A stretch of DNA of 64,000 nt from positions 2,404 to 66,403 of IMG/VR virus record IMGVR_UViG_3300046517_001051. One strand, written 5' to 3'. A model generated the notes under the pieces. That model did no database searches, had not been told where the DNA came from, and was given only the letters and a program-made list of their open reading frames with translations. The DNA is from a virus. Below, piece by piece: positions 1 through 64,000 of this stretch (positions are counted from its first letter, which is position 1; each line of letters begins with the position of its first letter). A program made the position numbers and the translations under genes.

Positions 1-224
1 GCCACACGAGCAGATTCCGCCTCGGGCGTGTCGGACTGCAGCGCGAGGTCGTAGATCTTCGTCAGCCGCACGAGGATGGCGCGGCTGAGGTCGATCTCAT
101 AGTCGAGCGAGTGGCGATCTACACCCAGGCCCTCGACCCGCTCCATCAGCGACGCGAACTTCCCGCTGAGACCCTGCGTGTAGGGGCTCCGCGGTGCGCG
201 GGGTGCGATGATGACCTCAGTCAA
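1..224 (-). CDS. Probable terminase small subunit, N-terminal part (runs off window)
   Basis: Manual translation from TTG at 224: MTEVIIAPRAPRSPYTQGLSGKFASLMERVEGLGVDRHSLDYEIDLSRAIL..., with a TerS-like 'SLDxEIxLxRA' helix. Position follows the replication/VRR-NUC genes, and the other window edge ends in head genes. Confidence 0.45.
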   Translation of the reverse strand, partial: MTEVIIAPRAPRSPYTQGLSGKFASLMERVEGLGVDRHSLDYEIDLSRAILVRLTKIYDLALQSDTPEAESARV

Positions 225-244
225 GGTAGCGCTCCACTATACCG

Positions 245-979
245 TCACTCTGGGTTCTGCGGCGCCCACGAAATGTCGTAGTCATCTGCCAGCGGCCGAG
301 CATCTTCTGGCTCATCCGGCATGTCGATGCGACGAGACTTGTGCTTCCCGTGACGAAGTGACGTCGGCTTCACGATGATCGGGATCTCCTCGTCCATCAC
401 GTTGAGGTAGTATGGCGGGTCCTCGATGAATGACTCGTCCCTGTCACGATCTGGCGTGATGACACTGTCGTCGTGGTAGAGGAATGGAGTCCGAGTCTTC
501 CCACGCATGAAGTCGCCAAACGGCCTCCACGCCTCCATCATCTTGTTGAAGCCCTTGTAGCCTTCCTTCCAGAGCTGCTTCAGGACGATCATCAGCCGCT
601 CGGCCGTGCGCCAGTTGACACGGTCCTGCATCTCCATCTTGAACATGTTCGATGGCGCGCAGCCCATTCTCTCGGCGAGCATCGTCAGCGTCACCTTTGG
701 TCGCAGCATCTTGCGCCAGCGACCAATTTGCCCTCTCCCGAACAAGACCTTGCGCGGGTGGCCAATCTTCTTGCAGCTCTGGCAGATGACCCTGTCGCCA
801 TAGTACTTCGACATGGCGCTCGGCTGCCGCTGGTGCAGGCACCACGCACAGCGCGGCACCGTTGCTTCATAGATCGGCTCCCGCGAGTAGGGGATCTGGT
901 CCTCCCACTCACGGATCTTCTCCCGCTGCTCAGCGGGTGCGTCGTACATCGCACGCTTGGCGTTCTTGTAGTGATTCAT
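245..979 (-). CDS. Zn-finger + HTH DNA-binding protein
   Basis: ATG at 979 overlaps the upstream stop. CAWC...CQSC pair, then XRE-like 'TLTMLAERMGCAPSNMFKME'. Confidence 0.6.
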   Translation of the reverse strand: MNHYKNAKRAMYDAPAEQREKIREWEDQIPYSREPIYEATVPRCAWCLHQRQPSAMSKYYGDRVICQSCKKIGHPRKVLFGRGQIGRWRKMLRPKVTLTMLAERMGCAPSNMFKMEMQDRVNWRTAERLMIVLKQLWKEGYKGFNKMMEAWRPFGDFMRGKTRTPFLYHDDSVITPDRDRDESFIEDPPYYLNVMDEEIPIIVKPTSLRHGKHKSRRIDMPDEPEDARPLADDYDISWAPQNPE

Positions 980-1224
980 CGCGTCGCTCCTCTGCGCTTC
1001 TCGCACTGCCTGTGCGTCTTCATGCAACCGATGGAGCAGAATAGGTCGAAGAGTCTCTCTGGCTCGGTGTGGCTGCCGTCGTCGAGTTCGAGTTGCGAGT
1101 AGTATGCGAAGAGGTGACGCCGATCTACACAGCCGCACCACTGGCACGTCTCTCCTTGCGTCACGCGCACCGTCTCTCGAAGGATCGACTCACGAGTGAA
1201 TGCGTTTCGAGAAACCTCTTTCAT
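976..1224 (-). CDS. Small Cys-containing hypothetical phage protein
   Basis: AGGAGG RBS upstream; CQWC and FCSIGC motifs. Confidence 0.6.
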   Translation of the reverse strand: MKEVSRNAFTRESILRETVRVTQGETCQWCGCVDRRHLFAYYSQLELDDGSHTEPERLFDLFCSIGCMKTHRQCEKRRGATR

Positions 1225-1302
1225 GAGTTGGCGACCTCCTTGCCCTCCCGGAAGAAACGAGTCATCGGTGGATTCAGCAGCACAGGTTAGGGTTTCGTTA
1301 GG

Positions 1303-1518
1303 GAAAAACAGCTCTTTTTATACTAGATAACGGGGCTCGTTCGACGTAGTCCTGCACCCAGAGACCTCTCTCTCTCGTGATCCCTCTCTATCTCTCTCTC
1401 TCTCTCTTTCTCAAAAATCCCAGAGAGATAGATAGATAGATAGATTTAGAGAGAGAGGGGGTTACCGCACCGGTAGGAAGCGGGCCCCGTTATCTAGTAT
1501 AAAAAGAGCTGATTTTTC
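1303..1518. repeat. AT-rich long inverted repeat enclosing (CT)n/(GATA)n microsatellites; candidate replication origin
   Basis: Perfect 28-bp inverted repeat at 1309-1336 and 1484-1511 (CAGCTCTTTTTATACTAGATAACGGGGC). Inner CTCTCT and GAGA/GATA tracts are partly complementary. The region is non-coding. Confidence 0.85.
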
Positions 1519-1534
1519 GCCTCCGTCTTCAGCC

Positions 1535-1924
1535 CTAACTCCTTACCTCTAAACGACTTACGTCGATTCCCCGGTAATACCATATCAGCTCCTCAACTTT
1601 ATCCTTTTCAATCTTCAGCTCCCTCGCAACCCCGTTCACAGCCGGAATCGACCTCGCAACCATTGTGCGACGGTCCGCAGAGAGTCGCAGGACCGCGACA
1701 GGCTCGCCAGCATCCGCGAGTCGCTGCATGACGATGCGCTGGATCGTGCTGACCTCGCCATCAGCCATCTTCAACTCGATCCAACCTCTGCCATCGCGAT
1801 GAGCGAAGTAGAGATCTGGCCACCCCGCCTCTTGCGTTGCGTGACCATGGATAGAGAACACCGCAGCGCCGCGTGCCTTCAGCGCAGCCTTCAGCTCCGC
1901 CTTCCACGCCGCTTCATTCTTCAT
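1535..1924 (-). CDS. VRR-NUC (PD-(D/E)XK) nuclease / Holliday junction resolvase
   Basis: MKNEAAWK...AGWPDL...WIELK...STIQ motif pattern. Confidence 0.85.
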   Translation of the reverse strand: MKNEAAWKAELKAALKARGAAVFSIHGHATQEAGWPDLYFAHRDGRGWIELKMADGEVSTIQRIVMQRLADAGEPVAVLRLSADRRTMVARSIPAVNGVARELKIEKDKVEELIWYYRGIDVSRLEVRS

Positions 1925-2669
1925 TGCCGTTCCTCGCAGAGAGCAACAACCACCGCATCTCGTGCTTCGCTTCCTCAGCGATCTGGCAGGCACGCTGGCG
2001 GGAGATGCATTCCGCCTTCGCGATCTCGCGGCCGACTTCAGCGTCGACGACGATCCTGCGCAGGATCCGCAACATCCGCGCGCCACTCTCCGAAGCGCCG
2101 AGAGTTCCCTCAGCAGCAGTGAGCCACTCCTCATCCTCGTGAGCCTCCGCCTCACAACGGTGCGGCGTTGGAGCAGGAACGACGTCACCGAGGGGACGCG
2201 CGACAGCCGGGCTCACATCCGCGTCGAGGCTCGCATGAGTCACCGTCGCTCCCCGCTTCGCCCGTCCACAGAACTTCGTCGCCCAGCCAACGGCGAAGCA
2301 GGCATTGGCATAGAGCCAGCTCGCGAGCGCAGAGTCCTTCGACTCGTCGAACGTCCGGAGGCCGCGGATGAGTCCGATGAGCGCCACCTGGACGACGTCG
2401 TCGAGGTCGTAGCCGGCCGAGCGCAGGACGCGGTTGAAACGGCGCCGGGCGACGACTACGGCTAGACCGTAATTGACTCGGACGAGCGCCTCCTCGTCCT
2501 CGACGGGCCGGGCCGGGATCAGGGAGCCGGCCCAGTCCATCCGGACGACCGCTCCGCCCGCGGGGAGGGGCCGCCCCGGCCCGATCGACTCGGGGGCCGG
2601 CCGGCGGGGGCCTCCCCTCTCCCGGGCGCCACTACGGGGCTCCGGCGGCGCCTCGGCGGGGCGACTCAT
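1914..2669 (-). CDS. Phage sigma-70-family RNA polymerase sigma factor (true start may be 2540)
   Basis: Region 2 'NYGLAVVVARR...DLDDVVQVALIGLIRGLRTFDESK', 'SLDA', and region 4 HTH 'EIAKAECISRQRACQI'. Confidence 0.85.
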   Translation of the reverse strand: MSRPAEAPPEPRSGARERGGPRRPAPESIGPGRPLPAGGAVVRMDWAGSLIPARPVEDEEALVRVNYGLAVVVARRRFNRVLRSAGYDLDDVVQVALIGLIRGLRTFDESKDSALASWLYANACFAVGWATKFCGRAKRGATVTHASLDADVSPAVARPLGDVVPAPTPHRCEAEAHEDEEWLTAAEGTLGASESGARMLRILRRIVVDAEVGREIAKAECISRQRACQIAEEAKHEMRWLLLSARNGNEE

Positions 2670-2977
2670 GGGCGAGCGATCGGCGGGAGGGCCGCAAGCG
2701 ACTCAGCAACGCCGGGCTCTTGGAGCGCGAGGGCGGAGCAGGCTTTCGCCCACGCCGTCGCACCGAGCGGCGCCATCCCTGAGTAGCCGATGCCGCGGTG
2801 AGGACGGCCCGCGCCATCCGTCACGAGCACCTCAGCGATCCAATCACCGATGCTGGTCGGGTGTGCGTAGAACCTCGTCCTTGCCTCGCAACCCCAGCGT
2901 CGCGACGCCCAGATCTGGGCCGTCTGCTCGTTCATGTCGGGGCGGATGCCGCCGACGATCGAGTCGGCGGGGCTCAC
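2666..2977 (-). CDS. Hypothetical protein
   Basis: Stop/start overlaps with both neighbours. Confidence 0.5.
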   Translation of the reverse strand: MSPADSIVGGIRPDMNEQTAQIWASRRWGCEARTRFYAHPTSIGDWIAEVLVTDGAGRPHRGIGYSGMAPLGATAWAKACSALALQEPGVAESLAALPPIARP

Positions 2978-3165
2978 AGCGTCTTCTCCCGGAGCAGGGC
3001 GCGGATGCCGGCAGCTTGGGCTTCGAGCAGCGCCGCCTCCGCGCGCTCGACGGTCGGGAACGCCGTGGAGCGCATCATGTCGGGATAGTGGACGACGCGG
3101 CCCTCAGCGAGCGCCAGGCGCCAGTCCGCGCGAATCTTCCGCGTTGCTCCCTTCTGGCTCTTCAT
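2974..3165 (-). CDS. Small hypothetical protein, paralog of 37515..37703
   Basis: ATGA overlap; shared EGRVVxY...FxTxxxA...G pattern. Confidence 0.6.
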   Translation of the reverse strand: MKSQKGATRKIRADWRLALAEGRVVHYPDMMRSTAFPTVERAEAALLEAQAAGIRALLREKTL

Positions 3166-3386
3166 GACACATCTTCTTTCTGGACGTCGTGACCCCAAAT
3201 CTTGAGTTCCCGGTTCCAAGCCAGAACCGTTTCGGCCTTTGGGAAGGCAGTCACCTGATGGTCCCGGCAGCCCAGAGTCCAATACTTGAACCCGGAGACC
3301 GAGGTGATCGCCTTCACCGAGGGATAGCGACCGCAGACCGAGCACCTCTTGGCGCGTGAAGAACGCTTTGCTTGCTTGGTTGCCAT
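3162..3386 (-). CDS. Lar-like (restriction alleviation) Zn-ribbon protein
   Basis: CSVCG...C...AWN signature. Confidence 0.5.
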   Translation of the reverse strand: MATKQAKRSSRAKRCSVCGRYPSVKAITSVSGFKYWTLGCRDHQVTAFPKAETVLAWNRELKIWGHDVQKEDVS

Positions 3387-3394
3387 GCGGCTCT

Positions 3395-3664
3395 TCACGA
3401 CGCACCGCCTTCGGGCTTCTCGTCGGCCCATGGCGTCCCGCCCAGTGCTCGGATCTTCTCGCGCAGTGCGACGCACTCCGCAGCAAGCTTCCCGTCGGGA
3501 TCGCCATAGTCGCTGATCTCGTTCTCGATACCCCCGAGTTCGTAGCATTCGGCGCAGGCGCCGACGTCCGCGCCATCAGCGCCCGTCTTCCGGGTCAACC
3601 GGCCGCAGCAACGGCAGGTGTAGCAGCCTGAGCCGCGGGCGAAGCGATTGGAAGGGGCGCTCAC
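3395..3664 (-). CDS. Cys-rich hypothetical phage protein
   Basis: CRCCGRLTR...CAECYE; GGAGGTG RBS. Confidence 0.6.
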   Translation of the reverse strand: MSAPSNRFARGSGCYTCRCCGRLTRKTGADGADVGACAECYELGGIENEISDYGDPDGKLAAECVALREKIRALGGTPWADEKPEGGAS

Positions 3665-3927
3665 AGCTCACCTCCGATCTTCGCGAGCAGCTCGCGGACC
3701 TCGTCCAGCTCCGAGTTCGTCATCGTCTTCGACCAGCGGGCGCCGCCCGTGCAGCGCTCAACGAGGTCGACGGCCGCGTCGAACCACTCCGGCGCTCCGG
3801 CCGCGGAGTTCTCCGGGCCGGCCTCGCCGACGACGCCATCAATGGCGATCGCGAGGGCGTTGTGGCGGAGGCGCTCGATGTTGACTTCCATCTTCGAGAC
3901 CCAGATCGTGGCGGCGGTAAGTTTCAC
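3661..3927 (-). CDS. Hypothetical protein
   Basis: GGAGG RBS and GTGA overlap. Confidence 0.6.
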   Translation of the reverse strand: MKLTAATIWVSKMEVNIERLRHNALAIAIDGVVGEAGPENSAAGAPEWFDAAVDLVERCTGGARWSKTMTNSELDEVRELLAKIGGEL

Positions 3928-4322
3928 AGTGCCACCTCCTTCGTCACCTGCGCCGTCGTCCGAGCGAGATCCGTCACCGCGCCGACGATCATCGAGTCGA
4001 TCTGGGCCGTCAGGTCGTTGAAGCCGCGGACGAAGTCAGCGAGCATCCGGCCGGCCTCATCGCGGATTCGCTGCTGGGTCGCGTTGCGGAGGTAGGCGCT
4101 GCGCTCGGCGTCGTAGTCGCCCTCGGCGAGCCGGGTCTCGGTCCGAGCGATCTCCTTCGTCATGTCGGCGACGATGATCGCGCGAATCGCGGAGCGGACC
4201 GACATCTCCGAGAGGTCGTTGTTGATCACGGAGGCGACCTCGCGCGCGCGGCGCTCGGCGAGGTAGAGGTTCTGGGTCTTCTCGGCGGCCAGAGCGAGCA
4301 GCAGGTTCACGTTCGTCGTCAT
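3924..4322 (-). CDS. Hypothetical helical protein, first gene after a promoter
   Basis: AGGA RBS and ATG at 4322. Confidence 0.65.
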   Translation of the reverse strand: MTTNVNLLLALAAEKTQNLYLAERRAREVASVINNDLSEMSVRSAIRAIIVADMTKEIARTETRLAEGDYDAERSAYLRNATQQRIRDEAGRMLADFVRGFNDLTAQIDSMIVGAVTDLARTTAQVTKEVAL

Positions 4323-4369
4323 GTTTAGTTTCCTGTAAAGGGAGCGTCGCGGGGTCAGCCGCAACGAGG

Positions 4370-4454
4370 ACAACGCTACCCTATCGGCCGGAAAACGCTA
4401 CCTCTTTCCAAGAAAAACTTTGTAGACCTAACTCGACTTAGATCAACGACTTAC
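4370..4454 (-). promoter_or_regulatory. Putative promoter (GAAA-N16-GCCGATAG) with upstream 27-bp spaced palindrome
   Basis: AT-rich intergenic region with the same architecture as 37965-38044. Confidence 0.5.
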
Positions 4455-5068
4455 GGCGACCGGCGGAAGAAGCTGACGAGCCGGACGCGGTGGTTGGTCG
4501 AGCGGACGAGCCCGATGTGGCCCCAGGTTTCCCAGTCGCGCTTCTCGTGCATCGGCCACCGCGTGTCGAGCCAGACGAGAGTCGCGCCCGGCCGCGCCGC
4601 GCGCCAGAGACCGCGAAGGACGGCCGCGCAATTCGGCATCGGGTGGTCGTAGCGTGCCGCGTCCTCGACGGAGTAGGGCGGGTCGGCGAGGATCAGGTCG
4701 AACGCCTCCACCCAGCTCGCCGGCAGCGCATCCGCCTCGCACTGCGTCGTCGGGAAGCGGCCGGCCTCCGGACCCTTCGCGTCGACCAGCTCGACTCGCG
4801 CGAGGCGCTTGCAGAACCTCGCCGCCTCGCTCGTCGCCGTCGCGATGTCGAGCCCGCCGCTGAAGAGATGGAGCACGCTCGTCGCCTCGGGGAACATGCA
4901 GTGCACCCGTTCGAGGTAGCCGCGCGGGTACGCGCCATAGAGTTGGTTGGGATTCTTGTAGGCGGCGCCGATGCACCACGTCCCCGTGAGCCATCCCTTC
5001 GACGCGCCGAGCGACGGGCGATCGGGGAAGTGCTCGGAGTAGAGCCGGGCGCAGGTCTTGGCGATCAC
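4451..5068 (-). CDS. Amino (N6-A/N4-C) DNA methyltransferase
   Basis: SAM-binding 'VLHLFSG' and catalytic 'FDLILADPPY'; GTG start at 5068. Confidence 0.8.
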   Translation of the reverse strand: MIAKTCARLYSEHFPDRPSLGASKGWLTGTWCIGAAYKNPNQLYGAYPRGYLERVHCMFPEATSVLHLFSGGLDIATATSEAARFCKRLARVELVDAKGPEAGRFPTTQCEADALPASWVEAFDLILADPPYSVEDAARYDHPMPNCAAVLRGLWRAARPGATLVWLDTRWPMHEKRDWETWGHIGLVRSTNHRVRLVSFFRRSP

Positions 5069-5274
5069 AGCTCCGCCATCCTCGGGATCCGCTTCCCGTT
5101 GAGGCCGATCCTCGCAACTCGGTGCCGCATTGCGCGGCGGCCGAGGCTCCGCACCCAGGTCTCCATCTTCCATGTGGAGCCGTACGCCTCCTCGGCCTCC
5201 AGGAGTCGCAGCGCCCCGCGCAGGACCTCGGCGCCGAAGCGCGCGAGGGCTCGGTCTAGCTGTTGCTGGTTCAT
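5065..5274 (-). CDS. Hypothetical protein
   Basis: Fills the gap between coupled genes. Confidence 0.45.
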   Translation of the reverse strand: MNQQQLDRALARFGAEVLRGALRLLEAEEAYGSTWKMETWVRSLGRRAMRHRVARIGLNGKRIPRMAEL

Positions 5275-5532
5275 TCAGTTCGTCCTGAGTAGGTAGGCGT
5301 TGTATTCGAGGCGCAGCGTGACACCCTCTCGCGTCCACTCGCAGTACGCGTCGCTTCGGTAGTTGTAGTCGCGCGCCGTGATGAACAGCTCGCGCGGAAC
5401 CGGCACGCCGGCTTTCTGGAAGGCTATGCCGATGAGGTTGTTGATGACGATCAGCTCGTAGTGTTGGTCCGTCTCGATGAGATAGATCCGTCCCGCGCCC
5501 TTTGGCCTCGGCGGGTGGACGCGGACCGCCAC
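5275..5532 (-). CDS. Hypothetical protein
   Basis: Start overlaps the polymerase stop. Confidence 0.5.
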   Translation of the reverse strand: MAVRVHPPRPKGAGRIYLIETDQHYELIVINNLIGIAFQKAGVPVPRELFITARDYNYRSDAYCEWTREGVTLRLEYNAYLLRTN

Positions 5533-7442
5533 TAGTGGCCCCAGGTATCCGTGACAATCTCGTGGTCGACGCGCAACGGCACGCTGAGGCGCATCTCCCG
5601 CTCCTCCAGTCGGTCGATGATGGGCTGCTGGAACTCGCGGAGTGCCTCCACCTTCCCGTGCCAGAGGATGGCGTCATGGACGTTGACGCGCTGGGTGATG
5701 CCGGCTGCCTTCAGCTCGGGCCAGTAGCGCGGCGCCGTCGCGATCATGCGGCGCTTGATGAGGTCCATCGCCGAGCCCTGGCAGACGGTGTTGAATGCCT
5801 TGTGCGCGCCCTTCGGCGGGAGGTGGCGCCGGCGGCCGTAGAGGTTGTAGACGTAGCCGCGCCGGGCGGCGGTGTTCTCGGCGTAGCGCGACGTGGCTCG
5901 GAGGGTCGGCAGCCTCTGGTGGTAGGTGAGGTAGATGTCCTCGCCCTTCTCGGCGCAGAGTTCCTTGTGCGCGGCGAGCCGGCCCGACTCCTCGATCTCG
6001 CCGGCAGCAATCATGCGCTCGACGGCGGCGGTGACCTCGGCGATGACGTCCTCGTTTCCCGCGAGACCGGCGACGGTGCGGCGCTGGCCGGCGCCGAATG
6101 CCATGGCGAAATTGATCGTCTTCGCCGGCTTGCGTTTGATGCGGCAGAGGTCCGCCACCCACTGGTGGAAGTCCGTCTTGGGATCCTCGTTGTAGGCGCG
6201 GATGATGTCTTGGTTCTGGATGTAGTGGGCGATGATGCGGAACTCGATCTGGCTGTAGTCCGCGATGAGGAACCCATCGCCGGGGCCGTCGGTGTGGATG
6301 AGAAGCTTGGCTCGCTCGTCGAACTGCTGCGTGTTCGGCGCGGAGCAGCTCATGCGGCCGGTGCGGACGACTTGGTTGTAGCGCCCGTGGACGAGGTTGT
6401 TGGGGTCCGCGTTCTCCAAGAAGCCGCTGACGAACAGCGAGCGGTAGGTCGACTCCTTCCGCAGCGCCGCCATCGACTTCACGACCTCGTAGCGCAGAGG
6501 ATTGTGGACCACCTCGGGGTGGACGAGGTAGAGCTTCAGGGCGTCCTTGTCGAAGGACGGATTGCCACCGCCCTTCGTCCTCGCCAAGATCGGCAGGCCC
6601 CACATCGCCACCAGCAGCTCGTAGGCGAATGCGGGGCCGTCGGCATATTCCAACTTGGTCAGCTCGTTGATGCGCGTGGCCAACTGGATCTGCTTGTAGA
6701 TGGACTTGACGTCCTCCTTCATGAGCTGCCCGCGGTCGACGCGGAGGCCCGCCTTCTCCATGTCCCAGAGCACTGGCGTGAGCAGCTTCTCCATCTCCCA
6801 CGTCGGGCGCACGCCCTCGACGAGGTTCTTGTCGATGAAGTGGAATAGGGTGCGGTTGTTGAGGACGTCGTCGCAGGTGTAGCCGGCCATGAGGTCCGCC
6901 GGCACGAGGGCGTAGTCATTCGCCTTCCGGTTGCGCGGCAGCTTGTAGCCGTCGAGCCAGGTCCGCACGTCCATCGCGCTCGTCTGGTCGATGTTGAGCC
7001 AATCGCGGGCGAGCTGCTTCAGGCCATACTCCATCAGGTCCGACTCGTGGCACTTCGCCATCGTGAGGGTGCAGTGCGTCTTCCCGCTGGCCAGCTCGGC
7101 GCCATCCGCCGCGGCGAAATGAGCATCAAAGTTGACGTGGTGGTTGATCCACTCGTCGGAGACCTTCAGCAGGTCTTGCAACCACCGCAGAGCCGGCTCC
7201 AGCTCAATGTTCATCTTCGAGTTGCGGTGTCGCAGCGGCACGTAGTGCGCCGGGCCGTCGTCGTCGAATGCCAGCGCCCATCCACACGCTCGGTCGCCGA
7301 GGTATGGATCGTTGCCCGACTCGTTCAGCTCCTCGCCCCGCCGCCTCGTCTCGCAGTCGAGGAAGATGCGCGCGCCGGGTCGCGGTGCAGGCAGCTCCGT
7401 CGAGTTCTCGACCATGAAGTGTCTCGGCCCTACTTGCAGCAT
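5532..7442 (-). CDS. polA: Family A DNA polymerase with 3'-5' exonuclease
   Basis: ExoI 'FLDCET', ExoII 'HHVNFD', 'RTGRMSCSAPNTQQ', motif A 'ADYSQIEFR', motif B 'RKPAKTINFAMAFG', motif C 'VHDA'; ATG at 7442. Confidence 0.95.
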   Translation of the reverse strand: MLQVGPRHFMVENSTELPAPRPGARIFLDCETRRRGEELNESGNDPYLGDRACGWALAFDDDGPAHYVPLRHRNSKMNIELEPALRWLQDLLKVSDEWINHHVNFDAHFAAADGAELASGKTHCTLTMAKCHESDLMEYGLKQLARDWLNIDQTSAMDVRTWLDGYKLPRNRKANDYALVPADLMAGYTCDDVLNNRTLFHFIDKNLVEGVRPTWEMEKLLTPVLWDMEKAGLRVDRGQLMKEDVKSIYKQIQLATRINELTKLEYADGPAFAYELLVAMWGLPILARTKGGGNPSFDKDALKLYLVHPEVVHNPLRYEVVKSMAALRKESTYRSLFVSGFLENADPNNLVHGRYNQVVRTGRMSCSAPNTQQFDERAKLLIHTDGPGDGFLIADYSQIEFRIIAHYIQNQDIIRAYNEDPKTDFHQWVADLCRIKRKPAKTINFAMAFGAGQRRTVAGLAGNEDVIAEVTAAVERMIAAGEIEESGRLAAHKELCAEKGEDIYLTYHQRLPTLRATSRYAENTAARRGYVYNLYGRRRHLPPKGAHKAFNTVCQGSAMDLIKRRMIATAPRYWPELKAAGITQRVNVHDAILWHGKVEALREFQQPIIDRLEEREMRLSVPLRVDHEIVTDTWGH

Positions 7443-8155
7443 AGGCTCCTCGGTATCAGTGAGGTGTCGATCCCAACGGCGTCGTGGCGCTTCACCCAGA
7501 GTTGCGCGAGGCAGCAGGCGACCTCGGTGCCGAAGATCTCGGCGTCGTCGATCACCTTCTCTAGCTCGCCGAGGGTCGCGATGCTGGGGAGCGCCGCCTT
7601 GATCCTCGTCGCCCGAGCGATCAGCTCCCCGGTCGTGACCTGGACCGGGTCGAAGTCGAGGTCTTCCGGGTTGGCCCTCTGGCGCCGTAGGGCTCGTTCT
7701 GCGCCCGCCGGGTCCGAGAGGACCACTCGGCCTATGGTGTAGACGAAGTCGCCTAGCTGAGCCCCCAGCGCCGCGGAGACGAGCCCCTGGAGCCGGCTTA
7801 GGCAGAAGCACTCGACGACCAACTCGACCCAGGCGTCGACGAGGTTGCTCTGGGCGACGAGGCTGAGCGCGCCGTTGGACCGGCAGAAGGTCATCGAGAC
7901 GTTCGGGTCCGGCCACGTCACGACGTCGACGTGCTCGAAGGCAGCGACGACCTGCTGGATCGGCGCCTGCCACTCGGGCAGCAGCGACATGAGTTCCTCC
8001 GCCATCGTGACGGACGGGAATCCTCGCGTCCAGAAGTGCGACAGCGGGTTGCCGATGCTGAGACTGGCGCCGACGAGCGGGCCGCGCTTTAGCAGCTCGC
8101 GGAGCAGCTCGCAGTAGACGGGGTCGAACTCGGGATAGCTGAGGCGGAGGGTCAT
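7430..8155 (-). CDS. Degenerate (probably inactive) thymidylate-synthase-fold protein
   Basis: TS-like N-terminus 'FDPVYCELLRELLKRG' and C-terminal 'LSLVAQSNLVDAW...CFCLSRLQGLVSAALGAQLGDFVYTIG'. The catalytic PC, RSxD and HxY motifs are absent. Confidence 0.6.
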   Translation of the reverse strand: MTLRLSYPEFDPVYCELLRELLKRGPLVGASLSIGNPLSHFWTRGFPSVTMAEELMSLLPEWQAPIQQVVAAFEHVDVVTWPDPNVSMTFCRSNGALSLVAQSNLVDAWVELVVECFCLSRLQGLVSAALGAQLGDFVYTIGRVVLSDPAGAERALRRQRANPEDLDFDPVQVTTGELIARATRIKAALPSIATLGELEKVIDDAEIFGTEVACCLAQLWVKRHDAVGIDTSLIPRSLCCK

Positions 8156-11046
8156 CAGAACTGCTCGCCGTTGAGGTGCGGGGCCTCGGGCTCCGGGTGG
8201 CGACTCGGCGGATCGCTGCGCAGCTCCTTCAGGAGCGCGATGAACTCGGGATTCTTGGCGTACTCGCTGCGCGAGGTCCGCAGCAGCGCGCCCTTCCGGA
8301 CGAGCAGGGACAGCAGCTGGCGCGAGCGGTCGAGGTCCAGCTCGCAGGCAGCCTGGAGGTCTTCGAGAGAGATCGTGTCGCGCCGAAGGAGGACGGAGGC
8401 CAGGTCGTCGGTGTTCTTGTAGCCGCGCAGGGCCTTCAGGATGAGCTTCGGATCTTGGACCGTGCTCATGACCTGCTGCGCGGCGCTGAACTCGGCGTAG
8501 CCCATCGCCGAGGATGAGTAGAGTGAGTCGAAGAAACGCGAGGCCCAGCGCACGTGGCGGGCTTGGACCAGCAACTGAGCGCCATCGACGGTGCTGAACG
8601 TCCGCGCGGCGATCGAGCCGGCGAGGCGGGCAATCTTCAGCTTCATCGAGCCCCGGTCGACGAGCGGCACCGCCTCGTTGAACTTCGCGCAGAGCGTCCT
8701 CGCCTCCGCCATCGTCGTCGTCGTCGCCTCATCGTCGAAGACGACCTCTTCCGACTTGCGCGTCCACGTCCACAGGATGAGACGGCGCGAGCAGGCGGAG
8801 GTGACGAGGTGCTCGACGCGGGGACGGTTGCGCGCGAGGATGTTGATGGTCTCGTCGTCCATGTCGTCCTTGCTGACGGCGACAGCGAGGTCGATGCGGC
8901 GGACGTCTTCGAGGTTCCCCAGCAGCTCGTGGATGGCCTCGATGCCGAAGTGGTAGGAACTCATCGAGCGCGGGCTGCGCGGGTTGCTGAGCATCAGGAT
9001 CCGCGTCCGGGCGAGTGCCCTGCGCCGCTCGATCTTCGGTATCTCGGCGATGCCCGATGACCGCATGTCCGTCAGCTTGCTGAGGACTTCGACGGGCGCA
9101 CCCTTCAGCTCCTCCAGGATGACGAGGGCGCGATCGTGCTGCGGGATCGTGCCCCAGCGGACGAACCATCGATTGCCGAGCTGCTCCAGGCCGCCGAGGA
9201 GGCCCGCCACCGTCACGTTCTTGCAGTCGGTCTTGTCGCCACACCCATAGTGCGCCATGAGCCGGCCGGCGCACTCGCTCTTACCCTGCGACGAGTCGCC
9301 GATGACGAGGACGTTCGTCCAGCCGTTCACTTGCCGTCCATCGAAGCTGAAGAGGAGCGGTGAGTGCCACGCCACGTCCATCGCGAGGTGCATGTCGCGC
9401 CTCTTGAAGATCTGCGTGACGTTGGCCTCTAGGTCGCTGTAGATCTGGTCGAGCTTCTCCTCCAGCGCCTCGTCGGACCCGTCGCGCGGCCGGAAGATCT
9501 CCAGGTCGCCCATCTCGCCGAGCGTCGGGGCGAACGAGGCGAGCGTGTCCTCCGTCTCTTCGCAGTCGCTCACCAGCAGCGTCGCCTGCTGTGTCTTCGG
9601 ATGCGGGTATATCGCGCCCCGCATCTTGAAGGGGACGTTCAGCTCCACCTCCTTGTCCCCAATCACCATTGCGGGGTACCAGTCGTTCCCTCCCTTCTGT
9701 CCCGTCACGTCGATCGGGGGCGACACGCGGACGTCGTGGACGACGTGGTGGGACTTGGCGAGGAACGTGACGACCTTGCAGATGGGGATGCCGAGCGCCT
9801 CGCGGATCTTCTCGCGTTGGACCTTCTCGGGCTCGCCGACCATGCCGAGGATCGCCGGCGCTCCGGGCTCGATCTCCAGACTGACGATGCCGGTGTCGGG
9901 GTGTTCGTCTTCGAGGTGGACCGGACAAGAGTGGCAGTTGGGCTGCGACCGATCACACTCGATGTCGAGGAGGCGCGGCACCATGTATGGTGTCTGGTCC
10001 GCGGCGGCGACGACGGCCCGCACGTCGAGCAACTCGCCGACTCTTGAGCTGAGCGAGGCGTCGCGGAGGCTGACCGATCGGGGCTCGCCCTTCGCCACCG
10101 CCTGCTTCGTCGGCGGGGTCCACTCGACGGCGGAGGCCATCGCCGCCTGGAAGTCCACGAGCGTCGCCCCGCACTGGCCCACCCAGTCGTTGATGTCGCC
10201 CTTGGGGAAGTTCTTCGTATCGAGCGGCAATCGAATGACACGGACCGACTTCACGCGGCTCCAGAGCAGCGCGCAGATGCGCCGCGTCGCCGCCACCCCC
10301 GCGTCGTCGACGTCCATGCAGACGAAGACGTCCTTGTCCTTCAGCTGCTCGGTCCAGGCCGGCTTCCAGCTGCCCTCGCCCCCGGTGCTGCTGACGGCAG
10401 AGGCGACGCCCTCCATGATCGTCCCGGCGACGAGGGCCTTCATCTCCCCGCCGCAGACCCAGACCGATGTGACATCCGGCCGCAGCGTCTGGACGTTGTA
10501 GAGGTGCGGGCCGGCGTGGCCGGGCGTATGCCTCATCTTCTGCGGGCCGGCGGCGCCCGGGAGGTACCTCTTCACGTTGACGGCCCGACGTTGCGCATCG
10601 TAGACCGGGATCGTGATGCGGCCGTCGTAGAATCCAAGGCGAGCGGCGCGGATCATCTCGTCGGTCACGCCGCGCTTCCGCAGCTCGACGAGCAGAGGGC
10701 CAGCCTCCCAGACGGCCGCGTGGAACTTCTCGATGGTCTGCGACGGGATCTCGGCGACCCCTTCGAGCTGGTCCGGGTACCGCTTCTCCAGGTCTTGGAG
10801 GGCGATCAGCCGGGGCACCTTCAGCTTGTAGGCGATCAGCGCCGCGATGTCGCCTTTAGCTCCGCAGGACGGAACATAGCACCGCCAGACACCCTCTGTC
10901 AGATTGAAGGATGCGCTGGGGGTCTGGTCATCGTGGGCTGGACAGCAGAACTTGACCTGGCTCTCGCCGGCCGCCTCCCACTTGATGCCGAGCCGATCCA
11001 GCTCGGGCAGCACGTCGATAGACTTGAGACCCCTCGCGCGACTCAC
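8155..11046 (-). CDS. Primase-helicase fusion: CHC2 Zn finger + TOPRIM + MCM-type AAA+ helicase
   Basis: CPAHDDQTPS...C..C; TOPRIM 'VCGGEMKAL', 'CMDVDDAG', 'GDINDW'; Walker A GDSSQGKS, Walker B LEE, sensor 'SNPR', Arg finger 'RRIDL'. Confidence 0.9.
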   Translation of the reverse strand: MSRARGLKSIDVLPELDRLGIKWEAAGESQVKFCCPAHDDQTPSASFNLTEGVWRCYVPSCGAKGDIAALIAYKLKVPRLIALQDLEKRYPDQLEGVAEIPSQTIEKFHAAVWEAGPLLVELRKRGVTDEMIRAARLGFYDGRITIPVYDAQRRAVNVKRYLPGAAGPQKMRHTPGHAGPHLYNVQTLRPDVTSVWVCGGEMKALVAGTIMEGVASAVSSTGGEGSWKPAWTEQLKDKDVFVCMDVDDAGVAATRRICALLWSRVKSVRVIRLPLDTKNFPKGDINDWVGQCGATLVDFQAAMASAVEWTPPTKQAVAKGEPRSVSLRDASLSSRVGELLDVRAVVAAADQTPYMVPRLLDIECDRSQPNCHSCPVHLEDEHPDTGIVSLEIEPGAPAILGMVGEPEKVQREKIREALGIPICKVVTFLAKSHHVVHDVRVSPPIDVTGQKGGNDWYPAMVIGDKEVELNVPFKMRGAIYPHPKTQQATLLVSDCEETEDTLASFAPTLGEMGDLEIFRPRDGSDEALEEKLDQIYSDLEANVTQIFKRRDMHLAMDVAWHSPLLFSFDGRQVNGWTNVLVIGDSSQGKSECAGRLMAHYGCGDKTDCKNVTVAGLLGGLEQLGNRWFVRWGTIPQHDRALVILEELKGAPVEVLSKLTDMRSSGIAEIPKIERRRALARTRILMLSNPRSPRSMSSYHFGIEAIHELLGNLEDVRRIDLAVAVSKDDMDDETINILARNRPRVEHLVTSACSRRLILWTWTRKSEEVVFDDEATTTTMAEARTLCAKFNEAVPLVDRGSMKLKIARLAGSIAARTFSTVDGAQLLVQARHVRWASRFFDSLYSSSAMGYAEFSAAQQVMSTVQDPKLILKALRGYKNTDDLASVLLRRDTISLEDLQAACELDLDRSRQLLSLLVRKGALLRTSRSEYAKNPEFIALLKELRSDPPSRHPEPEAPHLNGEQF

Positions 11047-11179
11047 ACTGTGTCCTTCGAGGCTAGGGAGAGACGAAGTCCAGCCGTTGAGCTACGGTCC
11101 ACTGCCACGGCGGGGACGGCAGAGGGAGAGGTTCGCAGGGCTCGCCACCATGCCAGGGGCGAGCTGCCTGCAAGCTCGA

Positions 11180-12016
11180 CTAGAACGGAGCGGCGCCGTT
11201 GGGCGAGTCGTCGCGCGCGATGCCGTCGGAGTCCCCACCTTCCGCGGCCACAGCCTCCTCGTGCTTCACCGAGAGGTCGCGCGACAGGTAGTCCTTCAGC
11301 AGCTCCTTGTGGAGGGCCTCGGCGATCGGAGCGTGCTCGGGCGAGATCCAGGGGCTGGCCGGAGCGTCGGGGTTGCGGAACCCAGCCACCCAGTACTCAT
11401 GGCCCTCGCGGTCCCTCGCCACCTCGGGCGCGAAGGAGAACACGCAGCCGTAGAGCGGGACCTGCTGGCCCTGGATGCGGCGCATCTTGATCGCGTCGAT
11501 GAGCGCCTTGCCCTTCCGGAATCCGCCGCGCGAGTAGCTCAGCGTGACGGGCATGCCCTGCAACTCATGCTCGCCGTAGACGACGCAGACGAAGTTGAGG
11601 TGGTGCGAGTTGCGCCTGAGGAACTCGTTCTTGGCGCCATACTTCTCCTCCCAGCGCTTCGGGTCGAGCGCCTTGCTACCGACGAGGCTCGCCGGGTCGA
11701 AGGACTTCGCCTCAATCATCGGGCTGGCCTTGTCCTTCCGGTCGTTCCACGAAATGTACTCGTCGAAGAACAGCAGCGGCACCAGCGAGACCCGCTCGCC
11801 GACCTTGCAGAGGGCCTTCTCACCAGAGACCAGGACGAGGCTACCCTCACCATACTTGGTCTTCAGCTCGCTCGCCGTCATCGCCTGGATGACTGAGACG
11901 CGGGCGAGCGTCCGGTGGTGGCGCATCGTCGCCAGTGAGTCGTGCTCGTTCTGCTTGCCGATCAAGGCGAGCATGTGCTCTGGCACGGCGCCTACTCTCG
12001 TCAGTTCGTTACTCAT
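11180..12016 (-). CDS. Putative single-stranded DNA-binding protein
   Basis: 'RVSVIQAM...VPLLFFDEYISW' pattern, acidic tail ending in PF, located in the replication module. Confidence 0.6.
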   Translation of the reverse strand: MSNELTRVGAVPEHMLALIGKQNEHDSLATMRHHRTLARVSVIQAMTASELKTKYGEGSLVLVSGEKALCKVGERVSLVPLLFFDEYISWNDRKDKASPMIEAKSFDPASLVGSKALDPKRWEEKYGAKNEFLRRNSHHLNFVCVVYGEHELQGMPVTLSYSRGGFRKGKALIDAIKMRRIQGQQVPLYGCVFSFAPEVARDREGHEYWVAGFRNPDAPASPWISPEHAPIAEALHKELLKDYLSRDLSVKHEEAVAAEGGDSDGIARDDSPNGAAPF

Positions 12017-12596
12017 CGGTCTGATCCTCTTTCTTCTCGTTGAGCCCACGCTTTTTGCGGAACACGGCCACGGCATCGGTGTGGGCGGCTACGATGCCGG
12101 GCGGTGGGTTCTCGCCGCGAGATTGCATCTCGGCGACGAGCTTTTGCATCTCAGTGAAGCTGAAGTCCAGGCGGTTGGTCGCGATGACCTCCTCTGGGAC
12201 CTTCAGCCAGCGGAGCAGCTCGACGTACTCACGCGAGCCGCGCTTGGGGAGGCGGGGAATCGTCGTGACCTCGGCGCTGGCGGTGGCCAATTCGCCCTCC
12301 AGCTTGAGGTCCTCGCCGCGCAGGGCATAGGAGCACGCCTCGCCGGCGAGCCGGCGGCCGGCGAGGAGCTGCTTCGCGTCGCAGTTCTTCCTCATGTCGT
12401 CGAACGCATTTCGCATCTCGCGGAGGAGGTAGCCGCAGTCGACAAGGTCGTCGCGCGGCACCTGCTGGACCGCGTTCTGGAACTCGAAGAGCAGCACCCC
12501 GGTCCGCGTCCAGAGGGCCTTCGCCTCTGAGTACAGCGCCTGGAGGTCCGTCTTCATGACGTGGTCACTCGTAGTCTTCGTCGCGTTGTCTTCCAT
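12009..12596 (-). CDS. Hypothetical replication-module protein
   Basis: Long ORF between the DUF3820-like gene and SSB. Confidence 0.6.
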   Translation of the reverse strand: MEDNATKTTSDHVMKTDLQALYSEAKALWTRTGVLLFEFQNAVQQVPRDDLVDCGYLLREMRNAFDDMRKNCDAKQLLAGRRLAGEACSYALRGEDLKLEGELATASAEVTTIPRLPKRGSREYVELLRWLKVPEEVIATNRLDFSFTEMQKLVAEMQSRGENPPPGIVAAHTDAVAVFRKKRGLNEKKEDQTDE

Positions 12597-12828
12597 GTAG
12601 CTTCTCAATCTCGCGGTCTTCCTCAGCATCCATCTCTAGGGCGCGGCGCGACTCGTTGATGTAGACGAGGATCGCCGTCTTGTCATAGTTGTCCGGCACC
12701 AGGTTGTCCCCGAGCCACAGCAGGTAAGCAGCCGGGACGTCGCGCAGGGCCTGCCCTCGGTATTTGCCGAAGGGCATCCGCGTGTCATCGGTGAACCGCT
12801 CCGCGCGAAGGTCGGGGCGCTCAGGCAC
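12565..12828 (-). CDS. DUF3820-like small protein
   Basis: 'MPFGKYRGQALRDVPAAYLLWL' signature. Confidence 0.8.
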   Translation of the reverse strand: MPERPDLRAERFTDDTRMPFGKYRGQALRDVPAAYLLWLGDNLVPDNYDKTAILVYINESRRALEMDAEEDREIEKLHGRQRDEDYE

Positions 12829-14221
12829 TAGGGTTCCCCCGCGGGTAGACTGCCTGCTTTAGGTCCGCCGTGCGGAGGGCCTTCGCGGACCCAAACAGCT
12901 CGCTGCCGCACCGTGGTTCCCCTTCGTTGTCGTCGGCGCAGTGGAGACAACCCGTCGGCGCGCAGGCCTTCACTTCCTCGAACCGGTCTCCGAGGTTGGC
13001 TCGCGAGAACATCGGGACCTTATGCCCGTGGCACTGGTCACTGGTGATGAAGTCTCGACCGATCGAGATGCCGCGCTTGCTGGTGATCTCGTCGGAGATT
13101 GGGTCCCTAGCGTACTTGTACTCATAGCACGTTGCATACGTCAGGCCCAGTGCGGCGGCCCGCTGCGAGTAGCGTCGATGCCCCTCCAGCCGGTAACTCT
13201 CCTCGACGGTCTTCTGACCGCCGATGTTGTCCTTGAAGAGGCGCTCGAACTCACCACCACGCTCGGGGCCGAACCGTTGCTTGATTCGATCAACCATGGC
13301 CGGCGCCCAACTGAATCCCGCCTCGACGAACTTGACGATGACGTGATCTGCACCCGCTTCCTTCAAGAGGCCAAACAACGTCTCGACGTCGGAGTGAGTG
13401 ACCACGCCGGGGACGATCGGGTTGCACTGAATGCTGACATAGATCCCCGCTGCCTTCAGCATCCGGATCTGGTCAAGGTGATCCTTGAGAGGGAGGGCGC
13501 CGGGGCTCAGCTTCTTCCAGTCTTCGGGAGACGGGGTGTTGATTGACTTCTGGGCGTAGCTGTATGGGTTCTGCTTCAGGAGATCGACGGCCCACGACGG
13601 GTAGGGGAGTCGCGACAGGAAGAAGATCGGCACACCCTGCTCAACGAATGCTTCTGCTCCTTGCTGCGTGTTGTGGTAGACGTCTTCCAGCGGCAAGAAC
13701 GGGTCCGTGAAGGACGAGAAGTAGCCGGCTGCCACCGTCTTCAACCGAGACAATTGAGAGCGAACTTGCGCCCCGTAGTGGACAGGGACTGAGACAACAC
13801 CCGAGCCTCGATAGCCGCGGAACCCCGAGTTGACGTAGCAGAAGGCACAGCCCACCGTGCAGTACCCGCCATAGGGCTCGGTCAGGATTGCATCCGTGAA
13901 GCATGGGCGGGGTCGACTCCGCTCGTCGGGGTCCGTCTTGCTCTGGTACCAGCCTTGCAGTGGCTTCGCTGAGTCGATGCGGATGTGAGGGAGGGGCTCC
14001 AGGTAGATCCGGACGTCTTTCTTGTTCTCATCCTCTGCATTGCGGACCATGCCGATGCGGGCGGTGCGCGACTTCATGATGCGGCCCGTCAGCTCGTCAA
14101 ACTCTTCGATGATCGGCCCAAGATCGTCCTTCGGCTCTGGCCGCATGAAATACTGGTACGCCTCACGCGCGGGCTCATCGGAGCCCTTCATCCCGTCTTG
14201 CAGCCAAGCAGCATGATCCAT
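12821..14221 (-). CDS. Radical SAM enzyme (SPL-like); predicted glycinyl-thymidine isomerase of DNA hypermodification
   Basis: CxxxCxxC 'CTVGCAFC', 'SSFTDPF', additional C-terminal Cys cluster; adjacent to a PLP enzyme as in M6/YuA-type phages. Confidence 0.8.
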   Translation of the reverse strand: MDHAAWLQDGMKGSDEPAREAYQYFMRPEPKDDLGPIIEEFDELTGRIMKSRTARIGMVRNAEDENKKDVRIYLEPLPHIRIDSAKPLQGWYQSKTDPDERSRPRPCFTDAILTEPYGGYCTVGCAFCYVNSGFRGYRGSGVVSVPVHYGAQVRSQLSRLKTVAAGYFSSFTDPFLPLEDVYHNTQQGAEAFVEQGVPIFFLSRLPYPSWAVDLLKQNPYSYAQKSINTPSPEDWKKLSPGALPLKDHLDQIRMLKAAGIYVSIQCNPIVPGVVTHSDVETLFGLLKEAGADHVIVKFVEAGFSWAPAMVDRIKQRFGPERGGEFERLFKDNIGGQKTVEESYRLEGHRRYSQRAAALGLTYATCYEYKYARDPISDEITSKRGISIGRDFITSDQCHGHKVPMFSRANLGDRFEEVKACAPTGCLHCADDNEGEPRCGSELFGSAKALRTADLKQAVYPRGNPSA

Positions 14222-14223
14222 GG

Positions 14224-15024
14224 TTAGCCTATGTTCCAGAAGAGAGTTGGGACTGAGTCCTGGAACCTAGTGAGGTACCAGCGCAGTGCCTTCAGGTCGT
14301 AGTATTCATTGCACGGAAATGGTGGCGTGATCCCCGCACGAGCAACGTCTTTGTAATCGTAACCTTCATCAACGATGAGTAAATCCAGTGGCGTCCGCTC
14401 AGTTCTCGATTGCTGTCGGAGGTAGCCCTCGACCTCCGTTGCAGAGCGCGAGTAACCGAGATGTATGACGAACTTTGGGGGCTTCTTTGCGCGAACGAAG
14501 CCCATGACGACGCCAGCGGCGATCGTCGCTGAGCTGGCAGGGATCACCACCCTTTCCACAGACAGAGAGGCAGGGACCTCATCCGCCGTCTCCTCGACGG
14601 ATTCAACTAGCTTCAGGGCATTCGGCATCATATAGGCGTTGGGGTCTTCTCGCATGAGCAGCTTGCGGGCGCCATGATAGATCACGCTAGAACGCCCCGC
14701 TGGGATCCCTCGTAGCTCGGCCCCCAGTTGCTGAGCTGCAAGCTGTTGCGGTGGAATGCCGGGAGCAGAATGAGCATAGAGGGGGTAGAAGTTGATGCAT
14801 CGCTTCCCCAACCGTTGGCAGGCAAAGGCCACGGCATGGCCGGCTTGTGAGTGTGATGTGTCTAGCACGCCGATGGTCTTCGCGCTCAGCTTCGAGAGGT
14901 GAGCCCAGACCCCGCGAGCCTTCGAGAAAGGCGGCCCCGGCGGAAGACAGGATAGGTCCTCCCTCTTCACCCAGCAGCGAAGGGTCTCACGATGATCCTC
15001 GACCGGCGTGTTGTGCTGGATCAC
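14224..15024 (-). CDS. PLP-dependent fold-type II enzyme; predicted DNA amino-acid decarboxylase
   Basis: 'TPVE...WVKREDL...FSKARG' (Schiff-base Lys) and 'YYDLKA'. Confidence 0.8.
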   Translation of the reverse strand: MIQHNTPVEDHRETLRCWVKREDLSCLPPGPPFSKARGVWAHLSKLSAKTIGVLDTSHSQAGHAVAFACQRLGKRCINFYPLYAHSAPGIPPQQLAAQQLGAELRGIPAGRSSVIYHGARKLLMREDPNAYMMPNALKLVESVEETADEVPASLSVERVVIPASSATIAAGVVMGFVRAKKPPKFVIHLGYSRSATEVEGYLRQQSRTERTPLDLLIVDEGYDYKDVARAGITPPFPCNEYYDLKALRWYLTRFQDSVPTLFWNIG

Positions 15025-15377
15025 TGAGAGACCTCATCCTCACAATACTTCGGGTCGAGGAGTCGCAGCTTGTAGTCATTGTGGCGGGCGTCGTAGATGA
15101 GCGCCTTGACCTGGCCGATGGGGTGAAGCTCGGATGCGACCATGAAGAGCATGACGCAGAGGGCGATGTTGCCGGTGACCGCAATGCAGTCGAGATCGGG
15201 GTCGAAGTCGAGGTCGCCAAGAGTACGCGCCATGTCTGCCATGCACTCCTTCGGGTTGAAGATCCCGCTCGGAAGACGCCGGTTGTCGTCGTAGAGGAAG
15301 ACGATCTCGCCGTGCTTCTCCGCCGATGCGACGTCGAACCGGCACTTGGAAACGAAGAAGACTTTGCGTCGCGTCAT
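15021..15377 (-). CDS. Hypothetical phage protein
   Basis: ATGA overlap with the helicase stop; 'FDVASAEKHGEIVFL...TGN'. Confidence 0.65.
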   Translation of the reverse strand: MTRRKVFFVSKCRFDVASAEKHGEIVFLYDDNRRLPSGIFNPKECMADMARTLGDLDFDPDLDCIAVTGNIALCVMLFMVASELHPIGQVKALIYDARHNDYKLRLLDPKYCEDEVSQ

Positions 15378-17452
15378 GCGGCCTCCGTCAGGTTCAGCAC
15401 TGATCTCAGCACCTCTCGTAGGTTGAGGGTCGAAGCAGCCATGTCCAGCTTGCCGTTGACCCGCTTCATGATCTCCTCGTCGATCGTTCCCGGCACGATG
15501 AGGTCGACGACCTGGACCGGCATGCGCGTGCCGCGCCGGTGGGCTCGATCCTCGGCCTGCGACCGAAGGATTGCGGACCAGTTCGAGCTGAAGAACACCT
15601 CTAGGTCGCAATAGGTATCTGTCGCACCAGGGTTCCGGGTGTCGTAGCCGAGGAGGTTCAGGCCCTCGGCGGCCGTCTGCGGGTTGCAGACAAGAACCTT
15701 GAACTCTGGGTCGCAGTTGAAGGCATCGACGAGCTTGTCACGCTCTTGAGCCGAGACACCGCCGAAGTACGTGCCGTGCTTGATGCCGGCCTTCGTTAGC
15801 TCCCCGGAGATGCGCTCGATGTTCTGGATGAAGTTGCACCAGACGATTGTCTTGGCCCGTGGGTCGCGCTCGGGATCCTGGAGCAGCTCCATGAGGGCAT
15901 CCACCTTCGGGTTGGTGGGCGCCAGCTCCTCGACTCTCTTCTGCTTCAGGACGTTCCCATCGGGGTCCACCTTGCCGTCGAACGTGATGAACCCGCTGGT
16001 GATCTGGGCGAGGCGGAGGAGCTTCGTGAGGACGTGGCCAATCGTCATCTCGTCGACGACCTTACCCATCGAGTCCTTCAGCTCCAGAGCCAGCTCCTCG
16101 CTGACGCGGCTGTAGACCTTCGCCTGGTGGAGGCTCATCTCGACCTCGACGACGCTCCGCACCTTGTCGGGCAGCATCAGACCGGCCTCCTCCTTCGTCA
16201 CGCTGAAGCTCATCCGGGCAAGCCTCTCTTGTAGAAGTGGCACATGCTTCAGCCCAATGAGCTTCGCCACGCCCTGCTGGGCATAATAGTTGTGCTGCTT
16301 CCAGATGCCGTGAAAGTCCTTGAACGCCTTGAACGTCGAGAAGCCGCTGGCTCCTTCCCGAAGGAACTCCAGCTGCGCCCAGAGGTCCATCGGCGTGTTG
16401 CCGATCGGCGAGCCGGTGAGGATCTGCCGGCGCTTCGACGAGTCGCGGAGTGTGATCGCCGTCTTCCAGCGGAGGGAGCTGCGATCCTTGAAGAAGTGCG
16501 ACTCGTCGGCGACGGTGATGTCCCACGGCATCTGCTGGAGCCACTCCAGCGTTGTCCTCGCCGAGTCATAGCTGACCACCGCGACGCTGAAGAGGAGGTC
16601 GTCCTCAGGCGCGATTACCTCGGCGATGCGGTTCACGCGGGTCGCCTTGTCGCCGCGGATGACGGCGACCTTGCCGGGCACCGTGGCAAACTTCTCGAAC
16701 TCGCGCTGCCAGTTGAGGCGGACCTGCGCTGGGCAGAGCACGAGCACCAGCATCATCCGCCCGCCACCGCGCCGTGGGACGCCGCCCTTCATCTGGCCCG
16801 AGGACAGCAGCTGCGCCTCGGTGCAGACTCGCTGGATGAAACACGCCGTCTTGCCGGTGCCTCGATCCATGAAGAGGGCGAACGCATCAGAGCGGAGTGC
16901 GAGGCAGGTTGCGGTCTGCTGATAGGGGCTCAGGCGAGCCTCGGCCCGCTCCCTCCAGCAGTCGGGGGGCTTCGGGACCGTCCCGCTCAGCTTGAACTCC
17001 GCGGCTCGCCGGACGGTCTGGTGCCCCAATGCCTCGATGGCGCTGGAGGCGCGGAAGATCTGCTGCGCCGTCTCATTGACGAAGACGAGTTGCTCCCTAG
17101 GCCAGGATCGGTTGATGACCTCCAGGGCAAACGATGTCGCCGGCGTCCGGTAGGTCTCCGACTTCTCGTGATAGCGAACCTCTGGGAGTCGCTTCCAGAG
17201 CTGGCGGGATGCCGCGCTGGCCGAGTCCCAGTGGTCGGCCATCTCTTTCTCGCCGAGCTTGTACGTCTGGCCACCGATCCTCTTGGTTGGCGACGACGCG
17301 GCGACGAGAGGCTTGATGCGGAGTCCAAGATGGGTCAGCTTCTGCGACGCGGCGACGAAGAGGTAGTCATGCGAGTGGACTGGAATCGGCGAGAGGAACT
17401 TCTTAGTCACCTCTGACAGATCCGCGTCGTCGTACTCCTCCGCGAAGTCCAT
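15374..17452 (-). CDS. SNF2-family SF2 helicase/ATPase
   Basis: 'MDRGTGKT', 'ADESH', 'LTGSP', 'EGLNL', 'QAEDRAHRRG'. Confidence 0.95.
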   Translation of the reverse strand: MDFAEEYDDADLSEVTKKFLSPIPVHSHDYLFVAASQKLTHLGLRIKPLVAASSPTKRIGGQTYKLGEKEMADHWDSASAASRQLWKRLPEVRYHEKSETYRTPATSFALEVINRSWPREQLVFVNETAQQIFRASSAIEALGHQTVRRAAEFKLSGTVPKPPDCWRERAEARLSPYQQTATCLALRSDAFALFMDRGTGKTACFIQRVCTEAQLLSSGQMKGGVPRRGGGRMMLVLVLCPAQVRLNWQREFEKFATVPGKVAVIRGDKATRVNRIAEVIAPEDDLLFSVAVVSYDSARTTLEWLQQMPWDITVADESHFFKDRSSLRWKTAITLRDSSKRRQILTGSPIGNTPMDLWAQLEFLREGASGFSTFKAFKDFHGIWKQHNYYAQQGVAKLIGLKHVPLLQERLARMSFSVTKEEAGLMLPDKVRSVVEVEMSLHQAKVYSRVSEELALELKDSMGKVVDEMTIGHVLTKLLRLAQITSGFITFDGKVDPDGNVLKQKRVEELAPTNPKVDALMELLQDPERDPRAKTIVWCNFIQNIERISGELTKAGIKHGTYFGGVSAQERDKLVDAFNCDPEFKVLVCNPQTAAEGLNLLGYDTRNPGATDTYCDLEVFFSSNWSAILRSQAEDRAHRRGTRMPVQVVDLIVPGTIDEEIMKRVNGKLDMAASTLNLREVLRSVLNLTEAA

Positions 17453-17790
17453 CACCGGCGTTTGGTCGCCTTCGCGTGGTTCTCGGTGAGGAGCTTCAGC
17501 CATAGGGCCTGGGCAATGAGGTCGTCCTTCCTCGCGGCCTCGATCGTCGCCTCTAGGGCGAGGACTCGCTTCCGGTGGTCCTCGGTCGCGGTCGCGGCAG
17601 CGGCGCGCTGCTCGCGGAAGTGGACGAAGCGCGCCTGCGCCTCCTTCACGGCCTCCAGCAGCTCGGCCTCGCGCTTGTCGCAGGAGGCGGCGTCCGCCAT
17701 CTTGTCCCAGTAGTCGCCGCGGTTCTTCAAAAGCCGGAGGCGCTCCTCTAGGGCCGTCACGCCGGGATGCTGTTCAGAGCTAGTCATCAT
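17452..17790 (-). CDS. Coiled-coil hypothetical protein
   Basis: AGGA RBS; heptad pattern. Confidence 0.6.
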   Translation of the reverse strand: MMTSSEQHPGVTALEERLRLLKNRGDYWDKMADAASCDKREAELLEAVKEAQARFVHFREQRAAAATATEDHRKRVLALEATIEAARKDDLIAQALWLKLLTENHAKATKRR

Positions 17791-17821
17791 GCTATTCCTG
17801 TAAAGTGCTGTCTACAAAAGC

Positions 17822-17855
17822 GAGCGGCGACTTTGGTCTCCCTCAGTCGCCGCTC
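17822..17855 (-). terminator. Intrinsic terminator-like hairpin
   Basis: 11-bp stem GAGCGGCGACT/AGTCGCCGCTC followed by GCTTTT on the minus strand. Confidence 0.55.
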
Positions 17856-17880
17856 AACACACCATGCGGCAGTCGATCGG

Positions 17881-18300
17881 CTAGAGCGTCATCGACTTCT
17901 CGAAGTCGCTCATGTCGATGCCGGCCGCCTTCGCGGCTTCGATCGCGGCCTTGGCCGCGTTGGCGAGCTTCATGACCTTCTTCAGGGTCGCGCGCTTCGC
18001 CGGGTCGGCGATCGACAGGCCGCTCTTCAGCTCGCGTTCGAGCCGGTCGGCCAGAGCCAGCTTCTCGTTCGCGGCTTGGCGCAGCTTCGAGATGCGGTAC
18101 TCGGCCCAGAGCGTGTCGGAGGCGAACTCCGCGCGGGTGAGCGGCTCGAACTTCGAGCTGTCATAGTTCATCGCGACGACGTCCGAGGACGTCAGGGCAT
18201 TCTTGTCGTTCAGGAACTTGCGGTCCACCACGGTGACGAAGCTGGCCCGGGGTGCCTTGGACGTCTTGTCGGTCTTCTCGACGGTCGCTGTTGCTGACAT
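17881..18300 (-). CDS. Lys/Ala-rich hypothetical protein, apparently with its own promoter
   Basis: AGGAG RBS, upstream AT-rich promoter (TATAGT -10), downstream terminator. Confidence 0.75.
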   Translation of the reverse strand: MSATATVEKTDKTSKAPRASFVTVVDRKFLNDKNALTSSDVVAMNYDSSKFEPLTRAEFASDTLWAEYRISKLRQAANEKLALADRLERELKSGLSIADPAKRATLKKVMKLANAAKAAIEAAKAAGIDMSDFEKSMTL

Positions 18301-18354
18301 TCTTGTGAGTCTCCTGTATGAGGGAGGTGTTTTGGTGACAGATCAGGTAGGGCG

Positions 18355-18437
18355 GCGACTATACTGCGGTCGTCGCTGAAGAAAAGAACTTTCGCAGAAA
18401 AGTTTCGGTCCTAAACCTCTTAGCGGTCGGGATCTAG
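18355..18437 (-). promoter_or_regulatory. Putative sigma70-like promoter with 27-bp spaced palindrome
   Basis: Minus strand reads TTTTCT-N16-TATAGT; palindrome at 18411-18437. Confidence 0.45.
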
Positions 18438-18994
18438 GTCCGCAGCTCATTAGCGTTGGAGAATCCGGCCTTGTGCGCGGGGGCGTCGTGGGCTCCGTCG
18501 CCCCAGCATTCGGCGCAGGTCGCGGTCGTCGCGACGTTCGGCCCGTAGCACAGTAGCGTCGCCGGCTCCACGAGGCAAAGCTGGCATGGCGTCGCGCTTG
18601 TTCCAACAGGGGACTCAAAGCTCACTGGGCGCACCGGGAGGTCCTCGACCTTCGTGATGGAGACGGTCCCTTCCAGGATTTGCTTCGCCTGCGCCTGGCG
18701 AGGAAGCTGACGGGTCTCAACCATCTCGTCCTCGACCAGCATGAGGTAGCGGCGCAGATCGCGCACGTCATCGATCGCCCCCTCGCGGCGCGTGTCGAGT
18801 CGGATCGTCTCGAAGATATCGTTGTGAAAGTTCTTGACTCGATTCTCCAGGCGGTCCCACTTGCGGGCCAGAACAAAAAATGCTCCGCTCCCGCCACGCC
18901 TCTTCCACGAGTCGCCGTAGGACTTCTCCGCATCCACGAGGCCGGCGACGTCCGCCTCTGCGATCTTCTTCAGCCGTTCTTCGAGTCTAGTCAT
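18434..18994 (-). CDS. MazG-like/Nmad1 all-alpha nucleotide pyrophosphohydrolase (dTTP/dUTP removal predicted)
   Basis: 'EKSYGDSWKRRGGSGAFFVLARKWDRLEN...DDVRDLRRYL'. Confidence 0.7.
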   Translation of the reverse strand: MTRLEERLKKIAEADVAGLVDAEKSYGDSWKRRGGSGAFFVLARKWDRLENRVKNFHNDIFETIRLDTRREGAIDDVRDLRRYLMLVEDEMVETRQLPRQAQAKQILEGTVSITKVEDLPVRPVSFESPVGTSATPCQLCLVEPATLLCYGPNVATTATCAECWGDGAHDAPAHKAGFSNANELRT

Positions 18995-19481
18995 CCGACC
19001 TGCTCCATGAGTATGAGTTGATGAACATCTTCATTTCGGCGGGCAGCTCCTTCCGACGGAAGTACTGCCAAGCCTTGTCTCGCATCTTCGCGACGTGCTG
19101 ATTGCCGAGGGCCAGCTGGTCGTCGCACCACATGATCAGCTCCAGGGAGTCCGCGCAGCCGAGCCAGTTCGCCTCCTCGGTGTCCAGCTCCGGCAACTCG
19201 TGGGCCTTGTCTGTTGCCTCATCATCCTCGGCCTGGATCATCCCCTCGTCGAGCATCGGATGCTTCCACTTCGCCGGCGCCGGCACGTCGCCGAGCCAGC
19301 GCTCCAGGTGGTCGTGGCATAGCGCCGCCTCGACGAGCGCGACTGACGGCGACGGATGGAGACACAAGAGGATCTGCGCCACGTTGTAGCAGTGGAGCCC
19401 GACCGAGTAGGACCCGTGGTGCGGTGTCGTGTGGCACCGCTCGACGGCGCCCGACTCCCTGCGGTGTTGGATGCTCTTCAC
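18987..19481 (-). CDS. HD-domain 5'-deoxynucleotidase (YfbR-like)
   Basis: 'VERCHT...SVGLHCY...ALCHDHLE...GDVPAPAK...ADSLE'. Confidence 0.85.
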   Translation of the reverse strand: MKSIQHRRESGAVERCHTTPHHGSYSVGLHCYNVAQILLCLHPSPSVALVEAALCHDHLERWLGDVPAPAKWKHPMLDEGMIQAEDDEATDKAHELPELDTEEANWLGCADSLELIMWCDDQLALGNQHVAKMRDKAWQYFRRKELPAEMKMFINSYSWSRSDD

Positions 19482-20500
19482 TTCGGCAGCTCGATCTTCG
19501 GGAACTCGTTGGGAGCATCCTTGGCTGCCTTCGTGTCGGCACGCTGCGCCAGCCAACCTTCACAGGCGACCTTCCAGTCACTCTTGGGGTCCGTGTCTGC
19601 GTGCCACTTCGGCTCGCGGGTCTCCCACATCTCGCGCATCGGCTCGGCGATCGTCTTGAAAAAGTGCGACTTCTGGCAGACACCCCCGCACATGAAGATC
19701 AGCAGCTCGTCGTCCCACTCGGCGAGCGGCAGGTCGACGATCGGCGTGCTGTTGACCTTCCGGTTGTAGGGGTTCTCTGGATAGTCGTATCCGTCGGAGG
19801 AGAGGTCCGCCATCGCGTACATCAGGTTCCAATGTCTCTCGTAGACGTGGGCGTTGTTACTGATCTGCGTGTAGGTCCCGATCGGGATGCCGATGCCGGC
19901 AGCGAGGTACTCCTGGAGGACGCTGAAGTGCACCGCGTTCGCGCCGTAGCAACCCCAGATGAGGTCGTTGCTGCGGCAGAACACCGTCATGTCGAGTTCC
20001 CCGCCTCCGGCGTTGAACAGCGCGTTGAGGTTGCACGGCACATCCTTCGTCCCCGCCTCGACGGCTCGGGGATCCCCCCAACCGTCCCACATCGAGAGGA
20101 CCTGTCGGCGGTCGTAGGGGTCGCGGGCCAGAGCCTCGATGATCACTGACAGTTGGTCTCGACCGTTGAAGTGCTTGCGCCACCGGTGGCCGTACGCGCC
20201 GTTGAGCGTGATGCCGTCGTCGCTGTATTCGCGCATCTGCTTCGCGTACTTGGCGACGAAGTCGACGTCTTTCCGGCCCGACAACATCCAGAGGGCTTCC
20301 ATCAGGTGGAAGAACGGATTGGCGTTGCGCTCCTCCCACAGCAGGACGCGGTCCTCTGGGCAGGTGTAGACCGTTGTCAGCGGCTCGGGGAGGACCAGCA
20401 CGCTGCCGTTCCTAGATCCCCTCTTCTCGCCTTGGTCGCTCATCAGCTGGCACGCGGCCGGTAGGGCGACGTGAACGCATTCTGCTTCGATCAGTTTCAT
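19478..20500 (-). CDS. dUMP hydroxymethylase (thymidylate synthase superfamily)
   Basis: 'NPFFHLMEALWML', 'KDVPCN', 'CRSNDLIWGCYGANAVHFS' (Asn suggests dUMP specificity), 'NAHVY'; gene context. Confidence 0.85.
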   Translation of the reverse strand: MKLIEAECVHVALPAACQLMSDQGEKRGSRNGSVLVLPEPLTTVYTCPEDRVLLWEERNANPFFHLMEALWMLSGRKDVDFVAKYAKQMREYSDDGITLNGAYGHRWRKHFNGRDQLSVIIEALARDPYDRRQVLSMWDGWGDPRAVEAGTKDVPCNLNALFNAGGGELDMTVFCRSNDLIWGCYGANAVHFSVLQEYLAAGIGIPIGTYTQISNNAHVYERHWNLMYAMADLSSDGYDYPENPYNRKVNSTPIVDLPLAEWDDELLIFMCGGVCQKSHFFKTIAEPMREMWETREPKWHADTDPKSDWKVACEGWLAQRADTKAAKDAPNEFPKIELPK

Positions 20501-20501
20501 G

Positions 20502-21395
20502 TTAGGTTCCTGTGAATTTCGAGCGGGGCCGACCCTCGCCGTTCTTGACTCGGAGGTATTTGTCCGTCTCGCAGAGCGAATGCTCTATGTCCCGAAGTTC
20601 TAGCTTCGGGAACCCCTCGGGAAGCCGGCTAGGGGCCTCCGGGAGGAGGGATCTCATGAGGGATAGAGCTTCCTCCTTCCGGAAGGGAAAGTCGAGCCTG
20701 CGGCCGAGGAGGCGGTTGAGTCCCCGCAGGGCTCCCGGCCCCGCGTTCGCCCACGTCTCGACGTCCGGCGCCCCGACTAGGTAGCGGGTGTGGCGGAGAT
20801 CGGTGACGACCTCATACGACATGAACGGCCCCCAGCCGTGATAGTTCAGGAGGCGCTCCCAGCATTCTCGCAGCGACCGCTGCCCGGTCTGATCTAGGAA
20901 GTAGGTCCACAGCTCGCGATCGTCCCAGAGTCGGCCGAGGACGATGCGCGCGATGTATTGCTGTTTGGTCCACGAGTACCAGGCGCAGCTGGAGTCCGAC
21001 TCCGCGCGGATCATGTAGGCGCCAGTATAGACTTGGTCGCCGCGAGCCTTGATCCGGTCGAGGACCTGGCCCATGACGTGAGGCTCGAAGCTGTGCATAC
21101 AGGGCCACGAGCCCTCGCTGTTCATCAGCTCGCGCAGCGTCGGTGGGTGGTTGATCGTCCGAGCGATCGCCAGCATGAGCCAGAGGTGTGGGTGCGATGG
21201 CCACATCTCGCGGATGTTCTCGCGGATCCAGACGGTCACCTTGTCCAGCTCGCGGAAGACGTTGCAGAACCGGTATTGCTGGAGGATCGGGTCCGCCGTC
21301 CAGGGCTTTGGTTGCCAGGCGGCGCGGCGGTCGTAGATCGCCTGGCGCTCCGTCATCCAGTACCAGAGAGGCTCGGCATTCACGAGGCCAACCAC
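20502..21395 (-). CDS. aGPT-Pplase1 / 5-hmdU DNA kinase helical-domain protein (HhH glycosylase fold)
   Basis: 'ERQAIY...PWTADPILQQYRFCNVFRELD', 'GPFMSYEVVTDL', 'GPGALRGL', 'DIEHSLCETDKY'. Confidence 0.85.
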   Translation of the reverse strand: MVGLVNAEPLWYWMTERQAIYDRRAAWQPKPWTADPILQQYRFCNVFRELDKVTVWIRENIREMWPSHPHLWLMLAIARTINHPPTLRELMNSEGSWPCMHSFEPHVMGQVLDRIKARGDQVYTGAYMIRAESDSSCAWYSWTKQQYIARIVLGRLWDDRELWTYFLDQTGQRSLRECWERLLNYHGWGPFMSYEVVTDLRHTRYLVGAPDVETWANAGPGALRGLNRLLGRRLDFPFRKEEALSLMRSLLPEAPSRLPEGFPKLELRDIEHSLCETDKYLRVKNGEGRPRSKFTGT

Positions 21396-21949
21396 TTCTC
21401 AATTAGGGCCTTCTCCTCGCCAGTAGGGCCGAGGATGGCGACGCTGATGGAAGGGTGCGCCAATGCGCGCTTCTTCGTCGCCTCGATTGCTCGAACCTTG
21501 TCGCGCACTAGGTCTTCCTTGATCGGCTGCCCGCCGTTGCGCACCTGGATGCGTCGGAGGCACTCCTCGACCGGTGTGTCGAGGTAGGCCCACAGAACTC
21601 GGCGACCGACCGAGGCCATCTCATCGGCGAATGTCGCCCAGGATCCGAAGACTGTTGAGCAGAGGATTCCCTCGGCGAAGACGTTGCCTGTCCCCAGCTC
21701 GAAGGACCGCCGAATCGCCTCGCGCTGGATGTCGAATGCCCGGATGGTGTCGAGGCCCCCAATCTTCTTCGGATCCTCGGGGTACCGCCCCACGAGGACG
21801 TCGCCCTTCAGGTTCATCTGACCGACAACCAGGAGCTTGCGGCTCGGGTCGTTGATGAGGTGCAACTCTAGCCCGTTTGGGAAGAACGACCTTGCCAGTG
21901 TCGACTTGCCAGAGCCATTGGTTCCGCGGATGTTGATGAACGCTCTCAT
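21380..21949 (-). CDS. P-loop kinase, 5-hmdU DNA kinase type
   Basis: 'INIRGTNGSGKST', 'GGLDTI', 'FAEG', 'LDTPVEECLRRIQVR'. Confidence 0.85.
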   Translation of the reverse strand: MRAFINIRGTNGSGKSTLARSFFPNGLELHLINDPSRKLLVVGQMNLKGDVLVGRYPEDPKKIGGLDTIRAFDIQREAIRRSFELGTGNVFAEGILCSTVFGSWATFADEMASVGRRVLWAYLDTPVEECLRRIQVRNGGQPIKEDLVRDKVRAIEATKKRALAHPSISVAILGPTGEEKALIEKWLAS

Positions 21950-22353
21950 GACAGCAGCGCCTCGCGGAGGCCCCGGGCCTTCAATGTGATCTCGGTCATG
22001 ACCGCGTCAAACTCTTTTGAATCCCCGGCCAGCCAATTCGGATCTTTGATATCCAGGCGGATCCTGCGCTGAGGGATGGGAAGATTGGAAGACCACAACT
22101 CTATGTTGTTGCGCCGATCCATGAGTATCATGACGTCGGCTGCTTGGATCATCTCTGCACTCACCTGCTGGCTGCGGTGCTGTCCAAGGTCGATGTCGTG
22201 GACTCGCAGCATCCACCGCCGCACTTTCGCCGCCGCCTTGCGGCCGCCAGGGAGGAAGCCAGCACTGGTGACGGTGAGCGGTGGCCCGCTGATGAGCGCC
22301 GCGACGGCGGGAGAACGGCACACGTTGCCGTGGCACAGGACTAGGACGTGCAA
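21946..22353 (-). CDS. Low-molecular-weight protein-tyrosine-phosphatase/ArsC-fold phosphatase
   Basis: CX5R loop 'VLCHGNVCRSP', 'SAG', 'HRSQQV', 'IKDP'. Confidence 0.9.
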   Translation of the reverse strand: MHVLVLCHGNVCRSPAVAALISGPPLTVTSAGFLPGGRKAAAKVRRWMLRVHDIDLGQHRSQQVSAEMIQAADVMILMDRRNNIELWSSNLPIPQRRIRLDIKDPNWLAGDSKEFDAVMTEITLKARGLREALLS

Positions 22354-23237
22354 GCTAGGATCTCCTTGATGTTGGCCTCGACCTGATCACGGCTCAGCAC
22401 GCCGTTGTGGCAGGTCTTCCGCCACCCCTGCTCCAGTCGGTGCTGGTAGGGCTCGAACTTCGGGAACTCGGAGTTGGCATGTTCGGCCAGCAGCGCCACG
22501 ATGGGACGGTCTTCCAGGGCAGCAACGAGAAAGTCTCGGCACCAACTGACGCACGTCTTGACGACGCTCGGTCTCAGGGTCCCCGGGAAGTGCCGGAACT
22601 CGATGGTTGGAACATCCTCCCGGAGGTGTCGGAGGTTCACGGCGCAGCGCTGAGTCAGGTGCCACTGTGGCTTGCCCTCATGGGACCTCGGGCACTCTGC
22701 CGCGAAGAACTCTTCTGGAGTCTCCGCCCCCATCTGAGCCCGCTGACGATCGGCGGTGAGGATCGTCTGGTGGCTCTTGTGGCGCCGCCGGTACCTCTTC
22801 ATCGCGCCGTTCATCTCATCACTGGCACTGTAATCCCTACGCTGCGGCATGGGGATCGGCTCGATGAGGGCGAAGACCTCCCGAAGGTGCTTGAAGCAGT
22901 ATGCCGAAACTCGTTTCAGCGCTGCAAGGTCGTGCTCGATCGCCGGCACCTTCACGTGGACGTGGAGGTTGCTGCGGTAGTTGACCCGGGCCTCGGGGTG
23001 CATGGCCAGGAACGTCGCGAGGTGCTCCGCCTGCCCATCGGGGGTGTGCGTCGGCGGGGTGTTCAGCTCACCACCAAGGTGGAACACGAGCCCCTTCGGG
23101 TCCACCGCGACGCCGCAGGAGTTCACCATGGTGTAGTCCTTCAGGTCGAGCCCGAAGCCCAGCGGGATGCCGCGCTCGCGGTGCCAATCAACCAGCTCAT
23201 GCTCGCAGCCATACGTCCAGTCTTCTGTGCTGATCAC
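22341..23237 (-). CDS. Putative amidoligase (glutamine synthetase/GCS-fold COOH-NH2 ligase)
   Basis: 'TYGCEHE', 'GGELNT', 'NLHVHV', 'RCAVN', 'TIEFRHFPGT'; GTG start overlaps the upstream TGA. Confidence 0.8.
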   Translation of the reverse strand: MISTEDWTYGCEHELVDWHRERGIPLGFGLDLKDYTMVNSCGVAVDPKGLVFHLGGELNTPPTHTPDGQAEHLATFLAMHPEARVNYRSNLHVHVKVPAIEHDLAALKRVSAYCFKHLREVFALIEPIPMPQRRDYSASDEMNGAMKRYRRRHKSHQTILTADRQRAQMGAETPEEFFAAECPRSHEGKPQWHLTQRCAVNLRHLREDVPTIEFRHFPGTLRPSVVKTCVSWCRDFLVAALEDRPIVALLAEHANSEFPKFEPYQHRLEQGWRKTCHNGVLSRDQVEANIKEILACTS

Positions 23238-24046
23238 CTTGGCATGCCCTCCAAGAATTGCCTCGCCAAGATGCAGTGGGTCGTCCACGGCGCGAGGCCG
23301 TGCCGGATCTCGTCGATGTCCTTCCGCACCTCGTAGTGGCCGCCAACGTGCGACTTCCACTTGCAGAGGATCGTCTCGACCTCCTGCAGTCCGATCGGAC
23401 GGTCGTAGTGCGGCGGGGCGAGACGGCCGGCGAAGTACTCAACAAGGGATCGAGCCGTCGAGCCGACGATATCGAGGGTCGCCGGCCGGCCGCGCATGTT
23501 CCAGAGCAGCACAGCAGCGTCTCGCGGGGCGTCGAACATCAGGACTTCGCTCTCAGCGAAGCTCACCGGGACGCGCAGGACTCGCTCCAGCATGTCGGCG
23601 ACCTTGAACCCAATCCACTCGCCGAAGAGGTAGTGGATCTTGACGCGGCTCATCACCTGCGAGCAAGTCGTCGGGCCGGCGAACCCGGCGCAGTAGTCCG
23701 CCATCACCTCTGGGTGATCCGGGTATCGCTTCCGGAGGCTCTCAACGCACCGGACGGCCGCCGTCCCGCGCATGTGCCGGCGCTCGGCCCCTCGGGGCCA
23801 CCTAGACCCGCAGGGGCTCAGCTCGTCGTTCCGGGCCGCCGTGGTCGCCCTGGCCCAGAATCCCGCCGCATCCGGCGCCTCCGCAAGCCAGGAGGCCGTC
23901 CCCGCATGATAGAAGGCCCAGTAGCCGAGGAGCCATCTCCGGAGGGTCGCCGGCGGCCAGTCGACCCGGGAGAGGGCGAGGTACACGGGGTCGAGGTCCT
24001 CGGTGTCGAGGAGGGCCGTCCCGAAGTCTTCGATGGTCTGGGTCAT
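23234..24046 (-). CDS. Amino acid:DNA transferase (aGPT-Pplase2 clade)
   Basis: 'DLDPVY', 'YWAFYHAG', 'WPRGAERRHMRG', 'FGEWIGFKVADM', 'QEVETILCKWKSH'. Confidence 0.85.
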   Translation of the reverse strand: MTQTIEDFGTALLDTEDLDPVYLALSRVDWPPATLRRWLLGYWAFYHAGTASWLAEAPDAAGFWARATTAARNDELSPCGSRWPRGAERRHMRGTAAVRCVESLRKRYPDHPEVMADYCAGFAGPTTCSQVMSRVKIHYLFGEWIGFKVADMLERVLRVPVSFAESEVLMFDAPRDAAVLLWNMRGRPATLDIVGSTARSLVEYFAGRLAPPHYDRPIGLQEVETILCKWKSHVGGHYEVRKDIDEIRHGLAPWTTHCILARQFLEGMPR

Positions 24047-24381
24047 TCGATCTCCTTGAGCAGCTCGGCGACGTCGGACACGAGGTCTATCGACCTGATC
24101 CCACCAAAGGCATCTATGACCTCATGGCACTCGCGCAGCAGCTCGACCGCGCGCAGGAAGGCTGCGGCGATGCGCGGGGTGTCGTTGCGGGCTGCGGCTG
24201 CGAATCGCGCGTTGTCCGATGCGATGCCGATGTCGGGACTCATGCACTCGGCGATGACGAGCAGGTCGGAGTCTGGCCCACAACGGGTGAGGACACCGCG
24301 TGCGAAGTTGTCCCACGGCCCCGGCGTCGCCTTCTCCGCCAGCGCGATCAGGTCGCGGGCGCGCTGCTGGATGCTGGTCAT
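24043..24381 (-). CDS. Ead/Ea22-like protein
   Basis: 'AEKATPGPW...NARFAAAAR'. Confidence 0.65.
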   Translation of the reverse strand: MTSIQQRARDLIALAEKATPGPWDNFARGVLTRCGPDSDLLVIAECMSPDIGIASDNARFAAAARNDTPRIAAAFLRAVELLRECHEVIDAFGGIRSIDLVSDVAELLKEIE

Positions 24382-24905
24382 GCGTAAGGGATCCATCCGA
24401 GTTCGTGGTCAATCGTCGCGCGGTTCGGCCCCGAGTAGTGAGTGCGGCACACGTCCATCAGCAGTTCCCTCTGGCGTCGCCAGCCCTTGACAATGTCGAA
24501 CACGGTTGCGATGTAACTCTCGTCAAGCGTCATCGTCTCACAATTCGTCAGTCGTTCCGCGAATTTGAGCGCCGCGGGCAAATCGGCGTAGGGACCGTCT
24601 GGTGGAATGTTCCACTTGGGCCGGCACCGGCCACAGGCGGCAACGCTCGGCGCGTGGACCGTCTGGCAGCGCGGGCAGGTCCAGCCATGCGGTGGAGTCA
24701 GTGGTGGCTTGCCCTTGCACACCTGTTCGGCGAGCTGGTTCCAGTTCGCGATTGCACGACGTGGCAGCCTCGCGTGCATGGAGATCACATGCCCCGTCAC
24801 GCCACTGCGATCGCAGCGCACCGTGTAGATGTCGCCCCACTCGTTCCAATGCTGCGTCGGTGCATTCGCGCACCAAGGACACGGGCATGGCTCGACCTTG
24901 CTCAC
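24378..24905 (-). CDS. Lar-like Zn-ribbon protein with second Zn finger
   Basis: 'PCPWC...AIANWN' and 'GWTCPRCQTVHAP...C..C'. Confidence 0.55.
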   Translation of the reverse strand: MSKVEPCPCPWCANAPTQHWNEWGDIYTVRCDRSGVTGHVISMHARLPRRAIANWNQLAEQVCKGKPPLTPPHGWTCPRCQTVHAPSVAACGRCRPKWNIPPDGPYADLPAALKFAERLTNCETMTLDESYIATVFDIVKGWRRQRELLMDVCRTHYSGPNRATIDHELGWIPYA

Positions 24906-27566
24906 GGCTTCCTCCTCTTGCGCTTCCTGGCCACCACGCGGACCTCGACGCGGCGGATGCTCCACTCAGAGACCATCTCTGCGACAAGGCTTCGATCCCG
25001 ACGGACGCAGGAGATGAACCCGTCGATCCCAACACACGCCCACATGAGCTGAGGCTTCGGCTTCTTCACGGCTTCTCCTCCGCTGCTTCGGCTGCCGCGA
25101 AACGGCGCAACCGCTCGGTGAACGGCAATGCAGCGAGCCATCTCGCGCGCCCATCTTCGTCCATCGCCTCAAGTTTCTGCGCTTCAGCCTCGGTGATCGG
25201 CAGCCACTTCCTTGCTTCACGCGGCAGTTCCGACTGCGGCGATCGACGAAACGGCACCGGGTCGCGGACGATCTCGTGCGGACGGTCGATGTTCACGGCT
25301 TCCTCCGACGGTGGTTCTTGCGATGCCGGCGAATCGCCGCAGCGTCCTCGCTCGGGACGATGTCCAGCCAGCGATGCACTCGATGCCAGCATTTGCCGCA
25401 CAGGACCGTTGGCATGGTGATGGCATCGCCGTCGTCGAACGCCCGGCGTCGCGGCTCAACCAGCGAGCCGGCGACTTCGACGTGCGGCATGCAATGGCTA
25501 GCCTTCACGGCTTCTCCTCCGCGGCACCGATGTAGTTCGCCGCGTGAAACTGCGCGCTGATCGGGTAGAAGCCGCCATGACCGTCGCTAGCCACGTAGTC
25601 GCCGACTTGGCCAGCGAGCACGCCTTCGCGAGACTCGCACTCAAATGGCTCAGTTGCTGGCCCCCACATGCGCACGATGGTCTTCTTGCGGAACATTGTC
25701 CCGCCATCAGGCTGCGGATCGCCTTTGCTGTATCGCTTCACGGCTTCTCCTTGCGCACCCTGCGGGCGTGTTTGTTCCACATGGCGATGACGTCTGCCTT
25801 CTTCTGGTCACCGCAGCCAATCCAGTGATCGCCGGTGCCGTCGCATTGGATGAACCACCAGTCGGCTCCCTCTGTCTGGACGACCACCTCGCGCCCGCAG
25901 TATTCCCACGGGCACGGCAGCGGCTTCTCGGTCTTCGGCTTCTTCACGTCGCCCCGCCTTGCTTCTCGCGCTCCATCCGCCAACGATCGCGCACATCGGC
26001 AACATCCAGACCATCAGCAAGTCGCTCAATAAGGCGCACGGTCGGCACATCTTCTGAGAACCATTGCGCCTTCGCGCGAAGATCGCGAACCCATGCCCGT
26101 TCGTCGCGGAGAGCGCGGGCTGCTGCACATCGGAACCAGCACAGCGAAGCCATTGCCGCGCATGTGAGCGTGACTATGCCGTAGCCGAGAATTGACGCGA
26201 TCACGCGCATGACTTCGTTCACGGTTGCCTCCGCTTCTCTCGATCATCAACGACGAGGAGAGCCAACTGCGCCAACTGCTTGCGCACCTCAATGATCCGA
26301 CGATCGTCTGCCTTCAAGCGGCGTAGCAGTCTCGCCTCAATGCATCGTAGATCGTGCACTTTGGCCAACGCACGTTCGGCGATGTTGAGCTTGTCTGCAT
26401 CAGTTGTCGTCATGGTTGTTCCCCCTTCTCGCGCTCGGCCTTCTCCTCGTCTCGCAACCGCAGATCGCATTTGTTGCAGACGTCGCAGTCCTCGTAGATC
26501 TTCAGGCAGCCGTAGCAGACGCATTGCGCGCAGCTCTCACAGCGCGTGTCAGGTGGTCCGCCGCACAGGTAGCACTCCTTCTTCACTTGGCCACCTTCTC
26601 GCGCTCGTGGACCGCGACACAGAGCAGCGCCAGGGCGTGCTGGATCGTGGTGCCGGACGCTTGCACCGCGTTGCACTCGACATCTGCGGCGCCATTGGGG
26701 TGGACAGCGAAGAAGACGGTCCGCTTGAGCCTGCTCAGCCACGCCAACTTCTCGGCCTGCGTCCCGTCGTTCGTCGAATAGCTCGCGATGCGGTCAGCGC
26801 GCGGCTCAGGATGCGGGCGCATGGAGCAGTTGTCGATCACGCAGCCATTGATTGGGTTGGCGACAAGCGGCCACCCGCAGACATCGCATCGACCGAGTTC
26901 ATGCGGCATCTTCCAGCCAAGCGCCAACGCGCAGCGCCTGTCGAGTTCGGGGCCGGGAGGAAGGTCGGTGGTCATCGGTGCGCTTCCTTGTGTTGATTGG
27001 CCATGGTGATCGCCACGCGCATGGCTGCCTTCGCGCTCGGTGAGAAGGGCTCCTCAATCAATCGCTCCGCCGCCAGGACCAGCGCATTGACCGAGATCGT
27101 CAGCGAGAGGTTCAGCGACGCCAAGCGTGCCATGCACTGCACTGGATCGGGAGGAAGATCGGTGTTGGTCATGCGAGCCACTCCGGGCCAGCGCCGCAGC
27201 GCAGGCACTTCGTCGGCTTGCGGACCTTGGCCTGTTGGAGCCAGCGGTCCGTGGTCATGCCGATCACGGCAAGGACGGTGAGGATCGGCAGCAGGACGTC
27301 GAAGAAGGGATCACTCATGGCTGCTTCACCGCCTTCGCCGTTTGCCGATTCCGCGCGCGAGTGTGCCTCAGTTCGACGGACTCAAGGATGCCGCGCGCCA
27401 GTTGGACAGCCTCAAGGTCGGTGATGAGTTCCAGCTCATAGACCGTGTTGCCGTTCAGCGAGAACGCGCGCACGACGAGACGATCAGCGCCGGTGTTGCG
27501 CCCGTGCAGATCCTTGATGTCCACAACATTGGCGCGAGCGTGCTTTATCGGGACGGTGCGGCTCAT
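24902..27566 (-). other. Array of about 12 translationally coupled mini-genes (24902-25069, 25066-25296, 25293-25508, 25505-25741, 25738-25947 Lar-like, 25944-26222, 26219-26413, 26410-26586 Cys-rich, 26583-26975, 26972-27172, 27169-27318, 27315-27566)
   Basis: Each start overlaps the previous stop (GTGA/ATGA), and most have a GGAG-type RBS. Confidence 0.7.
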
Positions 27567-28903
27567 GGCTTCACCGCCTTCGCCAGCTTGGCCACCGCGT
27601 CGGCGAACTCTGGCGGCTCAAGGTAGAACGTGCGGATCTCGCAGCCGCTCTCCCGTCGCTCGACGTGAATGTCACCGGCGAACCGCTTGCGCCCGTTCTC
27701 GTCCACGAAGCGGTAGATCAAACCGTAGGGGCGGACCACCTTTGGCTTCTCCGGCTCTGACACCGCGACGGCCCACTTTCCAGCGATGCCGCCGTCGACA
27801 ATAATCGTGCCGCCGAGCGCCGCGTTCGCCTCGTGCGCATGGCTCTCCGCTAGCCGATCGCCAGCCGTCTCAAGATCAGCGTCGAGTCGCTGAACGGTTG
27901 CCTTCGCCTCGCGCAGCTCGCCCTCCAGCTCCTTGACGCGAGCCTCGGCGAGTTCGGCGCGCTGGAGCCGCTCCTTCAGCATGTCCTCCATCTCCTTCAC
28001 CAACCCGATCACTCGGCCGACTGGCAGCTTGACGTTCGATCCACAACCGCGCGTGTCCAGGAAGTTGCGCAGGCTGTCGAGTGATCCCTCAGCGAGGTCG
28101 ATCCGCGCCTGCAACTCGGCGGTGCGCTCTTTGGCTGCCGCCGTCACTTCGCAAAGCACGGCGTTCGCCTTCAGCCACTCGGCGGCTTCCTGAGCATTGT
28201 TCTTGCGCAGCCGCTCAATCTCGGCACGCGCAACCTTGAGATGCGACTGCAAAACGGACACGCCGCCAACTACATCAGCATCTGGCTTCGGCGCCTCGGG
28301 CTCGGCGGCGAGTGCTCCGCGCAGCTCGCGCTCGTGCTCCTTCGTGATGCCAGCCTGTTCGAGATCGCCAAGGACATCGACCACGGCGCGCTTCAGCCTG
28401 TTGCTCGCGGGCGGCTCTACCGAGGGCTCGGCGGCGATGGCTCCCTTTGGCTCGTCGTTGACGGCATTGCGCAGCAGGTCCATGTCGAGAAGGAGGCTGC
28501 CCCACGACTTCTTGTCCTGATGGCCAACCTGCGAGATGTAGGTCGAGAAGCCTTTGACGACTGAACTCGCAGCCGCCCACAGACGCCCACTCGCGACTGG
28601 TGGTTGTGGCGACGAGGGCTCGGCGGCGAGGGCGTCGCGGACCCGGTTGACGACGTGCGCCCACACGTCGCGCCCTCGAAAGGTGCCATACTCCGGATCC
28701 AGCGAGTCGACCATCGCTTGCACGGCCTCGCGCAGCCTGCCGCTCGCGGGCGCCGGAGCCTTCTCCCACTCGGCGAAGGCGGCGAGGAGGGCTGTCCAGC
28801 GGACCAGATGGTGTTCGCGATCTGTGTTCTGGCGATAGCCGAAGCGGTCGCAGTCGGCGAACAACGCTCGGAGCGCGGCGAGAAGGCTGGCGGAGGGGGT
28901 CAT
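27563..28903 (-). CDS. Coiled-coil protein with three internal repeats
   Basis: Repeated (P/V)AS(G/N)RL...A(L/I)AAEP units followed by a long heptad region. Confidence 0.65.
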   Translation of the reverse strand: MTPSASLLAALRALFADCDRFGYRQNTDREHHLVRWTALLAAFAEWEKAPAPASGRLREAVQAMVDSLDPEYGTFRGRDVWAHVVNRVRDALAAEPSSPQPPVASGRLWAAASSVVKGFSTYISQVGHQDKKSWGSLLLDMDLLRNAVNDEPKGAIAAEPSVEPPASNRLKRAVVDVLGDLEQAGITKEHERELRGALAAEPEAPKPDADVVGGVSVLQSHLKVARAEIERLRKNNAQEAAEWLKANAVLCEVTAAAKERTAELQARIDLAEGSLDSLRNFLDTRGCGSNVKLPVGRVIGLVKEMEDMLKERLQRAELAEARVKELEGELREAKATVQRLDADLETAGDRLAESHAHEANAALGGTIIVDGGIAGKWAVAVSEPEKPKVVRPYGLIYRFVDENGRKRFAGDIHVERRESGCEIRTFYLEPPEFADAVAKLAKAVKP

Positions 28904-31127
28904 GATTGGAACGCCGTCAGGACGTCGCTCAGTTGTTGGCGAATCAGCTTGATGTGAGACTGGAGCGCCTCGGCGCAGGGCGGGCAGAGATCCCATCCCC
29001 GACCGAGGTTTCCGTCTTGTCCGTGCGTCTGGAGGTGCACGTGCGCCTTGACCCACCCGGTCGGCAGTGGCTCCGGGTACATCCGCACGTTCTCCGCGGT
29101 GGTCAGGGTAACAGGCTTGAGGCAGCGGTCGCAGTGCAGGGTGCGAGTCTCGCGGATCATGGTTGTTCTCCCTTCCGCAGTCGCCGGTCGATCTCGGCGG
29201 CGATGAGCGCGCCGGCGACCGTGAGCGCCTTGAGGCTTCCGGGCTTGTTCTTCTCTCGGAGCTTCCACAGGTCTTCGACCCACGGGACCAGCAGGCCCAG
29301 TGCGCCGGCAAGGATCTCTCCGCGAGAGTGCGCGTCGTCATGATCGTCCGTCCACTTGACCTTCTGGAGCTGGCGCTCGCACGAGATCAGCGCGACGCCA
29401 GAAGTTGCGGGTGGTGGGTCTTGAGGGACCCAGCCCAGCATCTGCATGACGAGCTTCGGGGACTCCTTCACGCGGTAATGGGACATATAGTAACCCCCGC
29501 CGCCGAAGCCGCCACCCTCGCGGTCGGCGACGACAACCGACGTGGCGTCCTGGCCCTCGCAAGGGATCACGCGGTCGATCTTGTGGCGGTGGAGGCCGAT
29601 CGGGCGCCCGGTCTTGGCGCAGGTGAAGACGACGATGTCGGTCATTGGTTCATTTCTCCTCGTGCTTTGTATTCTCTGAACAGGTCCGCCGCGATCTTGC
29701 GCGCGTGCGCTTCGTCGGGCGCGAAGACGACCACGTTCACGCGACCACCATAGTACGGATTGATCTCGTTACGGTACGCGAGCCGTGACAAGGACGGGCA
29801 GGGATCAAGGTAGACCCCGTCAATGTCGATACCATTCGGCAAACTCGTCACGCTCCAGCAGGGGTCTTTCGGTAGGTCGCCGACCTGAACCTCGTCGAGT
29901 TCCCACTCCGTCACGTCGCCGCCGAGCCAGTCGGCTAGCGTCTTCGCCTTCTCCTCCGTCGAGAAGACGCCGACGACGCTGTAGTCGCTGTAGTCGCCGG
30001 TCTCCACCGCGTAGATCTTGGTCATCAGATGTTCCTCACGATCTCGTCGTACAGCGCTTCCACGAACTTCATGACGTCGTCGCGGAACCGGACGCGGCGC
30101 TTGGCCACGGCGGTGAAGTCGTCCACGGGGATCTCCTTCACGGCCATCAGCTCGGCGTAGATGATGGCCTCCAGGGCGACGCCGAACTGGACCGCCGCGC
30201 GCTGCCGCGTCGGCTCCAGCAGCTTGAAGACCTTCTCGGGGTTCAGTGGTGATCTCATCTATTCAACTCCTCATAGCTGTGAAATCGAGCGAGACTGCCC
30301 AGCGTCTCTCGCGAGTGCTGCGTCATCAGCCAGACAAGCTTTCGGCCCTTCTTGACCCGCTCGTACGTCTTGTGCTCCCAGACGGCACTGTCTCTCGGCC
30401 GAGGCCGGATGTAGTGCGCAGTCTTGACCTCGAAACGCATCAGACCGGCGACACAGCCTCTTCCAGAGGTTCTGTAGTCCGCCTCGCACTTGATATCGAC
30501 GATGACCTCGCCGCGCGCCAGCTTCGGCATCGGGCCACGGATCAGTTCCTGGAGGAGGGATTTCATCGCGGGTCCTGCAGGTCGCGGGGATTGTGACCCC
30601 TCATCTTCTTGATCATCTTCCTGACTCGCCTCTCCTGGGCCTCCACCCTCATGGCCCGCCAGTTGGTCCATGCCAGCCAGAGCTTGATCGCGCCGAGCGC
30701 GAGCCCGACGAGGACCAGAATAACCGTCCACGGCCCCCAGAACGGCGCCGTCACCCACCACCAGCTCCAGTCGATCTTGTCGCAGAGCTTGAGGACTACG
30801 AACGCCACGCCGAGCATGTTGAGCGCCATGCTGGAGGCGACGAGCTGCGTGCCGCGAGTAGTGTCAGTCATGCTTGTATGCCTCCAGCATCTTGTAAGTC
30901 TCCCACAGCGCCTTCTTGATGACCGAGCCTCGCAGCTCGGCGTCGTTGATCTCCAGCCAGGCGGTGCCGCCGAGCCGGTCCGTCTGCTTGACCTCCACTG
31001 CGAAGCAGTCCTCGCTGAGACCGATGACGCGAACGATACTGCCGTGGGCGCGGCCCAAGGGCAAGTACTCGCCCTGCCACACCAGCATCGGCTCGCGCTT
31101 CTCCAGCTCGTGGACTCGCAGCGTCAT
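28900..31127 (-). other. Seven small coupled hypothetical genes (28900-29160, 29157-29645, 29642-30025, 30025-30258, 30255-30566, 30563-30871 membrane protein, 30864-31127)
   Basis: Overlapping stop/start codons; 30563-30871 carries the common phage membrane motif 'LKL...IDWSWWWVTAPFW'. Confidence 0.65.
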
Positions 31128-32611
31128 GACTGGCCCCTCAGCGTCTCGCGGACATTGGCGAAGGTCTGCGTCCGCAGGAAGCAGCCGTCGCGCCAGACCG
31201 GCTTGAGCAGCGAGTGCGACGAGTCGGCGGGGAGCTGATCGCAGAGCACCAGCTTGCCTGACTCGGGACTCTTGAGCACCGCCAGCCGGCCGCGGGCCGA
31301 GTGCTTCGTTCCGTCGTCGGTGGCCGGCTTCTTGTAGAGGTCGCGCGACTCGCCACCGACCATCGCCCAGGTCGCCTTCATGGCGAACCCGAACGTGTCG
31401 CGGGTGACGTGCTGGTAGGTGTAGCTGCCGACGCCGAACACGACGTTGGTCGACGCGAAGCCGGCGGCGCCGAGCCGCTCGACGATCTCGCGCGCCCGCT
31501 CGTACGTGATCGCGTCGCCGTAGATCACGCCGACGTGCGAGTCCAGCTGCCGGTGGCCGGTGCTGGTCCGCGTCCCGCCGAAGACGTCCCAGAGGAGCTG
31601 GACGACGCCCTTGATGGCTGGTCCAGCCGAGACGGTCTGCCCAGTCACCGCGGCGTAGTCGTCGCCGCAGAGGATCTTGACGGGATCACCGCTGTCGGGG
31701 CGGATCACCAGCTTGCCGTCGCGCGCCATGATCTTCGCCTTGAGCGAGGGCAGCGTCTCGGTGAGGACCGACCAGAGGTCCCACGTGTCGGAGACGACCG
31801 ACACGATGCCGGTGGGATACAGGCTCAGCAGGCGCTCGAACGTCTCACGCTCGCCCTCCTCGCCGCCGGCCGACATGACGCTGTGCTCGGTTGCCGGGAC
31901 GCTGCCGCCGACGAGGCCGTTGCCCTCGATATAATGGGGTTGGCCGCCGTAGTACTCGTCGACGAACGGGAGCGCTGGTAACGTGTCGGTCCCCGTGAAG
32001 CTGAGGAGGTGCGCCGCGCCGCTGAGCTGCGCCGCTTCGACGCCGGCCATGCCGCGCATCGAGAAGTCGTGGCCCTGCCAGGGGACGAAGTCCGGGTCAC
32101 CGCCAGTGAGCCTCGCCGCCTCGTCGAGCATGGCGCGGAGCCGGTGCGCGCTCGTCGCCGACGTGCACGGCAGCCAGAGCACGTTGCTCATCAGCGTCTC
32201 GACGTAGTTGACGAGCCAAGCGAAGTCGTCGTGCGTGTTCTCGACGGTCAGCATCGGCACGCGCAGCGGGCAGCGAGTGCCTTCTGGGAGGGCTCTGAAC
32301 TCCAGCGGCACGTGGCCCAGCCGGTGCAGCGCGCGGACGTGGTCGGTGCCAATGGCGTTCGGGCCGAGGTAGCGGTCGACGAGCGTCTTGTACTCGTCGC
32401 AGACGTCCTGCGTCGGCCGCTTGAACCAGGACTCCATCTCCTCGCACAGGTACTTCTGGAGGAAGTACTGGAGGCCAAAGAACACGACGCGGTCCACGCC
32501 CTCGACGCGCGAGCTTCGCGGCGTCCAGTTCGAGTAGACGCGGGTGGTGCCGGCGGGGTACTGGCGCCGGTGGTCCAGCTTGTAGCCGTCGATCAGTAAG
32601 AGGGGATTCAC
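31124..32611 (-). CDS. Nicotinamide phosphoribosyltransferase-like enzyme (NARP1 Namat)
   Basis: 'DGYKLDHRRQYP', 'HDFSMRG', 'SVPATEHSVM', 'VSDTWD', 'IRPDSGDP'. Confidence 0.9.
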   Translation of the reverse strand: MNPLLLIDGYKLDHRRQYPAGTTRVYSNWTPRSSRVEGVDRVVFFGLQYFLQKYLCEEMESWFKRPTQDVCDEYKTLVDRYLGPNAIGTDHVRALHRLGHVPLEFRALPEGTRCPLRVPMLTVENTHDDFAWLVNYVETLMSNVLWLPCTSATSAHRLRAMLDEAARLTGGDPDFVPWQGHDFSMRGMAGVEAAQLSGAAHLLSFTGTDTLPALPFVDEYYGGQPHYIEGNGLVGGSVPATEHSVMSAGGEEGERETFERLLSLYPTGIVSVVSDTWDLWSVLTETLPSLKAKIMARDGKLVIRPDSGDPVKILCGDDYAAVTGQTVSAGPAIKGVVQLLWDVFGGTRTSTGHRQLDSHVGVIYGDAITYERAREIVERLGAAGFASTNVVFGVGSYTYQHVTRDTFGFAMKATWAMVGGESRDLYKKPATDDGTKHSARGRLAVLKSPESGKLVLCDQLPADSSHSLLKPVWRDGCFLRTQTFANVRETLRGQS

Positions 32612-33498
32612 GAGAGGAGCATCCTCGCCACGGCCTCGCGGCCGACGGTCTCAAGGGGGACGACGGTGAACCGATCACTGAGCCCTGATGTCTGCATCGG
32701 GAACGAGTCGGTGGTGAAGATCTGTTGGTAATACTTGAGCAAGTCGCCAGTGCCCTTCGAGAAGATGCCGTGCGACACGACGAGGTCCAGCGTGACGTGA
32801 CGACTGAACGAGGTCAGCACCTCGCCGAGCCCGACGAACGTGCCCCCGCCATCGCAGACGTCGTCCACGACGAGGTAGTGGCCGTGGGGCACCGGCTCAC
32901 AGGCGAACCTCGTCAGCTTGCCGGTGTCCGGGTCGCGGTGCTTCGTCGCCTGGTACACCGGCACATCGAGCATGCGGGCGAAGTCCTCGGCGCGCCGGGC
33001 GGCGCCCGCGTCCGGTTGGATCACGCCGCGATATCCACGTAGCGGGATCGCGTCGACGAACGGATGCGCGGGGTCTATCGCGAGAAACTCCGGGCCGAAC
33101 AGCGCTGCGAGCACGGTGCTGTGAGGATCTAGCACGACGACCGAGTCCAGCTCGTAGGGTCGCAGCGTCTCGGCGTAGACCTTCGCGGTGAATGCGTGCC
33201 GCCCGTCGCGTCGGTCTTGCCGGGCGCCGGGAAAGTACGGGCAGAACAGGCCGAGCTTGCGGGGCCGCTGCGCGCGGACGGCGTCGAGGAGCGCCAGCAA
33301 TGTCAGCCACCCGTCGGCGTCGCAGATCCTCGCGTCGACGTACAGCGCACCCTTCTCGGCATCCTGCAGGTTGACCACGACGTGCGGCTCGCCGCCGGGG
33401 AACGTCAGCGACTGGTGCTGGATCGTCCCGACGACGTTGATCGGGTTCGGCATGACCAGCTCGCAGGCGACCCAGTGGAGCGTGAGCTTGGATCTCAT
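32608..33498 (-). CDS. Ribose-phosphate pyrophosphokinase-like enzyme (NARP1 Adps)
   Basis: 'FPGGE', 'PYFPGARQDR', 'DPHS', 'PDAGA', 'VVDDVCDGGGTF', 'HGIFS'. Confidence 0.9.
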   Translation of the reverse strand: MRSKLTLHWVACELVMPNPINVVGTIQHQSLTFPGGEPHVVVNLQDAEKGALYVDARICDADGWLTLLALLDAVRAQRPRKLGLFCPYFPGARQDRRDGRHAFTAKVYAETLRPYELDSVVVLDPHSTVLAALFGPEFLAIDPAHPFVDAIPLRGYRGVIQPDAGAARRAEDFARMLDVPVYQATKHRDPDTGKLTRFACEPVPHGHYLVVDDVCDGGGTFVGLGEVLTSFSRHVTLDLVVSHGIFSKGTGDLLKYYQQIFTTDSFPMQTSGLSDRFTVVPLETVGREAVARMLLS

Positions 33499-35434
33499 GG
33501 ATGCTCTATGACCTCCGTGGTCATGCTCTTGCTCTCGCCCTTGATGTAGGCGAACAACTTGTCGGCGGCCCTGCGACGACAGACGACTACCATCGCAGTC
33601 TCGTCGGTCACCGGACCTTCCGTGTCAAGTCCCGTGATCGCCACCATGATGTCTGCAGCCTCGTCGGCGACCATCTTCGCCGCGATGCGCCGAGCGGCGC
33701 GGCCAACATCATCGGGGTTCATCGTCTCACCGGTCCTGGTCACGAGTACCTCCCGGTGGTCGCCAGCCAGATCACGGCGAAGACGAGCACGGTCATGAGC
33801 GCACACTCAACCCACAGGACGCGGCGGGCCTTCCGCTCCTTCCAGCAGTCCGCGTGGTAGCCCCGCTCGACGAGGTCGCCGAGCTTGATGGCGTATTTGC
33901 AGCGCGGGCAGCGCGGCGCGAAGTCGGCGTCGGGGTGAGTGTGCATCACAGTTTCGCCCACTCCTGGATCAGCCACGCGCGCGCTTTCTCGTCGTCGCTG
34001 CCCTCGTAATCGGGTTCCAGAGCAGCGATCGCCAATTCATAGGTCATTGGGCCTTCTGAGCCGAGTGGGTCTGCGGCGAGCAGTTCCTCGCCCATCTTCT
34101 TGTAGACAGCCTCTTCAGCCGTGGTCCGGTCATCATGGTCTACGTATCCAGCTTCGTTGAGTCGGGCCTCAAGTTCATCGCAATACGAGCAGCTTCCAAA
34201 GCTACCGAGGATAACTTGGGGATTGCGACGACCTTTTTGCTTGATGATGGCCACAAACCTGCCTGAGTAGTCGCCGAACTCCTTGTAGGCGAGCACCTTT
34301 GCTCCTGCAGCGGTCAAACAGTCTTGGTAGGTCATGCTTGCTCCTTCCTCTTGATCTCGCTCAGCAGCGCCCCGCACCACGGGCAGTGAGTGACGTCCTT
34401 CAGGACCGTGCCGGGAACATCAGACTCGATGACGCACAGAGGCTCGTCGGCAGACTCGCGCTCGAAGCAGCCGAACCGGTGGACGACGCCATTGTTGACG
34501 TCGATCAGGATGTCCGGCGGGCTCCAGCCTCTGTGCTGGATGTGGACGCGCATGCTCACGCAGCACGTGTCGCAGGCGCTGATGCCGTGCGGACGGATCA
34601 CAGCTCGCTCTCCTTCTCCACCCGCGGCACGCGGATGACCATCTGGATAACGGCGCAGTCGTGAATCCTCGTCGACATCATCCTCAGCGCAAGGTCACCG
34701 CCGTGATCCTTCTTCAGCTGAGTCAGCAAGGACAGCCACTCGTTGATGGTGTACTCGTCATTGAAGAGCATCGTCCTGCGGCGGGTGAGGCTCATGGTTT
34801 CTCCTCTTCCTTGAAGTCGGGGCAAGTCTCCGCCTGCCGGATGTCGTCGATCAGAGTCTGCTTGTCGTTGTGCTCATCACCGAACTTGAACGGGTGCTTC
34901 TTCTGGCATGAGAACTCGAATGGCCAAGCTGGGGTCAAGTCGCTGTAGCCAGGAGACCCGCCGTACACGTAGCAGTGCTCGCACTCCAGGCAGATGCGTC
35001 CGGTTGTCTTGCTCACTGGAGCCACTCCGTCGGGTGCCCGAGCTTGGCCCGCTGCGGCGTCTGGTCCCCGCCGCTGGCGAGCCGGCGCCAGAGATCGCAC
35101 TCGCGCTCGGCGCGCTTAGCCCGGGCCTCGTAGTGCGAGGACACGGCCTGCGCGAGGACGACGAAAAGGAGCAGCGTCCCGTCGACGAAGAAGTGGAGGA
35201 GGTCGGTCACTTGGCCCTCCGCTCCGCGCGCATCGCGGCTCTGATGTCCCCTGATAGCTGAGCTGCGGCGGGATCCGTCCAGATGTCGAACAGCAGATTG
35301 TTGCAGCGAACGACGGCCCTCGCCAGGTCTAGCTCTAGTTCAGAGTACGCCTTCCCTCCGTGCTTCGAGGCGTGGATGACGGACTGGGCGACGATGTCGA
35401 TGGGCAGACCGAGCGGGTTATGCGTCGAGGTCAC
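33495..35434 (-). other. Small coupled hypothetical genes (33495-33722, 33740-33946, 33946-34335, 34332-34601, 34598-34795, 34792-35016, 35013-35210, 35207-35434)
   Basis: RBS and mostly overlapping start/stop codons; several CxxC proteins. Confidence 0.6.
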
Positions 35435-35886
35435 TGGTTCACCAGCCTCTGGGCCTCGTCGAGGCGCATCTTGAGTCGCTTCGCGCACTCCAGCATCGCC
35501 GCCGGGGTGCCGGCCCAGGGGAGACCCCAGTGCTCCGCGCAGATGGGGCCGTAGCCGTTACCGACCGACTCGGCGGCGGTCAGCTCGATGCCGCAGAAGC
35601 AGCAGTGGTTCGTGCTGAGACCGACGACGTTGGCGCGGCCGGCGGGGTCCGCCTCGAACTCGCGCAGCTCGTCGCGCACCGCCGAATCGTTGACCGTCAT
35701 CTTCCAGAACGTCCGGCCGTCGGGCTGGATCGTCGCGACCCAGTCGGCGCCGACGCACAGGATCAGCTTCCGGGTCTGGCGCGTCACCTTGAACGCGACG
35801 CCGCCGGGGAGCCGGACGCTGGGCTGCTTCATGCCGCGGCCCATGGCCTCGGCGAACAACTTCGCCACTCGCGGGAAGTCCATCAT
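35431..35886 (-). CDS. DUF6011-like Zn-finger protein
   Basis: 'CCFCGIELTAAESVGNGYGPICA'. Confidence 0.75.
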   Translation of the reverse strand: MMDFPRVAKLFAEAMGRGMKQPSVRLPGGVAFKVTRQTRKLILCVGADWVATIQPDGRTFWKMTVNDSAVRDELREFEADPAGRANVVGLSTNHCCFCGIELTAAESVGNGYGPICAEHWGLPWAGTPAAMLECAKRLKMRLDEAQRLVNQ

Positions 35887-36722
35887 GACTTGATCACCTC
35901 GTCGTTGCGCGGGTCGACCCAGACGGTCACAGACTTCGACTCAGGGAATGGGGTCTCGCAGAGCATCGCGATGAAGGCGCGACCGCGCTCGGTCAACTCG
36001 TAAGTGTTGCTGCCGCAATCGTTCTTGCTCAGCAAGTCGCGATCGCTGAGCTGTATCGCGTAGTCGCGAGCGGTCTGCGATGACGGCTGAAACTCGCCGC
36101 CTTGCAATCCCTTGAAGCTCCAGAAGAGGATCTGGAAGTGCAGCGGAGTAAGTTTCACGACAGCGCCTCCCACCCCAGCATGAAGCTGGCGAGGCCGGTG
36201 ATCAGCAGCTGGAACCAGAACGCGATTCGTCGTCTCATGTGAGTTACTGTAAAGACTAAAGGACGGGGAAGTCCACCTCGGAGTGGACCGGCATGGGGTC
36301 GAGGTGCTTGGAGAGGAGCTGCCCGACGACAGGGGCGCCTTTGGGATGTCGCAATAGGTGCGCGCCGTCGTCGAGCAGCCACAAGGTGAAGTGCTGTTCA
36401 CCGTCCGCATCGCGGAGGTCCCAGCAGAAGTAAGAGTCGGTGCGACCGGCGAGCACGGCAAGGTGCGGCTCGTCGGGATCCGCAGAGGCAACCACGACAA
36501 GGTCCTGAGTCCGCGCGATGTGGCGGAGGGCCTTCTCAACCCAGGCGACGTTGGTCATCATCGCCAATCTCCGAGGACTAGCTCGCAGTTGTGCGCGACG
36601 GCCCAGCGCATCGCTGCCTCCGGCGTCGAGAACCCATCCATGAGCACTTCCTCGGTCTTGATCGACCGGACGGCCCACTGGCCGTGCGTGCTGCGGAAGA
36701 CGTATGCCGGGATGGTCCTCAC
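35883..36722 (-). other. Small genes: winged-helix-like 35883-36158, membrane peptide 36155-36238, 36256-36561, 36558-36722
   Basis: 'YELTERGRAF' wHTH-type end; coupled starts. Confidence 0.5.
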
Positions 36723-37261
36723 GAGTTCTTCCTCTCGTAGTAACGGACCCTCGCCGCCCACTTCTTCGCGATCGTCTCGGCGCGCTTCAGCCGCGTCTCG
36801 GCGCGGGCGAGCATCTTCGCCGCGTGCGCTGCGCGCTCGGCCGGACGGTCGCGCACGGTGACCGGCTGCGGCTCGGGCTTGAGCCTGCCGTCGAGCCAGC
36901 CTGAGGTGATGACGAGGTTCGCCATGCGACGCTCCAGGTCGGCGTGCGCCTCGCAGTGCGGCAGCGAGCGAGGCTCAAGCGAGCGGAAGCACCAGTGTGA
37001 CACCATATGAACGAGGTCACGCCAACCGGTGCCGTCCGGTCCCCAACCGCGGCGATCGACGTTGATGCGGAGCACGCCGGAGCGGACCCAAGAGTGACGG
37101 TTGCCCGTCGTCTCCTCGATCTTCGCCGGGCACTTCACACCGGCCAGTCTGAACAACCGGCGTGCCGCAGTGCGGGCCTCGGCGAAGGTGAGTAGAGGAA
37201 CGACCTCCGGCCAGGCGCTCTTCAGCGGCTCGTAGTTGGCTGCGATCGGGTTGTCGGTCAT
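36719..37261 (-). CDS. Hypothetical protein with HxxxH...H metal-binding motif
   Basis: 'DLVHMVSHW...PHCEAH'. Confidence 0.6.
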   Translation of the reverse strand: MTDNPIAANYEPLKSAWPEVVPLLTFAEARTAARRLFRLAGVKCPAKIEETTGNRHSWVRSGVLRINVDRRGWGPDGTGWRDLVHMVSHWCFRSLEPRSLPHCEAHADLERRMANLVITSGWLDGRLKPEPQPVTVRDRPAERAAHAAKMLARAETRLKRAETIAKKWAARVRYYERKNS

Positions 37262-37912
37262 GCGAAGGCCCTCACGCAGTGCGGGACGCCCTCGGCCTCG
37301 GCCTCGGTGCGATTCAGCATGACGATGTCGCGGACCTCATAGCTGTTCTTGGCCGCCCATTTCGTCACCTCTTGGTAGGCGTGGACACCGTTCATGTAGT
37401 AACGAACACACCACATCTGCATCGCCGACTGGATCTGCTTGTTGGCGGCGAACCGGTACTTGATGCGGAAGGGGAACCGGACGCTGGGGTCCGGAGAAAT
37501 CGGGAGTTGAGTGCTCACGGCTCCTCCTGGCGCAGGACCTGCGCGGGGAGACCGATCTCGCGGGCGCGGACGACTGCCTTCGCGGCCTCGGCGGGGGTCT
37601 TGAAGACCTTGAACATCTCGCGCTTCTCAGGGCCGTAGGCGACCACGCGGCCCTCGCGCACGGCCTTCAGCGTGGTGCGGCGGAGTTGAGAGAGGGCCTT
37701 CATGCGTGCACCTCCTCTGCCTTCTCGCGCAGCTTCTCGCGGGCGAACTTCACCAGCTCGTGGTAGCTGGGACCCTCGTCGTCGTAGCGGACGAGCATCT
37801 CGACGGAGTTGAGGACGGTGGCGAGATCGTCGGTGCCGATCTCCTCGGCGATGCGGAAGGCCATCTCGTCGAACGCCTCAAGCTCTTGAGCGCTGAAGGG
37901 GCGGCGAATCAT
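37258..37912 (-). other. First three early genes (37258-37518, 37515-37703, 37700-37912)
   Basis: Strong AGGAG RBS at about 37918-37922; coupled. Confidence 0.65.
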
Positions 37913-37964
37913 GTGAACTCCTGTAAGCGACTACTGTGAAGGTCGAGGGATTCGTCCCGCGACT

Positions 37965-38044
37965 CCGACAACGTTACCTAGATCGGCTCCCGGAGCAACG
38001 CTATTTACAAGAAAGTTCTAAGTCTCGTATCTCCACGAGATTAC
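37965..38044 (-). promoter_or_regulatory. Putative early promoter TAAA-N16-GCCGATCT with upstream 27-bp spaced palindrome
   Basis: Minus strand TTGTAAATAGCGTTGCTCCGGGAGCCGATCTAGGTAACGTTGTC aligns with the 4370-4410 region. Confidence 0.55.
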
Positions 38045-38199
38045 GAGCGAAGAAAGTTCGCCGCCGGGCGGCCGGCGGGGCTCGAAGTCCTCGGACCTCC
38101 TATACGCCGATCTGCGGGCCGATCGTAGGGGGCCTACCGTTGGCCGGGGTGATCCGAGATCGTTGAGCGGCGGCCCCGTTCCGGCCGCCGCTTTTCGAC

Positions 38200-40914
38200 C
38201 TAGATCGGCGGGCGAGAGGGGTCGCCACGGCCGCGCGATCCCGGTGCGATCGGCGCCCATTGCGTCTTCGGCATCGTCACGCTGCTGCCGGCGAGGCTCC
38301 CGCCGCTCACACGCGACGGCGGTGGCGCCGCCGTTGTGTCAGAAGGTAGGCCGAGAAAGCCCGTGCCCGCACCCACGGTGCCACCGCTCGCCGCGCTCAC
38401 AGCTGCGGAGACGGTGTTGGACCAAGGACCGCGTCCGGCGAAGTTCGTCGCCGCGACCTGCATGTAGACGAGCGCACCGGGAAGCGACTGGAGCTGGTAC
38501 GTCGTCGAGCCGCCACCGAGACCCGTAGTGACGATCGTCCAGTTGACCTGATCGGTGGACCATCGCACGTCGTAGCCAGTCGTCGAGTAGTTGCCGGTGT
38601 CGGTCCAGTTCACGTTGGCGCGGGCGATGCCGACGCCCAGCGCGCTCGTCGCCGTTGGCGCCGCCTCTGGAATCACCAGCGCATTGCTGAGGGCCGGCAC
38701 GAGGTTGTCATAAGACCCCTTCATGCACCAGTCATAGATGTACTCAGCGGTCCAGAACTTGTTCCAAGCGCCGCGGCGATTCAGGGCACACTGTGCCATC
38801 AAGTAAGTGACATTGCCGTTGCCTGGGCTCCGGAAGTTCGCGTAGTCGGTGACCCGCTTCTCCAGCGTGAACACCGGCGGGACGGAGAGGAACTGAGACG
38901 TCACGTCGCTCGTGTTGCTGGCCCACGTCGCGTTCGTCCGGCCAACCGCGTTGAAGATGAACCAGTTGCCGTCCGCCATCACGCCGTTGTCGGCCGCGTT
39001 GCGCACGTAGTACGTGTTGCTCGCGAACGAGAAGCCGCCAGTCGGCGAGAACGCCTGCGACGACTTGAAGATGATGCACTCGTTGACGTACTTGAACGCC
39101 CAGAGCACGCACCGCTGGAACGTGATCAGCCCATTGATCTGGTTGCCGTTCGAGAAGTTGACACACCCGTTCTGCGACTTCAGGACGGTGTCCTGGAACG
39201 TGATCGCTCCACCGTGGAAGCTGCTGTTCAGCTGATACTGGATCTGCGACCCGGCATAGCTCGACATCACCTCGCCCGGCATCGCCGACCCGTTGTGCAC
39301 ATAGCGGTCGAGCAGCATCGTCGGGTTGTCGTGGGCCGAGCCCGTGCCGGAGTTCGGGCCACCGAGGTAGAGCGGGACGCCGCCACTACCCGCCAGGTCG
39401 ATCTCGCCCGTGCCGTCGTTGAGCACATTGCGGTAGGTGATCGACTGTGTCGCCTGGACCACGGGGCTGCCGCCGCCGTTGTTCCACCAAGCGCCCTCGG
39501 CACCGGATCCGATCGGCGACATGATGATCACGCACCGGTCCATCAGGCCACCCGGGCGCAGCATCATCTGGTTGCCCATGCAGACGCAATTGCGGATCAC
39601 GAGCCCGGTGATCGTGCGCTGGATGTAGACGTTGTGGCGATACTGCGAGTTGTTCGAGTGTGGGATGATGTAGGCCGACGTCTGGCCAGGCTGCGCGCCG
39701 TAGTACCCGTTGTTCCAGTTCTCAGAGAGAGTCAGTGTCGTCGCAGTGTTGGTAGCGATCAGCCGCCACAGGCCCGCAACCACAACCGACCGACCGGTGT
39801 GCTCGTTGACTGTCCAGGCCTTGCCGGAGTCCGTGAGCGAGCCAGCGCCAGTCGCCGTCGAGGTGCCGCTGTCACGGTCATCGAACCCCGTCCTGAAGTA
39901 GCCGTTGTGATCAAAGACGCAATTCTCGATCACCAGGCTGTCGGTGTCACTAAAGATGACGCCAGACGGATACTGGCCCGCGCCGCTGTCGACGGCGTAA
40001 CCGCCGCACTCCTGGATCGCGCTGTTGCGCAGCTTGAGACCGTTGATGCGTGCGACGTCCACACCATCCGCGTTGCCGACGGCGTAGATGCCGAAGTTGC
40101 AGTGCGCGATGTGCAGATCCTCGAACAGCCAGTTGGCCGCGGAGCCGGCCGTGTTCTGCGACAGCTCGATGCCGTGGAAGTTTCCGAGCTGCGCGCCGTT
40201 GGCGACGAAGTCGGCGTGCCGGGCCGCCGCAGTCGGCGATAGATCCAGCCCCTGGATGACCCACGTCGGGTTGTTCGTGTTCGTGTTGCAGTGGATGATC
40301 GTGTGGCCGTCCGTCGAGCCATTGAAGATCGGCCTTGCAGTCGCCGGGTCGCCATACGAACCGAGGACGTTGGCGAACGCCGTCGACAGCGCGCCGTTCA
40401 AGTTCTTGTCGAAGACGCGCGAGGTGAACGTGCCGCCGCGCTTGAACAGGACGTGGTCTCCCCACGCCGCGGCGTTCGTCACCGTCAGCGGCGTCAGCTT
40501 CGGCCCTGACCCGTGACCAGTCGTCGTGTCGACGCCGGTGTTGCCGTCGTTGCCGGCCGGGTCCACGAACCACCGGCGAGCGCCGCCAGGCTTCTGAAGT
40601 GGCTCGGTCGTCCACGTCACGCCGTTGGCATCGGAGTAGGTGAACCGCGACGCCGCAGCATACTGCGGCTCGACGGCTGCGACCCAGGTGACGTCGCTGT
40701 TCAGCTTCGCCTGATAGTAGTACGCCGTCGCCGAGCTGTTTGTCAGTACGTCGTTGTAGACGTAGCCGGTGGTCGCGTTGGTGAACGTCGTCCACCCAGC
40801 CAATCCGTTGGCGTCTAGGCTCCGCCTGATGTCGACGGACGCCCCTGCGTGACCCTCCAAGACTACGTCGATGGAGGCACTGTTGCAGAGGGGAAGAACC
40901 TTGGTGACTGCCAT
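38200..40914 (-). CDS. Right-handed beta-helix virion protein (spike/depolymerase-like) with C-terminal fibronectin-III domain
   Basis: 'WFVDPAGNDGNTG', 'GDHVLFKRGGTF', 'GSYG', 'IENCVFDHNG', 'HNVYIQ'; Fn3 'VNWT...GYDVRW...VAATNFAGRGPWS'. Confidence 0.75.
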   Translation of the reverse strand: MAVTKVLPLCNSASIDVVLEGHAGASVDIRRSLDANGLAGWTTFTNATTGYVYNDVLTNSSATAYYYQAKLNSDVTWVAAVEPQYAAASRFTYSDANGVTWTTEPLQKPGGARRWFVDPAGNDGNTGVDTTTGHGSGPKLTPLTVTNAAAWGDHVLFKRGGTFTSRVFDKNLNGALSTAFANVLGSYGDPATARPIFNGSTDGHTIIHCNTNTNNPTWVIQGLDLSPTAAARHADFVANGAQLGNFHGIELSQNTAGSAANWLFEDLHIAHCNFGIYAVGNADGVDVARINGLKLRNSAIQECGGYAVDSGAGQYPSGVIFSDTDSLVIENCVFDHNGYFRTGFDDRDSGTSTATGAGSLTDSGKAWTVNEHTGRSVVVAGLWRLIATNTATTLTLSENWNNGYYGAQPGQTSAYIIPHSNNSQYRHNVYIQRTITGLVIRNCVCMGNQMMLRPGGLMDRCVIIMSPIGSGAEGAWWNNGGGSPVVQATQSITYRNVLNDGTGEIDLAGSGGVPLYLGGPNSGTGSAHDNPTMLLDRYVHNGSAMPGEVMSSYAGSQIQYQLNSSFHGGAITFQDTVLKSQNGCVNFSNGNQINGLITFQRCVLWAFKYVNECIIFKSSQAFSPTGGFSFASNTYYVRNAADNGVMADGNWFIFNAVGRTNATWASNTSDVTSQFLSVPPVFTLEKRVTDYANFRSPGNGNVTYLMAQCALNRRGAWNKFWTAEYIYDWCMKGSYDNLVPALSNALVIPEAAPTATSALGVGIARANVNWTDTGNYSTTGYDVRWSTDQVNWTIVTTGLGGGSTTYQLQSLPGALVYMQVAATNFAGRGPWSNTVSAAVSAASGGTVGAGTGFLGLPSDTTAAPPPSRVSGGSLAGSSVTMPKTQWAPIAPGSRGRGDPSRPPI

Positions 40915-40917
40915 GAG

Positions 40918-41454
40918 CTAACTCCTTCGGCGGGACATCTCATTCAGCTGCGCAATCGCGGCGTCGTATTGCTTTCTCGGAACAACATCGTTCGTCGCGA
41001 TGCAGTCCTCCAGAACTTTGATCACTCGTGCCTGCTCGGCTGATGCCTGCTCGGCCGCCGCGACGAACTCGTTGTGGTAGCCCTTGGCCATTACATCGCC
41101 GCGGTACATCTCGTCCTGGTAGGCGCGGAGTTTGTTCTCCGCGACTTTCTTCAGGCCCAGGTCCTTCTGTGATCGATGATTCGCGTTGTGCGCATCCTGC
41201 TCGTCCTTGTCCGCGTCATCGAGAAGGCACTGGAAGCATGACGCCATCCAGTCGACCGTCTCCACGGGGAGGACGTGGAGTCCATGCTTCTCTAGCAGAT
41301 CCTTCACCTTCGCCTGAACCTCAGGCGAATCAAACGACGCGCGGCGCTCCGGTGTCAGCTCATGGTCAGTGAGGAAGCTCCCGACAAGGCGATGCTCCGC
41401 CAGCTGCCGGATCTGCCGGCGGGCCGCCATCTGCAGTGATCGTCGGAATGCCAT
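40918..41454 (-). CDS. Hypothetical helical protein
   Basis: ATG at 41454; ends next to the RBS of the spike gene. Confidence 0.55.
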   Translation of the reverse strand: MAFRRSLQMAARRQIRQLAEHRLVGSFLTDHELTPERRASFDSPEVQAKVKDLLEKHGLHVLPVETVDWMASCFQCLLDDADKDEQDAHNANHRSQKDLGLKKVAENKLRAYQDEMYRGDVMAKGYHNEFVAAAEQASAEQARVIKVLEDCIATNDVVPRKQYDAAIAQLNEMSRRRS

Positions 41455-41455
41455 G

Positions 41456-42241
41456 TTAGGCGCTCGGCCCCGAGGCGTTCCAAGGATCGAACTCAACGTA
41501 AACGCGGATGCGGCCGGTGATCGCGGTGCCGCCGGGCTGCTGGAACCGAAGGCACATGCCCGCGGAGCAGTCGAGCTTGAGGTCGCGGTAGTCCAGCGGC
41601 CACGTCACGCCGTTGGCGACGAGCGTGTTGCACTGCCACTCGTGGAGCAGCTCGCCGCCCGTCACGTCCGCCACCGTCGAGGCGACCGTCGCGATGCGCG
41701 TGCTGTAGACGCCGAGGTGGCGCAGCGACACGAGATTGGCAACAGGATTTCCAATCTGCGTTGCGCCGACGACGCCCGTGATGTTGACGTAGCGACCGTC
41801 GCGCATGCCCGCCGCCGTGATCGTGTAGGCGTCGGTGTTCTTCGTGAAGAACGGGAAGGGGTCGTGGTTGATGACCGTCGCCGTGTTCGTCGAGATCGGC
41901 CGCGCCAGGCCCTTGTTCAGGCCGGTCGTGTAGAGGATCATCGAGCCGTTCCACTTGCCGACCGTCAGGCCTGACGTGTTGGTGACGACGTCCGTGCCGT
42001 CCGACGTCGCCGTGCTAGACACGCTGCCGCCGGTGAACTCGAACAGCTGCGTCGGGTCCCAGACGGACAGCAGCAAGCTCTGCGCGTCGATGATGTTCGT
42101 GGTGATGCGCCGGATGGTGCCGGGGCAAGCTGCCACGACCGTCGCGCCGGCGACACGAGCGCCGGGGAAGAGGAAGAAACCGTCATCAGCGGCGGCGGTG
42201 AATGCAATCGTCGCCGCGGTCACGGAAAGGCAGGTGTTCAT
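41456..42241 (-). CDS. Thr/Gly-rich virion protein carrying the shared beta-module
   Basis: 'WNGSMILYTTGLNKGLARPISTNTATVINHDPF'. Confidence 0.6.
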   Translation of the reverse strand: MNTCLSVTAATIAFTAAADDGFFLFPGARVAGATVVAACPGTIRRITTNIIDAQSLLLSVWDPTQLFEFTGGSVSSTATSDGTDVVTNTSGLTVGKWNGSMILYTTGLNKGLARPISTNTATVINHDPFPFFTKNTDAYTITAAGMRDGRYVNITGVVGATQIGNPVANLVSLRHLGVYSTRIATVASTVADVTGGELLHEWQCNTLVANGVTWPLDYRDLKLDCSAGMCLRFQQPGGTAITGRIRVYVEFDPWNASGPSA

Positions 42242-42492
42242 GGGGCCACATTGAGGGTTAGGGACAGGGACTTGCCGGCGGATTCGGCGATAACGCCGAC
42301 GGTCGCGTCGCTTGGTACTTGGAACGTATGCGAGCGGTTGCCCGCGTCCTCGTAGGTCCAACCGGTTCCACCGGAAGGCATCCACGCGAGGTTGGCATGG
42401 AAGGGGAACGGCGCGCCAGCACCGACGGTGATCGTCACCGTTCCTCCCTTGGCGCACGGGTCAGGGAACTGCGAGAACCATTGAGGTGCCAT
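42238..42492 (-). CDS. Small beta-rich hypothetical protein
   Basis: GGAGG RBS; coupled to neighbours. Confidence 0.55.
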   Translation of the reverse strand: MAPQWFSQFPDPCAKGGTVTITVGAGAPFPFHANLAWMPSGGTGWTYEDAGNRSHTFQVPSDATVGVIAESAGKSLSLTLNVAP

Positions 42493-42872
42493 TACTTCTT
42501 CGCCTCCTCGGCGAGGTTGGCCAGGGCGATTCGTGCGGTCATCCCGTCATGCGTCTCCGCTCGACCAGCGATCTTGAGTGCTCGGAATGCGCGAGTAGAG
42601 ACGAGTTCGTAGACCCTGGCCGCCGCGACCCCTGGATTGATACCGGCCTCCGCCTCATCACAGGCACGCTCGAATGGCAACGACTCAGCGCGGATGCCGT
42701 CCCAAGCAGCGGCACCGATAGCGGCACAGCAACACGCAAGGATCATGACGACAGGCCAACTGCGCTTCGCGCGTCGCATGAACTCGACCGCGAGGGTGAC
42801 GGACATTGCCATTGCCGTGGCCCATCCCACGAGCATCACGAGCTTGTCGGTCATGCCTCGCCCCTGGACCAC
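42492..42872 (-). CDS. Two-TM membrane protein (holin-like)
   Basis: Two hydrophobic segments separated by RRAKR. Confidence 0.5.
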   Translation of the reverse strand: MVQGRGMTDKLVMLVGWATAMAMSVTLAVEFMRRAKRSWPVVMILACCCAAIGAAAWDGIRAESLPFERACDEAEAGINPGVAAARVYELVSTRAFRALKIAGRAETHDGMTARIALANLAEEAKK

Positions 42873-43255
42873 TACATCACCCTGCTGCTGAGGTCGAAGA
42901 TGACGGCCAGAACACCGCGCGTCCCGCTGAGCGTCCCGCGAACGAGCCAGATGTTCACCGGCAGCGCCGTCCCGTCCTTGCGGAGTGCGGACAGCGGCTT
43001 GCCGCCTGCCATCAGCTCGCCGCCAGGATCAGTTGTCAACTTGGCCCGGTTTGCCGGATGCTGGTCGCGCAACTCCGGCGGCACGAGTTGATCGACGCAC
43101 ATGCCGCGCAACTCGTTGTACTCCGTGTACCCGAATAGCCTCTCGGCCGCCGCATTGTGCCAGAGGATCGTTCCTGCCGCTCCACCGTCGACGAATAGCG
43201 CCGGAAGTCGGTCGGCCATCATCTTGGCCACGTCGCCGTCGAAGATGGGGATCAT
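42872..43255 (-). CDS. Stand-alone PAS sensor domain protein (FixL-like)
   Basis: 'GTILWHNAAAERLFGY..NELRGMCVDQLVPPELRDQH...ALRKDGTALPVNIWL...VIFDLS'. Confidence 0.85.
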   Translation of the reverse strand: MIPIFDGDVAKMMADRLPALFVDGGAAGTILWHNAAAERLFGYTEYNELRGMCVDQLVPPELRDQHPANRAKLTTDPGGELMAGGKPLSALRKDGTALPVNIWLVRGTLSGTRGVLAVIFDLSSRVM

Positions 43256-43656
43256 GATTGAGGAGGAGTCGTTCTGATTGGGACAGGGACCGCCGCAGCA
43301 ACCAGCCGTTCCAGCAGCGTGCACTTCTCGGCGAGCAGTTTGTTGTTCTCGTAGGTCAGGTCATGGCGCGATCTTTCCTGCCTGGTGAGTTCTTCTTGGA
43401 ACTTGTCTTTCTCGGCGCGCCACTGCTGCTCGCGATCCTGATTGGCTCTGTGCAGGTTCTCCAGGTCGACGCGACAACCGGTGAGTTCCAGCCGACACCG
43501 CTTCTCGCTGTCCTTCAGGGAGGCTACCTCAGTGTGGGTCACACTGACCGCAGCCTTGGTATGCTTCGCGTCGCGAAGGTCGCGGGCGCGAAGCCAACCG
43601 AAGAGCGCTACGAACGCGCCCATGATAGAAGGAAGGATGAGATCGGTGGTCGGCAT
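43252..43656 (-). CDS. N-terminal TM + coiled-coil protein (holin/spanin-like)
   Basis: Hydrophobic residues 6-22 followed by heptads. Confidence 0.55.
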   Translation of the reverse strand: MPTTDLILPSIMGAFVALFGWLRARDLRDAKHTKAAVSVTHTEVASLKDSEKRCRLELTGCRVDLENLHRANQDREQQWRAEKDKFQEELTRQERSRHDLTYENNKLLAEKCTLLERLVAAAVPVPIRTTPPQS

Positions 43657-44024
43657 TACGTGATCCCGATCTCGCCTTCACCCTGGATGGTGAGCGACGT
43701 GCCCGCAGATGCACCGCCGACGAGCACGTCAGTGGTCTCCAGTCGCAAGAGTCCGAACCAGTTGAACGTCGAGTTGGCCGCGATACTGTAGGCAGTCCCG
43801 ATGACTTCGGTGCCCGCTACGTTGCCGGCCGATGCACCGAGCCAGAGCGAGAACGTCACGGGGCCCGCCGTCTTGTTGACGATGCTGATGTGGCGCAGCA
43901 CGATGTAGGCGCCGGACGATCCTGCGTTCGTGCCACCCGCCGCAGTCGTCGGCTTCAGGATGTCCGTGGTGAGCGTGGCCGACATTGCCACCGGACCGAA
44001 ACGAAAGATCTTGTTCGCTGCCAT
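43656..44024 (-). CDS. Small virion structural protein
   Basis: Beta-rich; 'IVLRHISIVNKTAGPVTFSLWLG'. Confidence 0.6.
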   Translation of the reverse strand: MAANKIFRFGPVAMSATLTTDILKPTTAAGGTNAGSSGAYIVLRHISIVNKTAGPVTFSLWLGASAGNVAGTEVIGTAYSIAANSTFNWFGLLRLETTDVLVGGASAGTSLTIQGEGEIGIT

Positions 44025-44031
44025 GAGTTCC

Positions 44032-45747
44032 TCAGAAGTAAGAGATCACGTAGGCCGAGCCGTCGCCGCCGAGGCCACCAGCTCCACCCGCAGATGTATT
44101 GCAACCAACTCCGCCGCCTCCGCCGCCTCCGCCGCCAGACCCGCCAGCTCCGCCATCCTTACCAAGGGTGTTCGCTGTGAACGTTCCACCGCCACCGCCA
44201 CCGCCACCGCCACCGATAAGACTGTTGCCGTTGGTTCCAGGTGAGCCGACCGTTGGCGAGGCACCGCTCGTGCCCGCTGCTGCGCCACCACCAGCGGAGT
44301 AAGTCCCACTGAGCCCACCGGCTGTTGCCGCAACGGTGCCAGCGACCGTGTCACCGCCGCCGCATCCTCCAGCGCCGCCGCCATAGAGCGATGAACCGCC
44401 GACCGCATTGGCCGGAGCATTAGTATGACCACCACCTCCACCGCCTCCCCATTCAGCGTTGGCAGTCGTGACGACGCTGGCGGTGCCCTGAGCACCCTGA
44501 CCTCCGACGCAATTGGATCCGGACGTTGGACCTGGAGTTCCTCCAGGACCTGAACCCGTCGTGCCGACTCCACCGTTGGTCGCAGTTCCTCCTCCTCCTC
44601 CACCACCTCCGGCCGCGCTCGATGCTGCGCCACGGCGACCACCACCGCCGCCGCCCGCAGTCAGGCGCACCGTCGTGCCGAACGTGCTAGCTCCGCCTTG
44701 ACCACCGTCGCCACCATCAAGACCACTTGCTCCTGCAAGACCAGCAGACCCACCGCCGCCAACAACAACGGTCTCCGTTGCGCCGAGTTCAGCGGCGAGA
44801 TAGGTCATCACGTTCTTCGCGCCACCTCCGCCGCCAGCTCCTCCAGTGTGGATGTTAGCCGTGGCGAGAGACGATCCGCCTCCTCCACCGCCGCCCGCGC
44901 CCCACATGATGACTTGAACAAGTTTCGCACCAGGAGGCTTCATCCACGTCTTGGTGCCCGCGGTCGTCCACGACTGGATGTCGACGGTCGGTGTTGGCGT
45001 CTGATAGCTGACGGGATCGACGACGCTGCACCCGTCATCGCCATCGTCTTGAGACAAGAACACCGGAGGAGGCTGAGCTGACGCTGCGCTCAGCGTCGTT
45101 CCGCTCATGGATAGGCCAGCACCGAGGTCGATGTTGTCGTAGTCGCCGGCCGAGCCCGAGCGACGACCGAGGAGCAGCGACCCGCTCGGCGCCGTCTTCG
45201 CTGCCACGTCGAACGCGCCCGAGGTGACGTGGGCGAGGCCCGTACCGGTCGGCGGGGTGATGCTGGTGCCGGCCGCTCCCTGAGGGCCAGGAATCCCCAT
45301 CATGCCGTCTTCGCCGGGCTCCGCCTCAAGGAAGACTGCTGGTCCCGGCTGTCCCGGCGCCCCTGGAGCGCCCGGCGCACCAGCAGCTCCGGCCGCGCCC
45401 GCTGCTCCTGGCGTTCCCGGCTCGCCCTCGATGGCGTCTGCTTCAAGGAAGACGGCAGGGCCGACGGCGCCTTGACCGCCGGGCGCTCCGGTCGGACCCG
45501 GCGAGCCAGTCTGTCCCGGCACGATGAGCGGCGCGTCATCACCTCCCAGTGACCCTTCAAGGGTCAAGAACACCCCAAGCATCCCGGTCGGGATGTTGCC
45601 AGACGCACCGGGTGCGGGGCCGGCCAGCCAGGTTGATGCCCCAGGAACGCCTGACTGTGCTGCTGCCACATAGCCGTCGGGCGTCCCCGGCGGCGGTGAC
45701 AACACCACCGAGGCGTCGATGACCGTGGTTGGCGGATTGATCGTCAC
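44032..45747 (-). CDS. Collagen-like / glycine-rich tail fibre
   Basis: GXY repeats, repeated 'GPAVFLEA', 'WMKPPGAKLVQVIMWGAGGGGG' glycine-rich domain. Confidence 0.8.
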   Translation of the reverse strand: MTINPPTTVIDASVVLSPPPGTPDGYVAAAQSGVPGASTWLAGPAPGASGNIPTGMLGVFLTLEGSLGGDDAPLIVPGQTGSPGPTGAPGGQGAVGPAVFLEADAIEGEPGTPGAAGAAGAAGAPGAPGAPGQPGPAVFLEAEPGEDGMMGIPGPQGAAGTSITPPTGTGLAHVTSGAFDVAAKTAPSGSLLLGRRSGSAGDYDNIDLGAGLSMSGTTLSAASAQPPPVFLSQDDGDDGCSVVDPVSYQTPTPTVDIQSWTTAGTKTWMKPPGAKLVQVIMWGAGGGGGGGSSLATANIHTGGAGGGGGAKNVMTYLAAELGATETVVVGGGGSAGLAGASGLDGGDGGQGGASTFGTTVRLTAGGGGGGRRGAASSAAGGGGGGGGTATNGGVGTTGSGPGGTPGPTSGSNCVGGQGAQGTASVVTTANAEWGGGGGGGHTNAPANAVGGSSLYGGGAGGCGGGDTVAGTVAATAGGLSGTYSAGGGAAAGTSGASPTVGSPGTNGNSLIGGGGGGGGGGTFTANTLGKDGGAGGSGGGGGGGGGVGCNTSAGGAGGLGGDGSAYVISYF

Positions 45748-45750
45748 GCG

Positions 45751-46089
45751 TCAGACCCAGGCGCTGCCGTTGTATTGCTTGTTGGTGCCGGGTGAACCGA
45801 CGATGCGGGCCTCATCTCCGTCAACCGGAGACATATAGATCCACTGCGCTCCGTCCCAGAGTGCGAACTGATTGTCATGACCTGCCCACACTCCAGTCCC
45901 GCCAACGCCGACGAGCCAGACCTTCCCGATGTCAGCTGCCACAGGTGTCGCCGGCGTCGTCGTCTGAGCGATCACCTTCGTGCGTCCGTGGAGACACGCG
46001 CTCATCCACAGCAGCTCGCTGTTATGGAGCGTCGCGGCGAGCGGCTGCGGGTCGACCCAGGTCTCGAATCCTCTCGGGGTGCTTGGCAT
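45751..46089 (-). CDS. DUF2793-like tail protein
   Basis: 'WLVGVGGTGVWAGHDNQFALWDGAQWIYMSPVDG'. Confidence 0.75.
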   Translation of the reverse strand: MPSTPRGFETWVDPQPLAATLHNSELLWMSACLHGRTKVIAQTTTPATPVAADIGKVWLVGVGGTGVWAGHDNQFALWDGAQWIYMSPVDGDEARIVGSPGTNKQYNGSAWV

Positions 46090-46096
46090 CGGGGGC

Positions 46097-49000
46097 TCAG
46101 AGTGAGATGGTCAACGGATGGCTTCTCATGCCCCCGCCGCCAGTCTGATAGATCTTCAGGTAGAGCGTTGCGCCCAGAGTAAGGCCGTCGGTCGTGTGCT
46201 GGAGATCGGCGGTGTAGGTCAGGAAACGCTCAGGTGACACGCCAAATATACCGCGGACAGTCAATCTGCGTATGACAGTGGAGTATGCAGAGCTGGCATA
46301 GACGTCGACGTCGTACGACTCATAGGTCTCCTCTGTTCCAGGTTGCATCGTGAACGTGTCCACGGTGAACTGGCGACGACGCGGTGTCCAGTAGATCGTT
46401 GCGTTGTTGCTGCCATCCAGGACCTTTCGTGGACGGCACGGCGAGAAGGGCCGCACTGTGCCTCCCAACCACGTCAAGGCAACGGAGGACGTCGCAGCAA
46501 TCGTCGAGCCCACTGGGACGATCTTGTAGTACTTCGTCGCGCCGTTCTGGACGCCCTGCATCGGGACTGGGACGCCGTCCAAGAGCATCAGCGTCAAGTC
46601 GACGAACCTATCAGTGGCGGTGTGCGTCCCGACCATGTCTGCGGTGTCGCGGAGACCCCTGATGAGGTTCGTCAGTGTGTAGGAACCATCCGTCTGGAGA
46701 GTCGCCGTCACATAGGCGATCATCTCGTTGCCGAGCATCGCCCAGTTCGCGCCCTGGAGGACTTGCTGCACCGTCGTGCTCGTCAGGATCTGGCCACCAT
46801 AGAGCTTCACGTTGACGGAGTTCGTGACGTCGAAGGTCAGCGTTGAGCCTGCTGCCAGGATGTTCGTCGCCTTGCCCTGGATGCCCTGGAATTGCAAGAA
46901 GTCGCGCTCGACGAAGTTGAGGTTGTCGACAGACTCGTAGATCGTCGCGCCGGCCCATCCCGTCGCGGGCACAGCGCTGGCGCTGATGTAGATCAGGGGA
47001 TTGTAGGCATCCGCATAGATCGGCGAGCAATCCAGCACCTGAGCGTCGATCGCCGGGGGAACCACCACGATGGGAGGCGCCGTCCCCGATCCGGTGTTCA
47101 CCGGGATCGCCGAGACGCGCAGTGAGACGTCCTCGACGACGCCCTGGATGGACAGCTGGAAGTCTGCGCCGCGATCCACCTGCGTGACGCGGATCGACCA
47201 CGTCCGGCCGTCGGCCGAGAAGGCCAGAATGTCGTTCTCTAGGACGTGGCTGTAGCTCGGCGGCAGGTTGATCGCGACCTGCTGGCCGTTGATCCAGGCC
47301 CGCCGCACCGCCGTCGCCGCGAGGTTCGTGGCCTCAGCGCGGTTGAGCACGAGCGTAGTGAGGGACAGTGACTGCTCGTTCTCGAACCCGAGACCGCCGG
47401 GTCCGCGGAGCCCCCATCGCACGCTGCCCTTGCCGAATCGCAGCGCCGGGTCCTGGAACTGGACGGAGATCGCCGTCGGCAGCGTCGTGCGCTCGACATT
47501 CTGGACGTTGATCGGCCGCGACGTGCTCGCTCCCTCGGAGTGGGCGGCGAGGTCGTCGAGATGCGATGCGAGGTCGTCCGACTTGACAGTGTTCCCGTTC
47601 GACACGACCTGCTGGATCGAGACCTGGTCCGCATTCTCAATATCGAAGAACGCGAGCACGGACCCGCGCTCCTGCGTCACCGTCTGCCCGGCGATCATCA
47701 CCGGCTGCAGCAACTGATACACCGGCTGCGGCCCGTGAACGTAGTATCCATGCAGGGGTCGATCCGTCATCCCCGACACATCGATGGTGGTCGTCGGCCG
47801 CTTCGCCAGCTTCGTCCAGATCTCGGCGAGGAAGGCACTCACCGTCATGCCAAAGTCCGGCGTGAGGATCGCCTCCATCTGCGGCGGGACGTTGCCATAC
47901 GCCGTGCGGTTGAAGTCCTTCAGGAAGGCATTCGCCATCCCGTGGAACGAGGGGACTTGGCCCACGCCCTCGTGCGCCTCGACCTGCTGGAGCGGGCTCG
48001 TGGTCTCATCGAAACCCAGCACAAAGACGGGATCAGGCGCCCCGCCGGCGAATAGCACCGCGCTCTTGTTCGACGGCAACACGGGTGTGATCTTGCCGGG
48101 CGACGTCGTGGTGCCTGCTGCGTAGGGACCAGCGACCGTCGGCACACTGGCGACGCGATTGAGCACCAGCGTCTCGTCGGTCGCGCTGGCCGTCTCGATC
48201 ACAAACATGATGTACTGGCCGTTCAGCGCGGACGGCGTATATCCCGACACGTTGACGTAGACGCCGGACTTGAACGTCTTCACGAAGTCCTGGGCCGTCT
48301 GCGATGTACGCTGGATTCTCAACGCGATCTGGTTACCGCTGCCGTCGTCCACGGAGGTGACTGTGTAGTCACTCTCAACGATCGAGTCATCAACACGCTC
48401 GAACTGGCCCGGCGCCGCAGTGCTGCCGGCGGTGCCGTTGGCGGCGGTCTGCCCATCGCGCGGGGCGATTGTCATGGTCGCCGGCGCAGACGTCGTCGCG
48501 GCCGTGATCGACGTGATCTTCCAATACGAGTTGTTCCCCGCGGGGGTGCAATACGTCAGCTTGATGACGTCGTTCAGCTTGAAGTAGAGGGTGAAATCAG
48601 TCGCCAGCGACGTCGTCGCGGTGACGATGAGGTTCGCGCCGCTGGCCGTCAGCGTGTAGCGGTTGTCCGTGAACCAGAAGAAGTTCGTGCTGATGTACCA
48701 CACAAGATCGCCCGCGGCGAACAACGCCCGCAGACCGTTCGTCGAGCGCCCGTTCATGCCCAGCAGGATGTCCGAGTACACGACCTGCGACCGTGGCACG
48801 CCGGTCTTTGGGCTGCCACCGGACGTCTGGACTCGCGACCATGCACCCATGAGGTGTGTCGGGACTCGGACGTGCTGGCCGTACGCGAGGATCACTGGGT
48901 CGCCCGGATCCGCCGTCGTCGGTCCCAGGCCCAGCAGATTCTCCGGCAGCGACTTGCTCCTCGCCGGGAACAGCGCGGGGAAGATGAATTTGCTGTCGAT

Positions 49001-49135
49001 GATGCCGCCGATCGAGGCCGCGATGCCAACGGCGGCGAGCCCTCCGATCGCCCCGAGCGGGCCGCCGGCCAGCGAGCCAGCCGTACCACCGGACAGCAGC
49101 GAGGTAGCACCAACGCTGAAGCCAATAGTGGCCAT
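46097..49135 (-). CDS. GTA-like tail tip / host-specificity protein
   Basis: 'PVILAYGQHVRV', 'VPSFHGMA', 'LPTAISVQFQDP', 'LTNLIRGLRDT', 'WTPRRR'. Confidence 0.85.
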   Translation of the reverse strand: MATIGFSVGATSLLSGGTAGSLAGGPLGAIGGLAAVGIAASIGGIIDSKFIFPALFPARSKSLPENLLGLGPTTADPGDPVILAYGQHVRVPTHLMGAWSRVQTSGGSPKTGVPRSQVVYSDILLGMNGRSTNGLRALFAAGDLVWYISTNFFWFTDNRYTLTASGANLIVTATTSLATDFTLYFKLNDVIKLTYCTPAGNNSYWKITSITAATTSAPATMTIAPRDGQTAANGTAGSTAAPGQFERVDDSIVESDYTVTSVDDGSGNQIALRIQRTSQTAQDFVKTFKSGVYVNVSGYTPSALNGQYIMFVIETASATDETLVLNRVASVPTVAGPYAAGTTTSPGKITPVLPSNKSAVLFAGGAPDPVFVLGFDETTSPLQQVEAHEGVGQVPSFHGMANAFLKDFNRTAYGNVPPQMEAILTPDFGMTVSAFLAEIWTKLAKRPTTTIDVSGMTDRPLHGYYVHGPQPVYQLLQPVMIAGQTVTQERGSVLAFFDIENADQVSIQQVVSNGNTVKSDDLASHLDDLAAHSEGASTSRPINVQNVERTTLPTAISVQFQDPALRFGKGSVRWGLRGPGGLGFENEQSLSLTTLVLNRAEATNLAATAVRRAWINGQQVAINLPPSYSHVLENDILAFSADGRTWSIRVTQVDRGADFQLSIQGVVEDVSLRVSAIPVNTGSGTAPPIVVVPPAIDAQVLDCSPIYADAYNPLIYISASAVPATGWAGATIYESVDNLNFVERDFLQFQGIQGKATNILAAGSTLTFDVTNSVNVKLYGGQILTSTTVQQVLQGANWAMLGNEMIAYVTATLQTDGSYTLTNLIRGLRDTADMVGTHTATDRFVDLTLMLLDGVPVPMQGVQNGATKYYKIVPVGSTIAATSSVALTWLGGTVRPFSPCRPRKVLDGSNNATIYWTPRRRQFTVDTFTMQPGTEETYESYDVDVYASSAYSTVIRRLTVRGIFGVSPERFLTYTADLQHTTDGLTLGATLYLKIYQTGGGGMRSHPLTISL

Positions 49136-49551
49136 CAGTATTGGACCCCGCGGAACAGCCACGAGTCGTGACGGTGCTGCATCATGCGAGCGTCGATCGG
49201 ATCAGCCACGCACCCCCGATCAAAGGTGACATGGACCATCTTGAACGGGTCTCGCGCCACTAGAACTCCGACGTGCTGGAGGCCCTCGCCGATGCGACAG
49301 AATCCAAGGACACACCCAAGTGGGCAGTCGAGCGCATCACTGCGATCCAGCTGAGCGTCGAGCTGGTCGCGCAGCAGAAGAGGGTCGGGAGAGGGCGCAT
49401 AGTTCGTGAAGTCCTGGAGCGGCGACCCAACTCGCAGGCCGACGCACACCAGCAGGCCGACGCAGTCGATGAGGCCGCCCCTCCCTTGGTGCAAGAACTT
49501 CCGACCGACGAGCGCCAGAGCCGCATCGACGACGTCCTTTGCCGTGCTCAC
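49135..49551 (-). CDS. NlpC/P60 tail-associated peptidase
   Basis: 'FLHQGR..IDCVGL...QHVGV...MVH'. Confidence 0.9.
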   Translation of the reverse strand: MSTAKDVVDAALALVGRKFLHQGRGGLIDCVGLLVCVGLRVGSPLQDFTNYAPSPDPLLLRDQLDAQLDRSDALDCPLGCVLGFCRIGEGLQHVGVLVARDPFKMVHVTFDRGCVADPIDARMMQHRHDSWLFRGVQY

Positions 49552-50708
49552 GTCGGCACCTCCAGCATCGGGGCGGAGCCCGGAGTGAAGACGCCGAGGC
49601 CGCCGTGGTTGACGATGTTCCCGTACTTGCCGCCGCAGGTGTTGCGCGTGCCATCGCAGCCAGGCTTCACCGTGAATGCGTCGCCGACCTGGATGGCGTA
49701 CGGTGTTGGAATCAACAGCGTCACCTCGCGCGTGCTGTCGGTGTAGGCCGCGATCGGCGACGCCATGCCGGAGTTCAGGCCGCTAATCCAGTTGACAGTG
49801 CCGTCCTTGAAGTAGTCGTCGGCGATCACGGCCAGCGGCGTGCAGACGACCGTCGGCGTGCTGGGGTTCGTGATGTTGATGGTGACAGGCACCGCCGCCA
49901 CCGCGCCAACGAACGTCGCGGACAACTTTGCGGTCGTCGGTGACTGGACGACGGCGTAGTACGGCGTGTTCCCTGACAAATCGATCGGGTTGGCCCCGCC
50001 GCCACCGACGAACTTCAGCGCGGCACCAGTGACTAGGTTGTGGGCCAGCGGCCAGGTCACCAGGTCCGTCGTATCGCTGATCGTGACGTTCTGGATCGTG
50101 GTCGCGAATGGAGGCGTGGTCCACGTTCCCGTGTTGCCGCGGAACTTCGTCGTGGCGCCGCTGACCGACAGCACGGTGCTCGTCTGCGTCAGGCCGGTGA
50201 GGTCCTTCTTACAAGTCGCCACATCGCCCAACGTGTAGGGGCAGACTGGCGCATAGAACCCGCCGAAGCGACCACCGACCGGCTGCGTCAAGAACTTCGT
50301 GACGCCGACCAGCTCTAGGTTGTAGCCAGCGCTATCCCGCGACGTCTTCACGATCCACTTCTGCGCGAAGTAGTACTTGCGCCACGGCCAGCGCCAGTTG
50401 ACGACCCGCATCAGCACCTCGGAGTCGTCGAACTTGCGACCGTCGAGGTCACTGGTCGTCAGCGCCGTGGACGCGATCGACCCGAAGATCGACATGTTGG
50501 CGTCCTTCAACCCCGTCTCGCGTCGCTCGTTGCTGTGCTGCGGCGCATCCGGGACGAGGTATGTCTCGCCGTCGACGTCCAGGGGATAGTCGTGCGACGT
50601 GAAGCGAAACACGGTGCCGTCGGGGCGCGTGATCTTCACTATCTCGGCCCACTCGTGCGTTCGATACGCCTGAGTCGCCTGATCGCCGCTGGTGAGGCGA
50701 AGAGTCAG
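49548..50708 (-). CDS. DUF2163/BR0599 baseplate hub protein (probable CTG start at 50708)
   Basis: 'ITRPDGTVFRFTSHD', 'CPYTLGD..C', 'PGCDGTRNTC..KYGNIVNHGG'. Confidence 0.85.
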   Translation of the reverse strand: MTLRLTSGDQATQAYRTHEWAEIVKITRPDGTVFRFTSHDYPLDVDGETYLVPDAPQHSNERRETGLKDANMSIFGSIASTALTTSDLDGRKFDDSEVLMRVVNWRWPWRKYYFAQKWIVKTSRDSAGYNLELVGVTKFLTQPVGGRFGGFYAPVCPYTLGDVATCKKDLTGLTQTSTVLSVSGATTKFRGNTGTWTTPPFATTIQNVTISDTTDLVTWPLAHNLVTGAALKFVGGGGANPIDLSGNTPYYAVVQSPTTAKLSATFVGAVAAVPVTINITNPSTPTVVCTPLAVIADDYFKDGTVNWISGLNSGMASPIAAYTDSTREVTLLIPTPYAIQVGDAFTVKPGCDGTRNTCGGKYGNIVNHGGLGVFTPGSAPMLEVPT

Positions 50709-51799
50709 AAGGTCACCTCGGCACCGAACCGCGTGCCGGTCACCAGCCAGTTGATCGTCGCCGTCGTCTTCCGGAGCATGTAGGGACCCGCCGCGCCGCC
50801 CGTCCCGCCCGAGGCGGTGCTGTTGTTCCCGTTGGTCCCCGCGGCGCCGGCCGCTCCGCCGTCTCCGCCCCTCCCTCCGGCCCCGTTCGAGGCTCCCCCC
50901 GAACCTTGGACGTTGATCGTGCCCGAGCCTCCAGGCGAGGCGCCTAGCGTGCCTACGGCCCCGCCGGCTGAGGGGCCGTGACCCTGGCCGCCGCCTCCAC
51001 CGCCGCCGTCCGAGGATGGGCCGGCCGCAGCGCCGCCGCCACCCCCGCCGCCGCCTCCACCGCCGATGACGCCATAGTTGGCGATCGTCGTGTCTTGCCA
51101 GACTCGCATCGCCGGGCCGCCGGCAGTACCATTGGCTCCGGTCGCCGAGATTCCGGCGAGGCCGCCGCGACCGCCGGCACCACCCATGCCAGCGACGACG
51201 CCACTAGGACCGATGATGATGACCGTGGTGCTACCGGCGGGGAGTACACCCGTGTCGATCGCCGGCAAGGAGGACGTGCTGCTACCACGCGGGATGATGA
51301 TGCGCAGCGTCACCGCGACGGTCGACGTCCCATCCCAGTGGTAGTACCCGAGCAGGTCATCGTGCAGGTTGTATGCCGAGGCGTCCGTGATGCCGATGGT
51401 GAGGCTGAATGGGACCCGCGTCACCCCCAGCGCGCTCCCGCGCGCGAAGGAGCCATAGTTGCGGACGATCCACGTGCCGGCCGCCGTCGACTTGCTGGTT
51501 AGCCAGATCTTCACCGCGGCGCCGGCGGCAAGCGTGACAAGCGTCGTACTGCCTGCGTCCTTGATCAACGTCGACTGCGTGCCGTGGTTCGTGACGATGA
51601 ACTGGAACCCGGCGCGAGTCAACCTCGGGTCATAGCCCAGCGACCTCGCGTCCGGCAGTTGCAGGATCGAGCCACCAGCCGTCGGCGCGATGTCGACGAT
51701 GCGGTGCTCCCAGATCATCTTCGTCGTGCCCGTGATCGCGCCGCGGGCGATCGAACCGCCAAAGGCCGAGTCAGCAAGACTGGGGTAGAGGACGACCAT
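50705..51799 (-). CDS. Glycine-rich tail protein
   Basis: 'GMGGAGGRGG...NYGVIGGGGGGGGG'. Confidence 0.7.
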   Translation of the reverse strand: MVVLYPSLADSAFGGSIARGAITGTTKMIWEHRIVDIAPTAGGSILQLPDARSLGYDPRLTRAGFQFIVTNHGTQSTLIKDAGSTTLVTLAAGAAVKIWLTSKSTAAGTWIVRNYGSFARGSALGVTRVPFSLTIGITDASAYNLHDDLLGYYHWDGTSTVAVTLRIIIPRGSSTSSLPAIDTGVLPAGSTTVIIIGPSGVVAGMGGAGGRGGLAGISATGANGTAGGPAMRVWQDTTIANYGVIGGGGGGGGGGGAAAGPSSDGGGGGGGQGHGPSAGGAVGTLGASPGGSGTINVQGSGGASNGAGGRGGDGGAAGAAGTNGNNSTASGGTGGAAGPYMLRKTTATINWLVTGTRFGAEVTF

Positions 51800-52785
51800 C
51801 AGAATGAGAACCAGGTGCGAGTGCCGCCGCCCGAGTCGACGAGATAGATCTCCTTGACGGAGCCGGCAGCGATGACGACCAGGGACACCGCCGCGTCGTC
51901 CCGCACGGTGATCGTTCCCGTGCTGCCGCTGGTGTTCGAGATGACGAAGTAGGCACCACCGGTGCCCATGCCAATCGTCGGCGTCGGCAAGTACGCGTTG
52001 CGGTTGGCGCCGGACGCCAGACTCAGATTGAACACCTTCGCCAGCGACACAGTCAGAGACAGGTCCGCCGCTAGGGCGAGGTCGGTGTAGCTGCCGCCTG
52101 GATCCCAGGAGCAGTAGTACGGCGACTCATTCTTCACCTCAATGACGTCGAGGGCGATCAGTGACTCGACGCCAGTAGCGTCGACGCGCATCTGCGCGCC
52201 GGCCTCCATCGAGGTCGCGAACCGGCAGCACACGTCGTGCTGGAAGCCAGCGGTGAGAGTATCACCGAGGTTAGGTGCGACGCTGAACGTCACGGCTCCC
52301 GAAGTCGTGTTCACTGACCAGCCAGACATCATCTCGGCGCCGGCCGCGGCGACGCGCACGGTGCCGGCGACAGGAAGCTGGATCGAGCGGACGTCGGCGC
52401 CCGCGCCGACCCCGAGCGACGTCGCGTACGTCTTCGTCAGATAGAAGACCGTCTTGACGCCGTCGCCGGTGCCGATGACTTGATCCAGCGGCGTGATCGC
52501 CGACGGCGTCTGAAACGTCGCGGGGTCTGAGCAGTAGTCCGTCCACTCCTTGAAGCGCCAGCTGTTGAGCGCACCGCCAACCGCACGGTAGAACGCGAGG
52601 ATCAGCGCCGCATTCGCCGCGCTCGTCGAGTCGCGCGAGCCTTTCGCCACGATGCGGCCCGAGCGCCACCGCGTCGTCCGTTCCTCGTGGCCGCTGTCCG
52701 TGATCGACACGAGCGTGTTGAGTTGCGGGCCGGCGGCATAGCCGCGGCTGACGTCCGGCGGGAACTGGACATTGATGAATCCCAT
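51799..52785 (-). CDS. DUF2460 distal tail protein
   Basis: 'FPPDVSRG...SGHEER...FKEWTDY...IGTGDGVKTVFYLTKTY...TAGFQHDVCCRF'. Confidence 0.9.
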   Translation of the reverse strand: MGFINVQFPPDVSRGYAAGPQLNTLVSITDSGHEERTTRWRSGRIVAKGSRDSTSAANAALILAFYRAVGGALNSWRFKEWTDYCSDPATFQTPSAITPLDQVIGTGDGVKTVFYLTKTYATSLGVGAGADVRSIQLPVAGTVRVAAAGAEMMSGWSVNTTSGAVTFSVAPNLGDTLTAGFQHDVCCRFATSMEAGAQMRVDATGVESLIALDVIEVKNESPYYCSWDPGGSYTDLALAADLSLTVSLAKVFNLSLASGANRNAYLPTPTIGMGTGGAYFVISNTSGSTGTITVRDDAAVSLVVIAAGSVKEIYLVDSGGGTRTWFSF

Positions 52786-54107
52786 CAGCGACCCCTGCTG
52801 ATGAAGGACCTAGACAGTGTGTCACCCTGCTGGGCGAGAGTCAGCCGAGCGGACCCTGGAGCAACGGGCGGTCCCTGAGCCCCACCGGCCGGAGGCGCGC
52901 CAGGACCCTGGAAGTCGGCAGCATTCGGCGCGGAGCCCGCGAGGCCGCGGAGCGCGCCACCGACGATATTCTCGATGAACTGGCCCGCCGTCGCGCGGAA
53001 GGCAATCTTGGACAGCTCCAGGGCGACGTTGCGGATGGCATCGCGCAGCGTATTGGCTTGGAAGATGGCAGCCTCAAACCCACCGGCGATCGTGTTACCG
53101 GCGGCAGCACCAATCTTGTTGAGGGACTGGAGCCTCTCCTGGTAATCGATCAGCGCACCAAGATAGTCCCGCTCGCCCTTGCCGAGCTGCATCGCAGTGT
53201 CGCCCTGGATCTTCAGAATCTCCTGGCCCTTCTTGCGCTCGTCGTTGCTCTTCTGCAGAAGCTCTACGGTCTTCGCCAGTTCTAGGACCCCGGCGTGTTG
53301 TGCCTGGAAGTCGAACTGCGCGCGCCTTGAACCCAGCAAAGACTCCTGGTCAGTCGTAGTGACATTGACACCTCCTGCTGCCCGTCGCTGCAGGTCTGCC
53401 TCGCTTAGTCCGCCTTCCGTTCGCTCATTCGCGTATCTCAGGTCTCTCAGCTTCTGGTCATACTTAGCGCGAAGAGAGGACGCCACTCCAGGGTCCCCCA
53501 GGAGTTCGCCATAGTTCCTCGTGCCAAGACGAGAGGCGTAGTCCGCGAGAGTCGTGTCCGTCCCGGCGCCGCTGTCGATCGTGTCCTGAAGCTCATCGAT
53601 CCTGCGACCGGCTTGCACTGATCGGGTCCTGGCCTCCTTGAAGCTGCCACGAATGACCAGCCCAACATAGGACGCCTGGGCGTTGTGAAGCTCAGTTCCA
53701 ATCTTCGACGCCTGCTGCGCGGCCTTGTCCGACTCCGCACCGAACGCCGTCATGAGCGACGTCAGAGCGGTCAGGCCGACGATGGCCAGCGTCCAGGGAT
53801 TCGCCGCGAGGAACCCGAGGATGCTCTGGCCTCGCAGCTGGATATTCGCCATGTGGAGCAGCAGAACGTCGCTGCTCTGGAGCACGCTGGTGAGCGAGCC
53901 GGCCCCCTTCGCGAGGTCGTTGATGTCGCGGATCGTCCGGTCGAAGCTCATGCCACCGGAGACGACCTGGCTGAACCCGCGAAGCCCGGTCGCCGTCGCC
54001 CCGATCTTCTGCGAGGTCTGCTCCGCCGCCAGCGACATCTTCTGGAACTCGGCGATTGCCTGCCCCGCATCGACCGTCAGCGCGAGTCCTTCGACTTCAG
54101 TGGCCAC
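52785..54107 (-). CDS. Tape measure protein (short, 440 aa)
   Basis: Helical and Ala-rich, 'ANPWTLAIVGL'; lies between the chaperones and DUF2460. Confidence 0.8.
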   Translation of the reverse strand: MATEVEGLALTVDAGQAIAEFQKMSLAAEQTSQKIGATATGLRGFSQVVSGGMSFDRTIRDINDLAKGAGSLTSVLQSSDVLLLHMANIQLRGQSILGFLAANPWTLAIVGLTALTSLMTAFGAESDKAAQQASKIGTELHNAQASYVGLVIRGSFKEARTRSVQAGRRIDELQDTIDSGAGTDTTLADYASRLGTRNYGELLGDPGVASSLRAKYDQKLRDLRYANERTEGGLSEADLQRRAAGGVNVTTTDQESLLGSRRAQFDFQAQHAGVLELAKTVELLQKSNDERKKGQEILKIQGDTAMQLGKGERDYLGALIDYQERLQSLNKIGAAAGNTIAGGFEAAIFQANTLRDAIRNVALELSKIAFRATAGQFIENIVGGALRGLAGSAPNAADFQGPGAPPAGGAQGPPVAPGSARLTLAQQGDTLSRSFISRGR

Positions 54108-54432
54108 TAGACGTCTTCTCCTCGGCGTGCTGCCTCAGGACACCCTCTAGGGAGGAGACCAGCGGCACGACGTCGCGGGCGTCCATGCCGTTGAGCTTGC
54201 AAAGGTTCACGACGTCGGTCACGGAGACCGGCGATGCACCGAACCCCGTCGCCGTCTTGTAGCCGCTCAGCGTGCGCCAGATCTCCCATGCGAAAGTCTC
54301 TAGCTGTCCTCTCAGCGTTGGTCTCTTCTCGAACAAGTCTCCGACGTCTCCGCCCTGCGCGGCGAGTCGCTCCAGGTGAGCGGCGTCCTGACCCCACTGG
54401 AGATTCCAGGTCAGGAGCGCCGTCAGTTTCCC
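54097..54432 (-). CDS. Tail assembly chaperone, -1 frameshift extension
   Basis: The -1 frame after G GGA AAC is open (KLTALLTWNLQWG...AWEIWRTLSG) to 54097. Confidence 0.8.
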   Translation of the reverse strand, partial: GKLTALLTWNLQWGQDAAHLERLAAQGGDVGDLFEKRPTLRGQLETFAWEIWRTLSGYKTATGFGASPVSVTDVVNLCKLNGMDARDVVPLVSSLEGVLRQHAEEKTSSGH

Positions 54433-54869
54433 TGGGCTGCCTCGATCACCTTCAGTCTGAACGCCTCCTCGGTCCGCGCCACGTCAGTCACCAGCTCGTT
54501 GACGCGGACGAAGTTGGGATCGATCATCATGGCCTCGGCGTTGGCCTTCGAGTATGGAAATGGCTGGCCTCCCTTCGTCCAGTTGACCCAGCCCATGATC
54601 AGGCCGGCGTGTGATCTCTTCGTCTCGCGCTCCTCGATGTCCTTCGGCAAGTTGCCCTTGCGGGCCAGCGCGTACAGCGGATCAATGCACTCCATCTGCG
54701 ACTGGCGGTGAGCCGGAGAGTTCCACCGGGCGATGCGGATGCACCCGACGCCGTCGGGAGGCTCCACGTACGTCACCACGGCACGCTTGCTCATGTAAGC
54801 ATCGACGTCGACCCAGACACCCTCGTTGGCGCGGGCAGAGTCGAGCTGGATAGTGGACAGGTCAAGCAT
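54423..54869 (-). CDS. Tail assembly chaperone
   Basis: 'EGVWVD...IARWNSP...GWVNW...PYSKANA'; ends at slippery GGGAAAC (54426-54432). Confidence 0.85.
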   Translation of the reverse strand: MLDLSTIQLDSARANEGVWVDVDAYMSKRAVVTYVEPPDGVGCIRIARWNSPAHRQSQMECIDPLYALARKGNLPKDIEERETKRSHAGLIMGWVNWTKGGQPFPYSKANAEAMMIDPNFVRVNELVTDVARTEEAFRLKVIEAAQGN

Positions 54870-56290
54870 TAGCCGTCGAACCTCTGGAAGCGAGCGGTGA
54901 TACCCTCGGCGGCGCTCAGCTTCGCCTGCCAAGGAAGGGAGACCATCTGCGGTTGGTTCAAGCCCTGCGTCCCGATGTCAGAGTCCATGAACTTGCAAGC
55001 GGGCATCGAGAACGACCAGCCCTTGCCGGCCGTCGTAGGGTCAGCCGCGACAATCAGCATCTTGAACTCGGTCGCGGTGACCAGCTTGTGGAAGTAGGTC
55101 ATGTTGGTCGCACTGAGGTATGCGGCCATCGTCCCGGTCAGCTGGAAGCTGCCGAGATTCATGCCAGTCGCGACTTGGTTGGCGACGACCGTCTCCAACG
55201 TGATGCCGTTGTTGATCGTCAGGCCGACGGACTTGACTTGCAGGTTCGCCCCATCGAGCCGGATCGCCGGCACGTTGACCTTGTTCGACATCACGTTGGT
55301 CGCCGGCGCCGCGGTGGCGACCGGCGTGACGTAGGTTGAGCTGCCGTCGGCGATGCCGGCACCGATCATGGCAAAGGAGCCCTTCATGATCTGCTCGTCG
55401 GTGACGTCGAGCGTAAACCCATTGACGCCGCAGCCGAGGAACTCGACGAAGTATGGAGCATCGAGGAAGCCCAACTCAACGGCGCCGGTCGTCAATGTCG
55501 TGCCGTTGACCATGCGCGCGCCGCGGATGGTGGGGATGGTACTGGGCCCCGGAGCGCCCGACCAACCAGCACCAGCGTTGACCCCCTCGAACGTGACTTG
55601 CGTGTTCGAGTCGACGGTCGCAACGCGGTAGTAACCTGGATCCGAGCAGCCGGCGCCGACGTACATGATGTCGCCAGGCTGCACGTTCGCGGTGAACCCG
55701 AACGTCGCCGAGGTGAAGATCGACGAGGCGGCGGACCCCTGCCCGCCATCCGTGGTCTTGACCTGCGGGACGGCAACAGTGCGCATCGCGGCCTGAAGCA
55801 TCTCGAAGATGCCGGAGTACTGGTCGCCGTAGTGCATCTCGAATGGCAAGTTGCCATTCGCGTCCGTCGCGACGCGGACGATGTCCTGGATGTTGCCGTC
55901 AGACCGAAGGATCTGCGACTGCACCGTGCGGAAGTTCGGCTTGAAGTTCTGCGACGTCATCAGCAACGTGCGCCAGCCAGACAGTGTGAACACGTCCGTT
56001 CCCGTCGTCCCCGGGGCCGCCGCCATCGTCTGGAGCGTCGTGATCAGCGTCGCCGTCTGGGTGACGACCGTGTACGACTGGTTCCTCAGCGCGATCGTCG
56101 GCGTGCTGCCACCGAACGTGATCGTCGCAAGGTTGTAAGCACCAGCGATCGCCAGAGTCGCGCCCGCGGTCGTTACGACGGTGGTCGTGGTGCCAAGGGC
56201 CGTCGTCTGGCCAGCAACCGAGTTCGCCGACAAGAACACACCGCCTCGCTCCTGCGCCCACGTGGCCCGCACTCTATTAGAAGAAGACAT
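54869..56290 (-). CDS. Major tail tube protein with inserted domains
   Basis: 'QSQILRSDGN', 'FLGCGVNGFTLDV', 'TGTMAAY', 'FSMPACKF'. Confidence 0.8.
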   Translation of the reverse strand: MSSSNRVRATWAQERGGVFLSANSVAGQTTALGTTTTVVTTAGATLAIAGAYNLATITFGGSTPTIALRNQSYTVVTQTATLITTLQTMAAAPGTTGTDVFTLSGWRTLLMTSQNFKPNFRTVQSQILRSDGNIQDIVRVATDANGNLPFEMHYGDQYSGIFEMLQAAMRTVAVPQVKTTDGGQGSAASSIFTSATFGFTANVQPGDIMYVGAGCSDPGYYRVATVDSNTQVTFEGVNAGAGWSGAPGPSTIPTIRGARMVNGTTLTTGAVELGFLDAPYFVEFLGCGVNGFTLDVTDEQIMKGSFAMIGAGIADGSSTYVTPVATAAPATNVMSNKVNVPAIRLDGANLQVKSVGLTINNGITLETVVANQVATGMNLGSFQLTGTMAAYLSATNMTYFHKLVTATEFKMLIVAADPTTAGKGWSFSMPACKFMDSDIGTQGLNQPQMVSLPWQAKLSAAEGITARFQRFDG

Positions 56291-56298
56291 GAGTTACC

Positions 56299-56724
56299 TT
56301 ACGTGGCGTAGGCCACTTGCTCGTCGTAGATGAATGGGACGGACACGTTGCGCATGAACCAGCCCTCGGCCGGTCTGCCCTTGTTGATGCTGGACGCAAA
56401 GAACTCCAGCCCGCCGAACTTGAACCCCTTGAATGCCGCGTCGACGACGTCGGAGATCTGGAGGCTGAGTTTGTAGCCGGTCGCCATCGGCGTGAAGACC
56501 TGGACCTCGACCACGCCCGCGGTGCGGAACGTCCCGGAGAGTCCACCGGTCATGACCTGCTTCGACTCTCCCCAGTTGACAACGAAGCGAACCCAAGCGA
56601 TGGTTGGGTCGGTGACCGCCGGCCGCTGGTTCTCATAGACGACGAGGTTCGCGCCGCCGAGCGGCGTCTCGACGTTCGTGATGAACCGACTGCGAATCAA
56701 CAGATGGGCGTCGTACTTGCTCAT
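56299..56724 (-). CDS. Tail terminator protein
   Basis: 'YEN...WVRFVV...GVVEVQVFTP..TG...W...VSVPF'. Confidence 0.8.
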   Translation of the reverse strand: MSKYDAHLLIRSRFITNVETPLGGANLVVYENQRPAVTDPTIAWVRFVVNWGESKQVMTGGLSGTFRTAGVVEVQVFTPMATGYKLSLQISDVVDAAFKGFKFGGLEFFASSINKGRPAEGWFMRNVSVPFIYDEQVAYAT

Positions 56725-57161
56725 GAGCCGCCCCCGAAGGCGCGAGCCTCCACGGCGACGACACGCAGGATGCCCTCAGGCGCCTGATTCGACCAACCGT
56801 CTTCGAGCCGCTGGGCGTACTTCGTCGGGTTGACCAGGGACATGCGCGATGAGAATTGGCCCAGAGCGTTGCGCGCACCGCCCGTCTGAAGCATCTCGGC
56901 GACCTGCTCCTGGATGCGAGCTTGCGCTGCGCTGCCGTTGATGTCGTCGACTCCGTCGCGCTCAACTGCCACGGCACCCTCGGGGACAACGTTCCAGTTG
57001 TAGATGAAATGCCCGGTGCGGTAGGGCGACAGCTGGATGGCCCGAGTGCCGGTGCGCACCATAAACCGGCTCAGCACGTCGACGGCGATGCCTGGAGTCT
57101 TCACCTCGACCCAATCTCGAATGCGAGCCGCGAACACCGCTGGATCCCGGGTCGTTGCCAT
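56721..57161 (-). CDS. HK97-gp10-like neck/tail completion protein
   Basis: 'SPYRTGHFIYNW', 'NPTKYAQRLEDGWSNQAPEG'. Confidence 0.85.
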   Translation of the reverse strand: MATTRDPAVFAARIRDWVEVKTPGIAVDVLSRFMVRTGTRAIQLSPYRTGHFIYNWNVVPEGAVAVERDGVDDINGSAAQARIQEQVAEMLQTGGARNALGQFSSRMSLVNPTKYAQRLEDGWSNQAPEGILRVVAVEARAFGGGS

Positions 57162-57523
57162 CAGGGAGCGACTCTCCCTCGCGTGTGAAGCTCCAGGAGG
57201 TATCCCTGAGTAACGGTGCCCGATGAGATCGCGTTTGCCTTCGTCACCGTCCAGAGCGTCGAGTTGATCGTGATCATGTCGGCGACGACTACGGCGCTAG
57301 CGCCAACGAAGATCCTCGCCGTGAATGCGTTGTCACCGGCGTCCTGCATCTTGTAGAGCGGTGAGCACTTCACTGTTGACGTCGTCGTAGTCTCGGACAG
57401 AAGCGCGCCGTCGGCGCCCATCGCCCCGTCCGCGATCCTCGTGAGCGTGCACGTCGTGCCGCTCAGGCTGTCCAGCATGGCCGGAACTTGCGCGGACCAG
57501 TAGTCATCGAGCGCAGTGGTCAT
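57161..57523 (-). CDS. Head-closure protein
   Basis: Position and beta-rich 120-aa size. Confidence 0.6.
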   Translation of the reverse strand: MTTALDDYWSAQVPAMLDSLSGTTCTLTRIADGAMGADGALLSETTTTSTVKCSPLYKMQDAGDNAFTARIFVGASAVVVADMITINSTLWTVTKANAISSGTVTQGYLLELHTRGRVAP

Positions 57524-59958
57524 ACTCGCAGCAAGTTGTCCCGAGCACTAGTGTCGAGGATGTAAGAGATCGTCCGAATTGCCAGCGTGTAGAGGGGTTG
57601 AGTGCCCTTGACTCCCGCGTACGTCTTCGAGCTAGATAGGGGCCCTGGCAACGTGCCCGACTCACTACGCACGCCTGGATTGCCGTCAAGAACGTTCTTG
57701 ATCAAGGGGTTGCCATTGGCAACCTCGCTGGCAAACAACGCGGTAGCCTCCAGCAGCGAAGGGTGAAGTTCGCTCGCGGCCCACGCCCAACCTTCGGCAT
57801 CTTCGACGCCTGTCCTCGGCCACATCAGAGACTGGAGTTTGGTGTACTTGCGACCGACGAAGTTGAACGTCTGGTCCATGAACCGCGTCGCCTCGCGGAT
57901 GGCCTGCTCCTTCGCGCCCTGCGACAAGGCAAACCACGACGCCGGTGCTCCGTGGTCGTTGAGATAGTTGTCGACGTATGCAACAGTGCAGTACGCGTTC
58001 GCGTCGACCAGACCTGTCCCTGTCTCGACTTGGAACACGGTGTTCACCCAAAGGTTGTAGACGAATGAATTGACACTGACGTACGTCGCGAAGTTGCTCC
58101 GCGTCAGCGGGACGCCGCCGATCGTGTTGTTGCGCCACATCAGGTCGTGCGGCGTGTTGATCGCGTCCTTGCCGTTGACGATCGACAGCACGCTCGGCGT
58201 CTGGTCGACGGTCCACGAGTCGAACACGAAGTCTTTGACTTGACCGTTGGCCAGCGCCTGCACACCGTACGGATACAGCATGTTCTGCAGGTCCCACAGG
58301 CAGCAGCTGACCGGCCCCTCGACGCGGAGACCCGTGATCGTCACGCCAGATCGCCCCTTGCCAGAATCGCTCGCACCACCGTCGGTCCAGTCACCAACGA
58401 TCGACCCAAAGTGTCCATTGATCGTGTCGCGCAGCGCGACCGTGCGCACCTTCAGGTTCGTGACCGTCGCGCGCTGTCCGGTAGTCACGAAGTCGTCGGT
58501 CCAATATCCGAAGCGCAGCACCGCGTTCTCTTGGTGAAGAATCCAGCAGTCAGTCACCGAGTAGTTTTGCAGATTCTCCAGCATGATGAGGCAGTCGTCG
58601 TCCTCGAACATGTGGACGCGAGATGCCATGCTGCTATTGGTGAGATAGTCGGCCGCCATGACAACGGATCCAGTACCTCCAACCCACGTCGCGTTCGTCA
58701 GCACTCGGTCTAGCGTGTGGATGCCATAGAACGAGTCGTACAGGCCTGGGTCGACGATCGAGATGCGAGAGACGACGTTGCCGAATGTCTGGAACTGTGG
58801 CGCCGAGAAACTCGCGTCTGCTCCGACGATCGCGCAGAACAACACCCCAGTCGAGAACGGCGCCGACACGACACCGGGGGCGCCGCCGCGCAGGATGAAC
58901 GTATCGCCAGGAGAGTTCGCCGACGCAAACGGGTCGTGATTGATCGTCGTCGCGGTCTGCGTCGTGACCTTGCGCGACTTGCCGTTGTTCGTGCCCGACG
59001 TCATCGTGATCAGGCCGTCAGACCAGTAGCCGTTCGCGAAATGCGTCCCGAGACCCGTGGTCGTCGACACGGTCGTCGTGAACGTCCCGGCGGACATCGC
59101 GCCGGTCGTGTTGTTGATGAGGTCGCCCATCAAGACCCCAGGACCGGTGACCTTGACAGTGCTCGATGACCTGATGTCGATCGCCGCACAGAACACAGCG
59201 CCGTACTTGAGATAGATCGCGCCAGTTGACGCGACCGGGAACTGCTGGACCGACGGGATCCAGCATCCGGCGTGGACGACGAGCACCTGGCCGGCTCCGA
59301 CGCTCGTCTGCGACCCGTCGAACACGACCTGCGTGCCGGCCGGGATCGCTTCCTCTAGCGGCAGCGCGTTGATCGCGACGCGGTTCACCAAATCGCCGTT
59401 GATCGTCACCTCGACGCAGGTGTCCGCAGGCATCGTCACCTGCAGGTTGTTCGCGACGATGCTGGCGACAACGCCAGGGTACGTCGGGAAGATCGAGAAG
59501 CTGGTAACGGCGCCGGCGAGGCGCGTGATCACGACGGTTTGCGTTGCGTCACTCCCGTACTTGATCTCGGAAACTTCGACTCGGGTGTTCGCAGTCCAGT
59601 CTCGCGTCGCGCCGTCGCACACACGCTCGCGGCCCCACACGAACGACGCCTGTCCGCCAACGGTCGCCGTGAATCGAGTCGAGCCCTTGTGCTTTGGCGT
59701 GATCCGGTAGGTGTCGCCAGGGCCAACAGTCGGAGCTGGTGATAGCGGGCCCCATGGCGCGGTTCCAGTCGACTCAAGCGTGGTCGACGTCGTGGCATTG
59801 GCCAGGATGACCCGACTCTGGCCAGCCGCCGGACCGGTGAGCAGATCAACCGTGCTCCCGGCCCACGCGTTCACGTCGGCACTGGCGGTGTGTAACACCG
59901 TTGCAGAATTGCCGCCGCTGAGCGTGCCGCTGACTCCGTTCCAGACTTCAAGCGTCAC
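57520..59958 (-). CDS. Fusion: glycoside-hydrolase-like (GH28/GH49) beta-helix + C-terminal DnaT-like head-tail adaptor
   Basis: 'IYLKYGAV...VKVTGPGVLMG', 'DDDCL...VTDCWI...LRFG'; C-terminal 'VETGTGLVDANAYCTV...KEQAIREATRFMD...GRK...QSLMWPR'. Confidence 0.75.
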   Translation of the reverse strand: MTLEVWNGVSGTLSGGNSATVLHTASADVNAWAGSTVDLLTGPAAGQSRVILANATTSTTLESTGTAPWGPLSPAPTVGPGDTYRITPKHKGSTRFTATVGGQASFVWGRERVCDGATRDWTANTRVEVSEIKYGSDATQTVVITRLAGAVTSFSIFPTYPGVVASIVANNLQVTMPADTCVEVTINGDLVNRVAINALPLEEAIPAGTQVVFDGSQTSVGAGQVLVVHAGCWIPSVQQFPVASTGAIYLKYGAVFCAAIDIRSSSTVKVTGPGVLMGDLINNTTGAMSAGTFTTTVSTTTGLGTHFANGYWSDGLITMTSGTNNGKSRKVTTQTATTINHDPFASANSPGDTFILRGGAPGVVSAPFSTGVLFCAIVGADASFSAPQFQTFGNVVSRISIVDPGLYDSFYGIHTLDRVLTNATWVGGTGSVVMAADYLTNSSMASRVHMFEDDDCLIMLENLQNYSVTDCWILHQENAVLRFGYWTDDFVTTGQRATVTNLKVRTVALRDTINGHFGSIVGDWTDGGASDSGKGRSGVTITGLRVEGPVSCCLWDLQNMLYPYGVQALANGQVKDFVFDSWTVDQTPSVLSIVNGKDAINTPHDLMWRNNTIGGVPLTRSNFATYVSVNSFVYNLWVNTVFQVETGTGLVDANAYCTVAYVDNYLNDHGAPASWFALSQGAKEQAIREATRFMDQTFNFVGRKYTKLQSLMWPRTGVEDAEGWAWAASELHPSLLEATALFASEVANGNPLIKNVLDGNPGVRSESGTLPGPLSSSKTYAGVKGTQPLYTLAIRTISYILDTSARDNLLRV

Positions 59959-59984
59959 AGCGTCGTCCTCAGGTTGACCTGAAA

Positions 59985-60014
59985 GGGTCGCTGGCCCGTG
60001 AAGACCAGCGACCC
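59985..60014 (-). terminator. Terminator-like hairpin after the capsid gene
   Basis: 10-bp stem GGGTCGCTGG/CCAGCGACCC followed by TTT. Confidence 0.6.
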
Positions 60015-60040
60015 AGCCTCACACTCAGGAACCCCCGGAC

Positions 60041-61219
60041 TCAGCCGAGGAGACGACAGCCCAACTCACGCCGGATGACAGCGGCTCCGTAGAGCATGTC
60101 GAAACTCCAGCGCGTGCGCTTGAATTCGCGCGTGATCTCCAGACGGAGGGTCAAGCCACTGATCGGGTCTTGCGCCGAGGCGCTGACGTTGCCCATGCCC
60201 TCAGGAGCAGGCATCATCGGACGGGTCGCGAACGCGATCGCGTCGCGGTGGAACGCCAGGTTGACGTCGTGCGACGCCACCACGACCACGGGGTCAGTCG
60301 CCGTGAACGTGCCGACGAGCGGCGGATAGACGTTGACGGTGCCCGTCGAGCCGGCGGTGATGGTGACCGCGGCGGTGACCACGTACTGCTGCGTCGAGGT
60401 GTTGGTGAAGGTGATGATGTCACCCTCGATGAACACCATGTTGTTCGCCGTGGCCTTCGCCAGGACGATCGACAGCTGCGGGGTGTACACGCCCGGCGAG
60501 CCGGTGAACAGCGTGTAGGTGTTCGTCGCGTTGACCGTCAGCGCGCCGCCCGTGGCGCCCGCGGTGACGTGGCGCGGCATGTTCTGGTTCATCCACCACT
60601 GGAAGCCCAGCTTGCGGTTCAGCATGCCGTTGTTCATCACGTCGAACGAACCTGTGAAGTTGCCGTTGGCAAACTCAGGCAGCACGAGGGCGGCACCCTC
60701 CGCGTCCGGGTTCACCAGGAAGTGGCGAGGCTCCAGAGGCGCGAGCGTCTTGTTGAGCAGCTTGCGGACGTTCGCGGCATCCTTGACACCCGGCGTGCCG
60801 AACGGCGTGGTGCCGGCGGTGCCGACGGCGCTGTAGAACTTCTTGTACAGGCCGAGGATGTAGTTGTCGATCTGGTTGACGAGGGTCTTGATCGCCTCCT
60901 GCGCCTGCATCGGGACAGTGCCGTTCCAGACCTCCTGGAGTTCCTTGTCCGTGAGGTAGAAGGGTGCTTCATACCACTGGTCGAGCACGACCTGAGTCGT
61001 GGTCAGCGGCATGTCCGCGGTCGTCGGCGGCGTCGCGGCGGCGGTGACCGGCTGCGCTTGGATCGCGGTCGGGACCGGGACGTCGACCGTCGAGCCCTGA
61101 CGGCCGGCGATCATGTCCGAGTAGGAGAGGACCAGTCGCGGGGTCACCGCGTTCTGGCGAAGAGAGACCAGTGCGGAAGCCAGGAGCTTCGGCACAAGAG
61201 CAGAATACGTGTTGGCCAC
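60041..61219 (-). CDS. Major capsid protein (HK97 fold, P22-coat-like)
   Basis: 'GSTVDVPVP', 'KLGFQWWMNQN', 'NLAFHRDAIAFATRP', 'SGLTLRL', 'FDMLYGAAVIR'. Confidence 0.9.
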   Translation of the reverse strand: MANTYSALVPKLLASALVSLRQNAVTPRLVLSYSDMIAGRQGSTVDVPVPTAIQAQPVTAAATPPTTADMPLTTTQVVLDQWYEAPFYLTDKELQEVWNGTVPMQAQEAIKTLVNQIDNYILGLYKKFYSAVGTAGTTPFGTPGVKDAANVRKLLNKTLAPLEPRHFLVNPDAEGAALVLPEFANGNFTGSFDVMNNGMLNRKLGFQWWMNQNMPRHVTAGATGGALTVNATNTYTLFTGSPGVYTPQLSIVLAKATANNMVFIEGDIITFTNTSTQQYVVTAAVTITAGSTGTVNVYPPLVGTFTATDPVVVVASHDVNLAFHRDAIAFATRPMMPAPEGMGNVSASAQDPISGLTLRLEITREFKRTRWSFDMLYGAAVIRRELGCRLLG

Positions 61220-61416
61220 GGATCTAGGACCTCAAACGGGTAAGGAGGAATGACGACACCGAGCGTCAGACCTCCCCCGGAGGCGGCCCCGACCCACCGG
61301 GCCGGCGCGCTAGCTCGCAGACACAAACACTTGCCGACCGTAGCTTTAGAGCCCCACAGGGGCGGCGTCGCCCCCACAGGGGGCTCAGCAGCTAGCTAGA
61401 TCAACCAGGCCCGAGT

Positions 61417-61854
61417 CTACCCGGAGACCGGAATCACGGTTTCCGTTTTCGCGAGCCACGCGGTGAGCTTCTCCTTCGCCTCCTGCGCAGAGACGCAGCC
61501 AAAGCGCGCGACCATGGCCTCGATTTTCTTTGAGTCGATCGGTTTCTGCGTCCGCTCGCCACGAGTTCTGTCGCGGATGCACGCGTACGCGAGGAGCGAC
61601 GCACGAGACTCGCCGGCGATGTCGACGTCGCAGTGGCTGCCGATGGAGCCCCACTTCTCGACAAGGTCAGCGATCCAGGACTCGCGCTCCTTGATCATCC
61701 CGTCCATCTCGCCTTCCTTGTTCTCCACGAGTCGGATCCACTCGCGCAGCCCGCGGATCTTCGAGCGAAGCTTGCTTTCCTCCGAGCGGATGATCCGGGC
61801 CTCCGCGGTGAGGGACTTGATCTTGATCTTCAACGCCAACCTGCGGTCTTTCAT
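61417..61854 (-). CDS. Conserved-looking hypothetical phage protein
   Basis: 'LKIKIKSLTAEARIIRSEE...ESRASLLAY'; AGGA RBS. Confidence 0.7.
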   Translation of the reverse strand: MKDRRLALKIKIKSLTAEARIIRSEESKLRSKIRGLREWIRLVENKEGEMDGMIKERESWIADLVEKWGSIGSHCDVDIAGESRASLLAYACIRDRTRGERTQKPIDSKKIEAMVARFGCVSAQEAKEKLTAWLAKTETVIPVSG

Positions 61855-61869
61855 GGATGTAGGTTCCTG

Positions 61870-61919
61870 AAACGAAAACGCGAGCCCTAGCCGACCTACG
61901 AGGAAGGCTAGGACTCGCG
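61870..61919 (-). terminator. Intrinsic terminator-like hairpin directly before an RBS
   Basis: CGCGAGTCCTAGCC...GGCTAGGGCTCGCG followed by TTTTCGTTT. Confidence 0.6.
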
Positions 61920-61946
61920 CAAGGAGAGTCATGACACCAAACGAGC

Positions 61947-62021
61947 TGGAGCCCCGGCAGGGAGTCGAACCCTGAGGCGGCGGGTCATTACTCCGTCGTC
62001 GCTGAGCCGTCAGACTGGGGC
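61947..62021 (-). tRNA. Non-canonical tRNA-like element (75 nt, encoded CCA)
   Basis: Acceptor GCCCCAG/CCGGGGC + TCCA, perfect T-arm CAGGG-TTCGACT-CCCTG, tiny D-arm CTGA-CGGC-TCAG, irregular anticodon arm. Confidence 0.55.
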
Positions 62022-62037
62022 GTGTGCTAATGCATGA

Positions 62038-63840
62038 TCAGACGCTCCCTGGCGGCAGCCACTTGTTGCCCGTCGCGGACAACGCCGCGTCCGTGATGAG
62101 TTGGGAGCGAAGGGCGAGGGCCTTCACGTTCGACGGATCATGCTTCAGGACGAGGAACGGCGCCAGCGCCATGCCGAAGAACTCGAAACTGGCGTCCGGC
62201 TTCCGCTGCGTAGCATCGACGCTCATCTCCGGCGACGGGATCCAGCGCCCGGTGACTGGGTCCTGCTGCCAGGCGTCGTTGAGAACCTTGAGCCCGAGTC
62301 GCAGTGCCATCGCGCGAACGTCCGGGCGTCCGAACGCCTCGGCCGTCTGGTCGATGAAGTATGCCGCGACGTCCTGCTGCCACGGAATCCACCAGGCGCC
62401 CGTACCCAGGCGCGGGTCGTCGACACGAACGTCGCAGACGTCCTTACCGCCCCACTGAGGGAGGAACAGGAGGTCTTGCCGGTCGAGCCAACGCTGCTTG
62501 ACCTTGCCGGCGAGCACGCGATTGTCGAGACCACGCCACATGTGCAGGGTCGCGAGCGCCTCCCAGCCACCGGACCGCGAGGAGTACGTCGACGACGTCG
62601 ACCAGCCCGGCTTCGTCGTCCACTGCCGCAGGTAGACGCGAGCTTGCGCTTCGAGGAGCCACTGGCATGCCAGCGAACCCTTGACGCGAGCAGCGATCGC
62701 CAGTGTGTTGATCAACCAGTGCTCGACGTCCGGACCCCACCAACCATGAGTCTGGCTGATGTCGATGTTTCCCGTCTTGCCAAAGCGATCCGGCGACACT
62801 CCAGCGTTGAAGTGCGTGTGGCCGTCCCAGAAGAACAGGTTGGGGTGGCTGTCGGGGTCGAGCTGCGCGCCCGACGAGTCGAGGTAGTGGCACGGGTAGC
62901 GACCGAAGCCCAGCGCGACGAGATACCGGACCTGCTCGGCGCCAACTTGCTTCAGCTCGGCACCAACGAAGACCTCGTCTTCCTGATCCCCGGCGTCCGG
63001 AGTCCGCGCGACGCTGCCGAGCATGCCGGCGTCCCACCCATAGAGTCTCTGGAATGCCGCGGCCCAATACTGCTGAGTCCATCCCGTTGGGTTGAAGCTC
63101 AGCGGCGCCGACGGGTTGCCGCCCGGCCACAAAGTCTCGATGCCGTTGCCGACGACGAGACGATACAGCGATGCCGTGGTGGTCTGCCACTCCGCAGTCC
63201 CGCTGAAGTGGCCCGGCCAGACGACGGTGACTGGGAAGATCCGGCTCTGACCATCACCCATCGTCTCGCCAACAGGCAGCAGGAGGCCCGGCGAGGTGCT
63301 GTTGGGGACGACGACGACCGCATCATGACCCCAGCTCAGATGAAGTCCGTCCGGGAACGTCGTCACCAGTTGATCAATGTCGGGGTTCGATGCGGTGACG
63401 ATGACCTCACCGTTGGTCCAGCCAGGCTCGTCCGGGTACCAAGGCACGATCAGCTCCACGCAGATCGTCGGCAGGCCGGCCAGTCGGCCGCGGAACCTCG
63501 CCATGTAGCAGGCCCCGTCGACCGCCACCTCGACGAGGGTCAACGGCGCACCATTCGCCGTCGGGATCCCGAAGAAGGCGAGCGGATCGGCCGGCGGTGG
63601 AGGCAGCGGGTAATCCGCCGCCCTGAACGTCGTCAGGTCGAAGGTCTTCGACTCGCCAGGCTCAAGGCGGCATCGCACGTCGACACACTGATCAGCAAGC
63701 CCGCTTCGACGTCCCACGACGTACGAAGCGGTGCCATCAGCGGACACGCCGCCGGTATTCGCCAGCGGCCCATCGACGACGAGGCGCTGCCAACCGGAGA
63801 ATGGTGACTGCGAGAAATTGGCAACGCGGACGGTGGTCAT
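62038..63840 (-). CDS. 600-aa Trp-rich unknown protein (beta N-terminus, helical C-terminus)
   Basis: Long, natural-looking ORF between the scaffold and capsid genes. Confidence 0.7.
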   Translation of the reverse strand: MTTVRVANFSQSPFSGWQRLVVDGPLANTGGVSADGTASYVVGRRSGLADQCVDVRCRLEPGESKTFDLTTFRAADYPLPPPPADPLAFFGIPTANGAPLTLVEVAVDGACYMARFRGRLAGLPTICVELIVPWYPDEPGWTNGEVIVTASNPDIDQLVTTFPDGLHLSWGHDAVVVVPNSTSPGLLLPVGETMGDGQSRIFPVTVVWPGHFSGTAEWQTTTASLYRLVVGNGIETLWPGGNPSAPLSFNPTGWTQQYWAAAFQRLYGWDAGMLGSVARTPDAGDQEDEVFVGAELKQVGAEQVRYLVALGFGRYPCHYLDSSGAQLDPDSHPNLFFWDGHTHFNAGVSPDRFGKTGNIDISQTHGWWGPDVEHWLINTLAIAARVKGSLACQWLLEAQARVYLRQWTTKPGWSTSSTYSSRSGGWEALATLHMWRGLDNRVLAGKVKQRWLDRQDLLFLPQWGGKDVCDVRVDDPRLGTGAWWIPWQQDVAAYFIDQTAEAFGRPDVRAMALRLGLKVLNDAWQQDPVTGRWIPSPEMSVDATQRKPDASFEFFGMALAPFLVLKHDPSNVKALALRSQLITDAALSATGNKWLPPGSV

Positions 63841-63846
63841 GGTGGA

Positions 63847-64000
63847 TTAGTCGCTGAACTCGATCGTGACCTCGCCCTTCGCCGCCTTGTCTGCCCACTT
63901 CCCGAAGGCCACCGGGTCATTGCGGCTGATGATCACGACGCCCGGCCGGCCCGGGACGCGACCACCAGAGGCACCCTGAGCCCCTCCCCCGCTGCCCGCG
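63847..64000 (-). CDS. Capsid scaffolding protein C-terminus (partial)
   Basis: AGSGGGAQGASGG...ISRNDPVAFGKWADKAAKGEVTIEFSD*. Confidence 0.65.
   Translation of the reverse strand, partial: AGSGGGAQGASGGRVPGRPGVVIISRNDPVAFGKWADKAAKGEVTIEFSD

Follow-up and report, generated by a model that had tools for sequence, protein, structure and literature searches.

A phage ligase of the glutamine synthetase fold, paired with an LMW phosphatase, as a candidate last enzyme of thymidine hypermodification

Phages use thymidine hypermodifications to protect their DNA against nucleases, restriction enzymes among them, and the gene cluster described here raises the question of what a predicted carboxylate-amine ligase would contribute to making one. 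The DNA analysed (the window) is a stretch of 64,000 nucleotides from an uncultured virus, taken from an IMG/VR record. The genes under consideration are given below, with the amidoligase abbreviated as AmL and the amino acid:DNA transferase as ADDT.

12821-14221, minus strand: radical SAM (rSAM) enzyme, homologue of the M6 gp53-type glycinyl-thymine isomerase (weak Pfam match; tblastn)
14224-15024, minus strand: PLP-dependent enzyme, homologue of the M6 gp52-type decarboxylase (Pfam PALP, 1.8e-13)
18987-19556, minus strand: HD-domain YfbR-like 5'-deoxynucleotidase (Pfam YfbR-like, 3.3e-08)
19478-20500, minus strand: thymidylate-synthase-like (TS-like) protein, presumed dUMP hydroxymethylase (Pfam Thymidylat_synt, 4.5e-22)
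20502-21395, minus strand: 5-hmdU DNA kinase helical-domain protein, aGPT-Pplase1 type (Pfam HMUDK_hel, 1.3e-56)
21380-21949, minus strand: P-loop 5-hmdU DNA kinase (Pfam HMUDK_HMUD1, 5.5e-17)
21946-22353, minus strand: LMW-PTP family phosphatase, 135 aa, TTG start (Pfam LMWPc, 6.2e-11)
22341-23237, minus strand: AmL, 298 aa plus stop, GTG start, predicted Amidoligase_2-like ATP-dependent carboxylate-amine ligase of the GS/GCL fold
23234-24046, minus strand: ADDT (aGPT-Pplase2), amino acid:DNA transferase, 270 aa (Pfam ADDT, 2e-18)

The ligase gene and its surroundings

The TS-like, kinase, helical-domain and ADDT genes all lie in one co-directional run, and by gene content the window carries a predicted post-replicative thymidine hypermodification cluster of the class defined by Lee et al. 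2021. The ADDT, helical-domain and TS-like proteins match PaMx11 gp46 (phmmer, E 2.3e-76), gp50 (E 3.3e-45) and gp51 (E 7.9e-83), respectively. The rSAM and PLP genes are found about 7 kb from AmL, with an SNF2 helicase gene between. Over 100% of the query, the PLP gene shares 43.6% identity with positions 39282-40112 of phage M6 (tblastn). The rSAM protein stays below the cut-off of Pfam Radical_SAM (E 0.001, 19.7 bits); among the tblastn matches listed, it shares 65% identity over 99% with a gene annotated as rSAM or 'DNA repair photolyase' in the Pseudomonas phages MP1412, AN14 and PAE1.

The plus strand reads TCAC at 23234-23237, and on the minus strand the GTG start of AmL (23237-23235) overlaps the TGA stop (23236-23234) of the ADDT gene. 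A GGAGGG stretch is located at 23252-23247, 9 nt 5' of this GTG. We favour the GTG over a longer open reading frame reaching 23360 because the homologues of AmL start at the same point. A preliminary description of the DNA had noted this GTGA overlap together with four ligase motifs, and both are real. The motifs are G10-C-E12-H-E14, E57-L-N-T60, H92-V-H94 and E213-F-R215; in an alignment of 34 family sequences, G10, E12, E14, E57, H92, H94, E213, F214 and R215 are invariant, and T60 is kept in at least 90%. From what is known of the family, the conserved glutamates, histidines and arginine are putative residues of metal, ATP and acyl-phosphate chemistry and may correspond to the metal ligands of glutamine synthetase. 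The same description had placed AmL between the transferase and the kinase genes, which holds on the ADDT side; on the kinase side the phosphatase gene comes between, its start overlapping the end of AmL by 13 nt.

Fold and family of the ligase

The fold of AmL was assessed on an AF2 model (pLDDT 95.8, pTM 0.92). In a VIA fold search with this model the top 19 rows were all ligases of the GS, GCL, YbdK, GshF, PafA, Dop or GmaS type (Z 10.0-6.2, 163-228 residues aligned, rmsd 3.3-5.5), and the next row dropped to Z 4.2. Foldseek agrees weakly (E 6.5e-4 and above, TM 0.28-0.41). As modelled, AmL unambiguously has a glutamine-synthetase-type catalytic fold of the GS/GCL/YbdK superfamily, which supports the earlier assignment to a GS/GCS fold. 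The family neighbourhoods of this fold often include gamma-glutamylation.

At the sequence level, AmL scores 21.8 bits (E 1.9e-4) with Pfam Amidoligase_2 (PF12224), the cut-off of 22 bits lying 0.2 above. The same model matches 33 of the 34 family members (E<=0.01; best 7.3e-9) and scores up to 42.6 bits among fusion relatives of AmL (P0171). AmL has no match in PHROG or NCBIfam, and its alignment (A1), compared by sequence with all PDB chains, retrieved only phosphoglucose isomerase at chance level (E 0.009 and worse). The family numbers in the hundreds, with 298 representatives at 50% identity. When AmL was searched against 50,697 phage records by tblastn, matches came from two phages alone, Simon and Vibrio phage 2.275.O. 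Of the matching GenBank records, just that of phage Simon (PQ683277.1) also has the cluster of FAD enzyme, ligase, phosphatase and kinase. A near-identity search of positions 19000-24500 against the phage collection produced no match. We regard the family as a divergent, essentially phage-restricted branch of Amidoligase_2. It resembles the GS-GCL-YbdK-PafA superfamily in its fold (Z up to 10.0) and probably in its conserved Glu, His and Arg motifs, but differs in its phosphatase pairing, in an Arg-rich helix specific to the AmL family (residues 144-158) and in having no sequence-level match to solved structures.

Partners of the ligase in related phage loci

Across 82 AmL loci, a P-loop kinase is present in 71 and an ADDT in 70; three further loci carry QueF without ADDT. 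The homologues therefore lie mostly inside DNA-modification loci, contrary to the distribution that the preliminary description had named as refuting its proposal. Furthermore, 77 of the 82 loci encode a partner that makes or supplies an amine: a class-II GATase in 52, about 0.1-1.2 kb from the ligase, with 45 of 50 GATase gene calls starting MC[AGS][VI] and thus having an intact Cys1; an FAD enzyme like PaMx11 gp47 in 20 (38% identity, E 2e-48 to PaMx11); PALP plus rSAM in three; and QueF in three. These partners are mutually exclusive save in one locus, and the five loci without any are cut contigs, all with less than 1.7 kb upstream of the ligase. By topology alone, the ligases of FAD, PLP and QueF contexts are mixed within one clade of the family tree. 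Fusions join AmL to the kinase (P0121, P0022), to TAGT (P0226), to PALP (P0255) and to a GATase (P0236).

Other phage Amidoligase_2 proteins have been assigned to a putative peptidoglycan-modification module, at least in the sections of PMC11945000 drawn on here, and AmL might accordingly be a cell-wall- or peptide-modifying enzyme of the LUZ24 type, unrelated to DNA, that sits in this operon by chance. We consider this highly improbable. The tblastn search of the 50,697 phage records matched no LUZ24-like phage, and both the context and the fusions are all with base-modification enzymes, so that the context statistics contradict such a reading. Unlike the LUZ24-type module of GGCT, ATP-grasp and aminohydrolase, the neighbours of AmL are ADDT, phosphatase, kinase, TS/TET, GATase, FAD, PLP and QueF, and neither GGCT nor ATP-grasp proteins turned up in Pfam scans of representative neighbour genes.

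What marks the AmL family most strongly is a near-obligate association with an LMW phosphatase, to which the ligase is occasionally fused. The phosphatase gene lies 3' of AmL in 77 of the 82 loci, three long loci (L015, L025, L068) have the ligase without it, and the two proteins are fused in P0123, P0135 and P0140, as well as in an AmL-phosphatase-TAGT arrangement (P0150). The phosphatase of the window features a CHGNVCRS P-loop and a DP general acid, and residues C7, G9, R13, S14, D104 and P105 are invariant across 21 sequences. Its closest solved relatives are LMW-PTP, Wzb and YwlE (E 1e-25 to 1e-23; YwlE at 2e-23), with ArsC at E 1e-9. Prediction of a ligase-phosphatase complex from alignments A1 and A2 scored 0.00 in both runs, a value that bears neither way on binding.

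GS and guanidino-kinase folds are related, and the LMW family includes the phospho-arginine phosphatase YwlE. AmL might be mainly a phosphotransferase rather than a ligase, phosphorylating the base-borne amine or adding a second phosphate to 5-PmdU, with the phosphatase removing or editing that phosphate. The near-obligate and sometimes fused pairing, the closeness of the phosphatase to YwlE among solved structures, the AmL-kinase fusions and the weak VIA matches of AmL to arginine kinases and McsB (Z 4.1-3.5) all speak for such an activity. We nevertheless judge it improbable: both the strong fold matches and the pattern of motifs point to carboxylate-amine ligases, with kinases far lower, a writer and an eraser in one polypeptide would make little biosynthetic sense, and the three long loci mentioned above lack the phosphatase.

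A simpler role for the phosphatase, as an eraser of unreacted 5-phosphomethyl-dU, is partly supported. In its favour, the phosphatase accompanies kinase-type genes in three loci that have no ligase (L103, L118, L119). It is weakened by G001 and G002, phage genomes that are complete (DTR), carry the ligase-phosphatase pair together with QueF and have no ADDT in a search that was positive in 3/3 controls. A Pfam model found no kinase in these two genomes either, although in two control records it likewise failed to detect the kinases. In the QueF-context genomes PF01702 found no TGT/DpdA, which tells against a DNA substrate for AmL in these phages; phage DpdA may be too divergent for this model, and they might still place deazaguanine in their DNA.

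These complete genomes also bear on a suggestion of the preliminary description, in which AmL would prepare a dipeptide or amine donor for ADDT. The ligase would then work on free metabolites, and ADDT would transfer its product, for which a gamma-glutamyl amine is a further candidate, to the DNA. Such a role would suit the window, where the AmL gene adjoins the ADDT gene and is translationally coupled to it, and ADDT takes free amines and amino acids according to the part of PMC8989533 that deals with the enzyme. Yet G001 and G002 have the pair and no ADDT, the ADDT of the window very closely resembles the PaMx11 glycine transferase, and in most loci the ligase is placed after the FAD lyase rather than before ADDT. 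The suggestion is weakened to the point where we regard it as quite improbable.

A predicted last tailoring step

The pathways of two cultured phages provide the framework for interpreting AmL. As outlined in sections of PMC8989533 and PMC11472151, PaMx11 makes 5-acetylaminomethyl-dU with the glycine:DNA transferase gp46, the FAD lyase gp47, the acetyltransferase gp48 and the kinase gp49. Its genes run gp46, gp47, gp48, gp49, gp50, TS and HD. Related AmL loci read ADDT, FAD, AmL, phosphatase, kinase, helical protein, TS and HD. The two thus share their gene order, homologous ADDT, kinase, helical, TS and HD proteins, and the slot of the last enzyme, which comes after the one that forms the amine and before the kinase. 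Where PaMx11 caps with a GNAT acetyltransferase, however, the AmL loci carry a GS-fold ligase and an LMW phosphatase, and the amine-forming enzyme is of the FAD type in PaMx11 but of the M6 type in the window. The searched set, which includes the window, contains 35-57 entries with homologues of gp46, gp47, gp49, gp50 and gp51, while gp48 has none in the window or in any of the fetched loci. The likeness of AmL to gp48 is one of position and presumed function, not homology.

For M6, the corresponding sections of PMC8989533 describe a route to 5-(2-aminoethyl)-dU through gp51 (ADDT), gp52 (PLP decarboxylase), gp53 (rSAM isomerase) and gp54 (kinase), all four of which have homologues in the window. 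M6-like phages gave no AmL match in the tblastn search of 50,697 phage records, whereas in the window these two enzymes, ligase and phosphatase, come on top of the M6-type set, and its end product should therefore be heavier than 5-NedU. The text of Lee et al. 2021, as far as it was covered, remarks on the amidoligase association and leaves its function open; among the main texts of related papers, this is the only place where we met that association. Its main text uses 'phosphatase' once, in sample preparation (PMC8989533). Term look-ups in main texts returned no mention of the phosphatase pairing in that paper, in the 2025 T-dioxygenase preprint or in PMC7824862, PMC13458397 and PMC11472151.

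We favour the reading that AmL carries out the last hypermodification step, an ATP-dependent N-acylation of an amine borne by the DNA, with the phosphatase participating in the same step, and we give it about an even chance. The TS-like enzyme would make 5-hm-dUMP, the kinase would phosphorylate 5-hmdU in DNA, ADDT would install glycine, the rSAM enzyme would isomerise the glycine adduct and the PLP enzyme would decarboxylate it to 5-(2-aminoethyl)-dU. AmL would then take a small carboxylic acid or an amino acid in free form, activate it as an acyl phosphate and attach it to the primary amine on the DNA, yielding N-acyl-aminoethyl-dU in an ATP-driven counterpart of the acetyl capping in PaMx11, and the translationally coupled phosphatase would act in this same step. 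Because the window carries the rarer M6-type set, the substrate of AmL is probably 5-aminoethyl-dU. We infer DNA as the substrate and its amine as the acceptor from the observed gene, fold, catalytic-type residues, gene pair, fusions and context; the nature of the acid and the part played by the phosphatase are likewise proposals. Two claims of the preliminary description gain from this comparison: that AmL tailors a hypermodified base, which the fold and the context in 82 loci support, and that it acylates the amine of aminoethyl-dU much as PaMx11 caps its base, which is favoured by the M6-type rSAM and PLP genes, the occupation of the gp48 slot and the absence of gp48 itself. Its gamma-glutamyl proposal is a guess, and nothing here points to glutamate as the acid.

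The GATase-AmL fusion P0236 speaks against the preferred reading. Its N-terminus is MCGVIG, a Cys1 glutaminase followed by the synthetase in an Asn-synthetase-like layout, which is the classical arrangement of a glutamine-dependent amidotransferase and fits ammonia as the amine and a DNA-borne carboxylate, that is, the opposite polarity. AmL would here activate the carboxylate of N-alpha-GlyT or C-alpha-GlyT and couple it with a free amine or with ammonia, the latter supplied by the GATase where one is encoded; the product would be an amide, for example glycinamide-thymidine. The proximity of a GATase to the ligase in 52 of the 82 loci agrees with this polarity, as does the free carboxylate of ADDT products reported in the relevant part of PMC8989533. 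In loci of the FAD, PLP/rSAM and QueF types, however, there is no GATase, and the partner either takes the carboxylate away or lacks one from the outset; a ligase of opposite polarity would then compete with its own pathway. In addition, the mutual exclusion between the GATase and the other amine-making enzymes suggests that it takes their role and not that of the ligase, and no GATase is among the annotated window genes. We consider the opposite polarity rather unlikely.

The N-acylation that we prefer leaves the tight phosphatase pairing unexplained, because plain N-acylation needs no phosphatase. Two features of the window also count against it: its rSAM and PLP genes stand apart from AmL instead of adjoining it, and AmL itself falls slightly short of the Amidoligase_2 cut-off. 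We tentatively entertain a broader possibility, in which the ligase and the phosphatase form a portable module that recognises whichever primary aminoalkyl group the major groove of the DNA carries and extends it by way of a phosphorylated acyl donor or intermediate that the phosphatase unmasks. Such a module would be a novelty in DNA enzymology. Conceivable targets would be 5-aminomethyl-dU, 5-aminoethyl-dU and perhaps 7-aminomethyl-7-deazaguanine.

To our knowledge, the hypermodification steps characterised so far are those of a kinase, a transferase, an isomerase of the rSAM type, a PLP-dependent decarboxylase, an FAD lyase and an acetyltransferase. Amide ligation on DNA bases at the expense of ATP would, if true, be a new activity. 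Any further enzyme that works on DNA as a polymer could become a tool, and AmL could serve enzymatic DNA labelling should it prove to attach acids of choice to DNA bearing amines. We know of no cultured phage that contains N-acyl-aminoethyl-dU, which would, if made, be an undescribed base. In the window the module sits on an M6-type (aminoethyl) pathway, rarer than the PaMx11-type (aminomethyl), and the evidence suggests that it tolerates different linkers; as a portable module, it may give rise to a family of amide-linked bases.

Ligase gene, locus and fold

The ligase is encoded by an ORF of 298 codons (22341-23237, minus strand), the second in the following gene run of the window:

23234-24046, minus strand: amino acid:DNA transferase (ADDT), first in the run
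22341-23237, minus strand: ligase, second
21946-22353, minus strand: LMW-PTP phosphatase, third
21380-21949, minus strand: P-loop 5-hmdU DNA kinase, fourth
20502-21395, minus strand: kinase helical-domain protein, fifth
19478-20500, minus strand: thymidylate-synthase-like (TS-like) enzyme, sixth
18987-19556, minus strand: HD nucleotidase, seventh

The preliminary description had placed the ligase between the ADDT and the kinase, which holds on the ADDT side; on the other side the phosphatase intervenes and the kinase lies one gene further. The GTGA junction described earlier is present, with the ligase GTG (23237-23235) overlapping the TGA (23236-23234) that ends the preceding 270-aa gene, and GGAGGG stands 9 nt 5′ of the GTG. 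A longer ORF reaching to 23360 is unneeded because the homologues share the GTG start point. At the 3′ end, the final 13 nt are shared with the TTG start of the next gene.

All four proposed motifs were recovered (GCEHE, residues 10-14; ELNT, 57-60; HVH, 92-94; EFR, 213-215). Across 34 aligned homologues with 43-57% identity to the window protein, G10, E12, E14, E57, H92, H94, E213, F214 and R215 are invariant, so the motifs are not due to chance, and T60 is kept in at least 90% of the sequences. About one third of the aligned homologues carry a short C-terminal extension (TVPR, TLPR, LSR(QR)), which the window protein lacks. Another family member, P0171 (581 aa), contains two family-matching stretches, the better one at residues 305-576, and may represent a tandem duplication. 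Pfam returned only Amidoligase_2 for the window protein, at 21.8 bits (cut-off 22); this model is matched by 33 of the 34 relatives at E<=0.01 (best 7.3e-9), and 24 among the 120 database homologues listed carry the precomputed PF12224 label. The ligase had no match in PHROGs or NCBIfam, and its sequence is similar to none of the solved structures.

An AlphaFold2 model built from the 34-sequence alignment reached a pLDDT of 95.8 and a pTM of 0.92. In a structural search against representatives, 19 rows scored Z 10.0-6.2 (next Z 4.2), all of them glutamine synthetases, glutamate-cysteine ligases, YbdK, GshF, gamma-glutamylmethylamide synthetase, PafA or Dop; Foldseek returned the same families with weak scores. 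The confident model, the 19 rows from one superfamily and the agreement with Foldseek make the fold assignment sound. Members of this superfamily use ATP to activate a carboxylate, which then passes to an amine, and the same chemistry is expected of the ligase. A family-specific Arg-rich helix (residues 144-158, consensus GAxRRxRRRRVSHQT) could contact the nucleic-acid backbone; the aligned 138-162 segment holds 5-10 basic residues in 34/34 sequences.

An M6-type pathway in the window

Phage M6 makes 5-(2-aminoethyl)-dU from glycine through gp51 (ADDT), gp53 (radical SAM (rSAM) isomerase), gp52 (PLP decarboxylase) and gp54 (kinase), according to the text of PMC8989533. Window positions 12821-15024 encode a PALP-type PLP enzyme (1.8e-13) and a weak radical-SAM match. 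By tblastn, full-length identity of the PLP protein to the M6 gene annotated 'threonine dehydratase' is 43.6%, and the rSAM protein aligns over 99% of its length, at 65% identity, with the rSAM gene of MP1412, AN14 and PAE1, Pseudomonas phages among the matches listed. Against the glycine transferase of PaMx11, the ADDT of the window scores E 2.3e-76. With these M6-gene homologues and the glycine-type ADDT, a complete M6-type pathway is encoded in the window, together with two additional genes. M6-like phages gave no tblastn match to the ligase; the only hits among 50,697 phage records are phage Simon (47% identity) and Vibrio phage 2.275.O (29%).

The best phage match of the PLP enzyme is Pseudanabaena phage Pam3 (50.5%), and two further minus-strand genes match Pfam families named for this phage (11180-12076, gp34-like, 1.5e-06; 15021-15611, gp32-like, 5.4e-09). 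Elsewhere in the window, a NAMPT/NAPRTase-like gene (1e-37) adjoins a ribose-phosphate-pyrophosphokinase-like gene (31124-33498, minus strand), a pair that looks like a phage NAD-salvage pair, and a 251-aa protein matches sigma-70 region 2 (1914-2669, minus strand; 2.9e-08).

Distribution of the ligase and its amine-forming partners

The window derives from a 66.4-kb IMG/VR virus record. A word-index protein search returned 500 ligase homologues at E<=0.001 (1347 candidates), and an exhaustive search of 50%-identity representatives gave 298 at E<=0.001, 229 at 1e-10 and 108 at 1e-30. Among prokaryotes (one genome per species, 185,579 species) there were 8 ligase loci only, every one on a MAG contig, and an ADDT accompanies the ligase in 7; the family is essentially viral.

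We scanned 82 loci (80 fetched from IMG/VR and two GenBank phages) with iterated profiles over all stop-to-stop ORFs. The proposed test for co-occurrence with hypermodification genes came out positive: ADDT is found in 70/82 loci, the P-loop kinase in 71/82, the partner phosphatase in 77/82, a TET/JBP dioxygenase in 47/82 and the TS-like enzyme in 21/82. Natural fusions tie the ligase to these neighbours, joining it to the phosphatase (P0123, P0135, P0140), phosphatase and glycosyltransferase (P0150), kinase (P0121, P0022), glycosyltransferase (P0226), class-II glutamine amidotransferase (GATase; P0236) or PLP enzyme (P0255). The ligase is very probably a tailoring enzyme of base hypermodification, and a kinase-like or a cell-wall role is unlikely in view of fold and context. 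Seven loci carry an Nmad5 (nucleotide modification associated domain 5) protein between the helical-domain and TS-like genes (e.g., L002, 10865-11485), which is absent from the window operon, and in L024 a GIY-YIG/NUMOD3 homing-endonuclease-like gene (9394-10008) lies directly upstream of the ligase within the hypermodification cluster.

Gene clustering and Pfam scans of representative genes distinguished four partner types, and 77/82 loci have at least one of them; they are mutually exclusive except in L003 (Vibrio phage 2.275.O), and in each of the five loci with no partner the contig upstream of the ligase is shorter than 1.7 kb. The first, an FAD oxidoreductase (20 loci), is 38% identical (E 2e-48) to PaMx11 gp47, which converts N-alpha-GlyT to 5-aminomethyl-dU (text of PMC8989533 and PMC11472151). 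The second, the M6-type PLP and rSAM pair, adjoins the ligase in L012, L025 and L068 and is also present in the window. The third, QueF, adjoins the ligase in L003, L014 and L020, together with a QueE-like rSAM, as in L014. This nitrile reductase generates the aminomethyl group of preQ1; the QueF-context genomes contain neither an ADDT nor a TGT Pfam match, and the module may be put to a separate use there, on aminomethyl-deazaguanine. The fourth, the GATase (52 loci), supplies ammonia and is mostly accompanied by TET/JBP and glycosyltransferases; its Cys1 is intact, with an MC[AGS][VI] start in 45/50 gene calls. When 67 distinct ligase sequences were put through a quick FastTree, read for topology only, those from FAD, PLP and QueF contexts intermixed in one clade and those from GATase/TET contexts fell in another.

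Once the FAD, PLP/rSAM or QueF partner has acted, the base is known or expected to bear a primary amine but no carboxylate. The simplest model fitting all contexts, to which we give roughly even chances, is that the ligase caps this amine: an acid and ATP would form an acyl phosphate, the base-borne amine would attack it, and in the window an N-acylated 5-aminoethyl-dU would result. Nothing in this analysis points specifically to glutamate as the acid. The main rival has the opposite polarity, a DNA-borne carboxylate being amidated with GATase-derived ammonia; the Asn-synthetase-like GATase-ligase fusion favours it, but it is hard to square with the FAD, PLP and QueF contexts, and no GATase is among the window genes annotated here.

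The phosphatase and comparison with known systems

The phosphatase is the main element that amine capping leaves without explanation. Its gene lies almost always directly 3′ of the ligase, usually with overlapping ends; all of 21 sequences keep the catalytic Cys, Arg-Ser and Asp-Pro, and the solved structures closest to it are those of LMW-PTP, Wzb and YwlE rather than ArsC. When the scan was reversed, with the phosphatase as seed, 80 loci were retained, of which 68 have the ligase (26 from the ligase-seeded set and 42 of 54 new loci). In three of the 12 ligase-free loci (L103, L118, L119) the phosphatase still has genes of the kinase, ADDT or TS kind around it, in the absence of any ligase within 6 kb, and a gp47-like FAD enzyme is present in L118 and L119; clusters of this type can thus hold the phosphatase alone, with no ligase. 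The role of the phosphatase may be to unmask a phosphorylated acyl donor once ligation has taken place, to edit a mis-phosphorylated amine or to clear unreacted 5-phosphomethyl-dU. Such clearing fits the three ligase-free loci but fits poorly with G001 and G002, the complete DTR genomes of L014 and L020, which carry ligase, phosphatase and QueF and no ADDT. The ADDT search that was negative in both genomes was positive in 3/3 control records; the Pfam model for the kinase failed to pick up known kinases in the control records and so says nothing on kinase absence from G001 and G002. The same ADDT-less genomes weaken the earlier suggestion that the ligase pre-assembles a donor for the ADDT.

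Related loci share the order ADDT, FAD, ligase, phosphatase, kinase, helical protein, TS and HD, which is that of PaMx11 gp46-gp52 except that ligase and phosphatase occupy the slot of the acetyltransferase gp48. No gp48 homologue was found in the window or any fetched locus, whereas gp46, gp47, gp49, gp50 and gp51 have homologues in 35-57 entries each of the searched set, window included. An association of amidoligases with such clusters is in print (Lee et al., PMC8989533), the main text of which gives neither the ligase function nor the phosphatase pairing. Neither protein is mentioned in the main texts of recent papers on PaMx11 enzymes and diaminopropanyl-thymine; for these and for Lee et al., the supplements might show more. 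A 2025 T-dioxygenase preprint lists GATases, kinases and AADTs and neither ligase nor phosphatase. In the window, the setting of the ligase-phosphatase pair is M6-type (aminoethyl).
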